Source: Minisyncoccota bacterium
GTDB lineage: Bacteria > Patescibacteriota > Minisyncoccia > Phycocordibacterales > JAQTLZ01
Reading direction: 5' to 3'
DNA length: 64,000 nucleotides
Assembly (NCBI GenBank): GCA_028711065.1
Contig: JAQTSY010000004.1
Coordinates: 34,522 to 98,521 of the forward strand
In this document: positions 1 to 64,000 of the stretch, piece after piece
Position numbering within the stretch: position 1 is the stretch's first letter
Layout of the letters: each line of letters starts with the position of its first letter
Notes under the pieces: model-generated
Databases searched by the model: none
What the model was told of the DNA's origin: nothing
What the model saw: only the letters and a program-made list of their open reading frames with translations
Position numbers and translations under genes: made by a program

Positions 1-99
1 CCGTGCGTTCGAGCTCTTTTCTTCTTTTTCGGCTGGTATGTGATTGACATAGTTGTACTACTCTACCACACAAAATTGATTTCTGGCAAATCAGACGGG

Positions 100-160
100 A
101 TTTTCTACTATCCACATTCTTTCCACAGTCTTTCAACATTTTTAATGACTGTGGACAAGC
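100..160. promoter_or_regulatory. DnaA-box cluster upstream of dnaA (oriC, left part)
   Basis: CTATCCACA at 108-116 (1 mismatch to TTATCCACA), TTTCCACAG at 120-128, TGTGGACAA at 150-158 (revcomp TTGTCCACA); AT-rich context immediately 5' of dnaA. Confidence 0.6.
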
Positions 161-242
161 TTTACTTTTTTCCATTCGGTATATAATGATACTGTTTTTC
201 TTTTTCTATCTTTTCACATCTTAAAAGCATTTTTTTCACTCT

Positions 243-1589
243 ATGGACAACAAAAAACTATGGGGGTCTGTCTTAGCTGAACTGGAATTATCCCTTTCCA
301 AGGCAAATTTTCATACATGGTTCAAAGATACCGCTGTCACCAAACAAGAAGAGGGGATGGTGTATCTGAATGTCCCGAATGCTTTCGTAAAAGATTGGCT
401 CTATAACAAATATCATAGAGATATTCTCAAAGCTCTGCGAACCTACGGAGAAAATGTGCGCTCTTTGGAATATGTTGTCTCGAAAGATGAAGGGAGAAAG
501 AAAGAAGGGGAAGCAACTCGACAAGCCACTCCAATTCAAAGCAACGAGCTTCCTTTGAATGACTACTACATCAACAAAGAAGACAATTTAAATCCAAAAT
601 ATACGTTTGACTCTTTTGTTGTCGGTCCTTTCAACGATCTTGCGTTCGCAGCATCACAGGCGGTCATAAAAAAACCGGGAACTGCTTACAATCCTCTTTT
701 TGTGTATGGAAATACCGGCCACGGGAAAACACATCTTATCCAAGCCATCGGAAACTCTTTGAAAGGCGGAAATCCGGGAAGAAAAATTTTCTACGTCACA
801 TCGGAAACATTCGCAGTGGACTACATCACTTCAGTTCAGAATAATAAACCGAACCAGTTCAAAGAAAAATACAGGAAATATGATGTATTGATCATGGATG
901 ACATCCAGTTCCTTTCCAAAAAAACCCAGACGCAGGAAGAGTTATTTCACCTTTTCAATGCATTGTACGAGAACAATAAGCAGATCGTTTTTTCATCCGA
1001 CAAGCACCCAAACTACATCCCTGACCTCGAGGAACGATTGAAATCTCGATTCAGCGCAGGAATGATTGTGGAAATCCCTCCGCCTGACTACGAATCACGA
1101 GTAGCAATTTTGAAAGCAAAAGCGAAGCAGAATAATTTCACCCTGTCCGATGAAGCGATAGATTATCTTTCATCTTCCATCGAAGGAAACATTCGAGAGC
1201 TTGAGGGAGTCTTGAACTCAATTATCTGCCAAACACAGCTTAAGAATAGCGAACTCGGACTCGCTGATATTAAAAATCTCATCAAAAACACTTCGAAGCC
1301 GAAGAAAAACATCTCTCCGAAAGACATCATTAAAATTATTTCTGATTTCTACAACATTGAAGAGACAAGTATCTACGAAAAAACAAGAAAGAAGGAGATT
1401 GTGAAGCCGCGACAGCTCATCATGTACATACTCCGGGAAGATTTCAATGTCTCATACCCATCAATTGGACAAAAACTTGGCGGACGAGACCACACAACCG
1501 TCATGCACTCGTGCGAAAAAATTAAAAACGACTTAAAAGTCGACCAGCTCCTCGTGCAAGAGTTGAGCAGAATCAGAGCTCTTATTTAG
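243..1589 (+). CDS. dnaA: chromosomal replication initiator DnaA
   Basis: 448 aa; Walker A GNTGHGKTHL, AAA+ core, C-terminal DnaA-box binding HTH (IMYILRE...SYPSIGQKLGGRDHTTVMHS). Confidence 0.95.
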   Translation: MDNKKLWGSVLAELELSLSKANFHTWFKDTAVTKQEEGMVYLNVPNAFVKDWLYNKYHRDILKALRTYGENVRSLEYVVSKDEGRKKEGEATRQATPIQSNELPLNDYYINKEDNLNPKYTFDSFVVGPFNDLAFAASQAVIKKPGTAYNPLFVYGNTGHGKTHLIQAIGNSLKGGNPGRKIFYVTSETFAVDYITSVQNNKPNQFKEKYRKYDVLIMDDIQFLSKKTQTQEELFHLFNALYENNKQIVFSSDKHPNYIPDLEERLKSRFSAGMIVEIPPPDYESRVAILKAKAKQNNFTLSDEAIDYLSSSIEGNIRELEGVLNSIICQTQLKNSELGLADIKNLIKNTSKPKKNISPKDIIKIISDFYNIEETSIYEKTRKKEIVKPRQLIMYILREDFNVSYPSIGQKLGGRDHTTVMHSCEKIKNDLKVDQLLVQELSRIRALI

Positions 1590-1875
1590 TGAGAGTTTGA
1601 TTGAGGGAGGTGATTTGTGGATAATGTGTGGAAAGAGTGTGGAATTTTCGTGGATTTGCTGTTGGCTCATTGTAGAAAAATGGCTCTAAAGAAGGCTAAA
1701 AAGTGGATAGCCCCGAGGAACTGTCTTTTAAATCTACAGCCTAAAAAACATATACACAGAAAGGGGAAAGAGATAAGCTTAAGAAAGGTTGTTACAGAGC
1801 GGTTAAAAATGATATCCACATATACACAAGATTAATAGTAGTAATAGGTATTTATATAAAGAATAGAAATAAACA
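1590..1875. promoter_or_regulatory. dnaA-dnaN intergenic DnaA-box cluster plus AT-rich unwinding element (oriC, right part)
   Basis: perfect box TGTGGATAA at 1616-1624 followed by three more TGTGGA-type boxes within 45 bp in the same orientation (1627-1658), ATATCCACA at ~1812-1820, then a >40-bp AT-only stretch 1830-1875. Confidence 0.6.
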
Positions 1876-2976
1876 ATGAAGATAGAGTGTACAAAAGAAA
1901 AGTTATTCGGAGCTGTATCAAAAGCGGAAAAAATTTCAGGTAAGCATCTTACTCTCCCTGTTTTAAGTTGTATTCTTCTTGAAGCGAAGAAAAATGCTTT
2001 ATATGTACGAGCAACAAATTTAGATGTTGGAGTTGAAATTTCTTTTCCGGTGAAAGTAGATGAGGAGGGAATTGTCGCAGTTTCTGGTTCCGTACTCTCT
2101 GGTTTCCTGTCGAACCTTTATACCGATAAAAATATCAAATTAGAAACAATCAAAGGAAATCTTTCCCTTACCGGCGGAAAAACTTCTATCACTATAAAAT
2201 CTCTCCCTCATGAAGATTTTCCAACCATTCCCAAAATACAAGATGGAACCGTTTTTCATCTCGAATCCACTGACCTTTTAAAGGGACTTACCTCCGTTTG
2301 GTACGCTTCTGGAACTTCGAGTATGAAGCCCGAACTTTCAAGTGTATATATGTATGCAGAGGACGATTCACTTGTTTTTGTGGCTACGGATTCATTCCGT
2401 CTTGCAGAAAAGAGGATAAAAACCAAAAAACCGAAAGATTTTTCACATGTTCTTATTCCCTTTAAAAATGTCTTGGAAATTGTGAGAATTTTTGAGGAAG
2501 TAAAGGGAGAAATCACGGTAGAAGCGAATAAAAACCAGATTTCATTCTCTGCAGAGGGAATCTATCTTACTTCTCGAGTTGTAGACGGAGTATTTCCTGA
2601 TTATAAACAGATCATTCCAAAGAAATTTGGAACAGAAGTTATTCTCTTGAAACAAGACTTGGTGAACACCCTAAAGATTTCAAATATATTTTCAGACTCT
2701 TTTCGGCAAGTTCACATGAAAGCTGACCCAAAGAAAGAGGTTTTTGAAGTACAAACAAAAAATGCGGACGTCGGAGAAAGTATAAGCTCTCCCGAAGCGG
2801 CGCTTACTGGCGAACCCATCGAAATTAATTTTAATTTCAAATACATTATGGACTGTTTCCAGTCCATTGACGCAGACAGCGTTTCTCTCGAGTTTAGCGC
2901 GCTTAATCGGCCCATGGTGATGCGAGGAGTAGCTGATAGGTCATTTACCTATCTTGTGATGCCAATGAATAAGTAA
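1876..2976 (+). CDS. dnaN: DNA polymerase III beta sliding clamp
   Basis: 366 aa, typical DnaN N-terminus MKIECTKEKL...LTLPVLSCILLEA, three-domain length. Confidence 0.92.
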   Translation: MKIECTKEKLFGAVSKAEKISGKHLTLPVLSCILLEAKKNALYVRATNLDVGVEISFPVKVDEEGIVAVSGSVLSGFLSNLYTDKNIKLETIKGNLSLTGGKTSITIKSLPHEDFPTIPKIQDGTVFHLESTDLLKGLTSVWYASGTSSMKPELSSVYMYAEDDSLVFVATDSFRLAEKRIKTKKPKDFSHVLIPFKNVLEIVRIFEEVKGEITVEANKNQISFSAEGIYLTSRVVDGVFPDYKQIIPKKFGTEVILLKQDLVNTLKISNIFSDSFRQVHMKADPKKEVFEVQTKNADVGESISSPEAALTGEPIEINFNFKYIMDCFQSIDADSVSLEFSALNRPMVMRGVADRSFTYLVMPMNK

Positions 2977-3003
2977 GAGCTTTTAAGCTCATAAGATTCT
3001 CCC

Positions 3004-3264
3004 GTGTTCAACATCTCTCAATTTCTCGAGAAATTCAAAGTGGCGGGTCAGAAAAGCGCCCTTACGCGAGAATTAATTGCACAAGGGCTTTCAGAAGGTT
3101 TGGGTGTCACTATTCTTCCTCAAGATTTTAAAATCAAAGACAATGTTGTGGTGTTTCTCCACTCCAGCGGGAGTTTGAAGAGTCAAATTTTCATAAAAAA
3201 ACAGGAACTTCTTAGAATTTTGCGCGAAAAGTGTAAAGAGGAAGCTCCTTCTGATATCCGCTAA
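3004..3264 (+). CDS. small DUF721/DciA-like protein (GTG start)
   Basis: 86 aa immediately after dnaN, hydrophobic-core pattern resembling DUF721 proteins found at dnaA/dnaN loci; weak. Confidence 0.35.
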   Translation: MFNISQFLEKFKVAGQKSALTRELIAQGLSEGLGVTILPQDFKIKDNVVVFLHSSGSLKSQIFIKKQELLRILREKCKEEAPSDIR

Positions 3265-3270
3265 GGGGTA

Positions 3271-5817
3271 TCATTGAATCATGAAGGAAACTGAAGTTTC
3301 CGACTTATTTTGGGCAGCGTCATACGCGACGGCCTTTAGGGTGTTTTGTCCTTGTACGAAATTTGAATCTTTCGGGACAAATGCGAAGGAGAAGGGTTCT
3401 CCCGTGCTCGAACCAAGATAGCCATCATTCAAAAAATACTCTATTTGTGAAAGATCGAAATGCCCAGAGTGCGATACTCCGACAATGATTCGGTCGCTTG
3501 ATTGATGAACACTTCCCTGAAGTGGGCTGGTGATAGTGATTTGAGGTGCAAAAGCCGGGTTGTGGATAGGATCAGTTTCTGTGGGCACAATTCCTCCCTC
3601 GGCAATACCTTGTCCGGTTACCCACTTCCTCACGGCGTATTCCCAGTGTGAAAATTGAGGATCATTGTCTGGATTTGCGGGTCTTCCTCCAGTCGGGTTA
3701 TTTTTATCTATCCAATAGAGAATAGAGTGGATGTCCGGCACAGCGCGTTCCTCTCGAAGTTCTGGCGGAGTAAATTCTGTAGCGACTTTGCCCGAAATTT
3801 TATCTACGAAATACGTTTGACCTCCTTGCCATATCCCCCGCATTGGAGGAGCAAGACCTGAAAGATCCTCAAATGCCGGCTTTTTAAAGTTTTCTACTGG
3901 GAGCTGTTTCAAGGCCTCCGTCATAAATGCGCTCCACATCGGTGCGACAACAAGTCCCGCCACTTTCTTTTCCATCGGACGGTTGTCGTTGTTTCCAGCC
4001 CACGCTCCGACAACTAAATGAGGAGTGTATCCCACTATCCACGTATCTCGGTAGTCGTTTGTAGTACCGGTTTTTGCAGCGACATCTCTTCCTTCAAAAT
4101 AAAGAACAGAATGTTTTCCATAGGTTCCTGAGCGTGCGTCATCGTCCGAGAGGATGCTCGATATTTTAAGCGCGGATTGTTCAGGAAGCGCTTCTGTCGG
4201 TCGCAATTCTTCTTTTTCTAGTACTTGCCCATTATGATCTCTCACCTCAAGAATGCTCTGGTAAGGATTTCTCACTCCGTTATTTGCGAAGACTCCATAA
4301 GCACTTGTCAGTTCGAGTGGAGAAACCTCTGCGCCTCCGAGAACCAAAGTAAGGCCGTAATTATCAGGATTGGTAAGGCTTGTGATACCGAGATCTTGAG
4401 CAGTTTTGATCGAATTCTTAATTCCAGCCAAATACAACGTCTCAATTGAAGGAATGTTTCTTGATTCAGCAAGAGCTCTTCGCAAGCTCAAAGGTCCTTT
4501 GAATTGATCATCGTAGTTTGACGGCTTGTAACAAGCTGAATCAGGATGTTTCGGTGTCCCGTCGGGGTTGCATTCGCTTGAAAATTCAGTCGGAAGATCG
4601 AAAAGGACTGTTTCAGGCTGGTATCCCTCATTGAATGCGGTTGCGTACACAATAGGTTTGAATGCTGATCCTGGCTGACGTAGTGCAGTAGTGACATTGA
4701 AATTGCCGTCGATTTTTTTATCAAAGTAATCTCTGGAACCAACCATTGCGAGAATGTCTCCCGTTGTAGGGTCGATGGCTACCATCGCAGCATTTTCCGC
4801 GTTAAATTTTTTCTGATTTTCAAGCGCGAATTTTTTTACAATTTCTTCCGCTTTCTGTTGAAGACCGTAATCAAGAGTTGTGATAACTTTCAATCCTCCT
4901 GCCTGCAGTGTGTCTGCTCCATATTTTTTCTCGAGAAGATTCGTGACATAAGTGACGAAATGAGGAGCTCTAATTCCTGTTGGTTCTTGGGGGAGAAAAG
5001 TGACCACTTCCGCCTTTGCCTCGTTGTATTCATCTTGGTTTATGAATTTATTTTGGAGCATCTTCTCGAGTACCAAATTTTTCCTCTGTTCAAGCTGATC
5101 CCTGTTCTTTCCATAGGGAGAGAAAAAAGTCGGTGCTTTGAGAAGTGATGCTAGGTAAGCGCCTTGCGCGACAGTTAAATCCGACGCATTTTTTCCAAAA
5201 AAAGTCTGGCTTGCCTCCTCAACTCCATAAATATTGCCTCCAAACGGGCTTTCGTTGAGATAGAGTGTGAGAATGGAATCTTTGTCCATGACTCGCTCGA
5301 GCTTGATCGCAAGCACCCACTCTTTGATCTTGCGGGTGATTGTCTGCTCTGGGGTGAGAATGGAATTTTTAATAACCTGTTGGGTGATAGTTGACCCGCC
5401 TTGGCTTAATTTAAGTGAGGCGATATTTACCAAGAAGGCACGGAGTATTGCCGTAGGCTCAATTCCTCCGTGTTGATAGAATCCGGCATCTTCAATAGCA
5501 ACAACCGCATTTTTTACGTTTTTTGATATTTCACTTGAAGGGACACTGTCTCTCTTTACTCCTTGATGTATGTCATAGAGAAGAATTTTACCCGTGCGGT
5601 CATATATTTTTGTCGATTGGCTTACGGTGCGAGTTTCAAACGTATTTAGATTTGGCATTTCCAAAGTGGAAATCCATATAATAAACGCGCCTGCGCCTAT
5701 GAAGGAAACAGCTAAACAAATAATGAGAATTTCACGAAATCGCTTCTTTTGTGTAAAACGAAGAATTTTTTTCAGGATCTGCATAGAAGCTATAATAGCA
5801 TATACCGGAGAGTTCAA
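3271..5817 (-). CDS. class A penicillin-binding protein (transglycosylase/transpeptidase, PBP1A family)
   Basis: 848 aa; N-terminal TM anchor, GT51 motifs (EDAGFYQHGG, GGSTITQQ), transpeptidase SxxK/SxN/KTG (KTGTTND), C-terminal extra beta-rich domain. Confidence 0.9.
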   Translation of the reverse strand: MNSPVYAIIASMQILKKILRFTQKKRFREILIICLAVSFIGAGAFIIWISTLEMPNLNTFETRTVSQSTKIYDRTGKILLYDIHQGVKRDSVPSSEISKNVKNAVVAIEDAGFYQHGGIEPTAILRAFLVNIASLKLSQGGSTITQQVIKNSILTPEQTITRKIKEWVLAIKLERVMDKDSILTLYLNESPFGGNIYGVEEASQTFFGKNASDLTVAQGAYLASLLKAPTFFSPYGKNRDQLEQRKNLVLEKMLQNKFINQDEYNEAKAEVVTFLPQEPTGIRAPHFVTYVTNLLEKKYGADTLQAGGLKVITTLDYGLQQKAEEIVKKFALENQKKFNAENAAMVAIDPTTGDILAMVGSRDYFDKKIDGNFNVTTALRQPGSAFKPIVYATAFNEGYQPETVLFDLPTEFSSECNPDGTPKHPDSACYKPSNYDDQFKGPLSLRRALAESRNIPSIETLYLAGIKNSIKTAQDLGITSLTNPDNYGLTLVLGGAEVSPLELTSAYGVFANNGVRNPYQSILEVRDHNGQVLEKEELRPTEALPEQSALKISSILSDDDARSGTYGKHSVLYFEGRDVAAKTGTTNDYRDTWIVGYTPHLVVGAWAGNNDNRPMEKKVAGLVVAPMWSAFMTEALKQLPVENFKKPAFEDLSGLAPPMRGIWQGGQTYFVDKISGKVATEFTPPELREERAVPDIHSILYWIDKNNPTGGRPANPDNDPQFSHWEYAVRKWVTGQGIAEGGIVPTETDPIHNPAFAPQITITSPLQGSVHQSSDRIIVGVSHSGHFDLSQIEYFLNDGYLGSSTGEPFSFAFVPKDSNFVQGQNTLKAVAYDAAQNKSETSVSFMIQ

Positions 5818-5838
5818 ATATATGCTAAATTGTTGGGT

Positions 5839-7050
5839 ATGAAACCAGAAGATGCTGCTGATATAGACGAACTCCTTACTCGGAGCATTGCTTCAATTCT
5901 TCCTTCCCGAGAGCTCTTTAAGAAAGCTCTCCTTGCTGAAAAAAAACTTCGAATCTATATCGGAGCAGATGCTACCGGTCCAGATCTTCATATAGGACAC
6001 GCAACTAACTTTATATTTCTCGAAAAATTGAGAAAACTGGGGCATGAAATCATTGTTCTTTTCGGAGATTTTACCGCAATGATAGGGGATCCTACCGATA
6101 AAGACGCTACTCGGGTGGCGCTAACAGAAGAAGAGGTTGAAAAAAATCTCGCTACATGGAAATTGCAGGTCGGCAAAATATTAAGTCTTGATGATAAGAA
6201 AAATCCCGTCAGAATCGTAAAAAACAGCACATGGCTCTCGAAACTTTCGTTTGCGGACGTGGTAAAGCTGGCTTCCAATTTTACGGTTCAACAAATGATG
6301 GAGCGGGATATGTTTGAAAAAAGAATGGTGGAAAATAAACCGATACATTTGCATGAGTTTTTGTACCCGCTTATGCAGGGATATGACAGCGTGGAGCTTG
6401 ATGTGGACGCAGAGGTCGGAGGAAATGACCAAACCTTTAACATGCTTGCAGGCAGAACTTTGCAAAGGAAAATGCATAATAAAGAGAAATTTGTTATCGC
6501 CACGACGCTTTTGGTAAATCCTAAAACGGGACAGAAGCTCATGAGTAAAAGCACAGGAGGGTACATTAGCCTTCAAGATTCTCCAAATGACATGTTTGGC
6601 AAAGCCATGGCTCTCCCCGATGAGGCTATTATTGCTGTTTTTATCGATTGCACGCTTCTTTCACTTCCGGAAATAGAGAGTATAAAAAAGGATTTGGAAG
6701 GTGGGAAAAATCCGAAAGACGCAAAAATTCGTCTTGGAAAGGAACTCGTTGGTCTGTATTACGACGCTACTCAAGCTGATAAGGCAGAGAAAAATTTTAC
6801 TGACACTTTTTCCAAAAAAGGAATATCTGACGATGCTGAAGTTTTTTCCGCCACATCTGGAGAAAAAATTATTGATGTCATCGTTAGGGCAAAATTGGTG
6901 TCTTCGAAAACCGAAGCAAGGCGCCTTTTCGACGAGGGAGCGGTATCTGAAATAGGAGGGGAGAAGATCACTGACCAAGCATTTGGAGTTACCAAAGATA
7001 TAAATGTGAAAGTGGGCAAACACAGATTTCTTAAGATCAAAGTTTCGTAA
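5839..7050 (+). CDS. tyrS: tyrosine--tRNA ligase with C-terminal S4 domain
   Basis: HIGH motif (DLHIGHA), KMSKS (KLMSKS), C-terminal S4-like RNA-binding segment; start moved to ATG 5839 to avoid overlap with PBP. Confidence 0.85.
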   Translation: MKPEDAADIDELLTRSIASILPSRELFKKALLAEKKLRIYIGADATGPDLHIGHATNFIFLEKLRKLGHEIIVLFGDFTAMIGDPTDKDATRVALTEEEVEKNLATWKLQVGKILSLDDKKNPVRIVKNSTWLSKLSFADVVKLASNFTVQQMMERDMFEKRMVENKPIHLHEFLYPLMQGYDSVELDVDAEVGGNDQTFNMLAGRTLQRKMHNKEKFVIATTLLVNPKTGQKLMSKSTGGYISLQDSPNDMFGKAMALPDEAIIAVFIDCTLLSLPEIESIKKDLEGGKNPKDAKIRLGKELVGLYYDATQADKAEKNFTDTFSKKGISDDAEVFSATSGEKIIDVIVRAKLVSSKTEARRLFDEGAVSEIGGEKITDQAFGVTKDINVKVGKHRFLKIKVS

Positions 7051-7051
7051 A

Positions 7052-7080
7052 GAAAAATCCCGCATGTGCGGGATTTTTCT
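7052..7080. terminator. bidirectional intrinsic terminator
   Basis: AAAAATCCCGCATGTGCGGGATTTTT hairpin flanked by A/T runs, between convergent tyrS and acidic ORF. Confidence 0.8.
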
Positions 7081-7097
7081 TTTGAGAAAAAACAATT

Positions 7098-7232
7098 CTA
7101 TTCTGCGTCGTCCATGAGATCGGCATCGAGGACGTCTTCGTCATCTTCTTCACCCTCTTCCAGATCCTTATCCTCGTCCGCATCTTCCTCTTCTTCGTCA
7201 TCCTCTAACTCGTCATCATCTTTTCTTGGCAT
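7098..7232 (-). CDS. ultra-acidic 44-aa protein MPRKDDDELEDDEEEEDADEDKDLEEGEEDDEDVLDADLMDDAE
   Basis: ORF below track threshold; GGGAGA RBS ~16 nt upstream, ends at the bidirectional terminator; >60% Asp/Glu. Confidence 0.4.
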   Translation of the reverse strand: MPRKDDDELEDDEEEEDADEDKDLEEGEEDDEDVLDADLMDDAE

Positions 7233-7412
7233 AATGATTGTATGAAGGTCTCCCTTCAGCAAGTTCATTAAAAATTGTTAAAAACGACTTTTTCCTTCGA
7301 ATTTCTATGAAGATATTCTCTGGACGCCCTATTTGTACCAGATTGTATTTTTTTTGCAACTAGTTTTTAACAAAAATGTCTGTGGAAAAGTTTTTCTCTT
7401 CAAAATCTCGAT

Positions 7413-7889
7413 TTAAGGCCTATACACAGCCAAAAAAGTGAGCCCGACTGCAATAGCATCGTATTCGTCATCATGTCTGATTTCTTTTTTTATTTCGAGA
7501 AGTTTTGGCAACATTTGAATAATTTGGCGCTTGTCCGCTCGTCCTGAACCCGTTGTCGCCACTTTGATTTCCGCTGGGGTAAATTCTCGGATTGTAAGCT
7601 TATTTTGTGCTGCAATCTGCAGGATTGCTCCATAGCATTCTGATACCAGCATAGCCGTTTTTTGATTTTTATTGAAAAAAAGTTTTTCAATAGCAAAAAA
7701 TTTCGGTTTGTATTCCTTTATAATTTTTTCTATTTCCTCTCCGATCTGGCGAAGCCGTTCGGGGAAAGCGAATGCGGCTTTGGTTTGGAAACATTCCGAA
7801 AAAAGAAGTTTTTCTTTTCCTCGATTTTCTTTTTCGATAACAGCAATACCAAGACGTTCATATCCTGGATCAATAGCGAGAACCTTCAT
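7413..7889 (-). CDS. ruvC: crossover junction endodeoxyribonuclease RuvC
   Basis: 158 aa, MKVLAIDPGYERLGIAV N-terminus, RNase H-like fold length. Confidence 0.9.
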   Translation of the reverse strand: MKVLAIDPGYERLGIAVIEKENRGKEKLLFSECFQTKAAFAFPERLRQIGEEIEKIIKEYKPKFFAIEKLFFNKNQKTAMLVSECYGAILQIAAQNKLTIREFTPAEIKVATTGSGRADKRQIIQMLPKLLEIKKEIRHDDEYDAIAVGLTFLAVYRP

Positions 7890-7894
7890 AATTT

Positions 7895-8425
7895 TTATTC
7901 AGCGTTCGTGAACACCTCCTGCACCTCATCATTTTCTTCAAGTTCGTCCACCAATTTTTCAAGCGTAGCGATATCAGCATCTTCAAGGGGAACAGTTGTC
8001 TGCGCCTCCCATCCTGTGCCAACTTTTTTGAATGCCCACGTTGCTGCGCCGATGCCGGCAAGTGATGCGCCGTATTTCGAAAGAATAAATTTTATTTCTT
8101 GCGCCGCTTTGTTTCTATTATCAGTGAGCGCTTCAATGATTATCGCGCATCCGCCCGGTCCATATGATTCATAAGTGATCGAATCCATCGCTGCGCTTTT
8201 ATCTGTCGAGGCTTTCTTCAAAGCGCGGTCAATTGTGTCATTTGGCATATTTGCCGCCTTTGCTCTATCAATAACAGCTTTTAGCGAGGGGGAGCTTAAA
8301 TTTCCCCCAGCCTTTTTGGCTTCAATAACAAGCAAGCGCCCGAATTTTGAAAACATCTTGCTCTTTTTAGCATCTGACACGCCCTTCTGTCTCTTGATTT
8401 GCGACCATTTATTATGTCCCGACAT
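7895..8425 (-). CDS. YebC/PmpR-family DNA-binding regulator (short form)
   Basis: MSGHNKWSQIKRQKG...YESYGPGG signature; 176 aa versus ~240 typical, lacks part of middle domain. Confidence 0.75.
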   Translation of the reverse strand: MSGHNKWSQIKRQKGVSDAKKSKMFSKFGRLLVIEAKKAGGNLSSPSLKAVIDRAKAANMPNDTIDRALKKASTDKSAAMDSITYESYGPGGCAIIIEALTDNRNKAAQEIKFILSKYGASLAGIGAATWAFKKVGTGWEAQTTVPLEDADIATLEKLVDELEENDEVQEVFTNAE

Positions 8426-8437
8426 ATATTTATTTGA

Positions 8438-9466
8438 TTATAATAATTTTTCTTGTAAATGCGACGGCGCTTCTATATTTAAATGTCCATAAGCTTTTAT
8501 TGTTGCTGTGCGTCCTCGCGGAGTTCTTTCAAGAAATCCAAGCTGTATGAGATATGGCTCATTAAATTCTTCGAGCGTCGCTTCTTCTTCTGAAAGTGCG
8601 GCTGCGAGCGTATTGAGTCCTACCGGTCCGCCGGAGAATTTATTGACGATAACATCCAAAAGAGATCTGTCCGATGCGAGAAGTCCTCGTTCGTCTACGC
8701 CAAGAAGAGAGAGAGCTTCCATGACAGTATTTTTATCGAGGGATTTTTTCCCGACTTGGGCAAAGTCCCGGCATCGTTTCAAAAGGTAGTTTGCGGTTCG
8801 TGGGGTGAACCGGCTTCGCTTCGCTATCTCTTTTATGCCGTCTTCATGAATTTCAACGCCGAGAATTTTTGCAGAGCGTTTCAGAATTTCCCCGATTTCT
8901 TTTTCTGTATAAAACTCAAGTCGAAAAATTCCTCCGGAAAAGCGGGAGCGAAGCGGGGAAGAGAGAAGCGCTACGCGAGTGGTAGCGGCAATAAGCGTAA
9001 ATGGAGGCAGATCAAGCTGAATTGTGCGTGCTGAAGGGCCTTTGCCAATAATAATATCGAGTGAGCCCGCCTCCATTGCTGGGTAGAGCATTTCTTCCAC
9101 AGTTTTATTTAAGCGATGAATTTCGTCTATAAAGAGAATATCTCCGGGAGAGAGATTGGTGAGAATTGATGCGAGATCTCCCACTTTTTCGATTGCCGGG
9201 CCGGAGGTGATCTTCATCTGGGCAGAAATTTCTTTCGCGATGAGATGCGCAAGAGTTGTTTTCCCGAGCCCCGGTGGTCCGTAAAAGAGAATGTGTTCAG
9301 GCGGGTGCTTTCTCTCGGCAGCGGCGGAAAGAAGGACCTGCAAATTATCCTTAATATTTTTCTGCCCAATGTATTCTTGCCATCGAGAAGGGCGAAGCGT
9401 CTGGTCCAGAAAGCCACTTTCTTCTTTCGCTTCGCCTTTTTCATTTTTCTTTGGTTCTTTTTTCAT
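8438..9466 (-). CDS. ruvB: Holliday junction branch migration helicase RuvB
   Basis: 342 aa; Walker [12 protein letters not shown], RuvB sensor and winged-helix C-terminus. Confidence 0.93.
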
Positions 9467-9500
9467 TCCTTATCAATAGTGTACCACAGAGCATGAGGCA

Positions 9501-9529
9501 TTGACATTAAAACTAATTCATGCTAGTAT
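9501..9529 (+). promoter_or_regulatory. consensus sigma70-like promoter (TTGACA-17-TAGTAT) with no downstream CDS
   Basis: TTGACA 9501-9506, 17-nt spacer, TAGTAT 9524-9529; fires into a 330-bp gene-free region ending in a palindromic terminator. Confidence 0.45.
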
Positions 9530-9842
9530 GGTGCCAGTTCCGAAAAAAAGAATTCGTTTGAAAATCCGTCAAAAACTCTCAAAAATTAGTCTCGTATCCA
9601 GCGCATAAATCTCTAAGCAATTAAACCTCAACGTTTATTAGTATCCTTCAAGGACTTTCTGGTTATAACTCCGGTTATTTACTGGGAAAATCCTTAGAGG
9701 GTATATTTAACTTTTTATAGCTTGCTATGAAAAGAATTGCTTAGAGATTTATTCTCTGAATACTCTCTGTTTTCAATACTACTCCTCTTTTTCCATTCTT
9801 CCATATTTACAACGCGGAATTTCGATGTCTGGTTGTATGACA

Positions 9843-9874
9843 AAAAATCTTCACATGCATGTGAAGATTTTTTG
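9843..9874. terminator. perfect palindromic bidirectional terminator AAAAAATCTTCACATG/CATGTGAAGATTTTTT
   Basis: 32-bp perfect palindrome directly after pilB stop; A-run and T-run on either side. Confidence 0.85.
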
Positions 9875-11551
9875 TCAAGAAACCATTTTAATTTCGATCA
9901 CCCGCTGTAATTCGTCGAGAGAAGTTACCCCCTGAAGCACTTTGAGAACCCCATCCTGCTCCAGCGTGAGAAGTCCTTGCGGTGCTGCAGCAGCTCGGAT
10001 CTCCCGTTCGCTCGGATTTTCTTCAACCACTTTTTCAATTGCCTGATCGGTAAGTATTGCTTCATAAATTCCGACGCGTCCTTTGTAGCCAGTGCCATTG
10101 CACTTCTCACAGCCGACCGCTTCCCAGATTGTTTTCGCTTCCATTTTATACTCGGGAAGGACAATAGTAGACAAAATATATTTGATAAGTTTTTCGGTCT
10201 CTCCAGTAAGAGGGATTTCTTTTTTGCAATTTTGGCAGAGCGTTCGTACAAGTCTTTGGGCCAGGGCGATGTTGATTGCTGACGTGAGGATCTTTGGATT
10301 CACTCCGAGGTCTATGAGGCGCGGGAACGAACCCGCTGCATCGTTGGTGTGAAGTGTCGAGAAAACAAGGTGCCCTGTGAGAGCGGAATTGATAGCGATC
10401 TCTGCGGTTTCGGAATCTCGAATTTCACCAACCATGATGACATCCGGGTCCTGGCGGAGTGCAGAACGGAGTCCTGTGAGGAACGTATATCCTTTTTCAG
10501 CATCGGTCTGCGTCTGGACGATTCCAGGAAGATGATATTCAATCGGATCTTCAATAGTGATAATTTTTATTTCAGGCGTGTGGATTTTTTTGAGGAATGA
10601 ATAGAGAGTTGTCGTCTTTCCAGAACCTGTCGGACCAGTGGTGAGTATCATTCCGTTCGGCTTTGAAATTTCGTGTTCGAGAAGCTTCAAAAGTTTCGGT
10701 GAAATGCCAAGCTCTTCCATCGGCACATTAATTGTTTTTGGATTCAAGATTCGAAGAACGATAGACTCGCTGTATGCCCCAGGGAGGATTGAGGTTCGAA
10801 TTTCGATATTCTGCGCGTCGATGTGCACGCTAAATCGTCCGTCTTGGGCGTTTGCTTTAATGTTGAGTTTTAATCCGGAGAGAAGCTTTACTCGAGAGAG
10901 TAGGAGAGAGTAGGTATCCCGATCAAAAGTTAAAATGTCGAGAAGCACTCCGTCCAATCGATAGCGAAGTCGCACATACCCTTCTTCCGGTTCGAGATGG
11001 ATATCAGACGCAGAGGTTGCCAGCGCTCCGGCAACGATGATTTCGAGGATCTTTGAAATGCGGTAGCCTTTTTTTTGCACTAGCACGTCTTCAATGAGTT
11101 TCTTTACATCTTCGATCGTTTTGACATTTTTCAGGATTGAAGCAATTTCTTCATTTGAAATATCAAGTGCTCCTGCTTTCGTTTCGTAGGCGAATGAAAT
11201 ATCTTTATATCGCGACCAGGCTTTTTCAAGACTTGCGGTCGAGACGAGGAATGATGTGCATTCGTAGGCCCTGGCCTTAAGTTCACTTATGGTTTCAACA
11301 GTTTTTTCGTTTGCCGGAGTAAGCACGGCGATCTGAAGTTTTTTCCCGACCATATTAAAAATTGCCATCTTTGCTTCTCTAGCTTTTTCTTCCGGAATGA
11401 TGCCTAAAGCGTCGGTATTGATTGAGATTGCAGAGAGATCGAGATACCCTATGCCATATTTTTCTGAGAGTTCCTGTGCCAGTTCCTCTTCCTCTTTTTT
11501 GTAGAGTTCTTTTACTTTCTTTTTTTGTTTGTCGTCATCAAATTGAACCAT
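9875..11551 (-). CDS. pilB: type IV pilus assembly ATPase (GspE/PilB family)
   Basis: 558 aa; Walker A GPTGSGKTTT, Asp box, His box (TGHLVFSTLHTN), C-terminal tetracysteine zinc motif (CQNCKK...CEKCNGTGYKGR). Confidence 0.9.
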   Translation of the reverse strand: MVQFDDDKQKKKVKELYKKEEEELAQELSEKYGIGYLDLSAISINTDALGIIPEEKAREAKMAIFNMVGKKLQIAVLTPANEKTVETISELKARAYECTSFLVSTASLEKAWSRYKDISFAYETKAGALDISNEEIASILKNVKTIEDVKKLIEDVLVQKKGYRISKILEIIVAGALATSASDIHLEPEEGYVRLRYRLDGVLLDILTFDRDTYSLLLSRVKLLSGLKLNIKANAQDGRFSVHIDAQNIEIRTSILPGAYSESIVLRILNPKTINVPMEELGISPKLLKLLEHEISKPNGMILTTGPTGSGKTTTLYSFLKKIHTPEIKIITIEDPIEYHLPGIVQTQTDAEKGYTFLTGLRSALRQDPDVIMVGEIRDSETAEIAINSALTGHLVFSTLHTNDAAGSFPRLIDLGVNPKILTSAINIALAQRLVRTLCQNCKKEIPLTGETEKLIKYILSTIVLPEYKMEAKTIWEAVGCEKCNGTGYKGRVGIYEAILTDQAIEKVVEENPSEREIRAAAAPQGLLTLEQDGVLKVLQGVTSLDELQRVIEIKMVS

Positions 11552-11810
11552 GACAGCTTTAGTGTATCGTTTTTCCTGTCTAAAACAAAGAAAAAGATTC
11601 TCTTGACTTTCTGTTTATTAATGATATAAGATATTCTTAGGACTAGTCATCGAGAAGAATATCTTTTTGCGACATCGTTCGAACGTCATGAAAACCTTCG
11701 GTTTTCGCGTCGCTTCTCACTTGTCGCAATAAATCATCCAGACTAAAAAACCAAGGAGCGAATCCGTGCGGATTCCCTTAAAGCATTTGCACATCACATT
11801 GGAGGCGATC

Positions 11811-12215
11811 ATGTCTGCTCACGGCGGAGGCGGAAGTCACAAATCCTCCGGTGGTGGTGGAGGAGGAGGTGGGGGAAGTGGAGGAAGTCCTGGCATTGGA
11901 CTCGTTGCATTTTTTATCGTGGTCCCGATACTTCTCTTCAGTAGTTGGCGTGGGAAAGGGAAACCTTCTCTCCCACCAACACCAGTTGAAGAAAGTGTTC
12001 AAACTGAAGGGGATGAAGGATCTGAAGTGGCCACTCCAGAGCAGAGTACGCCTGAACCCTCTCAAATCCCGGAAGAATCTCTTGCGCAAGGTGATTTGAG
12101 ATACGGCCGAAATAGTTCGGTGGGCTCGAGGCCTCCGCAGATTACCCTTGAAAATGGGGCGGAAGTAAAAAAGTTCTATAGGCAAGAATTAGAACGGCTG
12201 CGTCAGAGACGATAG
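11811..12215 (+). CDS. glycine-rich single-pass membrane protein (hypothetical)
   Basis: poly-Gly tract (GGGGSHKSSGGGGGGGGGSGGSPG), one TM helix, Pro/Glu-rich tail; GGAGG RBS before ATG 11811; alternative GTG 11766 is inside a GAATCC-GTGC-GGATTC hairpin. Confidence 0.5.
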   Translation: MSAHGGGGSHKSSGGGGGGGGGSGGSPGIGLVAFFIVVPILLFSSWRGKGKPSLPPTPVEESVQTEGDEGSEVATPEQSTPEPSQIPEESLAQGDLRYGRNSSVGSRPPQITLENGAEVKKFYRQELERLRQRR

Positions 12216-12218
12216 CCG

Positions 12219-12246
12219 AAAGGGAGCGATTTCGCTCCTTTTTTCT
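12219..12246 (+). terminator. intrinsic terminator
   Basis: GGAGCGATTTCGCTCC hairpin + TTTTTT. Confidence 0.75.
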
Positions 12247-12283
12247 TGCCCAATGGTGTCATTTTTTGAAAACACAATGCCTA

Positions 12284-12311
12284 TTGACTTTTCCGTACGA
12301 AGTGCTATAAT
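12284..12311 (+). promoter_or_regulatory. sigma70-like promoter TTGACT-16-TATAAT for GC-rich gene
   Basis: near-consensus hexamers; followed by 5'UTR hairpin and AAAAGGAGA RBS before ATG 12406. Confidence 0.55.
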
Positions 12312-12405
12312 TGCACACAGACAGTGAAGAATCCTCAAGGCAGTCTCACTGCGAGATTGTGAGGGCAACTCTTCGTTGATAATCCAGGGAAAAGGAGAAT
12401 GTGTT

Positions 12406-13362
12406 ATGGCGATTTCCGCCGGAGAAAAAGCTCGGCTTCAGGGTCTGCTCGCGACCGCTAATACGCGTCGCGCAGCACTGCCGGGGGAGCTGACGGCCAA
12501 GGCTACGGCCTTTCAGACTGCCGAAAGCAATCTGACGACAGCCGAAGCCGCCGTGGTGACAGCGCAGACCGCGGTCACAGCGGCTGCCGGTTTGCCCGCG
12601 TTGCCGGCCGCTCAGGCCGATTTGACTGCGAAGACGGCCGCTCGCGATACCGCCAGAGCGGCGCGTGATACCGCGAAGACGGAGCACGAAGCCAAGGAGC
12701 GCGAGGTCTTGGACAACGAGACCGAGGTCGCGGGCCTGGAACACCAACTGAAGGCTCCGTGGCGTCAGAAGCTCGAGAAGTACGGCTGGATGGCCGGAGC
12801 CGCTGCGATCGTCCTGCTCATTTTGTTTTTCACGCGCGGCAGTTCGCCGGACGCGAAGGGCAAGGACAACGTGGCGGAGCAGGGCGCAACGACCAACAGC
12901 GCGGCACCGAAGGGCGCTGACGCTTCGACGGTGAACCAGGACATCTCGCTCAAGGTGTCGAAGGACAAGGATGGCCGCACGATTATCGTCGTCGACAATC
13001 CGACCGACAAGGTTCCGTTTCCGCAGCACGGAAAGAAGGACGGCGATCTCATCGTGACTCCGTCGGAGAACAACACGGGCGTCGCACTCCAGGGCCAAAG
13101 CGCTTCAAACGCGACGGCGACCAGGGAAATGGTGCTGACTTTGGACGATCTGTCCCAAGCCAACCAGAGCACCCAAGGCTGGAAGAGTGATGCTGACAAG
13201 AGCATCGAGCGGAGCCGGGACATGTTGCGGTGGATGAAAAACGAATACGATCCGCAGCGGCTCCAGGAGCACAAAAGGATGCTTCAGTTGAAGTATCCGT
13301 CGCCCGGAACGGACGATAGGGACGTCACAATAACCTTCCCAGGAGACAAGCCGGCCAAATAA
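12406..13362 (+). CDS. GC-rich hypothetical membrane protein: Ala-rich coiled-coil N-domain, TM helix, extracytoplasmic C-domain
   Basis: very high GC and GC3 compared with flanks; Ala/Thr-rich heptad-like N-terminus, TM WMAGAAAIVLLILFF; C-terminal motif ATREMVLTLDDLSQANQST shared with next gene. Confidence 0.6.
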   Translation: MAISAGEKARLQGLLATANTRRAALPGELTAKATAFQTAESNLTTAEAAVVTAQTAVTAAAGLPALPAAQADLTAKTAARDTARAARDTAKTEHEAKEREVLDNETEVAGLEHQLKAPWRQKLEKYGWMAGAAAIVLLILFFTRGSSPDAKGKDNVAEQGATTNSAAPKGADASTVNQDISLKVSKDKDGRTIIVVDNPTDKVPFPQHGKKDGDLIVTPSENNTGVALQGQSASNATATREMVLTLDDLSQANQSTQGWKSDADKSIERSRDMLRWMKNEYDPQRLQEHKRMLQLKYPSPGTDDRDVTITFPGDKPAK

Positions 13363-13377
13363 GCGCTGGCACATGGT

Positions 13378-13427
13378 ACAAAGAGGGAGAGAAAAGAGGC
13401 GGGGACACAATCTGGTGTCCCTTTTTT
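13378..13427 (+). repeat. copy 1 of duplicated 3' module (terminator GGGACAC-AATCTG-GTGTCCC + T-run)
   Basis: ACAAAGAGGGAGAGAAAAGAGGCGGGGACACAATCTGGTGTCCCTTTTTT; ~48/50 identical to 14484-14532. Confidence 0.85.
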
Positions 13428-13598
13428 CGTGCCTTTTGTCACTTCCACCCCTTGCTACCGTCTTCTTATGCGGACACTTGAAGCACTTGACAAAGCGGTG
13501 CTTTGTGTGCTATCATTAAGCCCAGCAGTACCTTGTGTTGTAGGAAGTTCAACCGTCAATCAGCCGCTTTGAGGCGGCAAACTTGGGGAGGATAGACG

Positions 13599-14456
13599 AT
13601 GAAAAACATCGTGTTGGTGATCGTGTTGTGCTTCGTGGCCAGTGTGGTCGCGGGCGAAGCCGGTGTGCCCACTCCGCAGCGCCAGAGTGATGAGTCGAAG
13701 TGGCAGGAGGCCACGGAGGCCGCCGCTACGCAGGAGTTGGTGTTGACGTTGAAAGACGTCAAGGACGCCAACGAAAACACCGCGCGGTACAAGCGGGAGC
13801 TTGAAGAGGAGCGGGGAAAGAAAGCCCGCTCCCATCATCATTCGGCCCGAGTGGATTCGGATGAAGGCGAGAGGACGAGTGAGGAGAGTGCGAAGAACAC
13901 TTCCTCCCGTCCGCCGTGCCCGCATCCCGGATACATCTGGGTGGAATCCGATGATGGCGGAAGCTGGCAACGGCCTCCGTGCGATGTTCCGGGCGGCGTC
14001 TGGTATAAAAACGCTGGCCGGTGGGGTTTGCTCCCTAAGGGCGCGACTCTGGGGAATGACGGCGTTTGGGAAAGCGTTCCGCATAAAGCGGCACCTGAAG
14101 GAAATCATACTTCGGTGAAGGTCCAATCACGCTACCCTGCGCTACCGCCCGGCCAATTCTACGGCGAGATTTGCCACAAGTGTGGACATGTCGTAGAAGT
14201 TGGGCAAGCATGCGGGTGCGAAACGGCCCACCACACGGTGAAGAAAGAAGTTGAAATAATCTACACCAACCCGGACCACTGCCCAGTGCCAGGATACTAC
14301 TGGCATCGCAAGCACAATATGTGGGAATGCCCACCCTCTCCAGGACCTGGGTGGGAGTGGAACCCGCGGGGATGGTATCAGACTCGTGATACCAGCCGCG
14401 AAGGGATCTACAGGCGGTGGGGAGTAAACTTCGGCTTCCAATACAACGGACGCTGA
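13599..14456 (+). CDS. GC-rich secreted Cys/Trp-rich hypothetical protein, paralogous motif to upstream gene
   Basis: signal peptide MKNIVLVIVLCFVASVVA; motif ATQELVLTLKDVKDANENT; two tandem CPxPGY(I/Y)W...PPC...PG..W modules; GGGGAGG RBS; TTGACA..TATCAT promoter at ~13486-13520. Confidence 0.6.
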   Translation: MKNIVLVIVLCFVASVVAGEAGVPTPQRQSDESKWQEATEAAATQELVLTLKDVKDANENTARYKRELEEERGKKARSHHHSARVDSDEGERTSEESAKNTSSRPPCPHPGYIWVESDDGGSWQRPPCDVPGGVWYKNAGRWGLLPKGATLGNDGVWESVPHKAAPEGNHTSVKVQSRYPALPPGQFYGEICHKCGHVVEVGQACGCETAHHTVKKEVEIIYTNPDHCPVPGYYWHRKHNMWECPPSPGPGWEWNPRGWYQTRDTSREGIYRRWGVNFGFQYNGR

Positions 14457-14483
14457 AGCGCACAAGGAAATTTGTACAAATAA

Positions 14484-14532
14484 ACAAAGAATGAGAGAAA
14501 AGAGGCGGGGACACAATCTGGTGTCCCTTTTT
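14484..14532 (+). repeat. copy 2 of duplicated 3' terminator module
   Basis: ACAAAGAATGAGAGAAAAGAGGCGGGGACACAATCTGGTGTCCCTTTTT. Confidence 0.85.
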
Positions 14533-14586
14533 CATTGCCAATTTTTTTGTATTGCCCGGCGCTTTTTAAAAGGATAGACTTTCATT

Positions 14587-15027
14587 ATGAAAAAGGAGAG
14601 CAGAAGTTTAAAAGAGACGGAAACAGTGGCGCATGATTTTGTATCGAAGCTACAAGCCACCAACTACAAGCCAAAAGCTACCCTTGTCGGTCTTTATGGA
14701 GATCTCGGCGCAGGCAAAACCACTTTCATGAAAGGCATAGCAAAAGCTTTCGGAATAGAAGAAGATGTAACGAGTCCGACTTTTGTTATAGAAAAGATTT
14801 TTCGATTGAAAGAAAAGTCGTTTGAACATTTGATTCATGTTGATGCATATCGATTGGAAAGCTCTGGCGAGTTACTAAATCTCGGCTGGAAAGAAATTTC
14901 TGAAAATCCGAAAAATATTATTTTCATAGAGTGGCCGGAAAAAGTGTCTGACATTTTGCCCAAAGAAATGCAGCATATTTATTTTAAACACGTAAACGAA
15001 AATGCCCGAGAAATTTCTTTTGAATAA
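14587..15027 (+). CDS. tsaE: tRNA threonylcarbamoyladenosine biosynthesis ATPase TsaE
   Basis: 146 aa; P-loop LYGDLGAGKTTFMKG. Confidence 0.8.
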   Translation: MKKESRSLKETETVAHDFVSKLQATNYKPKATLVGLYGDLGAGKTTFMKGIAKAFGIEEDVTSPTFVIEKIFRLKEKSFEHLIHVDAYRLESSGELLNLGWKEISENPKNIIFIEWPEKVSDILPKEMQHIYFKHVNENAREISFE

Positions 15028-15031
15028 CACG

Positions 15032-17452
15032 ATGCCGAAAAAAACCGAAAAAATAAAAAAAGAGGAGACGAAAGAGGCGCACGAGGCTGGTGGCAAGAAA
15101 AAGCTCGCCTTGCTCGACATGCACGCCATCATTCATCGTGCTTATCACGCACTGCCAGATTTTGCCACACGTGATGGTATTCCTACTGGAGCTCTGTATG
15201 GCCTTATTACCATGCTTCTGAAGCTCATCGGAGACATTAAGCCAGACTATATAATTGCTTGCTACGACTTGCCACAGGCCACCTACCGTCATGAACTCTA
15301 TGAGGATTACAAAGCTGGGCGAGCAAAAACCGATGAAGCGCTCGTGTCGCAGATCAAAAAATCTCGCGATGTATTGAAAGTATTTGGCATTCCCTTTTTT
15401 GAAGTGGGGGGATTTGAGGCGGACGATCTTTTGGGTACGATCGTTGAGAAAGTGAAGGATGATAAAAATATTTCTGTTGTCATTTGTTCGGGGGATATGG
15501 ATACGCTTCAGCTTGTCGATGATAAAAAAGTGCAGGTCTACACTTTGAAAAAGGGGATTAAAGATACGATTATTTACGATGAGGACATGGTACGGGAGCG
15601 ATTTGGATTTGGACCGAAACTTTTGCCTGACTACAAAGGTTTTCGAGGCGATCCTTCTGACAATATTATCGGTATTAAAGGGATTGGGGACAAAACTGCT
15701 TCGATTCTCATTCAGAAATTCGGTTCGGTTGAGCAAATTTATAAAGCACTGAAGAAAAATAAAAAGCAGTTTATCGAAGCTGGGCTTACAGAAAGAATCG
15801 TGGCTTTGCTTTCAGAACACGAAGAAGAGGCTATTTTCTCAAAGATGCTCGCTCTCATCCGCCGGGATGCTCCGATGGATTTTAAATTGCCCGCAAAGAA
15901 TTGGAAAGAAAATGTGGATTTTGATGCGCTTAAAAAACTTTTTCAGGAATTGGAATTTCGAACGCTCGGCGCGCGAGTGGACGAACTTGTGAATGGAAAG
16001 CCAACCCAGGGCGCGTTTCTTTCTTCGCCCACCGTGCAAGAAAATGTCGCACCAGGGCAGCTCAAAAAAGTTTCGGTGGCTCTCTGGCTTTTGGACTCAA
16101 ATATTACAAATCCGTCTCTCGAGGATGTTTTAGAATGGAGCGGAAAAAATACATTTGCGGAAGCACAGGATGTCATCATGAGCGAACTTAAAAAGCAGAA
16201 TTTGGAAAATGTGTACAAAGATATCGAGTTTCCGCTCATTCGTATCACCGAAAAGATGAAAGAGAGGGGAGTGAAAATTGACGCAAAATATTTGGCAGAA
16301 CTTTCGAAGGAGTATCACAAAAAACTTTCAACCCTTGAGGCGAAAATTTGGAAACATGCCGGGCAGGAATTTAATATTAATTCCCCGAAACAGCTCGGTG
16401 AAATCCTTTTCGACAAGATGGGTTTGGCTCCCAAGAATCAGAAAAAGACAGCGGGCGGTGCGAAATCTACAAAAGAATCCGAGCTCGAGAAGATGAAAGA
16501 ACTCCATCCGATTGTTGCCGAAATTTTGAGCTATCGCGAGCTCCAGAAGCTTCTCTCTACCTATATAGACACGATTCCGACCTTGATTGCGGATGATGGG
16601 CGGCTTCACGCTGAATTCATTCAAGCGGGTTCGACTACGGGAAGAATGGCATCGGCTAATCCGAATATGCAGAATATTCCGATCAAAAGCGAGCTTGGGC
16701 GAGTGATTCGAAATGCATTCGTGGCAGAGAAGGGATTTTCACTTGTTGAGCTCGATTATTCGCAGATGGAGCTTCGAGTTTCGGCATTCTTGTCAAAAGA
16801 TAAAAGAATGATAGAGATTTTCAAAAATAATCGGGATATTCACAACGAAGTGGCAGCTGCTGTGTTCGGTGTTTCTGCGAACAAAGTGGATTATGAAATG
16901 CGCCGTAAAGCGAAAGTGATTAATTTCGGCATTATTTACGGAATGGGAGTGAATGCACTTAAGCAGACGACTGGCTCAACGCGCGAAGAAGCGCAAAAGT
17001 TTTATGAAGAATATTTTAAAAATTTCTCCGGGCTTGCGGAATATCTTGAAAATGTGAAAAAAGAAGCAACTGCAAAAGGTTATACAGAAACATTTTTCGG
17101 CCGGCGTCGATTATTTCCTGACCTTCGCTCGCGACTTCCCTTTATTAAAGCGATGGCAGAAAGAATGGCGATCAACGCGCCGATTCAAGGGACTTCGGCG
17201 GATATCGTGAAGCTCGCAATGAAAAATGTTGACGCCTATATCGAAAAAAATAATTTAGACAAAGATGTCTATCTTCTTCTCCAAATCCACGACTCGCTTA
17301 TGTATGAAATTCGAACCGACCTTGTGAAAAAAGTCCTGCCGGAAATCCAGAAAATTATGGAAAATGTCATCCCGCCAGAAAAAATATTTGGGATTGTCTG
17401 CAAGACAAAAGCTTCGGTGGGGGAGAATTGGGACAGGATGAAAGAAGTATAA
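15032..17452 (+). CDS. polA: DNA polymerase I (5'-3' exonuclease + polymerase domains)
   Basis: ~807 aa from ATG 15032; FEN-like N-domain, Pol A motifs (DYSQMELR, QIHDSLMYE); short for a full 3'-5' exo domain. Confidence 0.88.
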   Translation: MPKKTEKIKKEETKEAHEAGGKKKLALLDMHAIIHRAYHALPDFATRDGIPTGALYGLITMLLKLIGDIKPDYIIACYDLPQATYRHELYEDYKAGRAKTDEALVSQIKKSRDVLKVFGIPFFEVGGFEADDLLGTIVEKVKDDKNISVVICSGDMDTLQLVDDKKVQVYTLKKGIKDTIIYDEDMVRERFGFGPKLLPDYKGFRGDPSDNIIGIKGIGDKTASILIQKFGSVEQIYKALKKNKKQFIEAGLTERIVALLSEHEEEAIFSKMLALIRRDAPMDFKLPAKNWKENVDFDALKKLFQELEFRTLGARVDELVNGKPTQGAFLSSPTVQENVAPGQLKKVSVALWLLDSNITNPSLEDVLEWSGKNTFAEAQDVIMSELKKQNLENVYKDIEFPLIRITEKMKERGVKIDAKYLAELSKEYHKKLSTLEAKIWKHAGQEFNINSPKQLGEILFDKMGLAPKNQKKTAGGAKSTKESELEKMKELHPIVAEILSYRELQKLLSTYIDTIPTLIADDGRLHAEFIQAGSTTGRMASANPNMQNIPIKSELGRVIRNAFVAEKGFSLVELDYSQMELRVSAFLSKDKRMIEIFKNNRDIHNEVAAAVFGVSANKVDYEMRRKAKVINFGIIYGMGVNALKQTTGSTREEAQKFYEEYFKNFSGLAEYLENVKKEATAKGYTETFFGRRRLFPDLRSRLPFIKAMAERMAINAPIQGTSADIVKLAMKNVDAYIEKNNLDKDVYLLLQIHDSLMYEIRTDLVKKVLPEIQKIMENVIPPEKIFGIVCKTKASVGENWDRMKEV

Positions 17453-17461
17453 TGAATTACC

Positions 17462-18163
17462 ATGTTTGAGAAACAACCAAATGAAGTGCCTTTTTCTGGG
17501 CTAAAAAAAACAGGAAAGAAAGGAAAATATTTCGAAATTAAATCTGTAGAAACAGATCCTGGTTTCGTTGTGAAAGAGGCAAAAACAAAATGGGGATTAT
17601 TTGAAACTGCTGGTGTACATCCTCTGAATGATATAGATAGAGCAAAAGCCGATCTGGATATTATGAAAGAAGATTTCGGTGAATTTATTCCGGGAACTAG
17701 CCTTGTTGTGGGGAAAAATGAAAAGGGTGAAAAAACATTCTATGCTGTCCAAGAGAAAATTGAGGGACAGGCTTTAGATAAGGTTGGCAATAATGAAGAA
17801 GTCCGTCAGCAATTAGAAAGTTTTTTTGACAAAGTAAGAGAAGCATTCAAGAAACACTTGTTTTATTATAAAAATTCCAGACAACCCCAGTCTATTTTCC
17901 CAGACATGAAAGGCTGGAATTTCATTTTTGGGACTAATCCAAAGAGGGGAGAAACAAAATCAAGATTGTATTTTATTGATACCTACCCCGTTGAGGGGGC
18001 TGATTTCAACGATGATTTTATAAATAGATATATACCGACGATTGTAAAACCAACTTTCCCAAGCGAATACTGGCCTGTCATAGATGACTTCAGAATGAAA
18101 TTAGCTGAAGAAATAAAACAACATATAAAAGCACACTCGGACGAAATACCTCGAGTAAATTAA
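17462..18163 (+). CDS. hypothetical protein with protein-kinase-like catalytic-loop motif
   Basis: 233 aa; DMKGWN (DxKxxN) followed by LYFIDTYP in place of DFG; no other recognisable domain. Confidence 0.3.
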   Translation: MFEKQPNEVPFSGLKKTGKKGKYFEIKSVETDPGFVVKEAKTKWGLFETAGVHPLNDIDRAKADLDIMKEDFGEFIPGTSLVVGKNEKGEKTFYAVQEKIEGQALDKVGNNEEVRQQLESFFDKVREAFKKHLFYYKNSRQPQSIFPDMKGWNFIFGTNPKRGETKSRLYFIDTYPVEGADFNDDFINRYIPTIVKPTFPSEYWPVIDDFRMKLAEEIKQHIKAHSDEIPRVN

Positions 18164-18173
18164 AATACTTTTT

Positions 18174-18827
18174 ATGTTTTATCTTTTTTATGGCATAGAG
18201 AGGGAAAAAGCTCGCGCCAAGAGAAACGCGACACTTTTAGGCGCACAAAAAAAGCGTCCTGACGCGGAAGTTTTCTCTATGGATGCAGAAGATTTTTCGG
18301 CTTCGAGACTTCAAGAATTTATCGGTTCCGCAGGGCTTTTTGAAAAGAAATTTATTGTTTGTATGAATTTTGTTTGTGAAGATAAAGAAAGGCTTTCCAC
18401 TGTTATTGAAAAATTGGAAGAGATGAAAGAAACAGAAAATCTCTTTTTGATTCTCGAAGGGAAACTCGATGCGAAATCTCTGGAGAAATTTAAAAAATAT
18501 GCTTTTAAAGTCGAGCAGTTTGAAGAGGAGAAAACGTTTGAAAAACCAAAATTCAATGTTTTCGCTTTGAGCGATGCATTCGGTCGTCGAGATGCGAAGG
18601 GCCTTTGGGCGCTTTATCTCAAAGCATTGGAAGAGGAATCCGCTCCAGAGGCGATTGCGGGTATGCTTTTCTGGAAGATTAAGTCACTTCTGCTTTCGGG
18701 GAGCAATCGTTACTCGGAGCGTGAGCTTGAAGAGATTTCTTCGAGATTGGTTTCGCTTTACCACGATTCTCATCGGGGTATTCATGAGTTCGAAATCGCA
18801 CTTGAGAGGTTTGTTTTGAGTGTTTGA
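18174..18827 (+). CDS. holA: DNA polymerase III delta subunit-like (HolA, short)
   Basis: N-terminal YLFYGIE...; C-terminal FALSDAFGRRDAKGLWALY resembles HolA C-domain; adjacent to polA. Confidence 0.45.
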   Translation: MFYLFYGIEREKARAKRNATLLGAQKKRPDAEVFSMDAEDFSASRLQEFIGSAGLFEKKFIVCMNFVCEDKERLSTVIEKLEEMKETENLFLILEGKLDAKSLEKFKKYAFKVEQFEEEKTFEKPKFNVFALSDAFGRRDAKGLWALYLKALEEESAPEAIAGMLFWKIKSLLLSGSNRYSERELEEISSRLVSLYHDSHRGIHEFEIALERFVLSV

Positions 18828-19510
18828 GTAGGGTATTCTATAACAAAGGCATGAATCCTTCGTCGCAAAAAGAAAAATTAGATAATCTGGTTGTAACTAT
18901 CGAGCTTACGCTTTTGAGCGTCATCCAAGGCGTCGCATTGTTTTTCCTAGCTGATAATGCTCGCGTCACTCTGCTTTCTCTTGATTATGAACACTTTGTC
19001 TATCTGGTAATCGCATTTCTCTTCCTGATCATTTTTTGGTCTCAGACTATTGTGCACGTTATTAGTTTTATTTCCTGGCCGATCGAATTCGCTCACACAT
19101 TTCTGTACTTTTTGGTCGTTATTCTTGAAATTCTCATGTTCAGCAGTGTCGCTAACCCCTCGAGCTGGTTTGCTGTGAACGTATTCTTTTTCATAAGCAT
19201 CTGGGTTCTCTACTATGCGGACTTGAGGCTTCTCAAGACAAAAAAGCAGGATTTTATGGACACGGAAGCAAAAAAGATTTTCTATGAAGCGACTCTCAAA
19301 GATCAGCGTGCTGGCTTATTTGTATTCACTCCTGTAGGTGCTTTTTTCTCATTTGTGTCTTGGTTTCTTATCGCAATGTATCCTTCCGTTTTCTTGGAGG
19401 GACATTGGCATATACTTCTTGGAGCAATAGAAATGGGAATAGGAATTTTTATTCTTGCCCGCTTCATGTCTGTTTTCAAAAAACGTTTTGCTGTGATTGA
19501 GGGGTTTTAG
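18824..19510 (+). CDS. polytopic membrane protein (hypothetical)
   Basis: 228 aa, 5-6 predicted TM helices. Confidence 0.5.
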   Translation: MSRVFYNKGMNPSSQKEKLDNLVVTIELTLLSVIQGVALFFLADNARVTLLSLDYEHFVYLVIAFLFLIIFWSQTIVHVISFISWPIEFAHTFLYFLVVILEILMFSSVANPSSWFAVNVFFFISIWVLYYADLRLLKTKKQDFMDTEAKKIFYEATLKDQRAGLFVFTPVGAFFSFVSWFLIAMYPSVFLEGHWHILLGAIEMGIGIFILARFMSVFKKRFAVIEGF

Positions 19511-19538
19511 AAGCTACTTGTTTTTTCTCAAAAAAAAT

Positions 19539-19566
19539 GGCCCTTGGAATTTTAATTCCAAGGGCC
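19539..19566. terminator. bidirectional terminator GGCCCTTGGAATTTTAATTCCAAGGGCC
   Basis: 12-bp perfect stem between convergent genes, A-run upstream. Confidence 0.8.
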
Positions 19567-19577
19567 GATGCGTATGT

Positions 19578-20120
19578 CTATTTGTGAGGAATTACAAAGA
19601 GAGTATTTTTCAAATCTTTCCACCAAAATTCGGGTTTGGAAAATCTGGTCAGTTCTAATGTCTGCGACCACCCTCCCGGATTGCCTTCGGGATCATTCTC
19701 ATCGTCATCAAAACAAAACCATGCTGCTTTCGCTATAAAGAGATTTGATTTGTCGCGAAGAATAGTGTCTCCCTCTCGAAAAAGAAAAAGGAGCTCTGGA
19801 GGGCGATCATGATTCTGCAAAAATTCATTCCCATATGTAGAACAAAATAACTGAATTTGTCCAGGAGTGAAACATAAATCATCAAGATTCCCAAGCTTCT
19901 CGAAGACTTCATTTCTATCGCGAGCATGAGATGCTCGATATGTTTTTGTTTGAGTTTTCGGTTGTTTTCCGCCAGCGATTTTGCTCACTGCATCCGAAAC
20001 ATCTTCAAGACGCACACTATACTTAAACACTCCACATGGAGTTGTAAACGTCTCGCCTCCTTGTGTTGCGTCGATTTCCCGAACGCAACCTTCTTTAACA
20101 GACAAAGCGTGTGCTTCCAT
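19578..20120 (-). CDS. hypothetical protein
   Basis: 180 aa, no recognisable motif; divergent from TrmB-like regulator. Confidence 0.45.
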   Translation of the reverse strand: MEAHALSVKEGCVREIDATQGGETFTTPCGVFKYSVRLEDVSDAVSKIAGGKQPKTQTKTYRASHARDRNEVFEKLGNLDDLCFTPGQIQLFCSTYGNEFLQNHDRPPELLFLFREGDTILRDKSNLFIAKAAWFCFDDDENDPEGNPGGWSQTLELTRFSKPEFWWKDLKNTLFVIPHK

Positions 20121-20286
20121 TTGATTCTCCTCCTCTTATGTAGCGGCCAAAGATCTGTCTTTCGAACACGGTGTTCGATCTGGGGTCCATGATAATTTCA
20201 AACTTGAATATAATCTATAAATTTAGTACAATTATCTTATAAAACTCAAATAATGTTGATTTATAAGGATTTAATAGAGATAGAAA

Positions 20287-21051
20287 TTGTCGAAAAATAT
20301 GTACGAATCTGTATTATCAAAATCAGTTCTCACTGAAAAACAAGCACAAGTCTATTGTGCTTGTTTAAGGATTGGGGGTGGAAAAGTGCCTGAAATAGCC
20401 CGGGAGGCTGATATTAAGCGCACAACCGCGTACGGAATTTTGGATGAACTGGTCAAACTTGGCCTAGTCAGCTCTCTTTCTAAAGGAAAGCAGAATGTTT
20501 TCACGGTGAAAGATCCGGAACAGCTTGTCGATCTCTTGGAGGAGAAAAAGAAAACGGTAGAGGGGATTATTCCAGAACTCTCTGAGCTTTTCGTAACTCA
20601 CAACATTCGTCCCCTAATTCAATTTTTTGAAGGGAAGAATGGGCTCAAGCAAGTCTATACCGATGTTTTGAATTGCAAATCAAAAAAAGTCTGTCAGATC
20701 GTGAAAGCCAAGACGCACAGTGACCTTTTGGGCGATTCTTTCGTCCGAGAGTATATTCAGAAAAGAGTTGCTCGAGGTATAACCGCTTATGACCTGCACC
20801 CCAAATCTGGAGATGTGTACGATGAGTATCGCGGTAAAGAAAATATAAAACTGAAACGATACGTCCGATACTTACCGCCCCAGATATTTCATGCGGCTAT
20901 GATTATGATTTACGACCATAAAGTGGCTATGGTTTCGAGTAAAAACGAGAATTTTGGCTTTATTATTGAGAGTAAGGAATTCTCAGCGACTCTCCAGGCA
21001 TACTTTGATTTTATGTGGGGGCTGGGTTCTAAAGAGCCAGAGAGGGAATAA
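20287..21051 (+). CDS. TrmB-family HTH transcriptional regulator
   Basis: N-terminal LTEKQAQVY...IAREADIKRTTAYGILDELVKLGLV winged HTH, TrmB-like C-domain. Confidence 0.6.
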   Translation: MSKNMYESVLSKSVLTEKQAQVYCACLRIGGGKVPEIAREADIKRTTAYGILDELVKLGLVSSLSKGKQNVFTVKDPEQLVDLLEEKKKTVEGIIPELSELFVTHNIRPLIQFFEGKNGLKQVYTDVLNCKSKKVCQIVKAKTHSDLLGDSFVREYIQKRVARGITAYDLHPKSGDVYDEYRGKENIKLKRYVRYLPPQIFHAAMIMIYDHKVAMVSSKNENFGFIIESKEFSATLQAYFDFMWGLGSKEPERE

Positions 21052-21152
21052 AGAGCAGATTTTATTTTGCAGCAGGGGCATCTTTCCTTACAGGAACGGT
21101 ATAGGTTTCCCATTTTTTCGAATGAATACATCCTCAAAAATATGGGAGAACC

Positions 21153-21241
21153 TTTTCGATCCCTGCCCGCATCGTGCTTCGGCACGATGCTTGGGCGCAC
21201 AACAAAAAATCCGCTTTCGCGGAAATTTTTTGTTGTGCGCC
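21153..21241 (-). repeat. tRNA-Lys trailer palindrome element (inverted tRNA 3' fragment + inserted hairpin + central hairpin)
   Basis: TTCGATCCCTGC|hairpin GCATCGTGCTTCGGCACGATGC|TGGGCGCACAAC + AAAAAATCCGCTTTCGCGGAAATTTTTT + GTTGTGCGCC overlapping tRNA 3' end; same architecture as 38887-38976. Confidence 0.7.
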
Positions 21242-21308
21242 CAGCAGGGATCGAACCTGCGACCTTCTCCTTAAAAGGGAGCTGCTCTACCAGCTGAGCT
21301 ATGGGCGC
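21236..21308 (-). tRNA. tRNA-Lys(TTT)
   Basis: GCGCCCATAGCTCAGCTGGTAGAGCAGCTCCCTTTTAAGGAGAAGGTCGCAGGTTCGATCCCTGCTGGGCGCA; cloverleaf, anticodon loop CTTTTAA. Confidence 0.9.
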
Positions 21309-21385
21309 AATTGAAAATACCAGCAAAATATAACAGAGAAAACGATATTTGAAAAGACTTTGGATTTAACGTATGCTTCGGAAAT

Positions 21386-21859
21386 ATGAAGAAAGAAGTA
21401 GCTGTAATCCTCCACAACATAAGAAGCGAGCAAAACGTCGGCTCAATTTTTCGTACCTCGGATGCTGCGGGTGTCTCAAAAATATATCTGACTGGCTATA
21501 CTCCCGCTCCTCTCGATACATTTGGCAGAAAGGTGAAGGGAATTGCGAAGACTGCTCTCGGTGCAGAAACATTTATTGCGTGGGAGAAAATAAAAAACCC
21601 AGCCACGGTTTTTTCCAAACTTAAAAAAACCGGATTTAAAATTATTGCTATCGAGCAAGACAAGAAAGCAGTTGATTATAAAAAAATAAAAATTGTTTCA
21701 AAAATGGCCTTCGTTTTCGGGAATGAAGTAGAAGGAATTTCAAAATCGCTTTTACAAAAAGTGGATGAGATCGCTTTTATTCCAATGAAAGGTAAAAAAG
21801 AATCACTGAACGTTTCTGTATCAGCGGGAATCGCTTTATTTAGAATTCTAAAGATTTGA
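21386..21859 (+). CDS. SpoU/TrmH-family RNA 2'-O-methyltransferase
   Basis: 157 aa SPOUT fold; HNIRSEQNVGSIFRTSDAAG, C-terminal knot motifs. Confidence 0.8.
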   Translation: MKKEVAVILHNIRSEQNVGSIFRTSDAAGVSKIYLTGYTPAPLDTFGRKVKGIAKTALGAETFIAWEKIKNPATVFSKLKKTGFKIIAIEQDKKAVDYKKIKIVSKMAFVFGNEVEGISKSLLQKVDEIAFIPMKGKKESLNVSVSAGIALFRILKI

Positions 21860-22039
21860 TCACTGCACGATATAAATTGTGCTTGTTGCCTCAGTTGAAG
21901 TAGCCGTATTTCCTCCGCGGCTTGCCTTGAAACGGTCGTACCCTCCGCTTACATACCATACGACCGCAAGAAAAAGGAGAATAAGGCCGAAATATTTCAA
22001 GTCATCAATTGCATCAGGTGCCGATTCTTCGTGTGCCAT
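21860..22039 (-). CDS. 59-aa small membrane protein MAHEESAPDAIDDLKYFGLILLFLAVVWYVSGGY...
   Basis: below ORF-track threshold; one TM helix; in gap between trmH and fpg. Confidence 0.3.
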   Translation of the reverse strand: MAHEESAPDAIDDLKYFGLILLFLAVVWYVSGGYDRFKASRGGNTATSTEATSTIYIVQ

Positions 22040-22070
22040 ATGTTTCTATTTTACTACTCATCTTTCCAGA

Positions 22071-22979
22071 TTACCACTTCTTTTGGTGGACGGAACAGAA
22101 ATGCGCGCTTCTTCCTCCAATTGTAAGGCGTTTTATGATTCCTTTGCATCCGTATTTACTACACTTTTTCCCAGTAAGACGATAGGCGTGGTGCTCTGCC
22201 TGGAATCTTCCTCTCTCACCGAAGAGATTGCGATAATCTGACATTGAATCCCCACCGAAGTCGATACCCTTAAGGAGCAATTCTTTCATCGAGGTATACA
22301 TAACTCGCGATTCTTTGACAGGAATTTTGAGAACTTTTGTTTCTGGGTGAATTCCAGAAGTCCACAGAATTTCATCTGAATAGATGTTTCCGATTCCTGC
22401 GATGAGCGTTTGATCCATGAGCGCTTGTTTTATTTTTGCATTCGGTCGTTTTAAAAGTTGCGACAGAAATATACTCAAAGAGAATTTTTCATCGAGCGGT
22501 TCAGGACCGAGATGTGCAAGATCGGGATGATGGGGGAGTCTGTCTTCCTCCGCGAGACAAACTTTTGCGAATTTTCTCATGTCAGAAAGTACGAGCTGTT
22601 TGCCGTTTGAAAGCGAGAAGACGAGATGAATGAATTTATTAAATGGATCTTGCAGAGGTCCTTTTTCGTCGGCGACCCATGTTTTTTGTTTCCGCGAAAA
22701 TTTTCCGTAGAGAAGATGCCCGGTCATTTTCATATGGACGAGGATAACAAGATTTCCGCTCAAATGGATTAAAACATTTTTTCCTCGGCGAGCACCGCCC
22801 TGAATTTTCTTTCCGCCGATTTCCTTCCGGAAGGTTTTGAAATAAGCGGGATTTTTGATGTTTCCTTTTCCGAAATGGAATGAAGAATTGTAATCGGTCC
22901 ACGCGTCGGTAATGGTGAGACCGCGAAGCGTCGTGTCGATTCCATGTGCAGTTGTTTGCACTTCAGGTAGTTCAGGCAT
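22071..22979 (-). CDS. mutM: formamidopyrimidine-DNA glycosylase (Fpg/MutM)
   Basis: start trimmed to MPELPEVQT (catalytic Pro2, Glu3); H2TH region; C-terminal zinc finger CSKYGC...CSVHQ. Confidence 0.85.
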   Translation of the reverse strand: MPELPEVQTTAHGIDTTLRGLTITDAWTDYNSSFHFGKGNIKNPAYFKTFRKEIGGKKIQGGARRGKNVLIHLSGNLVILVHMKMTGHLLYGKFSRKQKTWVADEKGPLQDPFNKFIHLVFSLSNGKQLVLSDMRKFAKVCLAEEDRLPHHPDLAHLGPEPLDEKFSLSIFLSQLLKRPNAKIKQALMDQTLIAGIGNIYSDEILWTSGIHPETKVLKIPVKESRVMYTSMKELLLKGIDFGGDSMSDYRNLFGERGRFQAEHHAYRLTGKKCSKYGCKGIIKRLTIGGRSAHFCSVHQKKW

Positions 22980-23004
22980 GCTAGTATATATAGCACATTT
23001 ATCC

Positions 23005-23955
23005 ATGAGGAACATTCTTCTCATTGTCTGTATCGGAATTGTCCTCTTCATCGGCGTTTCTTTCTTTTTTATTCACGGCGACGGTTCTCGCGGACTGACG
23101 TTTGAATCAGTGCGTCATTTTGTAGCATCCGTATTTTTTGTAGACAGCTCCACTTCTGAAATACTTCATCAGAAGTATGCGGAGGCAGCAAATGCGGCAA
23201 AATTAAAGATCCTCGTTGTGCCAGGACATGATGACGAATACAGCGGGACGCAATTTGGGGGAATAAGGGAAGCAGATATGACAGCGGAACTTGGAGAAGA
23301 ACTCACAAGCCTTCTTTCAAAAGACCCTCGATTTGTTGTGACCCTTTCCCGCACTCGCGAAGGAGGATACAATCCTATTTTCCAAGAATATTTTGCAACA
23401 CAAAGACAGGCTGTGACTGATTTTATACAGAATCAAATCGCGATGATGAATGATTTAAAAGCCAAAGGACTTCTCCAGACCGTCACGGGTGTTCCTCATC
23501 GGACCGCAGTAAGTGAGGTGGCATATCGCCTTTACGCTATAAATAAATGGGCGAATGATAATAAAATTGATCTCGTCATTCATATCCATTTCAACAATTA
23601 TCCCCGGAAAAATGTCGCTACCCCGGGAATATACAAAGGATTCACTATCTATATTCCGGAAGGTCAGTACTCAAATTCAAAAGGAAGCCAAGCTGTGGCG
23701 AATTCTGTTTTCAGCGAACTTTCAAAAGAATATAGCGTAAGTACGCTTTCGCACGAAGATTTGGGGGTTGTACCCGAACAGGATCTCATTGCTATCGGTT
23801 CTCATAACTCTCTCGATTCAGCAGGGATGCTCATCGAGTATGGCTATATTTATGAACCGCAATTTTTGACCCTTCAAAAACGCACGCAAGCGATTTCAAA
23901 TCTTGCGCGTTTGACCTATAAAGGAGTCGAGGATTTTTTTAATCCCGCTCAATAA
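23005..23955 (+). CDS. N-acetylmuramoyl-L-alanine amidase (Amidase_3 family) with N-terminal TM anchor
   Basis: KILVVPGHDDEYSGTQ zinc-site motif, ...IHIHFN; start set at MRNILLIV. Confidence 0.7.
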   Translation: MRNILLIVCIGIVLFIGVSFFFIHGDGSRGLTFESVRHFVASVFFVDSSTSEILHQKYAEAANAAKLKILVVPGHDDEYSGTQFGGIREADMTAELGEELTSLLSKDPRFVVTLSRTREGGYNPIFQEYFATQRQAVTDFIQNQIAMMNDLKAKGLLQTVTGVPHRTAVSEVAYRLYAINKWANDNKIDLVIHIHFNNYPRKNVATPGIYKGFTIYIPEGQYSNSKGSQAVANSVFSELSKEYSVSTLSHEDLGVVPEQDLIAIGSHNSLDSAGMLIEYGYIYEPQFLTLQKRTQAISNLARLTYKGVEDFFNPAQ

Positions 23956-23956
23956 A

Positions 23957-25234
23957 TTAGTTTAATATTTTTGTGAGTTCTTCGCGGACGATGGTTGCAT
24001 CATCCCAAGGTGTTTTCGCTCCATTCGCTTCCATAATATACGGATCAGTACCTTTGCCGGTGATAATCACCACTTCGCCTTTCCGAGCGTCTTTGAGTGC
24101 TGAATGTATCGCTTCTCGCCGGTCCATAATGATCCTCGGATGATGTTTTATCATGCCCTTCGCCATCTCCTTAACGATTCCTTCGGGATCTTCGTCGTAC
24201 GGATCTTCATTGGTCAGAATGATTTGAGAGCAATAGGTGTCGGCGATCTTTCCCATCTCTGGCCGTTTCCATTTGTCTCTTCCTCCTCCGGTGTTGCCGA
24301 GGACGCAGATTTTGTCGGATGCGCCGAATGTTTGATACACTTTTTCCAAAGAATCTGCTGTATGAGCGTAGTCTACTATCACAGTAAAGTCCTGTATTTT
24401 TTTCGTCTTCACATCTCCTGGCAAAGTTACTCTTTCCATTCGGCCTCGCACGAGGCTGACTTTTTCAAGAGCTTTTTTAATTACAGCCGTTTCGATGCCT
24501 TGGCTTCTTGCAAACGTAGCGACGCCGAGCATATTGTAGACATTGAAAAGTCCAGGAAGAGGGGAGGAAATTCTCACTCCATTAAAGCCGAATTCAATTC
24601 CTGCGCCTCCGAGCGTGTGCGAACCTGCGTCTTTCAATGAATACGGATATTTTCGGGGAATATTGAGGGAGAGAAATTTTTCCGCCTCGGCGCTGTCTTT
24701 GTTCACAATGATCGCTCGATTTTTTTTCTCGGAATGTTCAAGGGCGTGTGCGATGGAAAGTTTCGCTTCAACATATTTTTCATATGAGCCATGCGATTCG
24801 ATGTGTTCCGGAGAGATATTGGTAACGATGAGCGCATCGAGGTCTATATATTTGTGTCGGAATTGTTTTGCTCCTTCAGAAGTCATTTCAATCACAGCCC
24901 AATCACAGCCTGCATTTACGGCATCGTGCAAAAATTTCTGAGTGAAAAATCGTCCGGGCATCGTCATTTTATAGAGATTTCGTTTTGTATCTCCTCCGAT
25001 TTTGAATTGAAGCGTGCCCATTGAGGCAACTTTAAATCCCGCTTCCTCGAGGACTTTTGCGGTAAGCTCTGTCGTGGTCGTTTTTCCTTTTGTACCTGTG
25101 ATCCCCACTACTTTAATTTTTCGAGAAGGGAAGCGATAGAGAATTGCTCCAAGCAGAGCGATTTTGTAGTGATATATCGGCTGGAGCTTTTTAAATATGC
25201 TCCGCGGAATAATTTTTCGTAAAAAAGAAATCAT
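23957..25234 (-). CDS. murE: Mur ligase, MurE-like UDP-MurNAc-tripeptide synthetase (short N-domain)
   Basis: VVGITGTKGKTTT P-loop, DYAHTADSLEKV (DYAHxP-like), C-terminal Mur ligase domain. Confidence 0.8.
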   Translation of the reverse strand: MISFLRKIIPRSIFKKLQPIYHYKIALLGAILYRFPSRKIKVVGITGTKGKTTTTELTAKVLEEAGFKVASMGTLQFKIGGDTKRNLYKMTMPGRFFTQKFLHDAVNAGCDWAVIEMTSEGAKQFRHKYIDLDALIVTNISPEHIESHGSYEKYVEAKLSIAHALEHSEKKNRAIIVNKDSAEAEKFLSLNIPRKYPYSLKDAGSHTLGGAGIEFGFNGVRISSPLPGLFNVYNMLGVATFARSQGIETAVIKKALEKVSLVRGRMERVTLPGDVKTKKIQDFTVIVDYAHTADSLEKVYQTFGASDKICVLGNTGGGRDKWKRPEMGKIADTYCSQIILTNEDPYDEDPEGIVKEMAKGMIKHHPRIIMDRREAIHSALKDARKGEVVIITGKGTDPYIMEANGAKTPWDDATIVREELTKILN

Positions 25235-25828
25235 TTATGCGTGCGTCGCTAAAATTTTTAAAGCGTGTTTTACTTTTTCCGATGTACTCTCGATTTTCTT
25301 ATCAATTTTTTTGAGCGCCTCGCGAGCTTCACGTTCAGGATACCCGAGAGACTTCAAAGCTTCAAGCACGTCAGAGGCGCCGCGGAAATCAGTTTTTTCG
25401 CTTTCTTCGACAAGACCGATCTTGTCGCGAAGTTCCAAAATAATTTTGTCGGCATTTTTTCTTCCGATTCCTCCCATTTTAGTAAGAAGGGAAGAATCTC
25501 CTGAGGCAATTGCTTGGCGGAGCGTAGAAACAGTGGCGCCGGAAAGAATCCCCATAGCTGTTTTTGGACCGATGCCAGAAATAGAGATTAAAAGCCCAAA
25601 GAAATTCAACCCTTCTTCTTCAAGAAAACCGTAGAGATCGAGCGCGTCTTCTCTGACAGCCAAATGGGTGAAAAACCTCACTGGTTCAGGCTCCATTTTC
25701 TTCACTTTTTCAAACGTATCACCGGAAATGAATATCTTGTAACCCACGCCATGTACGTCTAAAACGAGCTTTTTCGGGTCTTTGGAGACGATTTTACCTG
25801 TGAGTTCGGAGATCATAGAGTTCATCAT
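25235..25828 (-). CDS. ruvA: Holliday junction DNA helicase subunit RuvA
   Basis: OB-fold N-domain, tandem HhH (ISGIGPKTAMGIL...MGGIGRKNADKI), C-terminal domain III; forms operon ruvA-murE. Confidence 0.9.
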   Translation of the reverse strand: MMNSMISELTGKIVSKDPKKLVLDVHGVGYKIFISGDTFEKVKKMEPEPVRFFTHLAVREDALDLYGFLEEEGLNFFGLLISISGIGPKTAMGILSGATVSTLRQAIASGDSSLLTKMGGIGRKNADKIILELRDKIGLVEESEKTDFRGASDVLEALKSLGYPEREAREALKKIDKKIESTSEKVKHALKILATHA

Positions 25829-25891
25829 ACACCATTCTTTTCGAGGCAGGTATTGCCTTTTTCAGACTTTTACTATAGTATTTCGCGAATG

Positions 25892-26155
25892 GCAATTACG
25901 ACATCCGCAAAAAAGGCTATCCGAGTTTCCGACAGGAAGCGAGTTTTCAATATTCGCCGAAAACGAGTTATGGAAGACCTCATTAAGGAGATCCGGATTA
26001 TGGCTCAAAAGAAAGATAAAAAGGGATTTGAGACAATGCTTCCGCAAACTTTTCAGGCAATTGATAAGGCGGCAAAAACCAAATACATTAAGAAAAATAC
26101 CGCTGCGAGATACAAGTCACGACTCTCGGCGCTTCTCACAAAAATTTCAGCTTAA
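25892..26155 (+). CDS. rpsT: 30S ribosomal protein S20
   Basis: MAITTSAKKAIRVSDRKRVFN...; basic helical protein. Confidence 0.85.
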   Translation, partial: AITTSAKKAIRVSDRKRVFNIRRKRVMEDLIKEIRIMAQKKDKKGFETMLPQTFQAIDKAAKTKYIKKNTAARYKSRLSALLTKISA

Positions 26156-26179
26156 AAAACACTCGAGAGGGTGTTTTTT
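26153..26179 (+). terminator. intrinsic terminator after rpsT
   Basis: AAAAAACAC-TCGAGAGG-GTGTTTTTT. Confidence 0.75.
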
Positions 26180-26192
26180 GCGATTTTATCAA

Positions 26193-26603
26193 TTAAGGTT
26201 TGAAAGGTCCAAACAGTTTTGGGCCCGCATCGCCATATTCAAAAACAAAATAATAATCAGTGCAATCTATGACTGATATACTATTCCACCCTCCCACAGA
26301 TCCTGCTCCCGCGCTGTATGAAAAATAGTCAACAAAATTTGCTTTCCTACCACCGCAGTAAAAATCCTTCTGATAATTTTCCGCTTTAATTTGGGTATTC
26401 ACTTCTGGCACGTTCCATGACATAGGATTGTCGCTTTTTATTAGCTTGCCTCTCCAAGTTTTTTCGTCCAGAAGGACTTTAAATGTAGATGCAACCTTTT
26501 GGTTTAGAAAATGTCTTGGTCTACCTCTAAAATAAAATAAACAAGCCCAAGCCAGTGTCAAGATAACAAAAAAAGCTAGTAGGATTTTAATTGAATTTTT
26601 CAT
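26193..26603 (-). CDS. secreted/membrane-anchored hypothetical protein
   Basis: N-terminal TM/signal KILLAFFVILTLAWACLF; start set at MKNSIKILL so as not to abut tRNA. Confidence 0.45.
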   Translation of the reverse strand: MKNSIKILLAFFVILTLAWACLFYFRGRPRHFLNQKVASTFKVLLDEKTWRGKLIKSDNPMSWNVPEVNTQIKAENYQKDFYCGGRKANFVDYFSYSAGAGSVGGWNSISVIDCTDYYFVFEYGDAGPKLFGPFKP

Positions 26604-26619
26604 TTTTAAAGTATACCAG

Positions 26620-27372
26620 CTATGATGCAACTAGTATCCCCGGGCCGATTTGAACGGCCGACCTCTTCCTTCGCAGGGAAGCGCTCTGATCCGCTGAGCT
26701 ACGGGGACATAAAATTCTGTGCATTTGATCACATATCTCCATAATTTCCTTTCTGATATTACTATCAGAGTAGTAGATAAAGCAAACGCCCATAAAATTC
26801 TTTCTAAATTTTTTTCTTTTACTTCTCTTCTTCCAGTATGTCTTCCAGAATTGAGATTCTGGGATTTCTAAAGTTTTTGACCAGAATTTTTTACACTCTC
26901 TCTCATTGTGATAATAGTGCAAATAAATCCCAAGCCTGAATTTTTTATTGTCTATTGGGAATGATTTTCGAAGAAGTTCGATAAAGAATTGCGCTAATTT
27001 CGGGTCTGAATTTGCGAATTTGAGCCCCGTAACTTTTGAATGTTTTGAACCTTCAGCCCAATACAGAGAAGCGAGAACAGATTTTTGTAAACCTATATTC
27101 CCTAGAGGATATTTTTTTATTTCCCTTTTTACTTTGAGCTTAATAAAGTCATTATTTTTTCTAATTCTTTCTTGAATTGCTGCCAGTGCCTTTGGTCTGG
27201 ATTTTGCAAGATGTTTAAGTCTGGCTTCGGTGTTGTAAATATGCTCGTATTTTTCACTAAACCAGTATGACAGGGTTGACTTAGGCACACCGAATTTCTC
27301 AGTCAGTTTTGAATACGGAACACCTCTTGCTCTCAATTGCTCGGCCTTCTTTTTAGTATCGGCGCTGTACAT
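26620..27372 (-). CDS. HTH-domain protein, possible degenerate LAGLIDADG-type homing-endonuclease-like ORF that reads through tRNA-Arg
   Basis: N-terminal HTH (VPYSKLTEKFGVPKSTLSYWF), LASLYWAEGSK resembling a LAGLIDADG block; last ~30 codons are encoded by the co-directional tRNA sequence. Confidence 0.35.
   Translation of the reverse strand: MYSADTKKKAEQLRARGVPYSKLTEKFGVPKSTLSYWFSEKYEHIYNTEARLKHLAKSRPKALAAIQERIRKNNDFIKLKVKREIKKYPLGNIGLQKSVLASLYWAEGSKHSKVTGLKFANSDPKLAQFFIELLRKSFPIDNKKFRLGIYLHYYHNERECKKFWSKTLEIPESQFWKTYWKKRSKRKKFRKNFMGVCFIYYSDSNIRKEIMEICDQMHRILCPRSSADQSASLRRKRSAVQIGPGILVAS
26635..26708 (-). tRNA. tRNA-Arg(GCG)
   Basis: GTCCCCGTAGCTCAGCGGATCAGAGCGCTTCCCTGCGAAGGAAGAGGTCGGCCGTTCAAATCGGCCCGGGGATA; anticodon stem CTTCC/GGAAG, loop CTGCGAA; GCG anticodon is unusual for bacteria. 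Confidence 0.7.
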
Positions 27373-27454
27373 GGACTTTGTTTATTATTCACTACAGTAT
27401 AACATCTATGTTCAATTTTTACTCATAAAGTTTTCCACAGTTTGGTGGATACGA

Positions 27455-27919
27455 CTAAAATCCCAAGTATTCCATTATTTTTTGAGAAAGGGGTTCCTCG
27501 TGGTCGGCTTCGATGAGATAATACCCGAGATATTTTCTGACAGTCTCTTCATGTATAGTATCGAGGGGAATAATAATGAATGACATCATTTTTTTCTTTG
27601 ATTTGACGATGAGCTTTGGCATCTCCGGCGCATAGCGGTCAATTCCGAAAGATTCGAGCGTTGAGTATGGATACATTGTGTTTCCGATAATAATTCCTCT
27701 TTCATTTATTTCATAACGAAGCAACTGCGGTGCTCTTCCTGCGAAAACAGAGAGGGCGAATGTTCCCACAACCAGTACTCCCGCGAGAAGAATATTTCCG
27801 TAGATTATTGAGATTGCCCCTAGCGAAATCACCACGATCCAAACTGTCCAATACCAATCAGCAGTTTTCTGTCGGTAAGAGTACTCATAGGTTTGCCAAA
27901 TGAGAGGTTTTTGCGTCAT
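27455..27919 (-). CDS. membrane protein (hypothetical)
   Basis: 154 aa, two TM helices near N-terminus. Confidence 0.45.
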   Translation of the reverse strand: MTQKPLIWQTYEYSYRQKTADWYWTVWIVVISLGAISIIYGNILLAGVLVVGTFALSVFAGRAPQLLRYEINERGIIIGNTMYPYSTLESFGIDRYAPEMPKLIVKSKKKMMSFIIIPLDTIHEETVRKYLGYYLIEADHEEPLSQKIMEYLGF

Positions 27920-28150
27920 CGTTATAGTATAACAAATATGTTCGCGAAAGTTGTGTTTGCAATTTGTGATTTGAGGGTAGAATAGGAAAATCGTGTAATA
28001 GAGAATAGGATATTGAGAAAATCTTTACTTAAGGAAGGGCATAAAATGCAAAAAACCGGCGTTGCCGGCTCTTTGCGTGCGACTTAGTGTCCGATCATAA
28101 GAGTTTCGGTTTGCACTGATAAGTCGACCAAAGTTAGTATATCATTTAGA

Positions 28151-29368
28151 ATGAATTTTGTATTTCAGACCATGACAACGAGCCCCTCATCACAACAGAA
28201 TAGATGCCTTTACTGCGGAAATAATCAGACAAATCACCCGATGGACAAGCTCACGGGGCTTTTCAACGGGATGACTGCCTCTTTCAATGAATATGTCCTG
28301 TATTCATACCCCGGAAGAAAGCTCATGCACGTAATTGAAAAGGGCCTTGTTCTTTTGTCCTGGATTTGGTTTCCGCTTCATATTGCTAAGTGGAGCGATG
28401 ACATTTCGAAAACAAAAATTGCTCGCGGGAAAGTACTTTGGGAAGAGGCAGAGAAGCGGGGCATAGCAATGGAACAGCTTATGGTTTTTGGACGCGCCAC
28501 GGATATCTATCGTGTTTATCTTGGCGACAAGTGGCGGCATTTCACAAGTCTTCCTCGTCCGGATTCAATCGAAGTTCCTGCTGCTGCGTGGATAGATGAC
28601 AAGGCGGTGCTCAAAAAGAAACTTTCTAGCGCTGGTGTGCAGGTTTCAAAAGGTGGAGGATTTTTCTTTTTCTGGAGCGCTCGGCGGATGTTTCGAAAAT
28701 TAGAAAAGCCGGTTGTGGTGAAGCCGAGGTTTGGTTCGCGCGGAAGGCATACGACCACATTTGTTTCGACAGAAGAAGAATTTAGGAGAGCATTTAAAGT
28801 CACGAAAACACTTTGTCCATTTGTAATAGTCGAAGAGCATCTTGTGGGGCCGGTTTTTCGCGCGACTGCTATTGATGGAGAAGTCCGAGGGCTTCTTGCC
28901 GGAGAGCCTCCGCGGATTATTGGAGATGGAGTCCATAGCATTCTTGAACTTATCCGGGAAAAAGATGCCCGAAAGACCGGCGAAGTAAAAGATGTGCCGG
29001 TTCATGCTCTTTTAGACGGTTATTTGAAGAGACGTGGGTTTTCTAGGGACAGCGTTTTGCCAAAAGGGAAAGAGATTGATCTGACGGAAAAGATCGGCGT
29101 TTCGTATGGCGGGAAAAGCATTGAGGTGATGGATATCGCTCATCCAAAATTTATTCCGGCCTTAAATAAAGTTGCGCGATTTATCAATGATCCGATCCTT
29201 GGTTTTGATTTTATTGCCGAAGATATTACAAAAGATCCCGACACGCAGAAGTGGGGAATTATCGAATGCAATGCGGTGCCATTCATTAATCTTCATCATG
29301 ATCCGCTCGAAGGGAAGCCTTCGAATGTCGCTTCAGCGGTTTGGGATATGTATTTAAAGAGGATGTAA
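28151..29368 (+). CDS. ATP-grasp ligase, cyanophycin-synthetase/RimK-like
   Basis: VVKPRFGSRGRHTT, IIGDGVHSILELI, ECNAVP; 405 aa with N-terminal Cys motif CLYCGNNQTNHP. Confidence 0.6.
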   Translation: MNFVFQTMTTSPSSQQNRCLYCGNNQTNHPMDKLTGLFNGMTASFNEYVLYSYPGRKLMHVIEKGLVLLSWIWFPLHIAKWSDDISKTKIARGKVLWEEAEKRGIAMEQLMVFGRATDIYRVYLGDKWRHFTSLPRPDSIEVPAAAWIDDKAVLKKKLSSAGVQVSKGGGFFFFWSARRMFRKLEKPVVVKPRFGSRGRHTTTFVSTEEEFRRAFKVTKTLCPFVIVEEHLVGPVFRATAIDGEVRGLLAGEPPRIIGDGVHSILELIREKDARKTGEVKDVPVHALLDGYLKRRGFSRDSVLPKGKEIDLTEKIGVSYGGKSIEVMDIAHPKFIPALNKVARFINDPILGFDFIAEDITKDPDTQKWGIIECNAVPFINLHHDPLEGKPSNVASAVWDMYLKRM

Positions 29369-29372
29369 AAGA

Positions 29373-29404
29373 AAAGGCCCGAGCGCTTTGCGCTCGGGCC
29401 TTTC
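29373..29404. terminator. bidirectional terminator AAAAGGCCCGAGCGCTTTGCGCTCGGGCCTTT
   Basis: 13-bp stem between convergent ATP-grasp and small ORF. Confidence 0.85.
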
Positions 29405-29408
29405 AGTC

Positions 29409-29639
29409 TTAATAGTTGTGTCTCTCTATGTCCGTAAGCATCCGGTCAATTTTCTGATACACATCTTTGAGATAGCGGTGAATTCCTCGGAGATTGCTTT
29501 GCGCCTCTCCCTCGTCTTGCGCCCCGTCAGTGTAATAGTAATTAATGACATCGCGATCCATCTCATCGCGAATGACCCGAAGCTGATCAATCACTTGATT
29601 TTGATATTTTCTCGACTCGTCTAGATTAAAGTCTGCCAT
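29409..29639 (-). CDS. small helical hypothetical protein (76 aa)
   Basis: MADFNLDESRKYQNQVIDQLRVIRDEMDRDVINYYYTDGAQDEGEAQ...; last gene of ABC-HExxH operon. Confidence 0.4.
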   Translation of the reverse strand: MADFNLDESRKYQNQVIDQLRVIRDEMDRDVINYYYTDGAQDEGEAQSNLRGIHRYLKDVYQKIDRMLTDIERHNY

Positions 29640-30202
29640 AAATGAAGTATAGCACTTTTTGTGTGCTCGATTATATTTGGCGTATCCACATACATTGAAA
29701 GCCAAAAACCAAAAGCTAAAGGCAAAAATCCATAGAGAAACCACAAAAACCTTCGATTATTTGCCCATTTCATGGGGTATACGAAGAGAAGTGATGCGTA
29801 GCGAAATACAAAACCGAGAGTTATGAAGTCTTTAAATCGCAGAGCTCTTTTTGAAGCATCAATAATGTTGTCCGTATCCTGATCGCTTGGGAACGCATGT
29901 ATTCCCGCTGAAAAAGAGATCCAAATGAGAAACAATTTCCAATACAAATCGATGTTTCCGTAAAAAGCGAGAAAGCTCGACAGGATTGCGATAAAAGTAT
30001 TTCCAATGAGTGGTCCGACAGAGATCCAAAACACCTGGCGGTATTTTGATGGCTCAGCATGGATAACTTGGCCAACAGGATTTCCAAAACGGAAGTACGA
30101 AACTTTAAAAACGTAGACTCCATGCCAATCGCAAAATTTCTTGTGAGAATATTCGTGGAACACAACGCCCGGGAAGGTGAGGAGAGAGATGAACCATGCC
30201 AT
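29621..30202 (-). CDS. membrane-embedded putative zinc metallopeptidase (HExxH motif, DUF3267-like)
   Basis: HEYSH within first TM region, 4-5 TM helices. Confidence 0.45.
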   Translation of the reverse strand: MAWFISLLTFPGVVFHEYSHKKFCDWHGVYVFKVSYFRFGNPVGQVIHAEPSKYRQVFWISVGPLIGNTFIAILSSFLAFYGNIDLYWKLFLIWISFSAGIHAFPSDQDTDNIIDASKRALRFKDFITLGFVFRYASLLFVYPMKWANNRRFLWFLYGFLPLAFGFWLSMYVDTPNIIEHTKSAILHLWQTLI

Positions 30203-30230
30203 CTCATAATTGTAGCACTTTTAAACTATT

Positions 30231-31994
30231 TCATTCCTGCAAAAATCCGCCTGTCTGATGATTCCATAATTCCGCGTAGACTTTGTTGTCTGCGACAAGC
30301 TCGCTATGGGTTCCCATACCCACAATTTCGCCATCCTCAAGAACAATAATTCTGTCCATTTTCTGAACAGTACTCAATCTGTGAGCGATGACGATGACCG
30401 TTTTGTTTTTCATAAGTTCCGCGAATGCTTCTTGTATATATGATTCGCTTACGCTGTCGAGCGAGCTTGTGGCCTCATCGAGAACGAGGATTGGCGTATT
30501 CTTAAGCATTGCTCTCGCAATCGCTACGCGTTGGCGTTCTCCGCCGGAAAGCTTTACTCCTCTTTCGCCGACCAGGGTATCGTATCCTTTAGGAAGCTTT
30601 GTGATGAACTCGTGAGCGTGAGCTTTTCTCGCTACATTTTGTATTTCCTCATCACTCGCTTCCGGTTTTCCGTAAGCTATATTTTCCCGGATAGTTCGAT
30701 GAAAGAGGATTGAATCTTGCGGTACGTAAGAGATGACAGAGCGCAGATCATTCTGGGTGATTTCTTTTATATCTTGCCCGTCAATCTTCACAGCTCCTTT
30801 TGTCACATCGATAAATCGGAGGAGTAGTTTCGTGATGGTTGATTTTCCCGCTCCGGAATGTCCGACGACGCCGATTCTCTCTCCAGAGCGGATTGCGAGG
30901 GTAAAATGTTCTAGCACATTGATCCCACCTTTATAGATAAAAGAGACATCGTCGAAGTGAATTTCGCCCTTCCCAATTTTCACTGGTTCTGGTTTTTTAG
31001 AATCCATAACATCTATCTCCAAATCAAAAATATCCACTATTTCTTTCATATCCGTAGTGGCTTTTATCGCTTTGGTAAGAGATTTTCCCAAGCTCCAGAG
31101 TATATCGAAGAGATTGAACATATAAAAAACCAAAAGGGCGAAAGTGCCGACAGACAATAATCCCTCATACCACAAATGGATGCTTACGTATATGACAGTA
31201 AACTGAAGTATTGCCATGAGAAAAGCCTGCAGTGCGTTCTGGAAATTTCCCATATACCACGCGTGCCTGCGTCTTTTCTCCTCGTCCGACGTGACGTCTT
31301 TGAACGCTTCGCTCTCCTCTTTATCTCTCGCGAATATTTTTATCGTAAGCACATTTAAAATTGCATCTGAAAGCCGAGCAGTGACGCGCGAATCGGCGGC
31401 CGCTTCTTCTAAGTCGAACGCCATCTTTCTTTTGATGAAGAGGACGGTGATAGTGATATAGAGAAGTGCCCATGCCAAAAATATCCAAGCGAGGAGAGGC
31501 GCCTTTATGAAAAGGATTACAATAATGCCCGATACAGTGACGAGAGAAAAGAATATCTGATAAGAAATGATGTCCGCCAAAGTTTCGAATGATCTGGTAA
31601 AACGTTTTGTTTTGGCGACGATGCTTCCCGAGAAATTATTTGAGAAGAAATAATATGAATGTTTGAGAAGTCTGTCGAAGGTGGAATCATAGAGATCCTT
31701 CATCACTTTGCTTTGAAAATACGAGCTCGCGTAATCACCAACACGAAAGCCCACATTGTGGAGGATGATAGTAATTACCAAAAGTCCCGCAATCGCCATA
31801 AGTGCGGAGAGGATAACATCGGGTGTGGCGCCGGAAGAGACGCTGTCTATGATTTCCTTGTAGAGATAGGGTTTTACGATACTGTCGAAAATAATTCCGA
31901 AAGCGTAGCTGAAAAAAATCAAAAAGAAAGAAACCTTATATTTTTTAATATGAGGCTTGATGTAGAATAAAATTCTAGATAGATACGATTTCAT
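30231..31994 (-). CDS. ABC exporter, fused permease/ATPase (MsbA-like)
   Basis: six TM helices + Walker A GHSGAGKST, signature LSGGERQRVAIARAML, Walker B ILVLDEATS; start trimmed to avoid tRNA-Ser. Confidence 0.88.
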   Translation of the reverse strand: MKSYLSRILFYIKPHIKKYKVSFFLIFFSYAFGIIFDSIVKPYLYKEIIDSVSSGATPDVILSALMAIAGLLVITIILHNVGFRVGDYASSYFQSKVMKDLYDSTFDRLLKHSYYFFSNNFSGSIVAKTKRFTRSFETLADIISYQIFFSLVTVSGIIVILFIKAPLLAWIFLAWALLYITITVLFIKRKMAFDLEEAAADSRVTARLSDAILNVLTIKIFARDKEESEAFKDVTSDEEKRRRHAWYMGNFQNALQAFLMAILQFTVIYVSIHLWYEGLLSVGTFALLVFYMFNLFDILWSLGKSLTKAIKATTDMKEIVDIFDLEIDVMDSKKPEPVKIGKGEIHFDDVSFIYKGGINVLEHFTLAIRSGERIGVVGHSGAGKSTITKLLLRFIDVTKGAVKIDGQDIKEITQNDLRSVISYVPQDSILFHRTIRENIAYGKPEASDEEIQNVARKAHAHEFITKLPKGYDTLVGERGVKLSGGERQRVAIARAMLKNTPILVLDEATSSLDSVSESYIQEAFAELMKNKTVIVIAHRLSTVQKMDRIIVLEDGEIVGMGTHSELVADNKVYAELWNHQTGGFLQE

Positions 31995-31997
31995 TGC

Positions 31998-32083
31998 GGA
32001 GGAGGTGAGATTCGAACTCACGACCCAGTTGCCCAGGTGACGGTTTTCAAGACCGTTGCTTTAGACCGCTCAGCCACTCCTCC
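31998..32083 (-). tRNA. tRNA-Ser(TGA)
   Basis: GGAGGAGTGGCTGAGCGGTCTAAAGCAACGGTCTTGAAAACCGTCACCTGGGCAACTGGGTCGTGAGTTCGAATCTCACCTCCTCCG; long variable arm, discriminator G. Confidence 0.88.
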
Positions 32084-32174
32084 AATAGAGAGGGATAATA
32101 TCAGAAAAGTTGATTTTCGGATACCTCTTGCGATTCTCACTCGCAAGACCTACAATCAATCCAATATTTGCAAA

Positions 32175-33110
32175 ATGAAAGAAAAGAAACCAATTCTCGT
32201 AACCTCATACGTCAACCCTGATCTTGATGGGCTCTCTTGTCTTTTTGCTTACACTGAATTTTTGAAAAGCCAGGGGAAAAATGTCATTGCGGGGATCATT
32301 GGGATACCTCACGAAGAAGCAAGGTATGTTCTTGAGCGTTTCGAGATCTCTTCTCCGAAAGCATTTAAAAATGCGAAAAAATTTGACGAAATCATCCTTC
32401 TTGATGCAAGTGTGGCGAATAATCTTGAGGATACAATTCGTCCAGAACAAGTGATAGAGATCATCGATCATAGGCAGGTTCACGAAGCAGGTAAATTTCC
32501 CAACGCAAAAGCTCAAATAGAACTTGTGGGAGCAGCGGCAACGTTAGTTGCGGAAAAATTTATGAAGGAAAACATCGTTCCTTCAAAAGAATCCACCCTT
32601 CTTCTCTCTTCAGCGATTATTTCTAACACTTTCAATTTTAAAGCTGGAGTTACAACAGATCGGGATAGGGAAGCGGCAAAGTGGCTGCATAAAATTGCAA
32701 AATTGCCCGAGGGTTTCTGGAAAGAACTTTTTATGGCAAAATCAGATATGACAGGAACAAAATTGTGGGAAAAGATTGAGGGAGATTTTTCATGGAATTT
32801 GCTTGGAGGAAAAAAAGTTGGAACCGCGCAAATAGAAATGATTGGAGCTAAAGCTTTAATCCACGAGCGTCTTTCAGAGATTCTTGATTATCTCCATAGA
32901 TTAAAGAAAGAGTTGGTTCTTGATTTTATCTTCTTGAATGCTGTGGATCTTGAGGTGGGTGAAGTGTTTTTAATTACTGATGAACAGGACACTCGAGACC
33001 TTTTAGAAAAAATCCTCGGTATTCATTTTGTCGGTAATATTGCGAGAAAGGGAGAATTTATTATGCGCAAGCAAATCAAACCTCTTATTAAACAAGCTTT
33101 AGAAAAATAA
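32175..33110 (+). CDS. DHH-family phosphoesterase NrnA-like (nanoRNase/pAp phosphatase)
   Basis: NPDLDGLSC, DHR motif (IIDHRQVH), DHHA1-like C-domain; start set downstream of tRNA. Confidence 0.7.
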   Translation: MKEKKPILVTSYVNPDLDGLSCLFAYTEFLKSQGKNVIAGIIGIPHEEARYVLERFEISSPKAFKNAKKFDEIILLDASVANNLEDTIRPEQVIEIIDHRQVHEAGKFPNAKAQIELVGAAATLVAEKFMKENIVPSKESTLLLSSAIISNTFNFKAGVTTDRDREAAKWLHKIAKLPEGFWKELFMAKSDMTGTKLWEKIEGDFSWNLLGGKKVGTAQIEMIGAKALIHERLSEILDYLHRLKKELVLDFIFLNAVDLEVGEVFLITDEQDTRDLLEKILGIHFVGNIARKGEFIMRKQIKPLIKQALEK

Positions 33111-33111
33111 T

Positions 33112-33690
33112 ATGTTTACCGGAATCATCACACATCTTGGGAAATTCGAGCGAAATGAGAAAGAGAAATTTTTCTTCTCTGCCTCGGCATCTTTTCTTGA
33201 TATGCTGCATCCAAGCGACAGTGTGTCGGTAAACGGCGCGTGCCTGACTGTAGTGAAAAAAACAAAGGGAGAATTTTTCGTGAATCTTATGCCTGAAACG
33301 GTAAAGAGGACGATGCTCGGGACTTTGCTCCCGAAGACTGTCGTAAATTTGGAATTGCCCGCAACTCCGCGTTCTTTTCTTGCTGGACACATCGTTCAGG
33401 GGCACATTGATGGAGTGGGAGCTCTCTCGAAAATGGAAAAGAAAGGAAATAGCAAGATTTTGGAAATAGTCGTCGAGAAGAAACTGCTGCGCTATATTGT
33501 GAATCAGGGTTCTGTCGCAGTGAATGGGATCTCGCTTACGGTTATCGAAGCAAAGCAAAAAAGTTTTACCGTCGGTATTATTCCTTATACGTGGCAGCAT
33601 ACGATGCTTCAGGGAATAAAAGTGGGGGACAAGGTGAATACAGAAGTCGATATTCTTGCAAAATATGCTGAAAAAATCTCAAAGTACTAA
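33112..33690 (+). CDS. ribE: riboflavin synthase alpha subunit
   Basis: MFTGIITHLG N-terminus, two lumazine-binding repeats (VSVNGACLTV / VAVNGISLTV). Confidence 0.85.
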   Translation: MFTGIITHLGKFERNEKEKFFFSASASFLDMLHPSDSVSVNGACLTVVKKTKGEFFVNLMPETVKRTMLGTLLPKTVVNLELPATPRSFLAGHIVQGHIDGVGALSKMEKKGNSKILEIVVEKKLLRYIVNQGSVAVNGISLTVIEAKQKSFTVGIIPYTWQHTMLQGIKVGDKVNTEVDILAKYAEKISKY

Positions 33691-34150
33691 AAACATCTCG
33701 CGCGTGTCTACGGGTAAAATAAAAATCGGCATTGTCCGAAGTGTTTTTAATACTGAAATGACCGAGAGTCTCGAGAAAGCTTGCCGAAAGACTTTACTGA
33801 AAGCGGGAGTACTGGAGAAAAATATTGTGACCGCAACTGTGCCAGGAGCGCTTGAGATTCCAATTACCGCGCAAGCTCTCGCAAAGACGAAAAAATACGA
33901 TTGTCTCATTGCTTTTGGAGTGGTGCTGAAAGGTGAGACGTATCATTTCGAGCTAGTCGCGAATGAATCAGCTAGAGGGTGCGCGCAAGTTGCACTGGAG
34001 TATCATATTCCGATAATCATGGAAATTCTCTCTGTCTATACAATAAAGCAGGCAAAAGCCCGGACGGGGAATGACGGCTATAATAAAGGAATTGAAGCGG
34101 CAAATGCCACGCTTCATATTATAGAGACCTTAGCTAGTATAAAGAAATAA
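33656..34150 (+). CDS. ribH: 6,7-dimethyl-8-ribityllumazine synthase
   Basis: IGIVRSVFN...TVPGALEIP...GVVLKGETYHFE signature. Confidence 0.85.
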   Translation: MQNMLKKSQSTKNISRVSTGKIKIGIVRSVFNTEMTESLEKACRKTLLKAGVLEKNIVTATVPGALEIPITAQALAKTKKYDCLIAFGVVLKGETYHFELVANESARGCAQVALEYHIPIIMEILSVYTIKQAKARTGNDGYNKGIEAANATLHIIETLASIKK

Positions 34151-34591
34151 ATGACCAAATTTCTCGGAATTGATTATGGTTCAAAAAGAATTGGCATTGC
34201 GACTTCGGATGAAGGCGGCAAAATCGCTTTTCCGAAAGCGATTTTGCCGCGAGATGCGAAACTTCTCGATGAAATTCAAAAAATCTGTATGGAAGAAGAA
34301 ATCGGCGAAATCGTGATAGGCGAGTCGGTTGATTACAAAGGACAGCCGAACTCAATCATGAAAGATATTTTAATTTTCAAAACCGCTCTTTTGGGGAAAG
34401 TTTCTCTTCCGGTCCATTTCGAACCGGAATTTATGACTTCCCATGAAGCTTCGAAAAACAAAAACAGAATGCAGAGAATGGGGAATGAAAGGGAAGACGG
34501 CAGAGCAGGACGAAAACCACAAGTGAAAGAATCAGTAGATGCATTTGCGGCGGCGCTCATTTTACAAAACTTTTTAGATAAGAAAAAATAA
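34151..34591 (+). CDS. ruvX: Holliday junction resolvase-like RuvX/YqgF
   Basis: MTKFLGIDYGSKRIGIATSD. Confidence 0.85.
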   Translation: MTKFLGIDYGSKRIGIATSDEGGKIAFPKAILPRDAKLLDEIQKICMEEEIGEIVIGESVDYKGQPNSIMKDILIFKTALLGKVSLPVHFEPEFMTSHEASKNKNRMQRMGNEREDGRAGRKPQVKESVDAFAAALILQNFLDKKK

Positions 34592-34592
34592 T

Positions 34593-34976
34593 ATGGAAGA
34601 AAAAAAAGAAGAGAAAAAGATCGAACCAAAACCGGTTGCACCGGCAAAAATTTCTTACGATGATTTTGCAAAAGTGGAAATCCGAGCCGGAAAAATCCTT
34701 TCTGCCGAAAAAATTCCTGATACTGACAAACTTTTGAAGCTCATGGTGGATTTCGCCGAAGGCACGCCTCGCCAAATTGTTTCGGGTATTTCAGCATATT
34801 TTCCTAATCCTGCTGTTTTGGTAGGCAAAACCTGCATGTTTGTGACGAATCTCGAACCAAGAACGATTAAGGGTTTCGAAAGTAACGGAATGCTTTTCGC
34901 GGTAAGTACTCCAGAAGGCGTTTTTTCACTTCTTGAACCGAAAGAGGGTATACCTCCGGGTTGCAAGGCCAAATAA
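34593..34976 (+). CDS. tRNA-binding domain protein (CsaA/Trbp111-like)
   Basis: EIRAGKILSAEKIPDTDKLLKLMVDFAEG...QIVSGI OB-fold signature. Confidence 0.75.
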   Translation: MEEKKEEKKIEPKPVAPAKISYDDFAKVEIRAGKILSAEKIPDTDKLLKLMVDFAEGTPRQIVSGISAYFPNPAVLVGKTCMFVTNLEPRTIKGFESNGMLFAVSTPEGVFSLLEPKEGIPPGCKAK

Positions 34977-35021
34977 GCATTTTCTCTCCGCCTTTCTCTT
35001 GGTATAATAAAAGGACATTCT

Positions 35022-36146
35022 ATGTCCTTTGCTTCTTCAAAACATCCTCACCCGAGTGCCACGAAATTGTTTCCCGTACCGAAATTTCTTGTCATGCCTT
35101 TTGCTTCCGTCGATATTTCGGAAGGAGCTCTCCGAGCGATGAAATTAGAGAGAACTTCGTATGGCTTTCGTGTGGAAAAATATTTCGAGCAAATGCTACC
35201 TCCGGAAACAATCGTGGCTGGCACTATTGAGAAACCCGGCCCTCTCGCTGAAGCTCTGCGTACTATTCGGCGCGAATTTAAAGTCCAATTCGTAAAAGCT
35301 TCTCTTCCTGATGAGAAAACCTATCTCTTTCGGGCGGAGGTTCCGTATGTTCAAGGAGCTGATCTGAAAGAAAGCATCGAGTTTCTTTTAGAGGAAAATG
35401 TGCCGTTAAGTCCTGCTGATTCTTTATTTGAATACGCTGTCATGCCCGGGACCTTACCGCATGAACGCATTCCCGTCATCGTTTCTGTAGTTCCCAAAGA
35501 CGTCGTCTCATCGTATCTTTCCCTTCTTCATTCTGCTGGTTTGGTTCCTTTATCATTTGAAATAAGAAGCCAGGCGCTTGCCAATTCTCTTTTGCAGAGA
35601 GGTGATATGCGGACAACTCTTTTGGTGCATATTGGCCACTCAAAAACGACTCTTGCTGTTGTGGAAGGAGGGGCAGTTCAATTTTCTTCTGTCATTGCGG
35701 TTGGAGGAACGACACTTACCTCGGCGGTCGCGCGAGCATTTTCTGTGTCCGAACAGGAAGCGCGAGAGATGAAAGAGAAAAAGAGTTTTATAAACACGAC
35801 AAGCAATCAGGAATTTTTTTCTTCTCTTTTGAATTCAGTATCTGTTATTAAGGATGAGATGCGGAAGGTGAGCCTGTACTGGGAAGATCAGGGTAATGAT
35901 TCAAAAGGGTCTCCGCGAAAAATCGAAAGAATTGTTTTGTCCGGAAAAAATTCAGCGGTGTCCGGTCTTCGGGAGCACATTGCTCTTGATATGGGTAAAA
36001 AAGTTGATATCGCCAATATCTGGACGAATGTTGCTTCTCAAGATATCTACATCCCGCCAATTTCATATCTGCAATCTCTCTCCTTCGCGCCTGCAGTCGG
36101 TCTCGCGCTTCCTTGGCCAGTTTCTTCCCAGATGTATCATGCTTGA
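35022..36146 (+). CDS. pilM: type IV pilus assembly protein PilM (actin-like ATPase fold)
   Basis: 374 aa; PilM-family pattern, followed by overlapping pilN. Confidence 0.75.
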   Translation: MSFASSKHPHPSATKLFPVPKFLVMPFASVDISEGALRAMKLERTSYGFRVEKYFEQMLPPETIVAGTIEKPGPLAEALRTIRREFKVQFVKASLPDEKTYLFRAEVPYVQGADLKESIEFLLEENVPLSPADSLFEYAVMPGTLPHERIPVIVSVVPKDVVSSYLSLLHSAGLVPLSFEIRSQALANSLLQRGDMRTTLLVHIGHSKTTLAVVEGGAVQFSSVIAVGGTTLTSAVARAFSVSEQEAREMKEKKSFINTTSNQEFFSSLLNSVSVIKDEMRKVSLYWEDQGNDSKGSPRKIERIVLSGKNSAVSGLREHIALDMGKKVDIANIWTNVASQDIYIPPISYLQSLSFAPAVGLALPWPVSSQMYHA

Positions 36147-36684
36147 TTTTCTTCCCAAAGAGATAAAACACCTTCTCAAGGGCGAGTATGCTCTTCGAGT
36201 AGCTACGCTTGGCCTCCTGCTTTCATTTGTACTTTTCCTTTTGTACGCGTCTTTCCTTCTGCCCTCCTTTTTTCTTTCCAGGGTAAAAGAAAATGTAGCG
36301 GTAAGTAGAGCCGAGCCGGTACTTTCATCTGAAGATATGAGGAAGAGCAAATCTTTGCAAGAAGATCTCCTTACTGTGAAGAAAAATCTTGTGTCACTCA
36401 AGGTGAATACAGCAACATCTACTCTTCCACTTCCTATTGATGTTATCGATGCAGTCTTAGTTCGACCTCTCGGTATAAAAATTAATGCGCTTTCTTATGA
36501 TGAAGCAACTTCTGGAACAGGATCATTGAATGTAACAGGAACAGCCTCAAGCCGGGATATTCTTGTTGCATATGTGAAAATGGTTCAAGGACAAAGATTT
36601 TTTACTAAAGTCGATTTCCCAATCTCAAATCTCGCTTCGGAAAAAGATATTAATTTCACCATTCATGCAACCGGAACATTCTGA
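36139..36684 (+). CDS. pilN: type IV pilus assembly protein PilN
   Basis: start ATG 36139 overlapping pilM stop; N-terminal TM LRVATLGLLLSFVLFLLY, coiled region. Confidence 0.65.
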   Translation: MLDFLPKEIKHLLKGEYALRVATLGLLLSFVLFLLYASFLLPSFFLSRVKENVAVSRAEPVLSSEDMRKSKSLQEDLLTVKKNLVSLKVNTATSTLPLPIDVIDAVLVRPLGIKINALSYDEATSGTGSLNVTGTASSRDILVAYVKMVQGQRFFTKVDFPISNLASEKDINFTIHATGTF

Positions 36685-37222
36685 CAATTTTCCCAAGACA
36701 AAGACCGCGTCTCTCTTTGCGCTCGTGGTCATTCTTAATCTCGCTGCGCTTTTTGGAGTCGTCTTTCTCTTTTTGTTGATCCGCAATATGAACGAACATG
36801 CTTTTACAGTGAATAACGATCTGGTGGCGGCGATTGCAGAGAAAGATGCGATTCAGTCGCTTGAAAAAACGGTAAATGCAATGCAGTCGGATACGCAGAC
36901 ACTTAGTTCATTTTTGGTTACCAAAGATAATGTGGTGGATTTTTTGGCCCGCATCGAAGATCTCGGAAAAGCCACTCACTGTACAACAAAAGTAAATACG
37001 GTAGAAGAAGTCAAAAATGGCCAAGTATCGAAAATTCGCCTTTCCGTGTCTATAAGTGGTTCGTGGACGGCGATGCATACTTTTCTCGCGGCCCTTCTCA
37101 ACATGCCATATAAACTGGATCTCAAGAACGTTTCTTTCATATCTTCTCTTGGGGATGATTCGGAAAAGACACAGCGAGTTTGGACGGGAGCTTTTAATTT
37201 TACAGTACTAGAATCTCAATAA
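36665..37222 (+). CDS. pilO: type IV pilus assembly protein PilO-like
   Basis: N-terminal TM, coiled-coil, ferredoxin-like C-domain pattern; overlaps pilN end. Confidence 0.55.
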   Translation: MQPEHSDNFPKTKTASLFALVVILNLAALFGVVFLFLLIRNMNEHAFTVNNDLVAAIAEKDAIQSLEKTVNAMQSDTQTLSSFLVTKDNVVDFLARIEDLGKATHCTTKVNTVEEVKNGQVSKIRLSVSISGSWTAMHTFLAALLNMPYKLDLKNVSFISSLGDDSEKTQRVWTGAFNFTVLESQ

Positions 37223-37227
37223 CACAC

Positions 37228-37557
37228 ATGGGGAAATTGCAACATTTTTTTAGAGGCTTTTTGAAGAAGGGAAACAAAAGACCTGAAAGGCGCGTTTGGC
37301 CTCGTTCAGAAAGAAATTGGGAACTTCTCCTTGCAAGCTTCTTTCTTCTTTTTATTATCGGAGCAGTAGCAAGTGCCTATCTCTTTCGAAGTATTTCGCG
37401 AGGTGAGATTTTCAGAGTTGAGACGCCGACAAATAATCAGACGTCCGTTATTGACCAGGATCTTTTAAAAAATACAATTGATTTCTATCAAAATAAGGCG
37501 CTGAATTTGAAGGAGATTACTACTCATTCTAAGGTTTTGGTGGATCCGTCGATTTAG
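37228..37557 (+). CDS. small membrane protein, last gene of pilMNO operon (PilP-like?)
   Basis: 109 aa, one TM helix. Confidence 0.4.
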   Translation: MGKLQHFFRGFLKKGNKRPERRVWPRSERNWELLLASFFLLFIIGAVASAYLFRSISRGEIFRVETPTNNQTSVIDQDLLKNTIDFYQNKALNLKEITTHSKVLVDPSI

Positions 37558-37571
37558 AGAGGGGGACATAA

Positions 37572-37746
37572 AAAGAAAAACACCAACTGCTTGGTGTTTT
37601 TCTTTTGTGTGGTCAGGAATAATTTTGTTTTCGTCAAAACAAAATTTTCACGACCCTGCCTCGCGGTTTCGCATGTTTGCGAAACATCGCTCCGGCTGGC
37701 ACATATAAGAAAAAGAACCAAGCAGTTGGTTCTTTTTCTTATATGT
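37572..37746. repeat. cluster of four hairpins between pil operon end and tRNA-Arg
   Basis: GAAAAACACCAA-CTGC-TTGGTGTTTTTC (37572-37599); AATTTTGTTTT-CGTC-AAAACAAAATT; TTTCGCA-TGTT-TGCGAAA; 21-bp perfect stem ACATATAAGAAAAAGAACCAA-GCAG-TTGGTTCTTTTTCTTATATGT (37701-37746) abutting tRNA 3' end; first and last hairpins are related (CTGC/GCAG loops). Confidence 0.8.
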
Positions 37747-37817
37747 GCCCCCGGTTGGAATCGAACCAACATTAACGGCTTAGAAGTCCGACGTTCTATC
37801 CATTGAACTACGGGGGC
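37746..37817 (-). tRNA. tRNA-Arg(TCT)
   Basis: GCCCCCGTAGTTCAATGGATAGAACGTCGGACTTCTAAGCCGTTAATGTTGGTTCGATTCCAACCGGGGGCA; anticodon loop CTTCTAA; anticodon stem has only 3 clean pairs. Confidence 0.75.
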
Positions 37818-37923
37818 TCGGGTTTAATAGTACTGAATTTGAAAAGAATTGGAAGGAGAATAATAAAATTCCCGACCGGTGTCCCCCAGTCAGGAATATT
37901 TTTTCTTGCTCGTAATGGCAGTC

Positions 37924-38658
37924 TTACGTATTTAAGACTTGGAGTCCCCAGAAGCAGTGATACTTGAGAGCGCTTCTCTGGAAGAACTCCAGCCGAAGGC
38001 CGTGAGTTGTCCAACGGAGAGCGGGTACTCGGTTGTCTGCAACCCATGAGCCCATAGCGTACATCGAGCACTCTTTCGGTCTTCGTATCCCGCGGAAGTA
38101 AAAGTAAAGCTCCCGTGCGAGAAGTTCAGTGAGTGTCACTTCGTGTCCCTCCGTCATGGATGCGGGCCATGCGTCTGATTCCTTCTGATCCACTTGAATC
38201 ATATAGGTCTTTCCTTCGCGGAACCGATTTCCGCCCAGGGTGCCCTGTGTCGGTTCCGGTTTATACGTCATCGGGAAGAATTTTTTACAGCACTCCTGAA
38301 GATCAGCCTCAAACCGGGTCTGATTTTTCACTTCAGGAATAAAGATCGAATTCTTCGCGTTACAACTGTGTTTCTCCAGACCAGGAAAAGCGACCTGCCT
38401 TTGGAGGAGGAACTTGTAAAACCGGACCCAGTGGGCGACTTCGTTCGCCACTGTCGGCGGATGAAAAAGCACTTTCTGCACCTCGTCTGCAAGGCACTCT
38501 TTTCCTCCCGTATCTTCCACCCACCACGAGGCTGTCTTTTCAGACAGGTTGAGCGGAACCGATCCTGCAAGCGCAGTATTCAGAAGCTTGATGCTTCTTG
38601 CAGTAAGCGTACCGCCTCTTTGAGACACGGCAGATCGGTTCTCCCCATGCGTACTCAT
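37924..38658 (-). CDS. GC-elevated hypothetical protein
   Basis: 244 aa, no recognised motif; composition differs from flanks; lies between two tRNAs. Confidence 0.45.
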   Translation of the reverse strand: MSTHGENRSAVSQRGGTLTARSIKLLNTALAGSVPLNLSEKTASWWVEDTGGKECLADEVQKVLFHPPTVANEVAHWVRFYKFLLQRQVAFPGLEKHSCNAKNSIFIPEVKNQTRFEADLQECCKKFFPMTYKPEPTQGTLGGNRFREGKTYMIQVDQKESDAWPASMTEGHEVTLTELLARELYFYFRGIRRPKECSMYAMGSWVADNRVPALRWTTHGLRLEFFQRSALKYHCFWGLQVLNT

Positions 38659-38776
38659 AGGGTTCTCCTTTCATGCTGAAACGCTAAACGATCCTCCAAG
38701 AGAGCTCTCGGACAAGAATCATTTCCAATTGCACAATAGCATTAAGAGAGAAAATCGCAAGAAAAATTTGGTCGCA

Positions 38777-38797
38777 CATTGTGGTCACGGATATTTG
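38777..38797. repeat. left arm of imperfect inverted repeat bracketing tRNA-Val locus
   Basis: CATTGTGGTCACGGATATTTG; partner at 39163-39188 (revcomp ATTGTGTGATGGTCACGGATATTTTG). Confidence 0.5.
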
Positions 38798-38886
38798 AGA
38801 AACCCTGCGGGAGTTTCGACCCTTACAGGGTCAGTACCCCGATTGGATTTTTTTGCGCGGTCACGCGCTAGAAAAAATGCACAATC

Positions 38887-38976
38887 GGGCTTCGAATCCC
38901 TCACACGATGCGCCCCCGCGCATCGTTAGGGCGCACAATAAAAAATCCGCCTTCGCGGAAATTTTTTATTGTGCGC
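38887..38976 (-). repeat. tRNA-Val trailer palindrome element (same family as tRNA-Lys trailer)
   Basis: GGGCTTCGAATCCCTCA|hairpin CACGATGCGCCCCCGCGCATCGT|TAGGGCGCACAAT + AAAAAATCCGCCTTCGCGGAAATTTTTT + ATTGTGCGCC overlapping tRNA 3' end. Confidence 0.7.
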
Positions 38977-39044
38977 CCTGAGGGATTCGAACCCCCGACC
39001 TTGTCAGTGTAAATGACCTGCTCTACCAACTGAGCTAAGGGCGC
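38972..39044 (-). tRNA. tRNA-Val(TAC)
   Basis: GCGCCCTTAGCTCAGTTGGTAGAGCAGGTCATTTACACTGACAAGGTCGGGGGTTCGAATCCCTCAGGGCGCA. Confidence 0.88.
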
Positions 39045-39162
39045 AAAAGCCCAGAAACTTAAACTGCTTTAAGTTTTTGCGGACTTGTGCGAGCCGGAGC
39101 CATATTTTTCTAACAAGAAAAAAAGGCGAGGCGTGGTCAGGGAATTTTGGTTGCGACGGCAA

Positions 39163-39188
39163 ACAAAATATCCGTGACCATCACACAA
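39163..39188. repeat. right arm of imperfect inverted repeat bracketing tRNA-Val locus
   Basis: CAAAATATCCGTGACCATCACACAAT. Confidence 0.5.
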
Positions 39189-39215
39189 TAATCCATTTTT
39201 ACCTTTCAATCAAGG

Positions 39216-39962
39216 TTACGCCTTCTTTTGAATCCACCTTGCTACTATTTCATTCGCTTCTTTTTGAAGCTCTGGATACTTCGAAAGACTATGCGGGGCA
39301 TTTTTTATAAGCGCGTGTTCGAGTTGTGTCAGATCCGGTACTGCATTTTTGAAGTTAAGAATTGTCTGGTGGGGGACCATTTCATCTTTTTCCGACTCGA
39401 TAATAAGAATTTCTCCGGGAAATGTATGAATGGCTCGCAAAGCGAGTGTGGATTCAGAATCTCTTTTGTGTTCACGCCATTCATTTATTTTCGCTTGCTC
39501 GAAGATCATTCCTTTGGGCTTTTCGAATGTTTCGTCGGGATAATCTGCCGGAGCTCGGAGTATTATGAAATTCAGATTTCTTTTTTGGCTAAGGAGGAGC
39601 GCGAGGTATCCTCCAAAAGAGCTTCCGCTTACTCCAATTTTTTCTGTATCTACTTCAGACCGTTTCGCAAGGAAATCATATCCGAGGATTACATCATCGA
39701 GAAAATCTTTGCGGGAGAGGGAATTTTTATCACCCGCGCTTTTCCCATGCCCTCGTAAATCTAAAGTGAGACAGATGAAGCCGAATTTCTCCGCAAGCAT
39801 TTTTGCAGTATCAAACATCCTCTCTTGGGTGCTGTTCCATCCATGAAGAAGCAAAAGAGCAGGCCTTTTTGTTCCTTTTTCCTTCGGGAGGAAGACATTT
39901 CCTTCAAGTGTGTAGCCATTTCCCTTAATCTCTCTTCTTTCCATATTTTGATTGTAACTCAC
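39216..39962 (-). CDS. alpha/beta hydrolase (dienelactone hydrolase/S9-like)
   Basis: LLLLHGWNST...GVSGSSFGGY (GxSxG), C-terminal His. Confidence 0.7.
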   Translation of the reverse strand: MSYNQNMERREIKGNGYTLEGNVFLPKEKGTKRPALLLLHGWNSTQERMFDTAKMLAEKFGFICLTLDLRGHGKSAGDKNSLSRKDFLDDVILGYDFLAKRSEVDTEKIGVSGSSFGGYLALLLSQKRNLNFIILRAPADYPDETFEKPKGMIFEQAKINEWREHKRDSESTLALRAIHTFPGEILIIESEKDEMVPHQTILNFKNAVPDLTQLEHALIKNAPHSLSKYPELQKEANEIVARWIQKKA

Positions 39963-40170
39963 GAAATAGATTGACCCTAATTTTTCTTTGAAGAAAGTTG
40001 ATTTTAGCTAGTATATAAGCCGTATTTTTCAGCTTTTTATGCTTGACATTTGGGTCATAATATGCTATCATTATACCAGAACCTGCAATCCTTTTTATCT
40101 GTCTGTAGTCGGCCTGCGTGGCTGATGAGGATGATTGGGACCAGGGAGACCTTTGTGAGGAGTGTGAGTT

Positions 40171-41175
40171 ATGGTGCAGCAAATTGCAGTTCGGCCTATC
40201 GATGTCGTTGTGGAAGCCCTCAGGGCTGCCCGCAAAGCCGATGGTGCCGTGAATGAGGTCGGTTCGCCGATCGAAGAGCGGAGCTGGAACACTGATGTGG
40301 AGGGGGGCGCGACGTGGAAATCCATGTTCGGCAACCTCCATTTGCAGGTTTCCGGGTTCCGGCTCGAATTCCCGGAAGCCCAAGCCCAAAACATGTGGGC
40401 GGCGGCGAATATCGACAGGGGCGACAGGCCCTCGGCGGTTCGCGTGTTGCTCAGCATGCAGGCTGTGGAAGGCGCGAAGGTGCTCCACTGCGCCGCAGGT
40501 GAAGTCACTGATGTGACGGCTGGCAGTATGCCGGATCTCGTCGTGCCGGTGGTCTACGATGGTGCGGCGCCCCGCACGCGGGAGAAGGACAAGGACAACA
40601 TCGATATCGTGATTCTGCAACGGAACGGAATGTTCGTTCAGTTGCAGGTCTCGGTCATCACGCGCGGCGGAGTGTTCTACGTCGGAGTCCAGGAGATTTT
40701 CGCGGGTCAGGTCGTTCGGACCAATGCCTCGAAAGTCTTGAAGCTTGGACTCAAGAAGGAGACGATCAACGGCGCACAGGTGGGACTCATCGTCCCGTTG
40801 TTTGAGGGCAACGCCTACCCCGGCGCCGATTACTTGAATGTCTTCCCCCGCATGGGACCGAAGGTGATCAAGTACGCTGTTGCGCACGAGATGTGCGTTC
40901 CGCTCTCCGAGTGCGTCGTTGCCAAGTGGGCGCCGGAAGAGACGCCGTTGCCGCCGAATTTGAAGGCGGAAGACGGCTGGATGAGGGCGGTGGTCCGCTC
41001 CTACAACTTGGTCACTGGTTGCGGCCATCTGTTGTGCGACGACGGCGTGGATTGCTTCCTTCATTTCAGTGTGATCGGCGGGGATTTCCCTTCCGTTCCG
41101 CCCATGAAGGCCGTGGCGGTCCAGCACTGGTTGCGCGACAATCGTCGCAAGGCGCTCAAGTTCCAGAGCCTGTAA
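40171..41175 (+). CDS. GC-rich hypothetical protein with C-terminal cold-shock-like OB domain
   Basis: 334 aa; C-terminal GWMRAVVRSYNLVTGCGHLLCDDGVDCFLHFSVIGGDF resembles CspA core (KGxVKWFN..GFGFI..DG.DVFVHFSAI); TTGACA-17-TATCAT promoter 40053-40087, GAGGAG RBS; own terminator; long antisense ORF 39925-41241 judged artefact. Confidence 0.5.
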   Translation: MVQQIAVRPIDVVVEALRAARKADGAVNEVGSPIEERSWNTDVEGGATWKSMFGNLHLQVSGFRLEFPEAQAQNMWAAANIDRGDRPSAVRVLLSMQAVEGAKVLHCAAGEVTDVTAGSMPDLVVPVVYDGAAPRTREKDKDNIDIVILQRNGMFVQLQVSVITRGGVFYVGVQEIFAGQVVRTNASKVLKLGLKKETINGAQVGLIVPLFEGNAYPGADYLNVFPRMGPKVIKYAVAHEMCVPLSECVVAKWAPEETPLPPNLKAEDGWMRAVVRSYNLVTGCGHLLCDDGVDCFLHFSVIGGDFPSVPPMKAVAVQHWLRDNRRKALKFQSL

Positions 41176-41204
41176 CGCACAGGAAAACATCAGCAAATAA
41201 TATG

Positions 41205-41234
41205 GCGGAAACATGAAAAGGTTATGTTTCCGCC
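41205..41234 (+). terminator. intrinsic terminator GGCGGAAACAT-GAAAAGGTT-ATGTTTCCGCC + TTTT
   Basis: 11-bp stem right after 40171-41175 stop. Confidence 0.8.
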
Positions 41235-41295
41235 TTTTCATTTGTCCGGATTTTTTCGATGTCGAGAAGACAATTATTTGTTACTATTAAACACA

Positions 41296-42765
41296 ATGAA
41301 TCAGAGTCCTTATAATTTTCGTGATTGGAAAGCTCTTGTCCCCGACATTGAATCTGTTGTCAGGCAAATCAATCAAACAGCAATTCTTTCCGTCGGAATC
41401 ACTCCTTATACTCGCATTATTCCGGCGTTTTTTCTGAATAACTATTCAATCTATACCATTCACCGGTCGAGTGATGTCGATGTGATGGAAGAATATTTGC
41501 GAATGCATATTCTTGCAGATCATCACCCGAATATTGCCAAAAAGATACATGGCACCGGATATCTCATCGGCAATCACGTTTTTCAATCATTTCTTAAATC
41601 ATTCCGGCCGATGCCGAAGCTCATGTTCTATACAATGACCGATAAAATCGTACAGGATTTAAATCGTCTTCATATCCCATGGATTGGCAATGATCCGAAA
41701 ACATTTGAGGAAGTGAAGTATAAAGGCACATTTCGCGAACTAACAAAGAAATTAGGACTGCCGACACTTCCTTCAGAACAATATGGTCGTGAAGCATATC
41801 TCGGCTCTTCTTTTGAGGAGCTCTGGGAGAAAAATCAGGGGGCGTTCGTGGTGCAACGGGCGGATAAAGAGACGGGCGGAAATGAGGGAACTTTTTTTAT
41901 TCACAAGAAAGAAGATTTTAGCCGGTGCATTGAAATTCTAAAAGCCGATGCGGATTTTCAGTTTGTTGTGGTCGCTCCTTTTATCCAAGGCCAATCCACT
42001 TCGATGCTTGGTTGTATTATGCCGGAGGGAACGCTTTCAGGACCGCTTCAGCTACAACTTATTGATGTCCCGGAATCTCTTCATGGCGTGCCCGCAAATG
42101 GAATATTTTTCGGTAATGATCTTGGGTTTACCGCCTGGGGACAAGAGATAGAAGCGCAGGCACAGAAAGTGGTAGAGGGAATCGGAGCGCATCTTGCAAA
42201 ACAGGGATACAAAGGAATTTTTGGAATTGATTTTCTGTATGACAAAAAACGAAATCAGATCTATCCAAATGAATGCAATCCTCGATTTACCGGCTCTCTC
42301 ACGGTGCACTCTCTTATGATGCTGGAATTGGGCCTGCCTCCGCTCGAACTTTTTCATCTCATGACACATTTGAATATAAAATCTTCCTATCATTTTGAAA
42401 AAGTGAAGCAGGCTCTCAAGACAAGATTGCCGTGCGCTCACATCGCTTTTTCTCCTCAGAATATTCCTTTCATGAATCTGCCTCTCCTTGCTGGAGTGTA
42501 TTCGTTTGATCCTGCTGGTCCCGCGCTTTCATACAAAGGCCCTGGAATTTCTCTCGGTGATATCAAGGGTGAACACGATTTTCTTCTCATTGATACTGTA
42601 CCGAGCATGAAGACTGCTATTGAGCAGAAGGTGCCACGATTATTTAAATTTATTTTCAAGCGAAGCATTGCTAAATCTTCGTATGAAATAGATAAGGAAG
42701 CGGGCTATCTTCTCGAGCGATTTTCACTCTCTTTGATCGAAGCGGCAAAAGAAAATACGGAATAA
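41296..42765 (+). CDS. ATP-grasp family enzyme (hypothetical carboxylate-amine ligase)
   Basis: ~490 aa; GIFGIDFLYD...ECNPRFTGS (E-x-N-P-R ATP-grasp motif), FVVQRADKETGG. Confidence 0.55.
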   Translation: MNQSPYNFRDWKALVPDIESVVRQINQTAILSVGITPYTRIIPAFFLNNYSIYTIHRSSDVDVMEEYLRMHILADHHPNIAKKIHGTGYLIGNHVFQSFLKSFRPMPKLMFYTMTDKIVQDLNRLHIPWIGNDPKTFEEVKYKGTFRELTKKLGLPTLPSEQYGREAYLGSSFEELWEKNQGAFVVQRADKETGGNEGTFFIHKKEDFSRCIEILKADADFQFVVVAPFIQGQSTSMLGCIMPEGTLSGPLQLQLIDVPESLHGVPANGIFFGNDLGFTAWGQEIEAQAQKVVEGIGAHLAKQGYKGIFGIDFLYDKKRNQIYPNECNPRFTGSLTVHSLMMLELGLPPLELFHLMTHLNIKSSYHFEKVKQALKTRLPCAHIAFSPQNIPFMNLPLLAGVYSFDPAGPALSYKGPGISLGDIKGEHDFLLIDTVPSMKTAIEQKVPRLFKFIFKRSIAKSSYEIDKEAGYLLERFSLSLIEAAKENTE

Positions 42766-42833
42766 AGAGAGGAGTGTTTCTGTCTACCTTTTCTGTCTAA
42801 AATACGCTAGACTAGCGATATTCGTTTCAAATT

Positions 42834-43835
42834 ATGCGAGGCAAGAATCACAATGGAATAAAGGCTGTTGTTATGGGCGGGGGCACCGGTACTTTCATGG
42901 TGCTTTCTTCACTCAAACATTTTGTCAGTGACATTACTGCAATCGTAACTATGGCAGATGACGGCGGTTCGACCGGAGTGCTTCGTGATGAATACGGTGT
43001 ACTTCCTCCCGGAGATATTCGCCAGTCTCTTGTCGCGCTTTCGTCTTCTTCTGAAGTGATGCGTGAACTTTTTAATTATCGCTATTCTACCGGAGTATTT
43101 TCTGGCCATGCGTTCGGCAATCTTTTTCTTTCTGCGCTTGAAAAAATCACGGGAAGTTTCCCGAAAGCAGTGCAGACTGCGGGAGAGATCTTGCAGATCA
43201 CCGGAAATGTTGTACCTGTGACGACTGACGATATCCGTCTCTCTGTTCGCAAAGAAAATGGAGAGGTTGTGAAGGGGCAGAAATATATGATTTCATCCGG
43301 CTTTAAGAAAGGAGAAAATAATACCTTCTATCTCGAGCCAGCGGCGAAAATAAATCCAGCGGCGGAAAAAGCAATCCTCGAAGCCGATATGATAATTCTT
43401 GGTCCCGGAAATCTTCATTCATCGCTCGTACCCATTCTTCTTGTTGCTGGAGTTTCAGAAGCTTTGAAAAGGGCGAGAGCAAAGAAGATATATATCTGCA
43501 ATATGATGACCCAGCCGGGGCAAACAGAACTGTATACTGTGGCGGATTTTGTGGATGAAGTAGAAAAATATGGAGGAAAAGATTTGTTTGATTTTGTGGT
43601 TTTCAATAACAAGAAACCTCCGCAGGAATTTGTGGAAGCATATGCGCGCCAGGGCGAACAGCTTGTTTCATCTGATAAAAAAGATTTTGAAGGAAAAAAA
43701 TATGTGCCGGTGGGAGAAAATCTCGTCTCGTCAAAGGTGATACAGCCGAAAGCGGGGGATAAGATACCTCGTCCGCTCATCCGTCACGATGGGAATAGAG
43801 TTGCGCGTTTGCTCATGAAGATATACTTTTCTTAG
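42834..43835 (+). CDS. YvcK/CofD-family (UPF0052) protein
   Basis: VMGGGTGTFMVL...IVTMADDGGSTG signature. Confidence 0.8.
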   Translation: MRGKNHNGIKAVVMGGGTGTFMVLSSLKHFVSDITAIVTMADDGGSTGVLRDEYGVLPPGDIRQSLVALSSSSEVMRELFNYRYSTGVFSGHAFGNLFLSALEKITGSFPKAVQTAGEILQITGNVVPVTTDDIRLSVRKENGEVVKGQKYMISSGFKKGENNTFYLEPAAKINPAAEKAILEADMIILGPGNLHSSLVPILLVAGVSEALKRARAKKIYICNMMTQPGQTELYTVADFVDEVEKYGGKDLFDFVVFNNKKPPQEFVEAYARQGEQLVSSDKKDFEGKKYVPVGENLVSSKVIQPKAGDKIPRPLIRHDGNRVARLLMKIYFS

Positions 43836-44014
43836 TAGTGCTCAAAATATTCTTTTAAGAAAACAGAATGGTTTTCCCTGCGAGAAAACCTTCTTCTCGC
43901 TCAACTCACGGCTGTCAATGAGCCCCGCTTCTTACAGAGCAGGGTCGTTGACAGACCTTGCCCGTGAGCTTCCGCGATGTTTCTTAAAAGTACATTTCTC
44001 GCTACTATGTAACC

Positions 44015-44302
44015 ATGGTTAAAGAAATTGAAGTGAAAGTAACCGGGAGAGTCCAGATGGTGATGTTTCGCGATTTTACCATGCGGAAAGCCCGCGGACT
44101 CGGTATTGTCGGCACAGTACAAAATATGAAAGATGGCTCGGTGCACATCGTTGCGGTTGGAGAGGAGGCTGTGCTTCAAGAGTTTTTAATGAAAATTCAT
44201 CAAGGCTCGATTTTTTCTCGTGTGGAGGATGTGGCGGTAGAGTGGAGCGACCCCATGCATAATTTCACAAATTTTGTTATCCTCTATGGTTATGGTGAAT
44301 GA
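44015..44302 (+). CDS. acyP: acylphosphatase
   Basis: VTGRVQMVMFRDFT...GTVQNMKDGSVHIVAVGEE. Confidence 0.8.
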   Translation: MVKEIEVKVTGRVQMVMFRDFTMRKARGLGIVGTVQNMKDGSVHIVAVGEEAVLQEFLMKIHQGSIFSRVEDVAVEWSDPMHNFTNFVILYGYGE

Positions 44303-44993
44303 TCAAGGAGATAAGAAGGTGCACTCTGTCGGAATTATTCTCGATGGCAATCGCCGCTGGGCGAAGGCCAATGGCTTTCCTTCTCTCGAAGGACATCGGC
44401 GCGGGTATGAAAAATTGAAAGACTTGGGTGATTGGGCCGAAGAAGCTGGTGTGGAATATGTTACGGTCTATGCCTTTTCGACTGAAAATTGGAATCGAGC
44501 CAAAGAAGAAGTCTCGTATCTTATGGATTTGTTTCGCATTCTTCTCAAAAAAGATCTGCCGGAATTCCATAAGCGAGGGAAGCGGCTTCGATTTATCGGG
44601 GACTTGTCGCGTCTCGCGCCTGATCTACAAGAAGGAATCAAGAAAGCAGAAGAGCTTACTGCGAAAAATACCAGGGGGACGCTTTGCGCTTGCGTTTCGT
44701 ATGGAGGGAGAGGAGAGATTGTAAATGCAACTCGAAAAATGATTGAGAAAGGAATGAAGCCGGAAGAGATCACGGAAGAAAGTTTTGCAAAATTCCTCTA
44801 CGCGTCAGATATCCCTGATCCAGAACTCATTATCCGCACCGGAGGAGAAATGCGGCTTTCGAACTTTCTTACGTGGCAGTCGATCTATAGCGAATTCTTT
44901 TTCCCGAAAAAGTTCTGGCCGGAATTTGAAAAGGAGGATTTTTTCGCAATTCTTGAAGAATTCAAAACTCGGAAAATAAATCACGGAAAATAA
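44274..44993 (+). CDS. uppS: isoprenyl transferase (undecaprenyl diphosphate synthase)
   Basis: VGIILDGNRRWAK, VTVYAFSTENWNR, RTGGEMRLSNFL. Confidence 0.88.
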   Translation: MLSSMVMVNDQGDKKVHSVGIILDGNRRWAKANGFPSLEGHRRGYEKLKDLGDWAEEAGVEYVTVYAFSTENWNRAKEEVSYLMDLFRILLKKDLPEFHKRGKRLRFIGDLSRLAPDLQEGIKKAEELTAKNTRGTLCACVSYGGRGEIVNATRKMIEKGMKPEEITEESFAKFLYASDIPDPELIIRTGGEMRLSNFLTWQSIYSEFFFPKKFWPEFEKEDFFAILEEFKTRKINHGK

Positions 44994-44994
44994 T

Positions 44995-45723
44995 ATGGCT
45001 TTCGCTCCAAAAGTTATCTTTGAAGACAAAGATGTCTTGGTTTTAAACAAGCCTTCAGGGCTTGTTGTACATGCTGATGGGAAGACGAAAGAGACGACAG
45101 TTGCGGATTGGGTTTTGAAAAACTATCCGAAGATAAAAGAGGTAGGGGAGCCAACTGTACTTTCGACTGGCGAGACAATTTTGCGTCCTGGAATTGTCCA
45201 TCGCATTGACCGCGAGACTTCCGGAATTTTAGTTCTCGCCAAAAATCAAAAAGCATTTGAATTCTTGAAAAAGCAATTTCAGGACAGGACGATCGAGAAA
45301 ACCTATCTCGCATTCGTAAGCGGGGAATTGAAAAATAAAAAAGGTGTTATTGATAAGCCAATTGGCAGGAGCTCGACTGATTTCCGCCGATGGACGAGTG
45401 GAAAGGGAGCGCGGGGAACGCTTCGCGATGCAGTAACTGCCTACACAACACTTGAAACAGGGAAGGGATATTCGTATGTGGAAGTGAAACCGAAGACGGG
45501 TAGGACACATCAGATCCGCGTGCATTTCAAATTTATCCAGCATCCGATTCTCGGCGATTCGCTCTATGCGCCGAAGCTCGGCTACGCGCTCGGCTTCGGA
45601 CGCCTCGCGCTTCACGCGTTTCAAATAAAATTTATGCTTCCGAGCGGAAAAGAAATGTCCCTCGAAGCTCCGATACCTGCAGATTTCAAAAAGGCAGTTA
45701 AACTTTTATCTTCTAAAAAATAG
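44995..45723 (+). CDS. RluA-family pseudouridine synthase
   Basis: VLVLNKPSGLVVH, HRIDRETSGILVLAKN catalytic Asp motif. Confidence 0.85.
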   Translation: MAFAPKVIFEDKDVLVLNKPSGLVVHADGKTKETTVADWVLKNYPKIKEVGEPTVLSTGETILRPGIVHRIDRETSGILVLAKNQKAFEFLKKQFQDRTIEKTYLAFVSGELKNKKGVIDKPIGRSSTDFRRWTSGKGARGTLRDAVTAYTTLETGKGYSYVEVKPKTGRTHQIRVHFKFIQHPILGDSLYAPKLGYALGFGRLALHAFQIKFMLPSGKEMSLEAPIPADFKKAVKLLSSKK

Positions 45724-45810
45724 CCGAGAATGAGCCTCAAAGTATTGACATATTAATATTATTATGTATTAATTATCTCGGTTCATCAGTCCAACGCGGA
45801 TTGGTGCTAA

Positions 45811-46407
45811 ATGTTCTCTCGTACAAGCCATTTTCCGTGGCAGGAGGATGTTGTGAGTAACACATGCGTTTTAACGCCGGAGGTGCACGCACTTCCTTGT
45901 TTGCACGATTTTGCAAGGGGGTGGGGATGGTGCAAACTTGGCGCAGTTTGCGAGATTGCACGAGAACTCTTTGGGCAAGTTGCGAAAGGACATCCGTATC
46001 CAGATGTTCGTGAAGAGTTCCTGAAGCTCCAGAGGGAAATCACACCGACGGATTTGGCAAAACGGTTCTGCGGACTTTCGCAATTCGAGTATGCGGAGCC
46101 GATGCAATCAACAGGCGGAACAGTTACCCGTTCGGGGTTTGTCCAAAAGTTCCATGTCCACACTGGCGGTGGTCACCTGATGTTCGATGCCGATGGCCAT
46201 TACCCTGAATTTCCTGCTGAGATTCCGGATTTGCAACCCGATTGGTATGTGCCATCGGACTGGGCAGAAGATGTCGTCAGGGCAATTAAAGAAGAGGCGA
46301 GCTCTGGGGCCTGGCAGGGCGGTGGCATGCACCCTCATTACATTGGCAGGAACGTGCTCTGTTGTTGCTTTTCGCTCTGGGATAGAGAGCGGTGCAAGGT
46401 TGAATAA
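45811..46407 (+). CDS. GC-elevated hypothetical protein (Cys/His/Trp-rich)
   Basis: 198 aa, no recognised motif; composition unlike flanks; promoter-like TTGACA at ~45749; hairpin after stop. Confidence 0.45.
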   Translation: MFSRTSHFPWQEDVVSNTCVLTPEVHALPCLHDFARGWGWCKLGAVCEIARELFGQVAKGHPYPDVREEFLKLQREITPTDLAKRFCGLSQFEYAEPMQSTGGTVTRSGFVQKFHVHTGGGHLMFDADGHYPEFPAEIPDLQPDWYVPSDWAEDVVRAIKEEASSGAWQGGGMHPHYIGRNVLCCCFSLWDRERCKVE

Positions 46408-46537
46408 GTAGCGGCATGGGATGTGGCGAAAGCGACACATCTCGTGCCGCTTTTGCTTTTATCTTGTTTTAGTTGCGGATTTAGGCTCCCTGTGTTAGAT
46501 TGGTATGCGTTCACATTTTGGAAAAACCTCTAAAAAT

Positions 46538-47050
46538 ATGACCATTCATTCCCCGATAAACGTTGAAGAAAGAAAGAATCTCGACATTCGCCCAGGCGAT
46601 ACTATTCGCGTTTGGCAGAAAATTACCGAACGATACAAGGAAAAAGATAAGATCAAAGAAAAGAAACGACTTCAGGCTTTTGAAGGACTTGTGCTTGCTC
46701 GAAAACACGGAACGGAAGCTGGCGGGACATTCATTGTCCGACGAGTTGCGAGCGGGGTAGGGGTGGAGCGAATTTTCCCTTTGTATTCTCCAACGATCGA
46801 TAAGATTGAAATGATTCGCCGAGCAAAGGTGCGACAGGCAAAGCTCTACCATATTCGAGACAAGGCAGCGAAAGAGATTAGCCGAGAGATGCGACGAACA
46901 ATCACGCTCACTCGAGCTGAGACTGAAGCAAAGGTAAAGGCGAAGGAGGCGGCAGAGGCCGAAAAAGCCGATGCTGCGAAGATAAAGGCAAAGGAGATGG
47001 CGATAAAAAGCGAAGCAAAAGAAGAGAAAAAAGAGGAAGTAAAAGCATAA
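46538..47050 (+). CDS. rplS: 50S ribosomal protein L19 with Lys/Glu/Ala-rich C-terminal extension
   Basis: [13 protein letters not shown]...[11 protein letters not shown]...[22 protein letters not shown]...KLYHIRD. Confidence 0.88.
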
Positions 47051-47053
47051 TCA

Positions 47054-47087
47054 AAGGAAAAAAGACCGAAAGGTCTTTTTTCCTTTC
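47054..47087 (+). terminator. intrinsic terminator after rplS
   Basis: AAAGGAAAAAAGACC-GAAA-GGTCTTTTTTCCTTT. Confidence 0.85.
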
Positions 47088-47135
47088 TGTGGTTGAAAAT
47101 TGTCGGCAACTCGTACATAATAGGCGGGTGTTAAC

Positions 47136-47217
47136 GCCCGGGTGGGGAAATTGGTAGACCTACTCCCTTGAGGTGGGAGCGCCGTAAGGCATGCAAGTTC
47201 GAGTCTTGTCCCGGGCA
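47136..47217 (+). tRNA. tRNA-Leu(GAG)
   Basis: GCCCGGGTGGGGAAATTGGTAGACCTACTCCCTTGAGGTGGGAGCGCCGTAAGGCATGCAAGTTCGAGTCTTGTCCCGGGCA; long variable arm; followed by terminator 47221-47247. Confidence 0.88.
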
Positions 47218-47270
47218 CAAAAAGAACGCCGAAAGGCGTTTTTCTTAATTTGTGCTAAAATAGCAGTACT

Positions 47271-48629
47271 ATGAAAAAATACCTTTTCCTCGCATTTCTC
47301 GCTTTTTTCGTCTTTATTTCAGTTGCAAAAGCGGAAAGTTACAATTTTGAAACCAATCTCACCATTGGCTCATCAGGCGCGGATGTGGTGGCCCTCCAAA
47401 CATTTCTCGAAACTCATTCCTATCTCGTGATGCCCGAAGGCGTCCCAAAAGGATACTTTGGATTGCTTACGCAGATGGCGGTTGCAAAATACCAAACTGC
47501 AAAAGGAATTACCCCTGCTGTCGGGTACGTTGGTCCCGTCACTCGAGCGCAGATAACTGCTGATTCGCAAGTGAATCAGTCAAGCATCACGGTTACTTCG
47601 CCGAACGGGGGAGAAAATTGGCAAATTGGAATCAATCGTGCAATTACATGGACCACGCCGACAGTAACCTATGTTGATATTAAACTTATTCCATATCAGC
47701 CTCCTTGTACTACCGAAGTCTGTCCGATGATAGTGACGGCGCATTCTATACGTGCTCCCTTTGTTATCGCGAATCACGTGAGCCTCGATACCCATTCTTA
47801 CACTTGGCGAGCGGGAGATTATAGAGACGAAGCTGCGGATATTCCGAATGCCGGCGCGAGCGCTCCAATCTATCCGGGCCAATACCAAATTCAAATCTGC
47901 GAATCCGATACCAATAATTGCGACTCAAGCGATGCGCCGTTCACGCTTTCCTCAAACGACAAATCTCCGGTGGTAAATGGCATTGATGCACCGACAAAAC
48001 TTTCAATCAACGAAAAAGGAGTATGGACGATTCGCGCATCGGATCCTTCGGAGGGAACACTGAGTTATTTTGCGCATTGGGGAGATGAGCCAGTCTATAT
48101 GACGCCGGCAGGAGAAGCTTCTTCAACGACTGCAACTCAAGCGATACCACAATTTGTGCAGAGCTCCTCATTCCCGCATTCGTATGACAGAGCTGGGACT
48201 TACACAATTACATTCACGATAGAAAATAGTTCGGGACTTATGACGCAGGCCAATACCACAGTCGTCGTTACTGATCCATCCGCGCCACTTATCACTGTGA
48301 CGGCGCCAAATGGGGGAGAGAATTGGAAGATAAATGCCACCCGAGCGATAACGTGGAGAGACAGTAACTATAATTCCAGCGCAAAAATTGATTTGTATTT
48401 AGGTAAACAATTGCCGGTCGTCTGTATAAAAGCTCCGTGCGGGCCGTTCTTCGAGCAGTCTACCTATGTGCTAGATAAAAATATTCCAAATACCGGCGTC
48501 TATAATTGGATTGTGGGAACTGACATTGTCAATAATCCCATTCCGCCAGGCAGTTACGGCCTCCGCATTTGCGTAAGTGGAACTGATAATTGCGACTTGA
48601 GCGATGAGCCGTTTACTCTCGTCCAATAA
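47271..48629 (+). CDS. secreted protein: peptidoglycan-binding domain + two tandem PNGGENW-type repeat modules
   Basis: signal peptide; PG_binding_1-like (GSSGADVVALQTFL...GYFGLLTQMAVAKYQ); module 1 SITVTSPNGGENWQIGINRAITW...NCDSSDAPFTLS, module 2 LITVTAPNGGENWKINATRAITW...NCDLSDEPFTLV. Confidence 0.65.
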   Translation: MKKYLFLAFLAFFVFISVAKAESYNFETNLTIGSSGADVVALQTFLETHSYLVMPEGVPKGYFGLLTQMAVAKYQTAKGITPAVGYVGPVTRAQITADSQVNQSSITVTSPNGGENWQIGINRAITWTTPTVTYVDIKLIPYQPPCTTEVCPMIVTAHSIRAPFVIANHVSLDTHSYTWRAGDYRDEAADIPNAGASAPIYPGQYQIQICESDTNNCDSSDAPFTLSSNDKSPVVNGIDAPTKLSINEKGVWTIRASDPSEGTLSYFAHWGDEPVYMTPAGEASSTTATQAIPQFVQSSSFPHSYDRAGTYTITFTIENSSGLMTQANTTVVVTDPSAPLITVTAPNGGENWKINATRAITWRDSNYNSSAKIDLYLGKQLPVVCIKAPCGPFFEQSTYVLDKNIPNTGVYNWIVGTDIVNNPIPPGSYGLRICVSGTDNCDLSDEPFTLVQ

Positions 48630-48688
48630 TTTTTCTCCTCTCTCTTTTGTAAATTTTTCCAATTTCAGATAAGCTGGAGGAGTTTCAT

Positions 48689-48762
48689 GGTGTCTATGGT
48701 GTAGCGGTAGCACGACTCCCTGTGGAGGAGTAAGTTCGGGTTCGACCCCCGATTGACACCCA
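48689..48762 (+). tRNA. tRNA-His(GTG) with encoded G-1
   Basis: G-GTGTCTATGGTGTAGCGGTAGCACGACTCCCTGTGGAGGAGTAAGTTCGGGTTCGACCCCCGATTGACACC; anticodon loop CTGTGGA; extra 5' G pairs with discriminator C; terminator 48765-48790 follows. Confidence 0.85.
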
Positions 48763-48960
48763 CGAAAAAAGACCGCAAAAGCGGTTTTTTTCCCCATAAA
48801 ACCCCTGTGGAAAACCAATTTTATATTTGTTTTTGGCGGATTTTTAGGCGCGCATATTTCTTTGACTTACTGCAAGCATAGGCATACAATTTTTTTGGGC
48901 GTCCTTGAACAACTGTGTTTAGGGACATAGCGGGGGTAGTTCGAGAAGGAGGGTTCGGCG

Positions 48961-49467
48961 ATGGACAACGGGAGGGCAGGGATTCTGGCAGAGAGAGCTA
49001 AAAGGCTTCTGGAAGGAAGTGGAAGCCGAGTAAGCTTTGTCGAAAGCCAGGGGGCGAATATGAGGATTTTTCGCTTCATTAACGTGCAGGCGAAGTGGGT
49101 GATTGTTGGGATTCACTTCGTGGGCGACCAAATCATCGAGGAGTTGATCGTGGTGAAAGATGGATTCGATCGCTCCCGTGGAGACAATTGCTTGGGGGAT
49201 CGGCTTCTGGCGGCGCGCGAAGTAACAAGCGGCGGCCTCGTCGACCTTTCCTCACTCGTGAAGGTGCCAAAGGCTCTGCGCTACAGGAAGGCGCTTGAGC
49301 TGTTGAACAAGGTCGCCAGGATGATCCACAATTTTCCGCATCTTCTAGCGGGGTGCTTGCGAAAGAACCCGCTCCGGTATGAGTCTGCGGATAATTGCGT
49401 AGCGCGCAAGAGGCGCCACCGTCGGCATGTTGGTCGCATCACCTCGCCGGCTTACGCCACCTGCTAA
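48961..49467 (+). CDS. GC-rich hypothetical protein
   Basis: 168 aa; TTGACT-17-TACAAT promoter 48862-48895, AAGGAGGG RBS; composition unlike flanks. Confidence 0.45.
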   Translation: MDNGRAGILAERAKRLLEGSGSRVSFVESQGANMRIFRFINVQAKWVIVGIHFVGDQIIEELIVVKDGFDRSRGDNCLGDRLLAAREVTSGGLVDLSSLVKVPKALRYRKALELLNKVARMIHNFPHLLAGCLRKNPLRYESADNCVARKRRHRRHVGRITSPAYATC

Positions 49468-49598
49468 ATCGGCGTGTCGGACTGAATTTCGTTTTTTCCG
49501 GTCAATTGGAGGGAATAGCTTTGTTTCAGTTTCCCACGGCGGTCCGCAAGGATTGTCCGTGGGTTTTTATTTTGTTTCGGCTATACTTATTTGCATAT

Positions 49599-50681
49599 AT
49601 GTATCTTCACAGGATTACCCACATTCTCGAAAAATATGAACGCCATATCTCATCGGGGATGCTTGTATTTGGATTTATTTTTGATTCTCTGACTCTTACG
49701 CGAATCGATCGCTCTCGCGACCACATAATTCTCGGAACATACCTTCTCGTCTCCCTTCTCTGTATTTTTTTCGTAAATTTGTTTGAAATCCGTCGGGAGA
49801 GGGGAGGTTTTTTGGAAAAAGCTCAGCCGTGGCTTTTATTCGCAATCCAGTTTTCTTTCGGAGGCCTTTTCAGTAATTTCGTCGTCTTGTACGCCAGAAG
49901 TTCGTCATTTTTAGCCAGCTGGCCATTTCTCGTGCTTCTTCTCGGTCTTCTCATCGGGAATGAATTTTTCAAAAAGCATTATGCTCGTTTTACATTTCAT
50001 ATGAGCATTTTCTTCATCGCTCTTTTCTCATTTCTTATATTTTTCATTCCTGTCGTTTTGCGGGAGATGAGTGGAAGCATTTTCTTTTTGAGCGGCCTTA
50101 CCACCCTCATTCTTTTTTCTCTCGTTATGTACGGCCTTTCGAAATTTTTCCCCGAACGCATTGCGGAGAGCAAACGTGCGCTTGTCTTTAGCATCGGTAT
50201 CATTTTTATCCTGGTTAACGTTCTATATGTAACGAACATCATTCCGCCCATCCCGCTTTCTCTGAAAGATATCGGCGTTTTTCATTCTATTTACAAAAAA
50301 AGCAGTACCGAATTTATTGTGCTCGCTGAAGAACAAAAAGGATACGCGTTTTTACGCTCTTACGATACCGTCAGCCTGAAGGAGGGCGAACCGGCGTATG
50401 TGTTGTCCGCAGTTTTTGCTCCGACCGGATTGTCAGTGAATGTTGTGCATAATTGGCAATATTATGATGAAAAAGCGGGGTGGATCTCTATGGCGAAAAT
50501 TCCTCTCACTATTATCGGCGGGCGGGAGGGCGGATATCGAGTCTATTCGAAAAAGGAAAATGTTGCTTCTGGGCTATGGAGAGTGAGTGTGGAAACAGAG
50601 CGCGGGCAAGTGATCGGAAGCCTGAAATTCTTGGTAGAAAGAGTAAAGGACAGTCCTGCGCTGGAATCTTCTCTGCGCTAA
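49599..50681 (+). CDS. polytopic membrane protein with C-terminal soluble domain (hypothetical)
   Basis: ~7 TM helices then ~130-aa hydrophilic domain; start set at MYLHRITH. Confidence 0.5.
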   Translation: MYLHRITHILEKYERHISSGMLVFGFIFDSLTLTRIDRSRDHIILGTYLLVSLLCIFFVNLFEIRRERGGFLEKAQPWLLFAIQFSFGGLFSNFVVLYARSSSFLASWPFLVLLLGLLIGNEFFKKHYARFTFHMSIFFIALFSFLIFFIPVVLREMSGSIFFLSGLTTLILFSLVMYGLSKFFPERIAESKRALVFSIGIIFILVNVLYVTNIIPPIPLSLKDIGVFHSIYKKSSTEFIVLAEEQKGYAFLRSYDTVSLKEGEPAYVLSAVFAPTGLSVNVVHNWQYYDEKAGWISMAKIPLTIIGGREGGYRVYSKKENVASGLWRVSVETERGQVIGSLKFLVERVKDSPALESSLR

Positions 50682-50698
50682 TTTAGGATTTTCTCTTT

Positions 50699-51886
50699 TT
50701 GCTTGGTATACTTTCTTTTGTGAAAGATCTCATACGCATTCTCAAATCGCTCATCTCGAAAAGAAATATTGCTGGAATGTGCGGATTGTTCGCTCTCGGG
50801 CTGTTTTTTTTCAGTTTCAACCCATTTCATTTTCCGACGGCGCCCAAGAAAGAAGTTGATATTGAAAAAGAAAACCCCATTACTCTCACAAAAGTAATGA
50901 GATCTGCAGAATCCGCTAAAAAAGAGAAATATCTTGTTTCAGCCTCCACTCCGCAGTTTGTCCTTCTCTCTTTTGACGGCTCAAAATCAGTGGATATGCT
51001 GAACGAAATACTGGCCTTTAAGCAAAGATTGAAAGATGAAGGGAAGTCGGTTCATTTCACCTACTTTATTAACGCGGCGTATTTTTTAGGCCAGGGGAGC
51101 GCATATCTCTATCAAGCGCCTGGGGAGCCTCCTGGCAAATCAATGATTGGTTTTTCGGATTATGTGAAAGACATCCCTCTGCGGGTTGAAGGGTTTAATA
51201 AAGCTCTCGAAATGGGAGATGAAGTTGGTTCGCATCTTGCGGGGCATTTCGATGGCACGAATTGGTCAGAGGCAGACTGGAAGCAGGAATTCAATTCTTT
51301 TAATCTGCTTCTTATGAACGTACAGAAAAATAATCCCGCTGTTACGATACCGAAACCGAATTTTGGGCCAGATACCATCGTCGGGCTTCGAGCGCCTGAT
51401 TTGGGGGTGAACAGATCGCTTTATAAAGTGCTGCACGATTACCATTTTCTCTATGATGCGAGCGGGGCGGCGTCCCTTTCGTCTCGGGATAATTGGCCAA
51501 AAAAAGATGTCTACGGGACATGGCTTGTCCCGCTCGGCCGTGTCTCTCTCGGGAAGAGTCACATCTCGACGATTTCTATGGATTATAATTTATGGATGAT
51601 GCAATCTAATGTGCAAGAAGAAGCGGTGAAGGGGACAGCTCTCTGGCAGAAATATTATGACGATGCGGTCGCGGCCTATATGGATTATTTCAATTCGAAT
51701 TTCAATGAGAATCGCGCGCCTATTGTAATCGGGCACCATTTCAATAAATGGAACGACGGAGTCTATTGGGAAGCAATGAAAACATTTGCGGAAAATGTCT
51801 GCGGACGGGAGGATGTTCGCTGTGTCACCTTTAAGGAACTTGTTGGCTATTTGAATACTGAAGGAGTTCCGCCATTAATAAAATGA
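50699..51886 (+). CDS. polysaccharide deacetylase-like (CE4/NodB-like) protein with N-terminal TM anchor
   Basis: LLSFDGS (TFDDG-like), GSHLAGH (HxxxH), LRAPDL (RPP-like). Confidence 0.45.
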   Translation: MLGILSFVKDLIRILKSLISKRNIAGMCGLFALGLFFFSFNPFHFPTAPKKEVDIEKENPITLTKVMRSAESAKKEKYLVSASTPQFVLLSFDGSKSVDMLNEILAFKQRLKDEGKSVHFTYFINAAYFLGQGSAYLYQAPGEPPGKSMIGFSDYVKDIPLRVEGFNKALEMGDEVGSHLAGHFDGTNWSEADWKQEFNSFNLLLMNVQKNNPAVTIPKPNFGPDTIVGLRAPDLGVNRSLYKVLHDYHFLYDASGAASLSSRDNWPKKDVYGTWLVPLGRVSLGKSHISTISMDYNLWMMQSNVQEEAVKGTALWQKYYDDAVAAYMDYFNSNFNENRAPIVIGHHFNKWNDGVYWEAMKTFAENVCGREDVRCVTFKELVGYLNTEGVPPLIK

Positions 51887-53514
51887 CCCAAAATGAAGCT
51901 CTAAAAATCCTTAAAACTGGAGCGAATATTTTTCTCACAGGAGAGCCAGGGAGCGGAAAGACGCATACTATAAATGAATACACGCGCTATCTGCGTCAGT
52001 GTGGCATCGAACCTGCTATTACCGCTTCGACAGGCATTGCTGCTACGCATATCGGAGGAATGACTATTCATTCTTGGAGCGGGATTGGGATTCGGAAATT
52101 TCTGAATGAATATGATTTGGATAAAATTGCGACCAGTGAATATGTCACAAAGCGCGTCCGGAAAGCGAAAGTGCTCGTCATAGATGAAGTTTCAATGCTT
52201 TCTCCCGAGACTTTGTCGATGGTGGATGTGGTCTGCAGGGAAGTGAAAGGGAATACAGATGCATTCGGAGGGATGCAGGTGATTTTTGTCGGGGATTTTT
52301 TCCAGCTTCCGCCGGTTGTGAAAGCGGATATTGAATCTGAAAGCCAGTTATTTGAAGAAGAAGCTCCTCCTCGCTTTGCATACGGTTCTCCTTCTTGGAG
52401 AAATGCGAAAGTCCTGACTTGTTATTTGTCCGAGCAATATCGCCAGGACGATTCTGATTTCTTGTCTTTGCTTTCTGCAATCCGGCAAAATACTTTCGGT
52501 GATGCGCACAAAGAACATCTTGAAGCGAGAAAGATAGGAGAGAAGAAAATTTCAAAGGACGTTCCTCGGCTTTTTTCTCATAACGCGAACGTTGATCTTT
52601 TGAATGATCAGATGCTCGGTGCACTTTCTGAAGAACCGCGTGTGTACCTTATGACCTCAAGCGGAAAGCCATTTCTTGTTGAAGCTTTGAAAAAGGGATG
52701 TCTCTCTCCAGAAAAACTTTCGCTTAAGATTGGCGCGTCGGTGATGTTTACTAAAAATAATCCGAAAGAGGGATTTGTGAATGGAACGCTCGGCACAGTT
52801 TCCGGTTTTGAGTCAAGTTCAAATTTTCCAATCGTCGCTTTGCGAAACGGAAAAAAAATCGTGGTAACTCCGCTTGAATGGTCAGTCGAAGAGAATGGAA
52901 AAGTCCGAGCACAAATTTCACAACTTCCGCTTCGCCTTGCATGGGCGATTACGGTGCATAAAAGCCAGGGGATGAGCCTTGATGAGGCAGTGATGGATCT
53001 TTCGCAGGTATTTGAATATGGTCAGGGATATGTCGCACTTTCTCGCGTACGACGCCTTTCTGGGCTTCATCTCCTCGGTTGGAACGCGAAAACTTTTCAG
53101 GTTCATCCGGAAGTGCTCTCAAAAGATGAATCATTTCGGATCGCATCGGATGAAGCGGCAGAAATTTTCGGGAAAATTTCTGCCGCCGAGCTCGACAAAA
53201 TGCACGATAATTTCGTGAAAGTGTCGGGAGGGAATAGGCGAAAGCCAAAAATCGGCGTGTCCGATGTGAAAGGCGAAAAGAAAACGCTTGAAAAAATGAG
53301 AGAAAAGCATCCGAATGCGTATCGCAAATGGGATGACGGACAAGACCAAAAACTCAAAGATTTATTTGCAGAAAAGAAATCCATTCCTGACCTTATGAAA
53401 ATTCTTGGGAGGAAAAAAGGGGCAATTCAAATGCGTCTATTAAAATTCGGACTCATCGAGGATGATGGTTTTTCTTTGGCCTTCCAGAAGAAAAAAGAAA
53501 AAAAGAATGGATAG
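51883..53514 (+). CDS. PIF1/RecD-family ATP-dependent DNA helicase
   Basis: Walker A GEPGSGKTH, VLVIDEVSML, PIF1 signature, AITVHKSQGMSLD; C-terminal basic/HTH-like tail. Confidence 0.8.
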   Translation: MTQNEALKILKTGANIFLTGEPGSGKTHTINEYTRYLRQCGIEPAITASTGIAATHIGGMTIHSWSGIGIRKFLNEYDLDKIATSEYVTKRVRKAKVLVIDEVSMLSPETLSMVDVVCREVKGNTDAFGGMQVIFVGDFFQLPPVVKADIESESQLFEEEAPPRFAYGSPSWRNAKVLTCYLSEQYRQDDSDFLSLLSAIRQNTFGDAHKEHLEARKIGEKKISKDVPRLFSHNANVDLLNDQMLGALSEEPRVYLMTSSGKPFLVEALKKGCLSPEKLSLKIGASVMFTKNNPKEGFVNGTLGTVSGFESSSNFPIVALRNGKKIVVTPLEWSVEENGKVRAQISQLPLRLAWAITVHKSQGMSLDEAVMDLSQVFEYGQGYVALSRVRRLSGLHLLGWNAKTFQVHPEVLSKDESFRIASDEAAEIFGKISAAELDKMHDNFVKVSGGNRRKPKIGVSDVKGEKKTLEKMREKHPNAYRKWDDGQDQKLKDLFAEKKSIPDLMKILGRKKGAIQMRLLKFGLIEDDGFSLAFQKKKEKKNG

Positions 53515-54565
53515 AGCGCTTATTCAAAGATTGGAACGAGCGGTTGCCGAGAAAGTATTTCCGGGATGTGTCTTGGGAATTGTTTCCCGTGACGGCAAAA
53601 GGAGCATTTTTCCAGTTGGGAATTTTACTTATGAAAAAGATTCTCTGAAAGTTACGGAAAACACGATATACGATCTGGCTTCAATTACGAAATCGATTCC
53701 AACTTCCTGCGTTCTTTTGAAACTTCTTGAAGAAGGGAAAGTAGATATCGACGATAAAGTTTCGGACTTCATTCCCGAATTTGGAAATTTTCCTGAAAAA
53801 AAAGAAGTTACAATCAAAAATCTTCTCACCTATACATTGGAGCTTCAAGTTCCTGGACTTTCGTCGCTTAAAGACAAAACTCCGGACGAAATTGTTGCTC
53901 AAGTTGTGAGCGCTCATCTCAAATCTCGACCTGGTTCAAGATTTTTCTACAACAACGCAACTGCGCTTCTCATTGGCCTTGTCATTCAGAAAATTATAAA
54001 AGAACCGCTCGATGTGTACGCTGAAAGGGAATTTTTCGCGCCACTTGGTATGAATCGAACAACCTTCCATCCGGAGCGATTTCCGAAAACGGAAATCGCT
54101 CCGACGGAGGATGATCTTTGGCGCGGAAGAATCATTCAAGGTGAAGTCCATGATGAAAGTACATTCACTCTCCAGAAAAAATATTTCTTTGGTATCGCGG
54201 GGACTTTTTCAACAGTTCCCGATCTTCTCAATTTTCAAGAGATGCTTTTGACTGGGGGAGTAAAGAATGAAAAAAGATATTTTTCCGAAAGTATCATTGA
54301 AAAAATGCATACTAATATGATGTCGGAAGCTAAGGCCGAGCCAGTGGGTCTCGGCTGGAATATTTACAATCCCTTATATATGGGAACAAAAGTAAGTAAG
54401 GAAGTTTTTGGCAAAACCGGTTTTACCGGCACTCTTGTCCTTACTGATCCATTGAAAGGTATCGGATTTACGCTTCTTTCAAATAGAACATTTCCCAAAC
54501 GTCCAAAAGATTCAAATCTCATCAACGCCGTGAGAGGTGATATTGCAGACATCATTTTTTCGTAA
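53507..54565 (+). CDS. serine hydrolase, beta-lactamase/transpeptidase-like fold
   Basis: ASITKS (SxxK), YxN-like, KTGFTG (KTG) motifs. Confidence 0.7.
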   Translation: MDRALIQRLERAVAEKVFPGCVLGIVSRDGKRSIFPVGNFTYEKDSLKVTENTIYDLASITKSIPTSCVLLKLLEEGKVDIDDKVSDFIPEFGNFPEKKEVTIKNLLTYTLELQVPGLSSLKDKTPDEIVAQVVSAHLKSRPGSRFFYNNATALLIGLVIQKIIKEPLDVYAEREFFAPLGMNRTTFHPERFPKTEIAPTEDDLWRGRIIQGEVHDESTFTLQKKYFFGIAGTFSTVPDLLNFQEMLLTGGVKNEKRYFSESIIEKMHTNMMSEAKAEPVGLGWNIYNPLYMGTKVSKEVFGKTGFTGTLVLTDPLKGIGFTLLSNRTFPKRPKDSNLINAVRGDIADIIFS

Positions 54566-54652
54566 AAAAATCGGCTGAAACTAAACTAGTATCTGGTCGT
54601 GTTATACTAAGAGTCGCTCTGTCCTTTTTGCTGTTTGGCCTAGGAATCTCTC

Positions 54653-55756
54653 TTGAAAGGAGGGGTTGTGAAGAATAAAAGTGTCACACACCCTTCGGGA
54701 AGGGTGATTTTGAAGCGTGTCGCTTCTGTTGTGCTTCATGTTTACGCTCTCATCATGCTTATTGCGGTGGGGCTTAGCATGCAAGCAGTGCTTTCTACTG
54801 TTTCGGCGTATCTTTTCATAAGATGCGTTATCGTCATCGTTCAGTTCGAGCGTGAAATAAGAAGAACTGACGAGGGCAAGGAGCGCAAGCATTTGAAAAA
54901 AGGAGACCGGGCAAAGCTCGCTCCCATTAACTGGCTGCGCAGTATCGGTTTCTTCAGTGTCCACGTTGTTGGAATTGCAGGGCCTTTTGTGGTTGGTTGG
55001 AGTTGGTGGGCGACAGGCCTCGCGGTCTTCCTCTACTATCTTCGAATGTTTTTTATTACCGGTTTCTATCATCGGTATTTCAGCCACAAGAGTTTCAAGT
55101 CATCTCGCCGATTTGTCTGTATTATGGCGTTTTGCGGAGCGACTGCTCTTCAAAGGTCGGCTATTTGGTGGGCGGCAATGCATCGAATCCACCACGCCCA
55201 TTCCGACCAAGACGAGCGAGACAGACATTCTCCCCTTGTCTGGAGTATTATTGAAACGCATTTTCTCTGGCTTAACAGAAAGGGCGCAAAAGTATTTACG
55301 CCTCTGCCAGACGAGTTCATGGATGATCCTACCTTCGTGAGGAGCCAGCAGTATCCATGGGTGTATTTCCCCGCTATCATCATGGCGCTTGGGTGCTACA
55401 TCTTGGGTGCAGTGCTCTCGCACTGGTTCTATGATGTCAGTGGCGGGCAGATGCTTGTCGCGTTCTTCACAAGCACAACGGCTTTGTATCACGGTACAGC
55501 CTTTGTGAACTCTATCACTCACATGATAGGGGAACGCGATCACGATACAAAAGACAATAGCGGAGATGTTTGGTGGCTGGTTCTGTTTGTTCTCGGAGAA
55601 TGGAAACATAATTATCACCACAATGATCCGAGGGCTGCCAAGGAAAGCGAATGTGATCCGACGTATTGGGGGCTTATTGTCCTCAAGAAGTTAGGCCTCG
55701 TTTGGGATTTTGTTCCAGCGAGAGAAGAAAGAAAGAAGTTGATCGAGGTCGCTTGA
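54653..55756 (+). CDS. acyl-CoA/acyl-lipid delta-9-type fatty acid desaturase
   Basis: three His boxes HRYFSH, HRIHHAHSD, HNYHHN; 4 TM segments. Confidence 0.8.
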   Translation: MKGGVVKNKSVTHPSGRVILKRVASVVLHVYALIMLIAVGLSMQAVLSTVSAYLFIRCVIVIVQFEREIRRTDEGKERKHLKKGDRAKLAPINWLRSIGFFSVHVVGIAGPFVVGWSWWATGLAVFLYYLRMFFITGFYHRYFSHKSFKSSRRFVCIMAFCGATALQRSAIWWAAMHRIHHAHSDQDERDRHSPLVWSIIETHFLWLNRKGAKVFTPLPDEFMDDPTFVRSQQYPWVYFPAIIMALGCYILGAVLSHWFYDVSGGQMLVAFFTSTTALYHGTAFVNSITHMIGERDHDTKDNSGDVWWLVLFVLGEWKHNYHHNDPRAAKESECDPTYWGLIVLKKLGLVWDFVPAREERKKLIEVA

Positions 55757-55814
55757 AATACAGCGACCTCTTTTATTTATCTTTATGATATTCTAAATAC
55801 ACATTTTCATTATT

Positions 55815-56435
55815 ATGCCGGAGAAGAAAAAGAAAAAATCGAAACATATTCATGTCAAAGATGTCTATTTTGCGGATATGGGAGGGAAGATGAAAAAGGG
55901 ATTTGGACGCTCTCTCATCAGGAAAATTTTTCATCGGCCTGTTTTTAAGCGTGAAATTCATCACAAAACTTTCTCGGCAGATTTTAGCGCCACAAAACTC
56001 CGATGGTACTCCAATCTTTTGAATATGTTCTACTTGAAGCTCGATGGTGCCGCCTCATGTTTTTTCACCGATGAAGGAACACTCGTGATTATTTTTATGG
56101 TCTGGGGAGATCCTGATGCAGAAGAATTTTTTGAAATGCCACAAATGAAAGATGAATTCGTGGAGGATAGAGAAGCGACGCAGAAAAAAAAGAAAAAAAG
56201 TTTGAAAGTGGACAAGGATTCAGTAAAGGAGGAAGTGAAGGATGACGGGTATCATTTGCAATATGAAGAGACATACAAAGACCACGGCAAGGAAGTGAAG
56301 ATGTTTGAACATATTATTTATTCCGGAATTGATAAGCTGGTTTTCCGAGCGATTGTCCCGCCAAAAGTGTTGCCAGAAACGTTGGATGATATTTTGGCGA
56401 TTGCAAAGTCGCTTCGGATAAAGGTAACTCAATAA
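55815..56435 (+). CDS. hypothetical Lys-rich protein
   Basis: 206 aa, no motif. Confidence 0.4.
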   Translation: MPEKKKKKSKHIHVKDVYFADMGGKMKKGFGRSLIRKIFHRPVFKREIHHKTFSADFSATKLRWYSNLLNMFYLKLDGAASCFFTDEGTLVIIFMVWGDPDAEEFFEMPQMKDEFVEDREATQKKKKKSLKVDKDSVKEEVKDDGYHLQYEETYKDHGKEVKMFEHIIYSGIDKLVFRAIVPPKVLPETLDDILAIAKSLRIKVTQ

Positions 56436-56442
56436 AAGACAG

Positions 56443-56490
56443 AACAGCCCCGCCCGACAAAGTCGGGCGGGGCTGTTGCGTTTTTTTTTC
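56443..56490 (+). terminator. strong intrinsic terminator
   Basis: AACAGCCCCGCCCGAC-AAA-GTCGGGCGGGGCTGTT + T9. Confidence 0.88.
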
Positions 56491-56570
56491 GTAACGAGTA
56501 GGGTAGAGAGCGGAAGGTAAGGCAAAAACCTTGAATTTTGCCAACAGTTTTACTGTGGGAGGGCATTTCA

Positions 56571-57548
56571 ATGTCGGACTGTAAATTCGTAACGCTCCTT
56601 GAAGAGCGTTGGAAGAAGGGCAAATTCGCCTGCGTCGGGCTTGATTCGGAGCTCGGAAAGATCCCGGATTGCCTTAAGATGCAGACGAGTGATTCCACGA
56701 GTGCTGTCGTGAAATTCAATACGGAAATCATTAAAACCACGGCGGAACATGTCTGTTGCTTCAAGCCAAACGGTGCGTTCTATCTCGGTGAAGGTACCGC
56801 TGGAATGACAGCCCTTGATCGCACATTCCGGATAGCGGGGCAGTTGGCACCCTCAATTCCCCTCATCCTTGACCTCAAGGTGGGGGATATCGGCAACACC
56901 AATCGCGGCTACTTGAAGTTGCTGCTCGAACATCTCTGCGGCAACGCGATCACAGTGAACCCTTATGTCGGGGCGCACTGGGATCCTGATCCGACAAAAC
57001 ACGATGGCCTCCAGATTTTTCTCGAGGAGAAAGATATCGGCGTCTTCGTGCTCTGCCGCACATCGAACAAAGGCGCGACAGCCATTCAGGAAAGGCCTGT
57101 CATAGTGGGCGAAGCGGAATTTGAACACATGCAAGCTCTGGCGACTGCTGTTGATTGGAAAGGCACTGCCGGAGGATACATCATGCCGTTCTACCAGTAC
57201 ATCGCGCTCCTTGTGGATCGCGTCTGGAACAGGCACGGCAACTGCGCGCTGGTCGTCGGCGCCAATCATCCCAAACAACTCGCGGCTGTGCGCGAACTGT
57301 GCCCGAAGATACCGATCCTCATTCCTGCTTTTGGCAAACAGATCCAAGGCGAGGAAAACATCGTCAAGCAGACGGTCTTTGCCGGGCTCGATGCTTCCGG
57401 CGGCGGCATCATCTGCAACAATTCGCGCAATATCATCTTCGCCTCTGGCGGGGAAAATTATGCCGAGGCGGCGGGTGAAGCGGCCAAGAAGTTCAACGAT
57501 GAGATCTCAGGCTTCGTTTGCGACTGGCACGATGCGGCGAAGCAGTAA
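56571..57548 (+). CDS. pyrF: orotidine-5'-phosphate decarboxylase (long/type-2 form), GC-rich
   Basis: CVGLDSEL, LILDLKVGDIGNT matches DxKxxDIxxT catalytic motif; GGGAGGG RBS before ATG 56571. Confidence 0.75.
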   Translation: MSDCKFVTLLEERWKKGKFACVGLDSELGKIPDCLKMQTSDSTSAVVKFNTEIIKTTAEHVCCFKPNGAFYLGEGTAGMTALDRTFRIAGQLAPSIPLILDLKVGDIGNTNRGYLKLLLEHLCGNAITVNPYVGAHWDPDPTKHDGLQIFLEEKDIGVFVLCRTSNKGATAIQERPVIVGEAEFEHMQALATAVDWKGTAGGYIMPFYQYIALLVDRVWNRHGNCALVVGANHPKQLAAVRELCPKIPILIPAFGKQIQGEENIVKQTVFAGLDASGGGIICNNSRNIIFASGGENYAEAAGEAAKKFNDEISGFVCDWHDAAKQ

Positions 57549-57622
57549 CCCACTGGCTCACCCCGCCCGCGGCATTGTGCCGACGGGCGGAGGGCCGAAC
57601 ATAGCGAAAGGAGGAAATTCCA

Positions 57623-58303
57623 ATGCCGTCCAATAAGACAGAGGAACAATGGATGAAGGAGTTCACGCAAAGGGGGTCGCTCTGGATCCATGATGGAAAT
57701 CCGAAACGGCCTCATGCTCTTCTCACGAGCGGCGGACACAGCAACGGTTTCTTCAACGCAATCGAGAGCATCAAAGATCCGGATCTACTCGATGAAGCCT
57801 GTGATGACCTGCTCGATCTCCTCGATGAGGAGAAAGTGGTTGATAAGTCCGAAATGGTCATCGGCTCCGCGCTCGGCGCTGTTACCATTGCGTATCAGAC
57901 TGCAAAACAGCTTGTTGGTGTGAGCGCCGGCTGGACGGAAGAAGTGATCCTGGATCCGCCTGAGGATGCACCGGAGGGCGTAAAGGGAATAAAGATCATG
58001 GAGCTGAAACGCTTCGACATTAAGCCCGGAACGAAAATCCTGGTCGTCGAAGACGTGATGACAAGCGGTGCCACCACGGAGAAAACCATCGCCGGCATCA
58101 AGAAGAAGAACGGCATCGTCTTGCCGCAGATCGCCGTGCTTTTCAACAGGTCCGGCAAGACGCATCTCGGCGAGTACGAGATCGTCGCACTCATGACGCA
58201 TCCGCTCGAGAATTGGATGTCGCAGGACTGCCCTCTGTGCAAGAAGGGCTCGGAAGCAGTTCGTCCGAAGGCGAACTGGGCGAAGCTGACGGCAGCCTAC
58301 TAA
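57623..58303 (+). CDS. pyrE: orotate phosphoribosyltransferase, GC-rich
   Basis: LTSGGHSNGFFN (KSG..S.YFFN OPRT signature), PRPP-binding ILVVEDVMTSGATT. Confidence 0.7.
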   Translation: MPSNKTEEQWMKEFTQRGSLWIHDGNPKRPHALLTSGGHSNGFFNAIESIKDPDLLDEACDDLLDLLDEEKVVDKSEMVIGSALGAVTIAYQTAKQLVGVSAGWTEEVILDPPEDAPEGVKGIKIMELKRFDIKPGTKILVVEDVMTSGATTEKTIAGIKKKNGIVLPQIAVLFNRSGKTHLGEYEIVALMTHPLENWMSQDCPLCKKGSEAVRPKANWAKLTAAY

Positions 58304-58330
58304 ATAAGTACAGACAGATAAAGGATAGTG

Positions 58331-58365
58331 GCGCGAGGTGTAGAATCTACATCTTGCGCTTTTTT
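58331..58365 (+). terminator. intrinsic terminator after pyrE
   Basis: GCGCGAGGTGTAGAATCTACATCTTGCGC + TTTTTT. Confidence 0.8.
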
Positions 58366-58388
58366 ATTTGTCTGAATTTTGCTAGGGT
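58356..58388 (+). repeat. copy 1 of duplicated intergenic module GCGCTTTTTTATTTGTCTGAATTTTGCTAGGGT
   Basis: ~30/33 identical to 59157-59189; each follows a different terminator hairpin. Confidence 0.8.
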
Positions 58389-58392
58389 GTGA

Positions 58393-59106
58393 GTGGTGGT
58401 CGCGCCGGTTTCTGTGCTCATTTCGAGTACGCTGGTTCGCCAAACCTTTCACACTGGATTAGAGGGGGTTCATTTGAGAAAACAAATTGCTGAAGACAGA
58501 AGTCCGCCGGCGTCATCGCTACTGCAGATTGGTGCAGGGGATGACGCACTCGACGTTCTCAGCCTTTCTGGCGGGATATCGGGAGATCTCTTCCAGGACT
58601 TCGTCAGGGCAGGGATGTTCCCACACGTCATGAAGCATTTCGCCGCACGCTTGGTAGAGAATTCCGCGTTTGAGGACATTCGCGGGAGTCTCGATTGTCT
58701 CTGTGCCGTGTCTGTGGAGAGCATAAAGTTTGCCACCCACATCAGTGCACTCTGTGACTGTCGCGACATTTATCTCGAGCACGAAGAGAGGGATGTTGAC
58801 ACGAACATACAGCGTGAGGCATCAATGCTCGTGGTCGGACGGCACAAAATAGAGAGGGGAATACGCTACGGACTTGTCGACAACGTGCTCAATTTCTCGA
58901 CTGTCGACGAGGCTGCAAGGCTCATCATGAGTAAGGGTGGCATTGTCGTTGGGTTGTTTGGAATCCTGAATTGTTCGCCACGCTTTATCACCAGCTATGT
59001 GTCGCAAGGTGGCGCCATCAACCTGCCCGTAATCGCGGTGAAGCATGAGCCGAATCCCATAGAGGTGCCGTGGCAGAGTAAAGACAGGAACGTGAGGAGA
59101 ATGTAG
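58393..59106 (+). CDS. GC-rich hypothetical protein, possible type-I phosphoribosyltransferase-like fold
   Basis: YGLVDNVLNFSTVDEAARLI resembles PRPP-binding motif (hydrophobic4-D-D/N-x-x-T/S); possible TTG start at ~58474 after GAGGGGG RBS. Confidence 0.35.
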   Translation: MVVAPVSVLISSTLVRQTFHTGLEGVHLRKQIAEDRSPPASSLLQIGAGDDALDVLSLSGGISGDLFQDFVRAGMFPHVMKHFAARLVENSAFEDIRGSLDCLCAVSVESIKFATHISALCDCRDIYLEHEERDVDTNIQREASMLVVGRHKIERGIRYGLVDNVLNFSTVDEAARLIMSKGGIVVGLFGILNCSPRFITSYVSQGGAINLPVIAVKHEPNPIEVPWQSKDRNVRRM

Positions 59107-59133
59107 AAGAATGTAGTGAAAAGAGAATACAGT

Positions 59134-59189
59134 GCAGAGTCGCTCGCCCGGACTCTGCGCTTTTTTATTTGTTCGAATTTTGCTAGAGT
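59134..59189 (+). repeat. terminator hairpin + copy 2 of duplicated intergenic module
   Basis: GCAGAGTC-GCTCGCCCG-GACTCTGC then GCGCTTTTTTATTTGTTCGAATTTTGCTAGAGT. Confidence 0.8.
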
Positions 59190-59196
59190 TCCCAGT

Positions 59197-60111
59197 ATGA
59201 AATCAAAACTGGTGAGTTTCGAGACTGAAGACGATTTGAGTCTTTCTGGCCTTCTGTATGAACCAAAAAACCGGTCGAAGAAAATCGCCATATTTTTGCA
59301 CGGAAATGGAAACGGGTCTATTTTTAATAACCCAGAATTACAAAATACTATTGGTGACGCGCTCACGAAAAAGGGCATTGCTTATTTCCCATTTAATAAT
59401 CGTGGGTCGGGTTACATAAGAAGTTTTAGTCGGATGGTAAAGGGCAAGAAAGTGAGACGAAATCAGGGTATGGCATTCGAGCTTATTAAGGATTGCGTGA
59501 TCGATATAGACGCCGCGCTTGCGGCCCTGCGCAAGCGCGGCTACTCCGAATTCTATCTCCTCGGTCATTCGACGGGAGCGAACAAAATCTGCGTCTACAA
59601 CTACTACAAACCGAAAAATATTTTCTCAAAATTTGTGCTGCTTGCACCAGGCGATGATGTCGGCGGGTATCTGGATATGTGGGGTCCGCAGAAATTCGGC
59701 GCAATGCTCAAGATGTCGAAAGATAAAATCAAAGCAGGGAAGGGAGATGAGCTTGTTCCACAAAATCTTTCCAGCTACAACTTTATTTCATTTAAATCCC
59801 TGTATGACACGATCAATCCTGATGGGGACTACAATGTTTTTCCGTATTTTGAAGTGTTGCATAATCTTGGTCTGACTAAAAAGAAAAAAATTTGGCGAGA
59901 ATACCAGAGTCTCAAAAAACCAACTCTCGTTCTCATGCCAGGAAAGGACGAGCATTGTTATGGAAAGATAAAAGAAGTAGTAAAAATGCTTCAGCAAAAT
60001 GCTCCCGGCAAAAATTTCGATTTCAAAATTCTTCCTGGTTCATTACACGGCTTTTGGAAAAAAGAAAAAGAACTCTCTAAGCTCCTTGCTGATTGGCTCG
60101 CTTCAAACTAA
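59197..60111 (+). CDS. alpha/beta hydrolase
   Basis: IAIFLHGNGNG, GHSTGAN (GxSxG), C-terminal His; start trimmed to ATG 59197. Confidence 0.7.
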   Translation: MKSKLVSFETEDDLSLSGLLYEPKNRSKKIAIFLHGNGNGSIFNNPELQNTIGDALTKKGIAYFPFNNRGSGYIRSFSRMVKGKKVRRNQGMAFELIKDCVIDIDAALAALRKRGYSEFYLLGHSTGANKICVYNYYKPKNIFSKFVLLAPGDDVGGYLDMWGPQKFGAMLKMSKDKIKAGKGDELVPQNLSSYNFISFKSLYDTINPDGDYNVFPYFEVLHNLGLTKKKKIWREYQSLKKPTLVLMPGKDEHCYGKIKEVVKMLQQNAPGKNFDFKILPGSLHGFWKKEKELSKLLADWLASN

Positions 60112-60120
60112 GATAGAACA

Positions 60121-60711
60121 ATGACAGCCGCAATCCTTCTCTACGTTCTTCATTTTAGTTATCTCGGTATTTTTGTTGTTGTTTTCGCCGAATCAGGATT
60201 TCTTCTCGGGTTTTTCTTGCCTGGAGATTCGCTCCTTTTTACCGCAGGCCTTCTTTCATCGCAGGCAATTTTTAATATTTGGATTCTCGTTCCTCTTATT
60301 GTCATCGGTGCAATTCTCGGCGACAGTTTCGGCTATTATATGGGTAACAAATTAGGCCCAAAGATTTTTGTGCGAAAAGATTCATTTTTCTTCAAACAAG
60401 AAAATGTTGAAAAGACAAATCATTTTTATGAGAAGTATGGAGTGAAAACGATCATCCTCGCGCGTTTTGTCCCAATTGTACGCACTTTCGCTCCCATCTT
60501 TGCCGGTGTTGGGGGAATGAAATACTCAACCTTTCTTTCTTACAACGTGATTGGAGGATTTCTGTGGGGTGCTGGAGTGACTCTTGCCGGCTTTTTCCTT
60601 GGCCGGGCGTTTCCTGGAATCGAACACTACGTCACTTATATTATCATCCTGATTATTCTCGTTTCTTTTGTCCCGATTCTCTTAGAGTATTTCAAGAAGC
60701 GAAAAGCTTGA
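60121..60711 (+). CDS. DedA/SNARE-associated (VTT domain) membrane protein
   Basis: GFFLPGDSLLFTAG motif, 4-5 TM. Confidence 0.8.
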   Translation: MTAAILLYVLHFSYLGIFVVVFAESGFLLGFFLPGDSLLFTAGLLSSQAIFNIWILVPLIVIGAILGDSFGYYMGNKLGPKIFVRKDSFFFKQENVEKTNHFYEKYGVKTIILARFVPIVRTFAPIFAGVGGMKYSTFLSYNVIGGFLWGAGVTLAGFFLGRAFPGIEHYVTYIIILIILVSFVPILLEYFKKRKA

Positions 60712-60772
60712 AAAGTTTTGTAAAAGTTGTATAATAATCGCTTCAAAGAGTCCTTTCAGGAGGGTTTGAGTC

Positions 60773-60988
60773 ATGGCTGTAGATAAGGAGAAGTTAGAAA
60801 GAGATATCCTCTCGGCTCTGCTCTTAAGTCGTTGCATGATGACGCAGGGAGAGCTTCATCAGAGGCTTGGTACTTCTATTCCGATGTCCGACCTTCTCGA
60901 GGTCAAACAAGATCTCATCGAGCGCGGCCTCATCGAAGAAGATCCGGGTGGGAGAAGTCCTACGCTCATCCTTCTCGACGGAAAATAG
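60773..60988 (+). CDS. small hypothetical protein (71 aa), possible winged-helix
   Basis: ends ...PTLILLDGK, echoing FolD N-terminus; weak. Confidence 0.3.
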   Translation: MAVDKEKLERDILSALLLSRCMMTQGELHQRLGTSIPMSDLLEVKQDLIERGLIEEDPGGRSPTLILLDGK

Positions 60989-61058
60989 TTTCCTCGCCAT
61001 TCCAGGGGCCTTACCGCTTCTGGATTTTTGTTTTTAGAGTATAATTTAAGAAATTTAT

Positions 61059-61760
61059 ATGACCACTTTCGGCCTCATTCTTCTTTGTTTCTTTCTTTTT
61101 GTCGGCTACGTCTCTATTTATCGGAGAAAAGATCTGTTCACTCCTACGCAGGATCGCATATTTTTCACGCATCTTGTTATCATCGTCTTATTTATTGCCG
61201 TGAGTGTTGTGAATGCCTTTCATCTTTTTGATCTCGTAAATTCCGGAGTCCACGATTTCCTCCAAACGTTTTGGAATTCGAGCTTCGATACGCCGATGAT
61301 CATGGCGAGCTTCCTCGCGAGTCCTGAAACGCTCGCGATCCTTTCCTGCCTTCTTCTTATCGTCCTTCACTTTAGGCATGAACGTGCACTTTTCTTTTTC
61401 ACTTTCATTTCGTTGGTGGGTGCCTTGGTTTCCAATCTCATCTTGAAAGATCTTTTCAAGCTGGCTCGTCCCACAGTTTCTCTCATCCCTGAAACTTTTT
61501 GGAGTTTCCCAAGCGGGCATTCGACGATGATCGTCGTATTTCTTTCGTGTTTGTATTACTGCTGGACTCGGATGTATCCAAATATGGGGAAATGGAAAAA
61601 GCAGGCCGCGCTCTTTGCCGTTTTTCTCCTCTCTCTTGTTGTTGGCTTCAGCAGGCTTTATCTCGGTGTTCATTGGCTCTCTGACGTCGTCGCTGGATTT
61701 CTCCTCGGTCTTTTCTGGGTGACTTTTGCATATTTGAGTCCTAGGCCAAAGTCTGTATAA
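61059..61760 (+). CDS. PAP2-family lipid phosphatase
   Basis: KxxxxxxRP (KLARPT), PSGH, SRxxxxxHxxxD (SRLYLGVHWLSD). Confidence 0.85.
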   Translation: MTTFGLILLCFFLFVGYVSIYRRKDLFTPTQDRIFFTHLVIIVLFIAVSVVNAFHLFDLVNSGVHDFLQTFWNSSFDTPMIMASFLASPETLAILSCLLLIVLHFRHERALFFFTFISLVGALVSNLILKDLFKLARPTVSLIPETFWSFPSGHSTMIVVFLSCLYYCWTRMYPNMGKWKKQAALFAVFLLSLVVGFSRLYLGVHWLSDVVAGFLLGLFWVTFAYLSPRPKSV

Positions 61761-61769
61761 TCTGGCTTC

Positions 61770-62648
61770 ATGATACTTCTCGACGGAAAAAAAGTGAGTA
61801 AAGACAGGGCTCTTGAGCTGAAAGCGCAAGTTTCGGCTTTTAGAGTTGCGCCGACGCTCGCTATCTTGCAAGTGGGGGACGATGAACGTTCGAGCGCCTA
61901 TATCCGCCAGAAGAAACTTTTCGGCGAGAAGATCGGATGCAAAGTGTTGCATGTTACATTTGAGAATGCGGTTGCTCATTCTGACATTATTGAAAAGGTA
62001 AAAGCACTGAATGCAGATGTGGCTGTTCATGGGATTATTTTGCAATTGCCGATCCCTGCCAATCTCGATTCGCGCTCTATTATTGAGGCAATCGATCCGA
62101 AGAAAGACGTGGATGGGCTCCACAGCGAAAACGCGAAAAAACTCGCGGACGGAGAGGAGAGCGGATTTATTCCTGCGACAGCGAAAGGAGTGATCTCGCT
62201 TCTTGATGCGTACAAAATTCCCATGAGTGGGAAAAAAGCGACGGTAGTGGGGCGCTCGGCTCTTGTGGGTACTCCGACAGCGCTTTGTCTTACAAATCGC
62301 GGCGCGAATGTGACAGTGGTACATCGCGCAACTGTGAATATTCCAACAAAAACAAAACAAGCTGACATCCTTGTGGTTGCGGCAGGACATGCAAAGCTTA
62401 TCGACTCTCGTCACGTTTCGCCAGGCCAGACCGTTATAGATGTAGGAATCAATTTAGTCACGGGGGAAAAGCTTGAGGATGAAATTCCCAAGAAAAAGTT
62501 GGTGGGTGATGTAGATTTTGATGCGGTGAAGGATATCGTTGGAGCTATTTCTCCGGTACCGGGAGGAGTAGGACCGATGACTGTTCTTTCGTTGTTTGAG
62601 AACCTCATTCTCGCATATGATAGAATGAGGACAGGCAATAGGAATTAG
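61770..62648 (+). CDS. folD: bifunctional methylenetetrahydrofolate dehydrogenase/cyclohydrolase FolD
   Basis: ILLDGK, Rossmann GRSALVGTP, PVPGGVGPMT. Confidence 0.9.
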   Translation: MILLDGKKVSKDRALELKAQVSAFRVAPTLAILQVGDDERSSAYIRQKKLFGEKIGCKVLHVTFENAVAHSDIIEKVKALNADVAVHGIILQLPIPANLDSRSIIEAIDPKKDVDGLHSENAKKLADGEESGFIPATAKGVISLLDAYKIPMSGKKATVVGRSALVGTPTALCLTNRGANVTVVHRATVNIPTKTKQADILVVAAGHAKLIDSRHVSPGQTVIDVGINLVTGEKLEDEIPKKKLVGDVDFDAVKDIVGAISPVPGGVGPMTVLSLFENLILAYDRMRTGNRN

Positions 62649-62734
62649 GCTATAGGCAATAGATTGAAAAAGAGAAATATTATTATTTAATTTCTAGTGA
62701 CTAAGGCCTATCGCCTAAAGCCTAGTTTAAAAAT

Positions 62735-63544
62735 ATGGACGAAAATAAAATAGGAGGCGGGACAAGCGTAGATCACTCACGAGTAAAAAAAGCTCTTGCG
62801 CTTTTTTTGGTGATCGTCTCAATATTCTTTGTTATAAAAACAGTCAACGAAGTAAAGAAGGGTGAGCTTATCGGAAGTGGTACAACAGCGACAAATCTCA
62901 TCTCTGTAACTGGGACGGGAGATGTTTCGGCAGTTCCAGATATCGCAACTTTTTCTCTGACAGTGACGAACTCTAATAAGTGGGCGACTCTTGCGCAGGA
63001 TGCTACAACAGAGAAAATGAATTCGGTTCTGAAAGTTTTGAAAGATACGTACAAAATTGATGACAGGGATATAAAGACGACAGGATATGACATTCAGCCG
63101 AATTATGACTATATTCAAAGCGTTTGTTCAGGCATACAGTGCCGACCATCTTCACAAGTGCTTCGAGATTATTCAGTATCGCAAAGCATAACCGTGAAGG
63201 TGCGTGATACTGCAAAGGCGGGCGATATCATTGCAGCTGTGGGGCAGCTTAATGTGAATTATTTGAGCGGCCTTACTTTCAGCATCGATAACCAAGATGC
63301 ACTCAACGAGCAGGCTCGAAAGAAAGCGATTGATCAGGCGAAATCGAAAGCGGAAGTATTGGCTGGAGATTTGGGTGTGAAGCTTGTGCGAATCGTAAAC
63401 TTTAGCGAGAACGGAAATTATCCGATAGCGTATGACAGAGGAATGATGGCTTCAGCGCCGATGGTGGAGAAAGTGGCGCCGGAGATTCCAAAGGGAGAGA
63501 ACAAAATTACTTCAAACGTAACGATTACGTACGAGATACGATAG
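62735..63544 (+). CDS. SIMPL-domain (DUF541) periplasmic protein
   Basis: N-terminal TM, ISVTGTGDVSAVPDIATFSLTVT... SIMPL pattern. Confidence 0.75.
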   Translation: MDENKIGGGTSVDHSRVKKALALFLVIVSIFFVIKTVNEVKKGELIGSGTTATNLISVTGTGDVSAVPDIATFSLTVTNSNKWATLAQDATTEKMNSVLKVLKDTYKIDDRDIKTTGYDIQPNYDYIQSVCSGIQCRPSSQVLRDYSVSQSITVKVRDTAKAGDIIAAVGQLNVNYLSGLTFSIDNQDALNEQARKKAIDQAKSKAEVLAGDLGVKLVRIVNFSENGNYPIAYDRGMMASAPMVEKVAPEIPKGENKITSNVTITYEIR

Positions 63545-63553
63545 GGGAAATGC

Positions 63554-63590
63554 AAAGCCCCGCGCCGATTTCATCGGCGCGGGGCTTCTT
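63554..63590 (+). terminator. intrinsic terminator
   Basis: AAGCCCCGCGCCGAT-TTC-ATCGGCGCGGGGCTT. Confidence 0.85.
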
Positions 63591-63696
63591 GCTTTCTTCT
63601 CCCGTGGATGATTATATGAATCAGGTAGTTTGTTCCATTGTGTTGTTTGTCATTTTTTGAGTTGAAACCCATTTTCCCTACGGGGGAGGAGATGCC

Positions 63697-64000
63697 GTGA
63701 TCAAGCGTTACGAGCAGGAAGATGTGAGAAATCGCTGCAGTAAAGAAACGAAAGTGAAGGGCTGGGACAAGACCGAACTCGCTGTCATCGAAGCAAGGGA
63801 GCATCTCGGAAGGATTTCGCACGAATGTTTCGATACCATTCGGGATGTCCTCAAGGCGCATCCTGTTGATATCGCGAAGTGGGAGGCGCTTGAAAAGGAA
63901 ATGAATCATGATCTGAATGCCTATTCCGAGGAGCGCAAAGGCTACTTGCCGGCGATGTACAAGAACGAGTTTCACCGGCAGATCACTTCCTACGACACCG
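63697..64000 (+). CDS. purB: adenylosuccinate lyase (5' partial, GTG start), GC-elevated
   Basis: N-terminal VIKRYEQEDV...WDKTELAVIEAREHLGRIS...EKEMNHDLNAY...HRQITSYD parallels PurB IERYSRPEM...WLEVE..A.EA.ELG.I...EKDTRHDVVAF...HYGLTSTD; GGAGGAG RBS. Confidence 0.65.
   Translation, partial: MIKRYEQEDVRNRCSKETKVKGWDKTELAVIEAREHLGRISHECFDTIRDVLKAHPVDIAKWEALEKEMNHDLNAYSEERKGYLPAMYKNEFHRQITSYDT

What the first reader, a model, noticed from the sequence alone, without database searches (positions are those of the whole stretch)
56540..59110. GC-rich nucleotide-metabolism island: pyrF-pyrE-PRTase-like, with duplicated intergenic module; purB at window end also GC-elevated
A 2.6-kb GC-rich block encodes OMP decarboxylase (DxKxxDIxxT motif), orotate phosphoribosyltransferase (YFFN signature plus PRPP motif) and a third ORF with a PRPP-binding-like motif.
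- Two different terminator hairpins are each followed by the same ~33-bp sequence GCGCTTTTTTATTTGT(CT/TC)GAATTTTGCTAG(G/A)GT, at 58356-58388 and 59157-59189. This suggests a repeated promoter/terminator cassette.
- The partial purB at 63697+ is also compositionally elevated.
- If the host is a reduced-genome organism lacking de novo nucleotide synthesis, this looks like horizontally acquired capacity to convert orotate to UMP (and a purine step). Otherwise it is a foreign replacement of native genes.
Basis: partly seen in the sequence, partly recalled or inferred. Interest (0 to 1): 0.7.

Follow-up and report, generated by a model that had tools for sequence, protein, structure and literature searches.

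The report
Swappable GC-rich orotate-to-UMP gene cassette
A small-genome Patescibacteria (CPR) bacterium carries its orotate-to-UMP genes as a GC-rich block in a slot where close relatives hold different, unrelated versions of the same genes, so this is gene replacement within the phylum rather than a new capacity acquired from outside.

Summary
Window 56565-59130 is a GC-rich block (GC3 0.61-0.69 against a background of 0.42 ± 0.05). It encodes a type-2 OMP decarboxylase, a PyrE-like phosphoribosyltransferase and a third PRT-fold ORF. A 34-nt sequence is repeated after two different terminator hairpins. The partial purB is also GC3-rich (0.64).

The window comes from a Paceibacteria (Patescibacteria) MAG. 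Two sister MAGs have flanks 85-89% identical. Between the same ribosome-binding site and the same terminator they carry a non-homologous type-1 pyrF and a full-length 274-aa PRT-like gene, and that block is also GC-rich. So the function belongs to the locus and the genes were exchanged. All named best hits are Patescibacteria.

ORF3 is a truncated, motif-degenerate member of a poorly annotated PRT family with the motif EDVxNNFSTT. That family lies next to pyrF in 59 of 80 metagenomic loci and is sometimes fused to it, so it is probably those organisms' OPRTase. ORF3 is still under purifying selection (dN/dS 0.27).

The repeat is a terminator T-tract plus an extended -10 promoter.

Across 41 related loci, these pyr genes exceed their neighbours' GC3 by a median of 0.095.

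The parts
56443..56489 (+). Intrinsic terminator of the upstream hypothetical gene (55815-56435): a 16-bp GC-rich stem plus a T9 run. It belongs to the conserved backbone.
   Evidence: terminator scan. (dG -38.4 kcal/mol, z -7.4). Conserved in sister locus L002.
56490..56564 (+). Conserved pyrF leader. It contains a promoter-like GAATTTTGCCAACAGT (56533-56548) related to the 3' half of the repeated module, and the Shine-Dalgarno GGGAGGG (56557-56563). Backbone homology with the sister genome ends here, about 7 nt before the ATG.
   Evidence: blastn flank alignment L002 3182-6462 = window 53277-56564. Alignment of the boundary. Sequence.
56571..57548 (+). pyrF, type-2 (subfamily 2) orotidine-5'-phosphate decarboxylase, 325 aa.
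   Evidence: TIGR02127 167.6 bits, above the 110.6 cutoff. Pfam PF00215 48.7 bits. Best PDB relatives are type-2 OMPDCs: 3qw3 at 3e-30, then 4mjz and 3r89. DxKxxDIxxT motif present. GC3 0.65.
57554..57597 (+). GC-rich hairpin without a T-run between pyrF and pyrE. It is not a terminator. It is conserved (89% over 47 nt) downstream of the non-homologous type-1 pyrF of the sister genome.
   Evidence: dG -32.9 kcal/mol, z -3.6. (L002 7232-7278). Its stem resembles the 56443 terminator, and the two are the only such pair in the window.
57623..58303 (+). PyrE-like type I phosphoribosyltransferase, 226 aa. It has an intact PRPP loop (VVEDVMTSGATT) and is the probable OPRTase.
   Evidence: PF00156 31.2 bits, above the 26.3 cutoff. 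TIGR01367 82.9 bits, below the 150 cutoff. Best PDB hit 4paw OPRT. 38% identical to the gene that follows pyrF2 in L004. 388 homologs, the named ones from Patescibacteria or annotated 'orotate PRTase'.
58330..58366 (+). Intrinsic terminator of the pyrF-pyrE unit: a 14-bp stem plus a T-run.
   Evidence: (dG -22.4 kcal/mol, z -5.8).
58355..58388 (+). Repeated module, copy 1: terminator tail and T-tract, then an extended -10-like TGCTAGGGT. It is the presumed promoter of ORF3.
   Evidence: 34 nt, 31/34 identical to copy 2. 27/27 identical to the module upstream of DUF1749 in L002. The TGnTAnnnT-before-ATG pattern is common in this genome.
58474..59106 (+). ORF3, 210 aa (TTG start after the SD GAGGGGG). 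It is a truncated, motif-degenerate member of the pyrF-linked 'EDVxNNFSTT' PRT-like family.
   Evidence: NCBI annotates the 210-aa form. 38% identical to the sister 274-aa protein, E 2e-31. The family search gave 157 hits. Alignments A3 and A4. AF2 model pLDDT 87, and Foldseek's best hit is OPRT 4paw with TM 0.62. dN/dS 0.27 against L011.
59131..59166 (+). Intrinsic terminator of ORF3 (an 11-bp stem plus a T-run). It belongs to the conserved backbone, and homology with the sister genome resumes here.
   Evidence: dG -18.8 kcal/mol, z -4.2. (L002 8156 onward). A 42-nt stretch, 59131-59172, is identical to L002.
59156..59189 (+). Repeated module, copy 2: T-tract plus the extended -10-like TGCTAGAGT. 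It ends 7 nt before the ATG of the DUF1749 hydrolase gene (59197-60111), which has no SD, so the mRNA is probably leaderless.
   Evidence: Conserved in L002, and in diverged form in L011.
63697..64000 (+). 5' part of purB (adenylosuccinate lyase), cut by the window end. It is GC3-rich and occupies a position where the sister genome has secE-nusG-rplK.
   Evidence: TIGR00928 positions 1-99, 38.9 bits. GC3 0.64, and no homology to L002 after the SIMPL gene.

Best explanation
**What the block does.** The block is the organism's orotate->OMP->UMP module. A type-2 pyrF and a PyrE-like OPRTase are probably co-transcribed from a conserved leader and end at an intrinsic terminator. ORF3 follows with its own promoter and terminator.

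**How it got there.** The module sits in a strain-variable slot of a Paceibacteria (Patescibacteria/CPR) chromosome. The non-coding scaffold is shared with sister genomes at backbone-level identity: leader and SD, a hairpin after pyrF, and the final terminator with the downstream promoter. The coding segments between these pieces are exchanged for non-orthologous versions: type-1 or type-2 pyrF, a canonical 'TSG' PyrE, or an 'NNFST' PRT-like gene. The most likely mechanism is homologous recombination within the conserved scaffold or flanks, using DNA from other, GC-richer Patescibacteria. That would explain why the block has not adopted the local composition.

**ORF3.** ORF3 is a shortened NNFST-family protein that has lost several family-invariant residues. 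These include the ED acidic pair, the PMGG loop and both terminal blocks. It is probably non-catalytic but is still maintained by selection.

**The repeat.** The 34-nt repeat is the T-tract of a terminator fused to an extended -10 promoter. It was duplicated when the pyrF2-pyrE unit, carrying the scaffold's terminator-promoter end, was joined upstream of ORF3.

**Shown versus inferred.** Gene identities, slot polymorphism, boundaries, composition, hairpins and selection on ORF3 are shown. Recombination as the mechanism, donor identity, promoter activity, operon structure and ORF3's lack of catalysis are inferred.
For: **Gene identities.**

**Host.** The proteins are 100% identical to those of a 'Candidatus Pacebacteria' MAG with a 99.9-kb contig.

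**Slot polymorphism.**
- Sister loci L002 and L003 are syntenic, and their flanks align at 85-89% nucleotide identity up to window 56564 and again from 59131.
- Flanking proteins are 88-97% identical.
- Inside the slot there is a type-1 pyrF (TIGR01740 100 bits, above the 92.3 cutoff) with no BLASTP similarity to the window's pyrF.
- There is also a 274-aa PRT-like protein, 38% identical to ORF3 and 26% identical to the window's PyrE.

**Boundaries.** They fall right after the SD and right before the terminator. The post-pyrF hairpin is conserved in both cassettes.

**Mosaicism.** L011 carries an ORF3 ortholog next to a DUF1749 gene that is closer to L002's (dS 0.39) than to the window's (dS 1.15).

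**Co-occurring strains.** An independent Logan contig covers exactly 56476-59160. Its ends are the first and last strain-specific 31-mers next to the two stretches shared with L002.

**Intra-phylum origin.**
- All named best hits are Patescibacteria.
- pyrD-pyrF2-pyrE synteny occurs in L004.
- Gene combinations are shuffled elsewhere: L007 has pyrF2 with an NNFST gene, L015 has pyrE followed by pyrF, and fusions exist.

**Composition.**
- Island GC3 has z = 3.8-5.4.
- The sister slot is also GC-rich.
- Across 41 loci, pyr-gene GC3 exceeds that of neighbours by a median of 0.095 (Wilcoxon p = 1e-6).

**ORF3.**

**NNFST family and pyrF.** The family is adjacent to pyrF in 59 of 80 loci, with no separate canonical pyrE nearby.

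**Terminators and promoter.**

**Literature.** HGT in Patescibacteria occurs mostly within the phylum and includes nucleotide-metabolism genes (PMC12455944).
Against: - No donor closer than 53% (PyrF) or 54% (PyrE) identity was found, so the source lineage and the direction of replacement (which allele is ancestral) are unknown.
- GC3 elevation of these genes recurs in most loci. That could also reflect a gene-specific process, such as selection or GC-biased gene conversion at a recombination hotspot, rather than recent import.
- TIGR01367 scores the PyrE-like protein below its trusted cutoff.
- No transcription data support the promoter, leaderless or operon assignments.
- The origin of the module duplication is reconstructed, not observed. 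The region upstream of the ORF3 ortholog in L011 is missing.
- Some of the 80 comparison loci are near-duplicates, and their taxonomy was not verified individually.
Confidence: 0.68

Rival explanations
1. A reduced genome lacking pyrimidine synthesis acquired a foreign orotate->UMP island (and purB) from an unrelated, GC-rich donor, and so gained a new capacity.
For: Strong GC3 deviation. The block is absent as such from the sister genomes. No pyrB/C/D in the 64-kb window. purB is also GC3-rich and is absent from the syntenic site in the sister genome.
Against: Sister genomes encode pyrF plus a PRT-like partner in the very same slot, so the capacity predates the present genes. All named homologs are Patescibacteria. 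The leader, SD and terminator are backbone sequence.
Confidence: 0.1
2. There has been no recent transfer. The pyr genes are old residents whose high GC3 is maintained by a gene-specific force, either codon selection or GC-biased gene conversion at a recombination-prone locus. The two cassette types are ancient alleles sorted among strains.
For: GC3 elevation of pyrF and PRT genes over their neighbours is systematic: a median of +0.095 in 41 loci, none below -0.05. It appears in both alternative cassettes. ORF3 dS (0.98) is similar to the flank dS against L011 (1.15).
Against: Type-1 and type-2 PyrF share no detectable sequence similarity, yet they sit between flanks with dS of only 0.5-0.7. 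At least one replacement is therefore required. Ribosomal proteins and other enzymes in the window are not GC3-elevated. Some lineages show no elevation (L012, L015).
Confidence: 0.15
3. The island is an assembly or binning chimera. A GC-rich fragment from another organism was spliced into the MAG contig.
For: There is a sharp composition change. An independent assembly yields the island as a separate 2.7-kb contig.
Against: That contig includes 89 nt of backbone leader on the left and the backbone terminator on the right, and it breaks exactly where k=31 graph branching with a co-occurring strain predicts. Three other independent assemblies (L002, L003, L011) join GC-rich pyr or PRT genes to the same flanks.
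Confidence: 0.03
4. The hairpins and the 34-nt module are recombination sites of a dedicated cassette system (integron-like attC or att sites) that inserts promoterless genes.
For: Gene-sized units are each followed by an imperfect hairpin. The module is duplicated at cassette ends. The exchange is precise, from SD to terminator.
Against: No integrase, transposase or recombinase is present in the window or in 20 kb of the sister locus. Two of the hairpins are ordinary intrinsic terminators with T-runs. The module occurs only here in the 64 kb and was not found in JGI metagenomes. The hairpins differ in sequence.
Confidence: 0.04
5. ORF3 is simply a decaying pseudogene left over after the canonical pyrE arrived.
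For: It lacks the N- and C-terminal family blocks. It has lost about 11 of about 27 nearly invariant family residues: ED->DN, PMGG->VSVES, EKK->EHE, NRS->NCS. Its dN/dS is higher than that of the flanks.
Against: It is an intact 210-codon frame with an SD. An ortholog with the same truncations exists in another strain at dS about 1.0 with dN/dS 0.27. The AF2 model is confident and compact (pLDDT 87).
Confidence: 0.2

Closest known systems
Type-2 (subfamily 2) OMP decarboxylase, TIGR02127 / PF00215 (for example the Leishmania and Plasmodium enzymes and the bacterial structure 3r89)
   Same: The full-length match is above the curated cutoff. The catalytic DxKxxD motif is present. The length is that of the longer type-2 form.
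   Different: It is only 44-53% identical to its nearest database relatives. It sits where sister genomes have a type-1 enzyme.
Thermus-type orotate phosphoribosyltransferase (TIGR01367 pyrE_Therm; structure 4paw, H. pylori HP1257)
   Same: It is the best family and the best solved relative. The PRPP loop is intact. The gene follows pyrF, as in other Patescibacteria.
   Different: It scores 82.9 bits against a cutoff of 150. It carries an insertion (DPPEDAPEGVKG) and a C-terminal CPLC...RPKxNW tail shared with Patescibacteria homologs.
Xenologous or non-orthologous gene displacement in situ at a 'replacement' flexible genomic island. The concept is known from O-antigen loci and marine bacterial pangenomes (from my own knowledge).
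   Same: Conserved flanks, the same function and deeply divergent alternative gene sets at one locus. There are no mobility genes. Co-occurring strains carry different versions.
   Different: The exchanged unit here is a core-metabolic enzyme pair in a reduced CPR genome. The break points fall within a few nucleotides of the SD and the terminator.
UMP synthase-type PyrF-PyrE fusions (NF004034 bifunctional OMPDC/OPRT; eukaryotic UMPS)
   Same: Members of ORF3's family occur fused C-terminally to type-1 or type-2 PyrF (P0298, P0322, P0353). The family profile hits the OPRT domains of human and Leishmania UMPS.
   Different: The PRT half carries EDVxNNFSTT instead of the canonical EDVxT(S/T)Gx(S/T) loop. 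ORF3 itself is unfused, truncated and degenerate.
Horizontal gene transfer among Patescibacteria (PMC12455944, mSystems 2025)
   Same: Transfers are mostly intra-phylum, genomic islands are present, and nucleotide-metabolism genes are among the acquisitions.
   Different: That study does not describe pyrF or pyrE (0 occurrences of 'pyrimidine' or 'orotate'). It also does not describe an allele-swap slot or a systematic GC3 offset of these genes.

Membership tests
OMP decarboxylase, type 2 (TIGR02127 / PF00215) | Whole-protein score above the curated cutoff | tested here: met
   167.6 bits against a cutoff of 110.6. Pfam 48.7 bits against 27.
OMP decarboxylase, type 2 (TIGR02127 / PF00215) | Catalytic Asp-x-Lys-x-x-Asp motif | tested here: met
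   LDLKVGDIGNT appears in the translation.
OMP decarboxylase, type 2 (TIGR02127 / PF00215) | Decarboxylation of OMP to UMP | not testable with these tools
   This needs an enzyme assay or complementation of a pyrF mutant.
Orotate phosphoribosyltransferase (PyrE), for the 226-aa protein | Score above the curated cutoff of a PyrE equivalog model | tested here: not met
   TIGR01367 82.9 bits against a cutoff of 150. TIGR00336 39.9 bits against 106.8.
Orotate phosphoribosyltransferase (PyrE), for the 226-aa protein | Type I PRT domain with an intact PRPP-binding loop | tested here: met
   PF00156 31.2 bits against a cutoff of 26.3. The loop reads ILVVEDVMTSGATT.
Orotate phosphoribosyltransferase (PyrE), for the 226-aa protein | Genomic linkage to pyrF, and OPRTs as the closest characterised relatives | tested here: met
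   It lies directly downstream of pyrF here and in L004. The best PDB hit is 4paw OPRT.
pyrF-linked 'EDVxNNFSTT' PRT-like family, for ORF3 | Significant profile or sequence similarity to family members | tested here: met
   E 2e-31 to the sister 274-aa protein. There are 157 family hits from the ORF3+P0133 profile.
pyrF-linked 'EDVxNNFSTT' PRT-like family, for ORF3 | Family motifs: the N-terminal CGGxYxCP...LGPLVGYAG block, PMGG, EDVxNNFSTT, LNRS, and the C-terminal QDD...WKPKxxW block | tested here: not met
   ORF3 lacks both terminal blocks. It has VSVES, VDNVL-NFSTV and LNCS instead.
pyrF-linked 'EDVxNNFSTT' PRT-like family, for ORF3 | Type I PRT fold | tested here: met
   AF2 pLDDT 87 and pTM 0.83. 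Foldseek's best hit is 4paw (E 1e-8, TM 0.62), followed by APRTs and OPRTs.
pyrF-linked 'EDVxNNFSTT' PRT-like family, for ORF3 | Adjacency or fusion to pyrF | tested here: inconclusive
   The family has pyrF within 600 bp in 59 of 80 loci, and fusions exist. ORF3 itself is separated from pyrF by pyrE and a terminator.
Horizontally acquired genomic island | Composition deviating from the host genome | tested here: met
   GC3 z = 3.8-5.4.
Horizontally acquired genomic island | Absent or different in close relatives with conserved flanks | tested here: met
   L002 and L003.
Horizontally acquired genomic island | Mobility signatures: integrase or transposase, tRNA target, flanking direct repeats | tested here: not met
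   No such genes were found. The nearest tRNA is 8 kb away. The 34-nt repeat does not flank the island: one copy is internal and the other lies at its right edge.
Horizontally acquired genomic island | Gene trees incongruent with the species tree, and an identified donor | not tested
   Only best-hit taxonomy was used, and all named hits are Patescibacteria. No tree was built for lack of labelled close relatives.
Rho-independent terminator | GC-rich stem-loop immediately followed by a T-run | tested here: met
   The sites at 56443-56489 and 58330-58366 were found by the scan. All three fold stably. 59131-59166 has a 9-nt loop and was missed by the scan but fits by folding.
Integron gene cassette | Integrase with attI, and attC sites with conserved R/L boxes | tested here: not met
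   There is no integrase in the window or the sister locus. The hairpins are dissimilar and two carry T-runs.
Adenylosuccinate lyase (PurB), for the partial ORF at 63697 | Match to the purB equivalog model | tested here: inconclusive
   Model positions 1-99 are matched at 38.9 bits (E 4.6e-10). The full-length cutoff of 326 bits cannot be reached by a 101-aa fragment.

The most novel reading that the evidence does not exclude
The last two steps of UMP synthesis in Patescibacteria may be carried by a phylum-wide pool of freely exchanged gene modules with their own composition. The modules would be type-1 or type-2 pyrF combined with either a canonical PyrE or an unrecognised 'NNFST' OPRTase family that standard models often miss. 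These modules would be swapped into fixed chromosomal slots between conserved regulatory scaffolds. If so, many CPR genomes scored as 'pyrF without pyrE' actually have a complete orotate-salvage route. The persistent GC3 excess of these genes would mark continual transfer, or biased gene conversion, rather than a single event.
Probability: 0.3. Interest if true: 0.6.

Novelty: new variant of a known kind. Interest (0 to 1): 0.45.

Why it matters
**Metabolic reconstruction.** CPR/Patescibacteria are usually described as unable to make nucleotides. This locus shows that the orotate->UMP branch is present. It also shows that the branch is strain-variable and is exchanged within the phylum.

**A likely missed enzyme.** The partner of pyrF in many of these genomes is a PRT-like family that Pfam recognises in only 16 of 31 sampled members. 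NCBIfam scored the 10 family members tested, five of them PyrF fusions, below the PyrE cutoffs. Metabolic reconstructions may therefore miss the OPRTase step.

**How reduced genomes change.** The near-exact SD-to-terminator replacement gives a concrete example of how a reduced genome renews core metabolic genes without any mobile-element machinery.

**A testable pattern.** The GC3 excess of these genes across dozens of loci can be followed up, either as a signature of recurrent transfer or as biased gene conversion.

Tried and rejected
1. **Island-less allele.** The Logan contig L001 ends between the terminator stems and their T-runs, which suggested an empty-site variant. I rejected this. The ends are exactly the first and last strain-specific 31-mers next to stretches shared with L002, as k=31 graph branching predicts.
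2. **Exact look-ups of flanking proteins in Logan or ENA.** These found nothing beyond NCBI. The listing of cluster members then gave the sister MAGs.
3. **GTDB-representative scan with the DUF1749 flank protein.** It returned only 3 distant loci, none with pyr genes nearby, so it gave no further alleles of the slot.
4. **Exact-pattern scan for the 34-nt module in JGI metagenomes.** It gave 0 hits. Within the window, relaxed matches are at chance level (5 found against 4.97 expected).
5. **Rfam.** At gathering thresholds it found only tRNAs. An E-value scan of 56300-59300 gave two sub-threshold hits on the terminator, and no PyrR site or riboswitch.
6. **Sigma-70 consensus scan.** It found 0 promoters in 55500-60500. 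The promoter assignment rests instead on the genome's own TGnTAnnnT-before-ATG pattern.
7. **Integron or attC idea.** Rejected for lack of an integrase and of any similarity between the hairpins.
8. **Universality of the GC elevation.** It is absent in L012 and L015 and present in most of the 41-47 further loci.
9. **Literature searches.** No paper on pyrE or pyrF in CPR was found. One relevant HGT paper was found.
10. **Pfam and NCBIfam on the other GC-rich ORFs of the window.** There were no hits.

Full report
**1. What is in the sequence**

The window averages 44% GC. Between about 56500 and 59150 the 200-nt GC rises to 0.50-0.61, against 0.37-0.45 on either side. Three same-strand ORFs fill the block.

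- **pyrF (56571-57548).** It is a type-2 OMP decarboxylase. It scores 167.6 bits on TIGR02127 (cutoff 110.6) and matches Pfam OMPdecase. The motif LDLKVGDIGNT is present. Its best solved relatives are type-2 enzymes.
- **PRTase (57623-58303).** It is a type I phosphoribosyltransferase with an intact PRPP loop, VVEDVMTSGATT. It passes Pfam PF00156. Its best family model is Thermus-type PyrE, but at 82.9 bits it falls below the 150-bit cutoff. Its best solved relative is the OPRT 4paw.
- **ORF3.** It has no Pfam hit. NCBI annotates it as a 210-aa hypothetical protein starting at TTG 58474, behind an SD.

Third-position GC is 0.65, 0.69 and 0.61 for the three genes. The other 49 ORFs of the window average 0.418 ± 0.051, giving z = 3.8-5.4. 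That background leaves out four other GC3-rich ORFs with no family hits.

The 34-nt repeat (58355-58388 and 59156-59189, 31/34 identical) is real and has no other close copy in the window. Each copy begins in the 3' arm of a different stable hairpin and runs through its T-tract.

The partial ORF at 63697 matches the N-terminus of purB and has GC3 0.64. Small corrections: the signature reads GFFN rather than YFFN, ORF3's motif is degenerate, and ORF3 probably starts at 58474.

**2. Whose genome, and what relatives have at this site**

The proteins are identical to those of a 'Candidatus Pacebacteria/Paceibacterota' MAG with a 99.9-kb contig. The window starts at dnaA-dnaN and otherwise holds ordinary chromosomal genes: ruvABC, polA, PBP, pilus genes, ribE/H, folD and others. 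It has no other pyr or pur gene and no integrase or transposase.

Cluster look-up revealed two sister MAGs, and their loci were fetched as L002 and L003. They are syntenic with the window.

- Flanks align at 85-89% nucleotide identity up to window 56564 and again from 59131.
- Flanking proteins are 88-97% identical.
- Flank dS is 0.5-0.7 with dN/dS 0.03-0.14.

Between these points the sister genomes carry different genes:

- a 251-aa type-1 PyrF (TIGR01740 100 bits, above the 92.3 cutoff) with no BLASTP similarity to the window's PyrF;
- a 274-aa PRT-like protein that is 38% identical to ORF3 (E 2e-31) and 26% identical to the window's PyrE-like protein.

The sister slot is also GC-rich, at 0.57 with GC3 0.62-0.67, in a 44% GC genome.

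The boundaries are sharp. Homology runs through the leader and the SD (GTGGGAGGGC), stops about 7 nt before the start codon, and resumes at the terminator hairpin CAGAGTCGCTCGCCCGGACTCTG with its T-tract and the downstream promoter. Inside the slot, a 47-nt hairpin element after pyrF is conserved at 89% although the two pyrF genes are unrelated.

A third relative is L011, a 985-bp Logan contig. It has an ORF3 ortholog (64% aa identity) followed by the same terminator and the DUF1749 gene. Its DUF1749 5' end is closer to L002's (dS 0.39) than to the window's (dS 1.15). Slot content therefore does not follow flank relatedness.

An independent Logan contig, L001, is 100% identical to window 56476-59160. 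Its first and last 31-mers are exactly the first and last strain-specific k-mers next to the two stretches (56470-56505 and 59131-59172) that are identical to L002. A k=31 assembly gives this result when a related strain is present in the same sample. This rules out a chimera. It also removes the need for an 'empty site' allele.

**3. Where the genes come from**

Apart from self, the best PyrF hits are 51-53% identical, and the rest are about 44% identical. Every named hit among the top 120 is from Patescibacteria: Liptonbacteria, Moranbacteria, Kaiserbacteria, Yanofskybacteria, Paceibacterota. The PyrE-like protein has 388 homologs, the best at 54% identity. The named ones are Patescibacteria or are annotated as 'orotate phosphoribosyltransferase'.

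The closest PyrF (P0002) lies in a pyrD-pyrF2-pyrE cluster whose PyrE is 38% identical to the window's. Other contigs show different combinations:

- pyrF2 followed by an NNFST-type gene (L007);
- pyrE followed by a type-1-like pyrF (L015);
- fusions of PyrF with an NNFST-type domain.

The two steps are therefore encoded by interchangeable modules within the phylum, and the donor here is most likely another Patescibacterium. No close donor was found, and which allele is ancestral in this genus remains open.

**4. ORF3 and its family**

A word-indexed search found only ORF3 itself and one 64% relative. A full HMM search of 1.8 billion representatives found 157 hits, mostly proteins of about 250 aa.

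The family has a conserved N-terminal block (CGGxYxCP...GxRLGPLVGYAG), PMGG, and EKK. Its hallmark is IVEDVxNNFSTT in place of the canonical EDVxT(S/T)G loop. It also has LNRS and a C-terminal block, QDDxxVAxDxxxGNVxWKPKxxW.

Several lines tie the family to OPRTases and to pyrF:

- Its profile matches OPRTases best among solved structures: 4paw at 4e-13, then the OPRT domains of human and Leishmania UMPS.
- Several members are fused C-terminally to type-1 or type-2 PyrF.
- In 80 metagenomic loci, 59 have pyrF within 600 bp (17 type 1, 42 type 2). In 47 of these pyrF lies upstream on the same strand. None has a separate canonical pyrE within 3 kb.

Annotation of the family is poor. Pfam PF00156 detects only 16 of 31 members at E ≤ 1e-3. 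NCBIfam PyrE models scored the 10 family members tested, five of them PyrF fusions, far below their cutoffs. The family is therefore most likely the OPRTase of these organisms. This is an inference from linkage, fusion and fold, and it has not been shown biochemically.

ORF3 and its ortholog lack both terminal blocks. They have also changed about 11 of about 27 near-invariant residues: ED->DN, PMGG->VSVES, K103->H, R167->C. Even so, the frame is intact and the AF2 model is confident (pLDDT 87), with a type I PRT fold. dN/dS against the ortholog is 0.27 at dS about 1. I read ORF3 as a maintained, probably non-catalytic derivative. A slowly decaying relic is the main alternative.

**5. The repeat and the expression signals**

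The region holds four stable hairpins:

- the upstream terminator at 56443-56489;
- a hairpin without a T-run after pyrF, so pyrF-pyrE read-through is likely;
- a terminator after pyrE;
- a terminator after ORF3.

Each copy of the 34-nt module consists of the last bases of a terminator stem, a T-tract, and GAATTTTGCTAG(G/A)GT. The last element contains TGCTAGRGT, an extended -10-like sequence.

Many genes in this window have TGnTAnnnT 5-15 nt before an ATG with no SD. Copy 2 ends 7 nt before the ATG of the DUF1749 gene, which suggests a leaderless mRNA. Copy 1 would drive ORF3 through an 85-nt leader. The pyrF leader contains a related GAATTTTGCCAACAGT.

Copy 1 is 27/27 identical to the sister genome's DUF1749-proximal module. 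This suggests that the pyrF2-pyrE unit arrived with a scaffold-type terminator-promoter end and was joined upstream of ORF3, duplicating the module. That step is a reconstruction.

No Rfam family, PyrR site or riboswitch was found.

**6. Composition beyond this genome**

pyrF and its partner are GC3-rich relative to their neighbours in L002, L004 and L014, but not in L012 or L015. Two broader comparisons used the NNFST loci:

- In 47 loci with at least 3 kb of flank, the pyr region exceeds flank GC by a median of 0.079. The excess is above 0.03 in 35 loci and below -0.03 in 1.
- In 41 loci with at least 3 neighbouring ORFs, pyr-gene GC3 exceeds the neighbour median by 0.095. It is above 0.05 in 28 loci and below -0.05 in none (Wilcoxon p = 1e-6).

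There are caveats. Some loci are near-duplicates, the ORF calls were mechanical, and taxonomy was not checked locus by locus.

The window's island is thus one instance of a recurrent pattern. The pattern fits repeated import from GC-richer members of the phylum. It would also fit a locus-specific bias such as GC-biased gene conversion. Published work reports that HGT in Patescibacteria is mostly intra-phylum and includes nucleotide-metabolism genes (PMC12455944).

purB in the window is GC3-rich and sits where the sister genome has secE-nusG. The sister genome also has an extra GC-rich 186-aa ORF that the window lacks. Together these show that GC-rich strain-variable inserts are a general feature of these genomes.

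**7. Verdict**

The whole-genome pathway question remains open.

The kind of event, in-situ xenologous replacement at a flexible slot, is known. The less familiar parts are three:

- the SD-to-terminator precision of the exchange in a CPR genome;
- the pyrF-linked NNFST PRT family and its degenerate ORF3 derivative;
- the phylum-wide GC3 offset of these genes.

Noticed in passing
window 11766-14456: This is a second GC-rich patch (57-61% GC). Its ORFs at 12376-13362 (GC3 0.74) and 13599-14456 (GC3 0.66) have no Pfam or NCBIfam hit. One is Ala/Thr-rich and looks like a coiled-coil or membrane protein, and the other is Cys/Trp/Pro-rich with a signal-peptide-like N-terminus. A Gly-run ORF at 11766-12215 precedes them.
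   Followed up: partly
window 37924-38658 (-) and 39925-41241 (-) / 40171-41175 (+): Two more GC-elevated stretches (GC 0.52-0.57, GC3 0.57-0.58) encode ORFs with no family hits. For the second stretch the coding strand is ambiguous.
   Followed up: partly
window 63545-64000 vs L002 13426-14831: After the SIMPL gene the window has a GC3-rich purB, where the sister genome has secE-nusG-rplK. This is another strain-variable junction, cut off by the window end.
   Followed up: partly
L002 9313-9873 (-): The sister genome carries an extra GC-rich (0.59, GC3 0.72) 186-aa ORF with no family hit between DUF1749 and the VTT/DedA gene. The window lacks it (60072->60145).
   Followed up: partly
window-wide, e.g. 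35022, 46505, 47271, 59197, 61059: Many genes have an extended -10-like TGnTAnnnT 5-15 nt upstream of the ATG and no Shine-Dalgarno, which suggests frequent leaderless or very short-leader mRNAs. Others (pyrF, pyrE, ORF3, purB) have strong GGAGG-type SDs. The imported GC-rich genes are the ones with SDs.
   Followed up: partly
proteins P0298, P0322, P0353, P0359, P0393: These are natural fusions of type-1 or type-2 PyrF with an NNFST-type PRT domain. They resemble UMP synthase in architecture but carry the non-canonical PRPP loop.
   Followed up: partly
L018-L097 (80 metagenomic loci): The pyrF and NNFST genes are systematically richer in GC and GC3 than their neighbours (median +0.079 GC and +0.095 GC3). 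In a few loci pyrD is adjacent (L045, L048, L051, L085, L094).
   Followed up: yes
window 54653-55756 and L002 4572-5657: The fatty-acid desaturase gene just upstream is mildly GC3-elevated in both genomes (0.53 and 0.57). A desaturase is an unusual gene for a CPR genome.
   Followed up: no
window 243-2976: dnaA and dnaN lie at the start of the window, so the region is near the replication origin. Cumulative GC skew rises across the whole window.
   Followed up: no
L007 5797-6668: The NNFST-type gene downstream of pyrF2 on this ENA contig is split over three frames. This is either a frameshifted pseudogene or a sequencing error.
   Followed up: no
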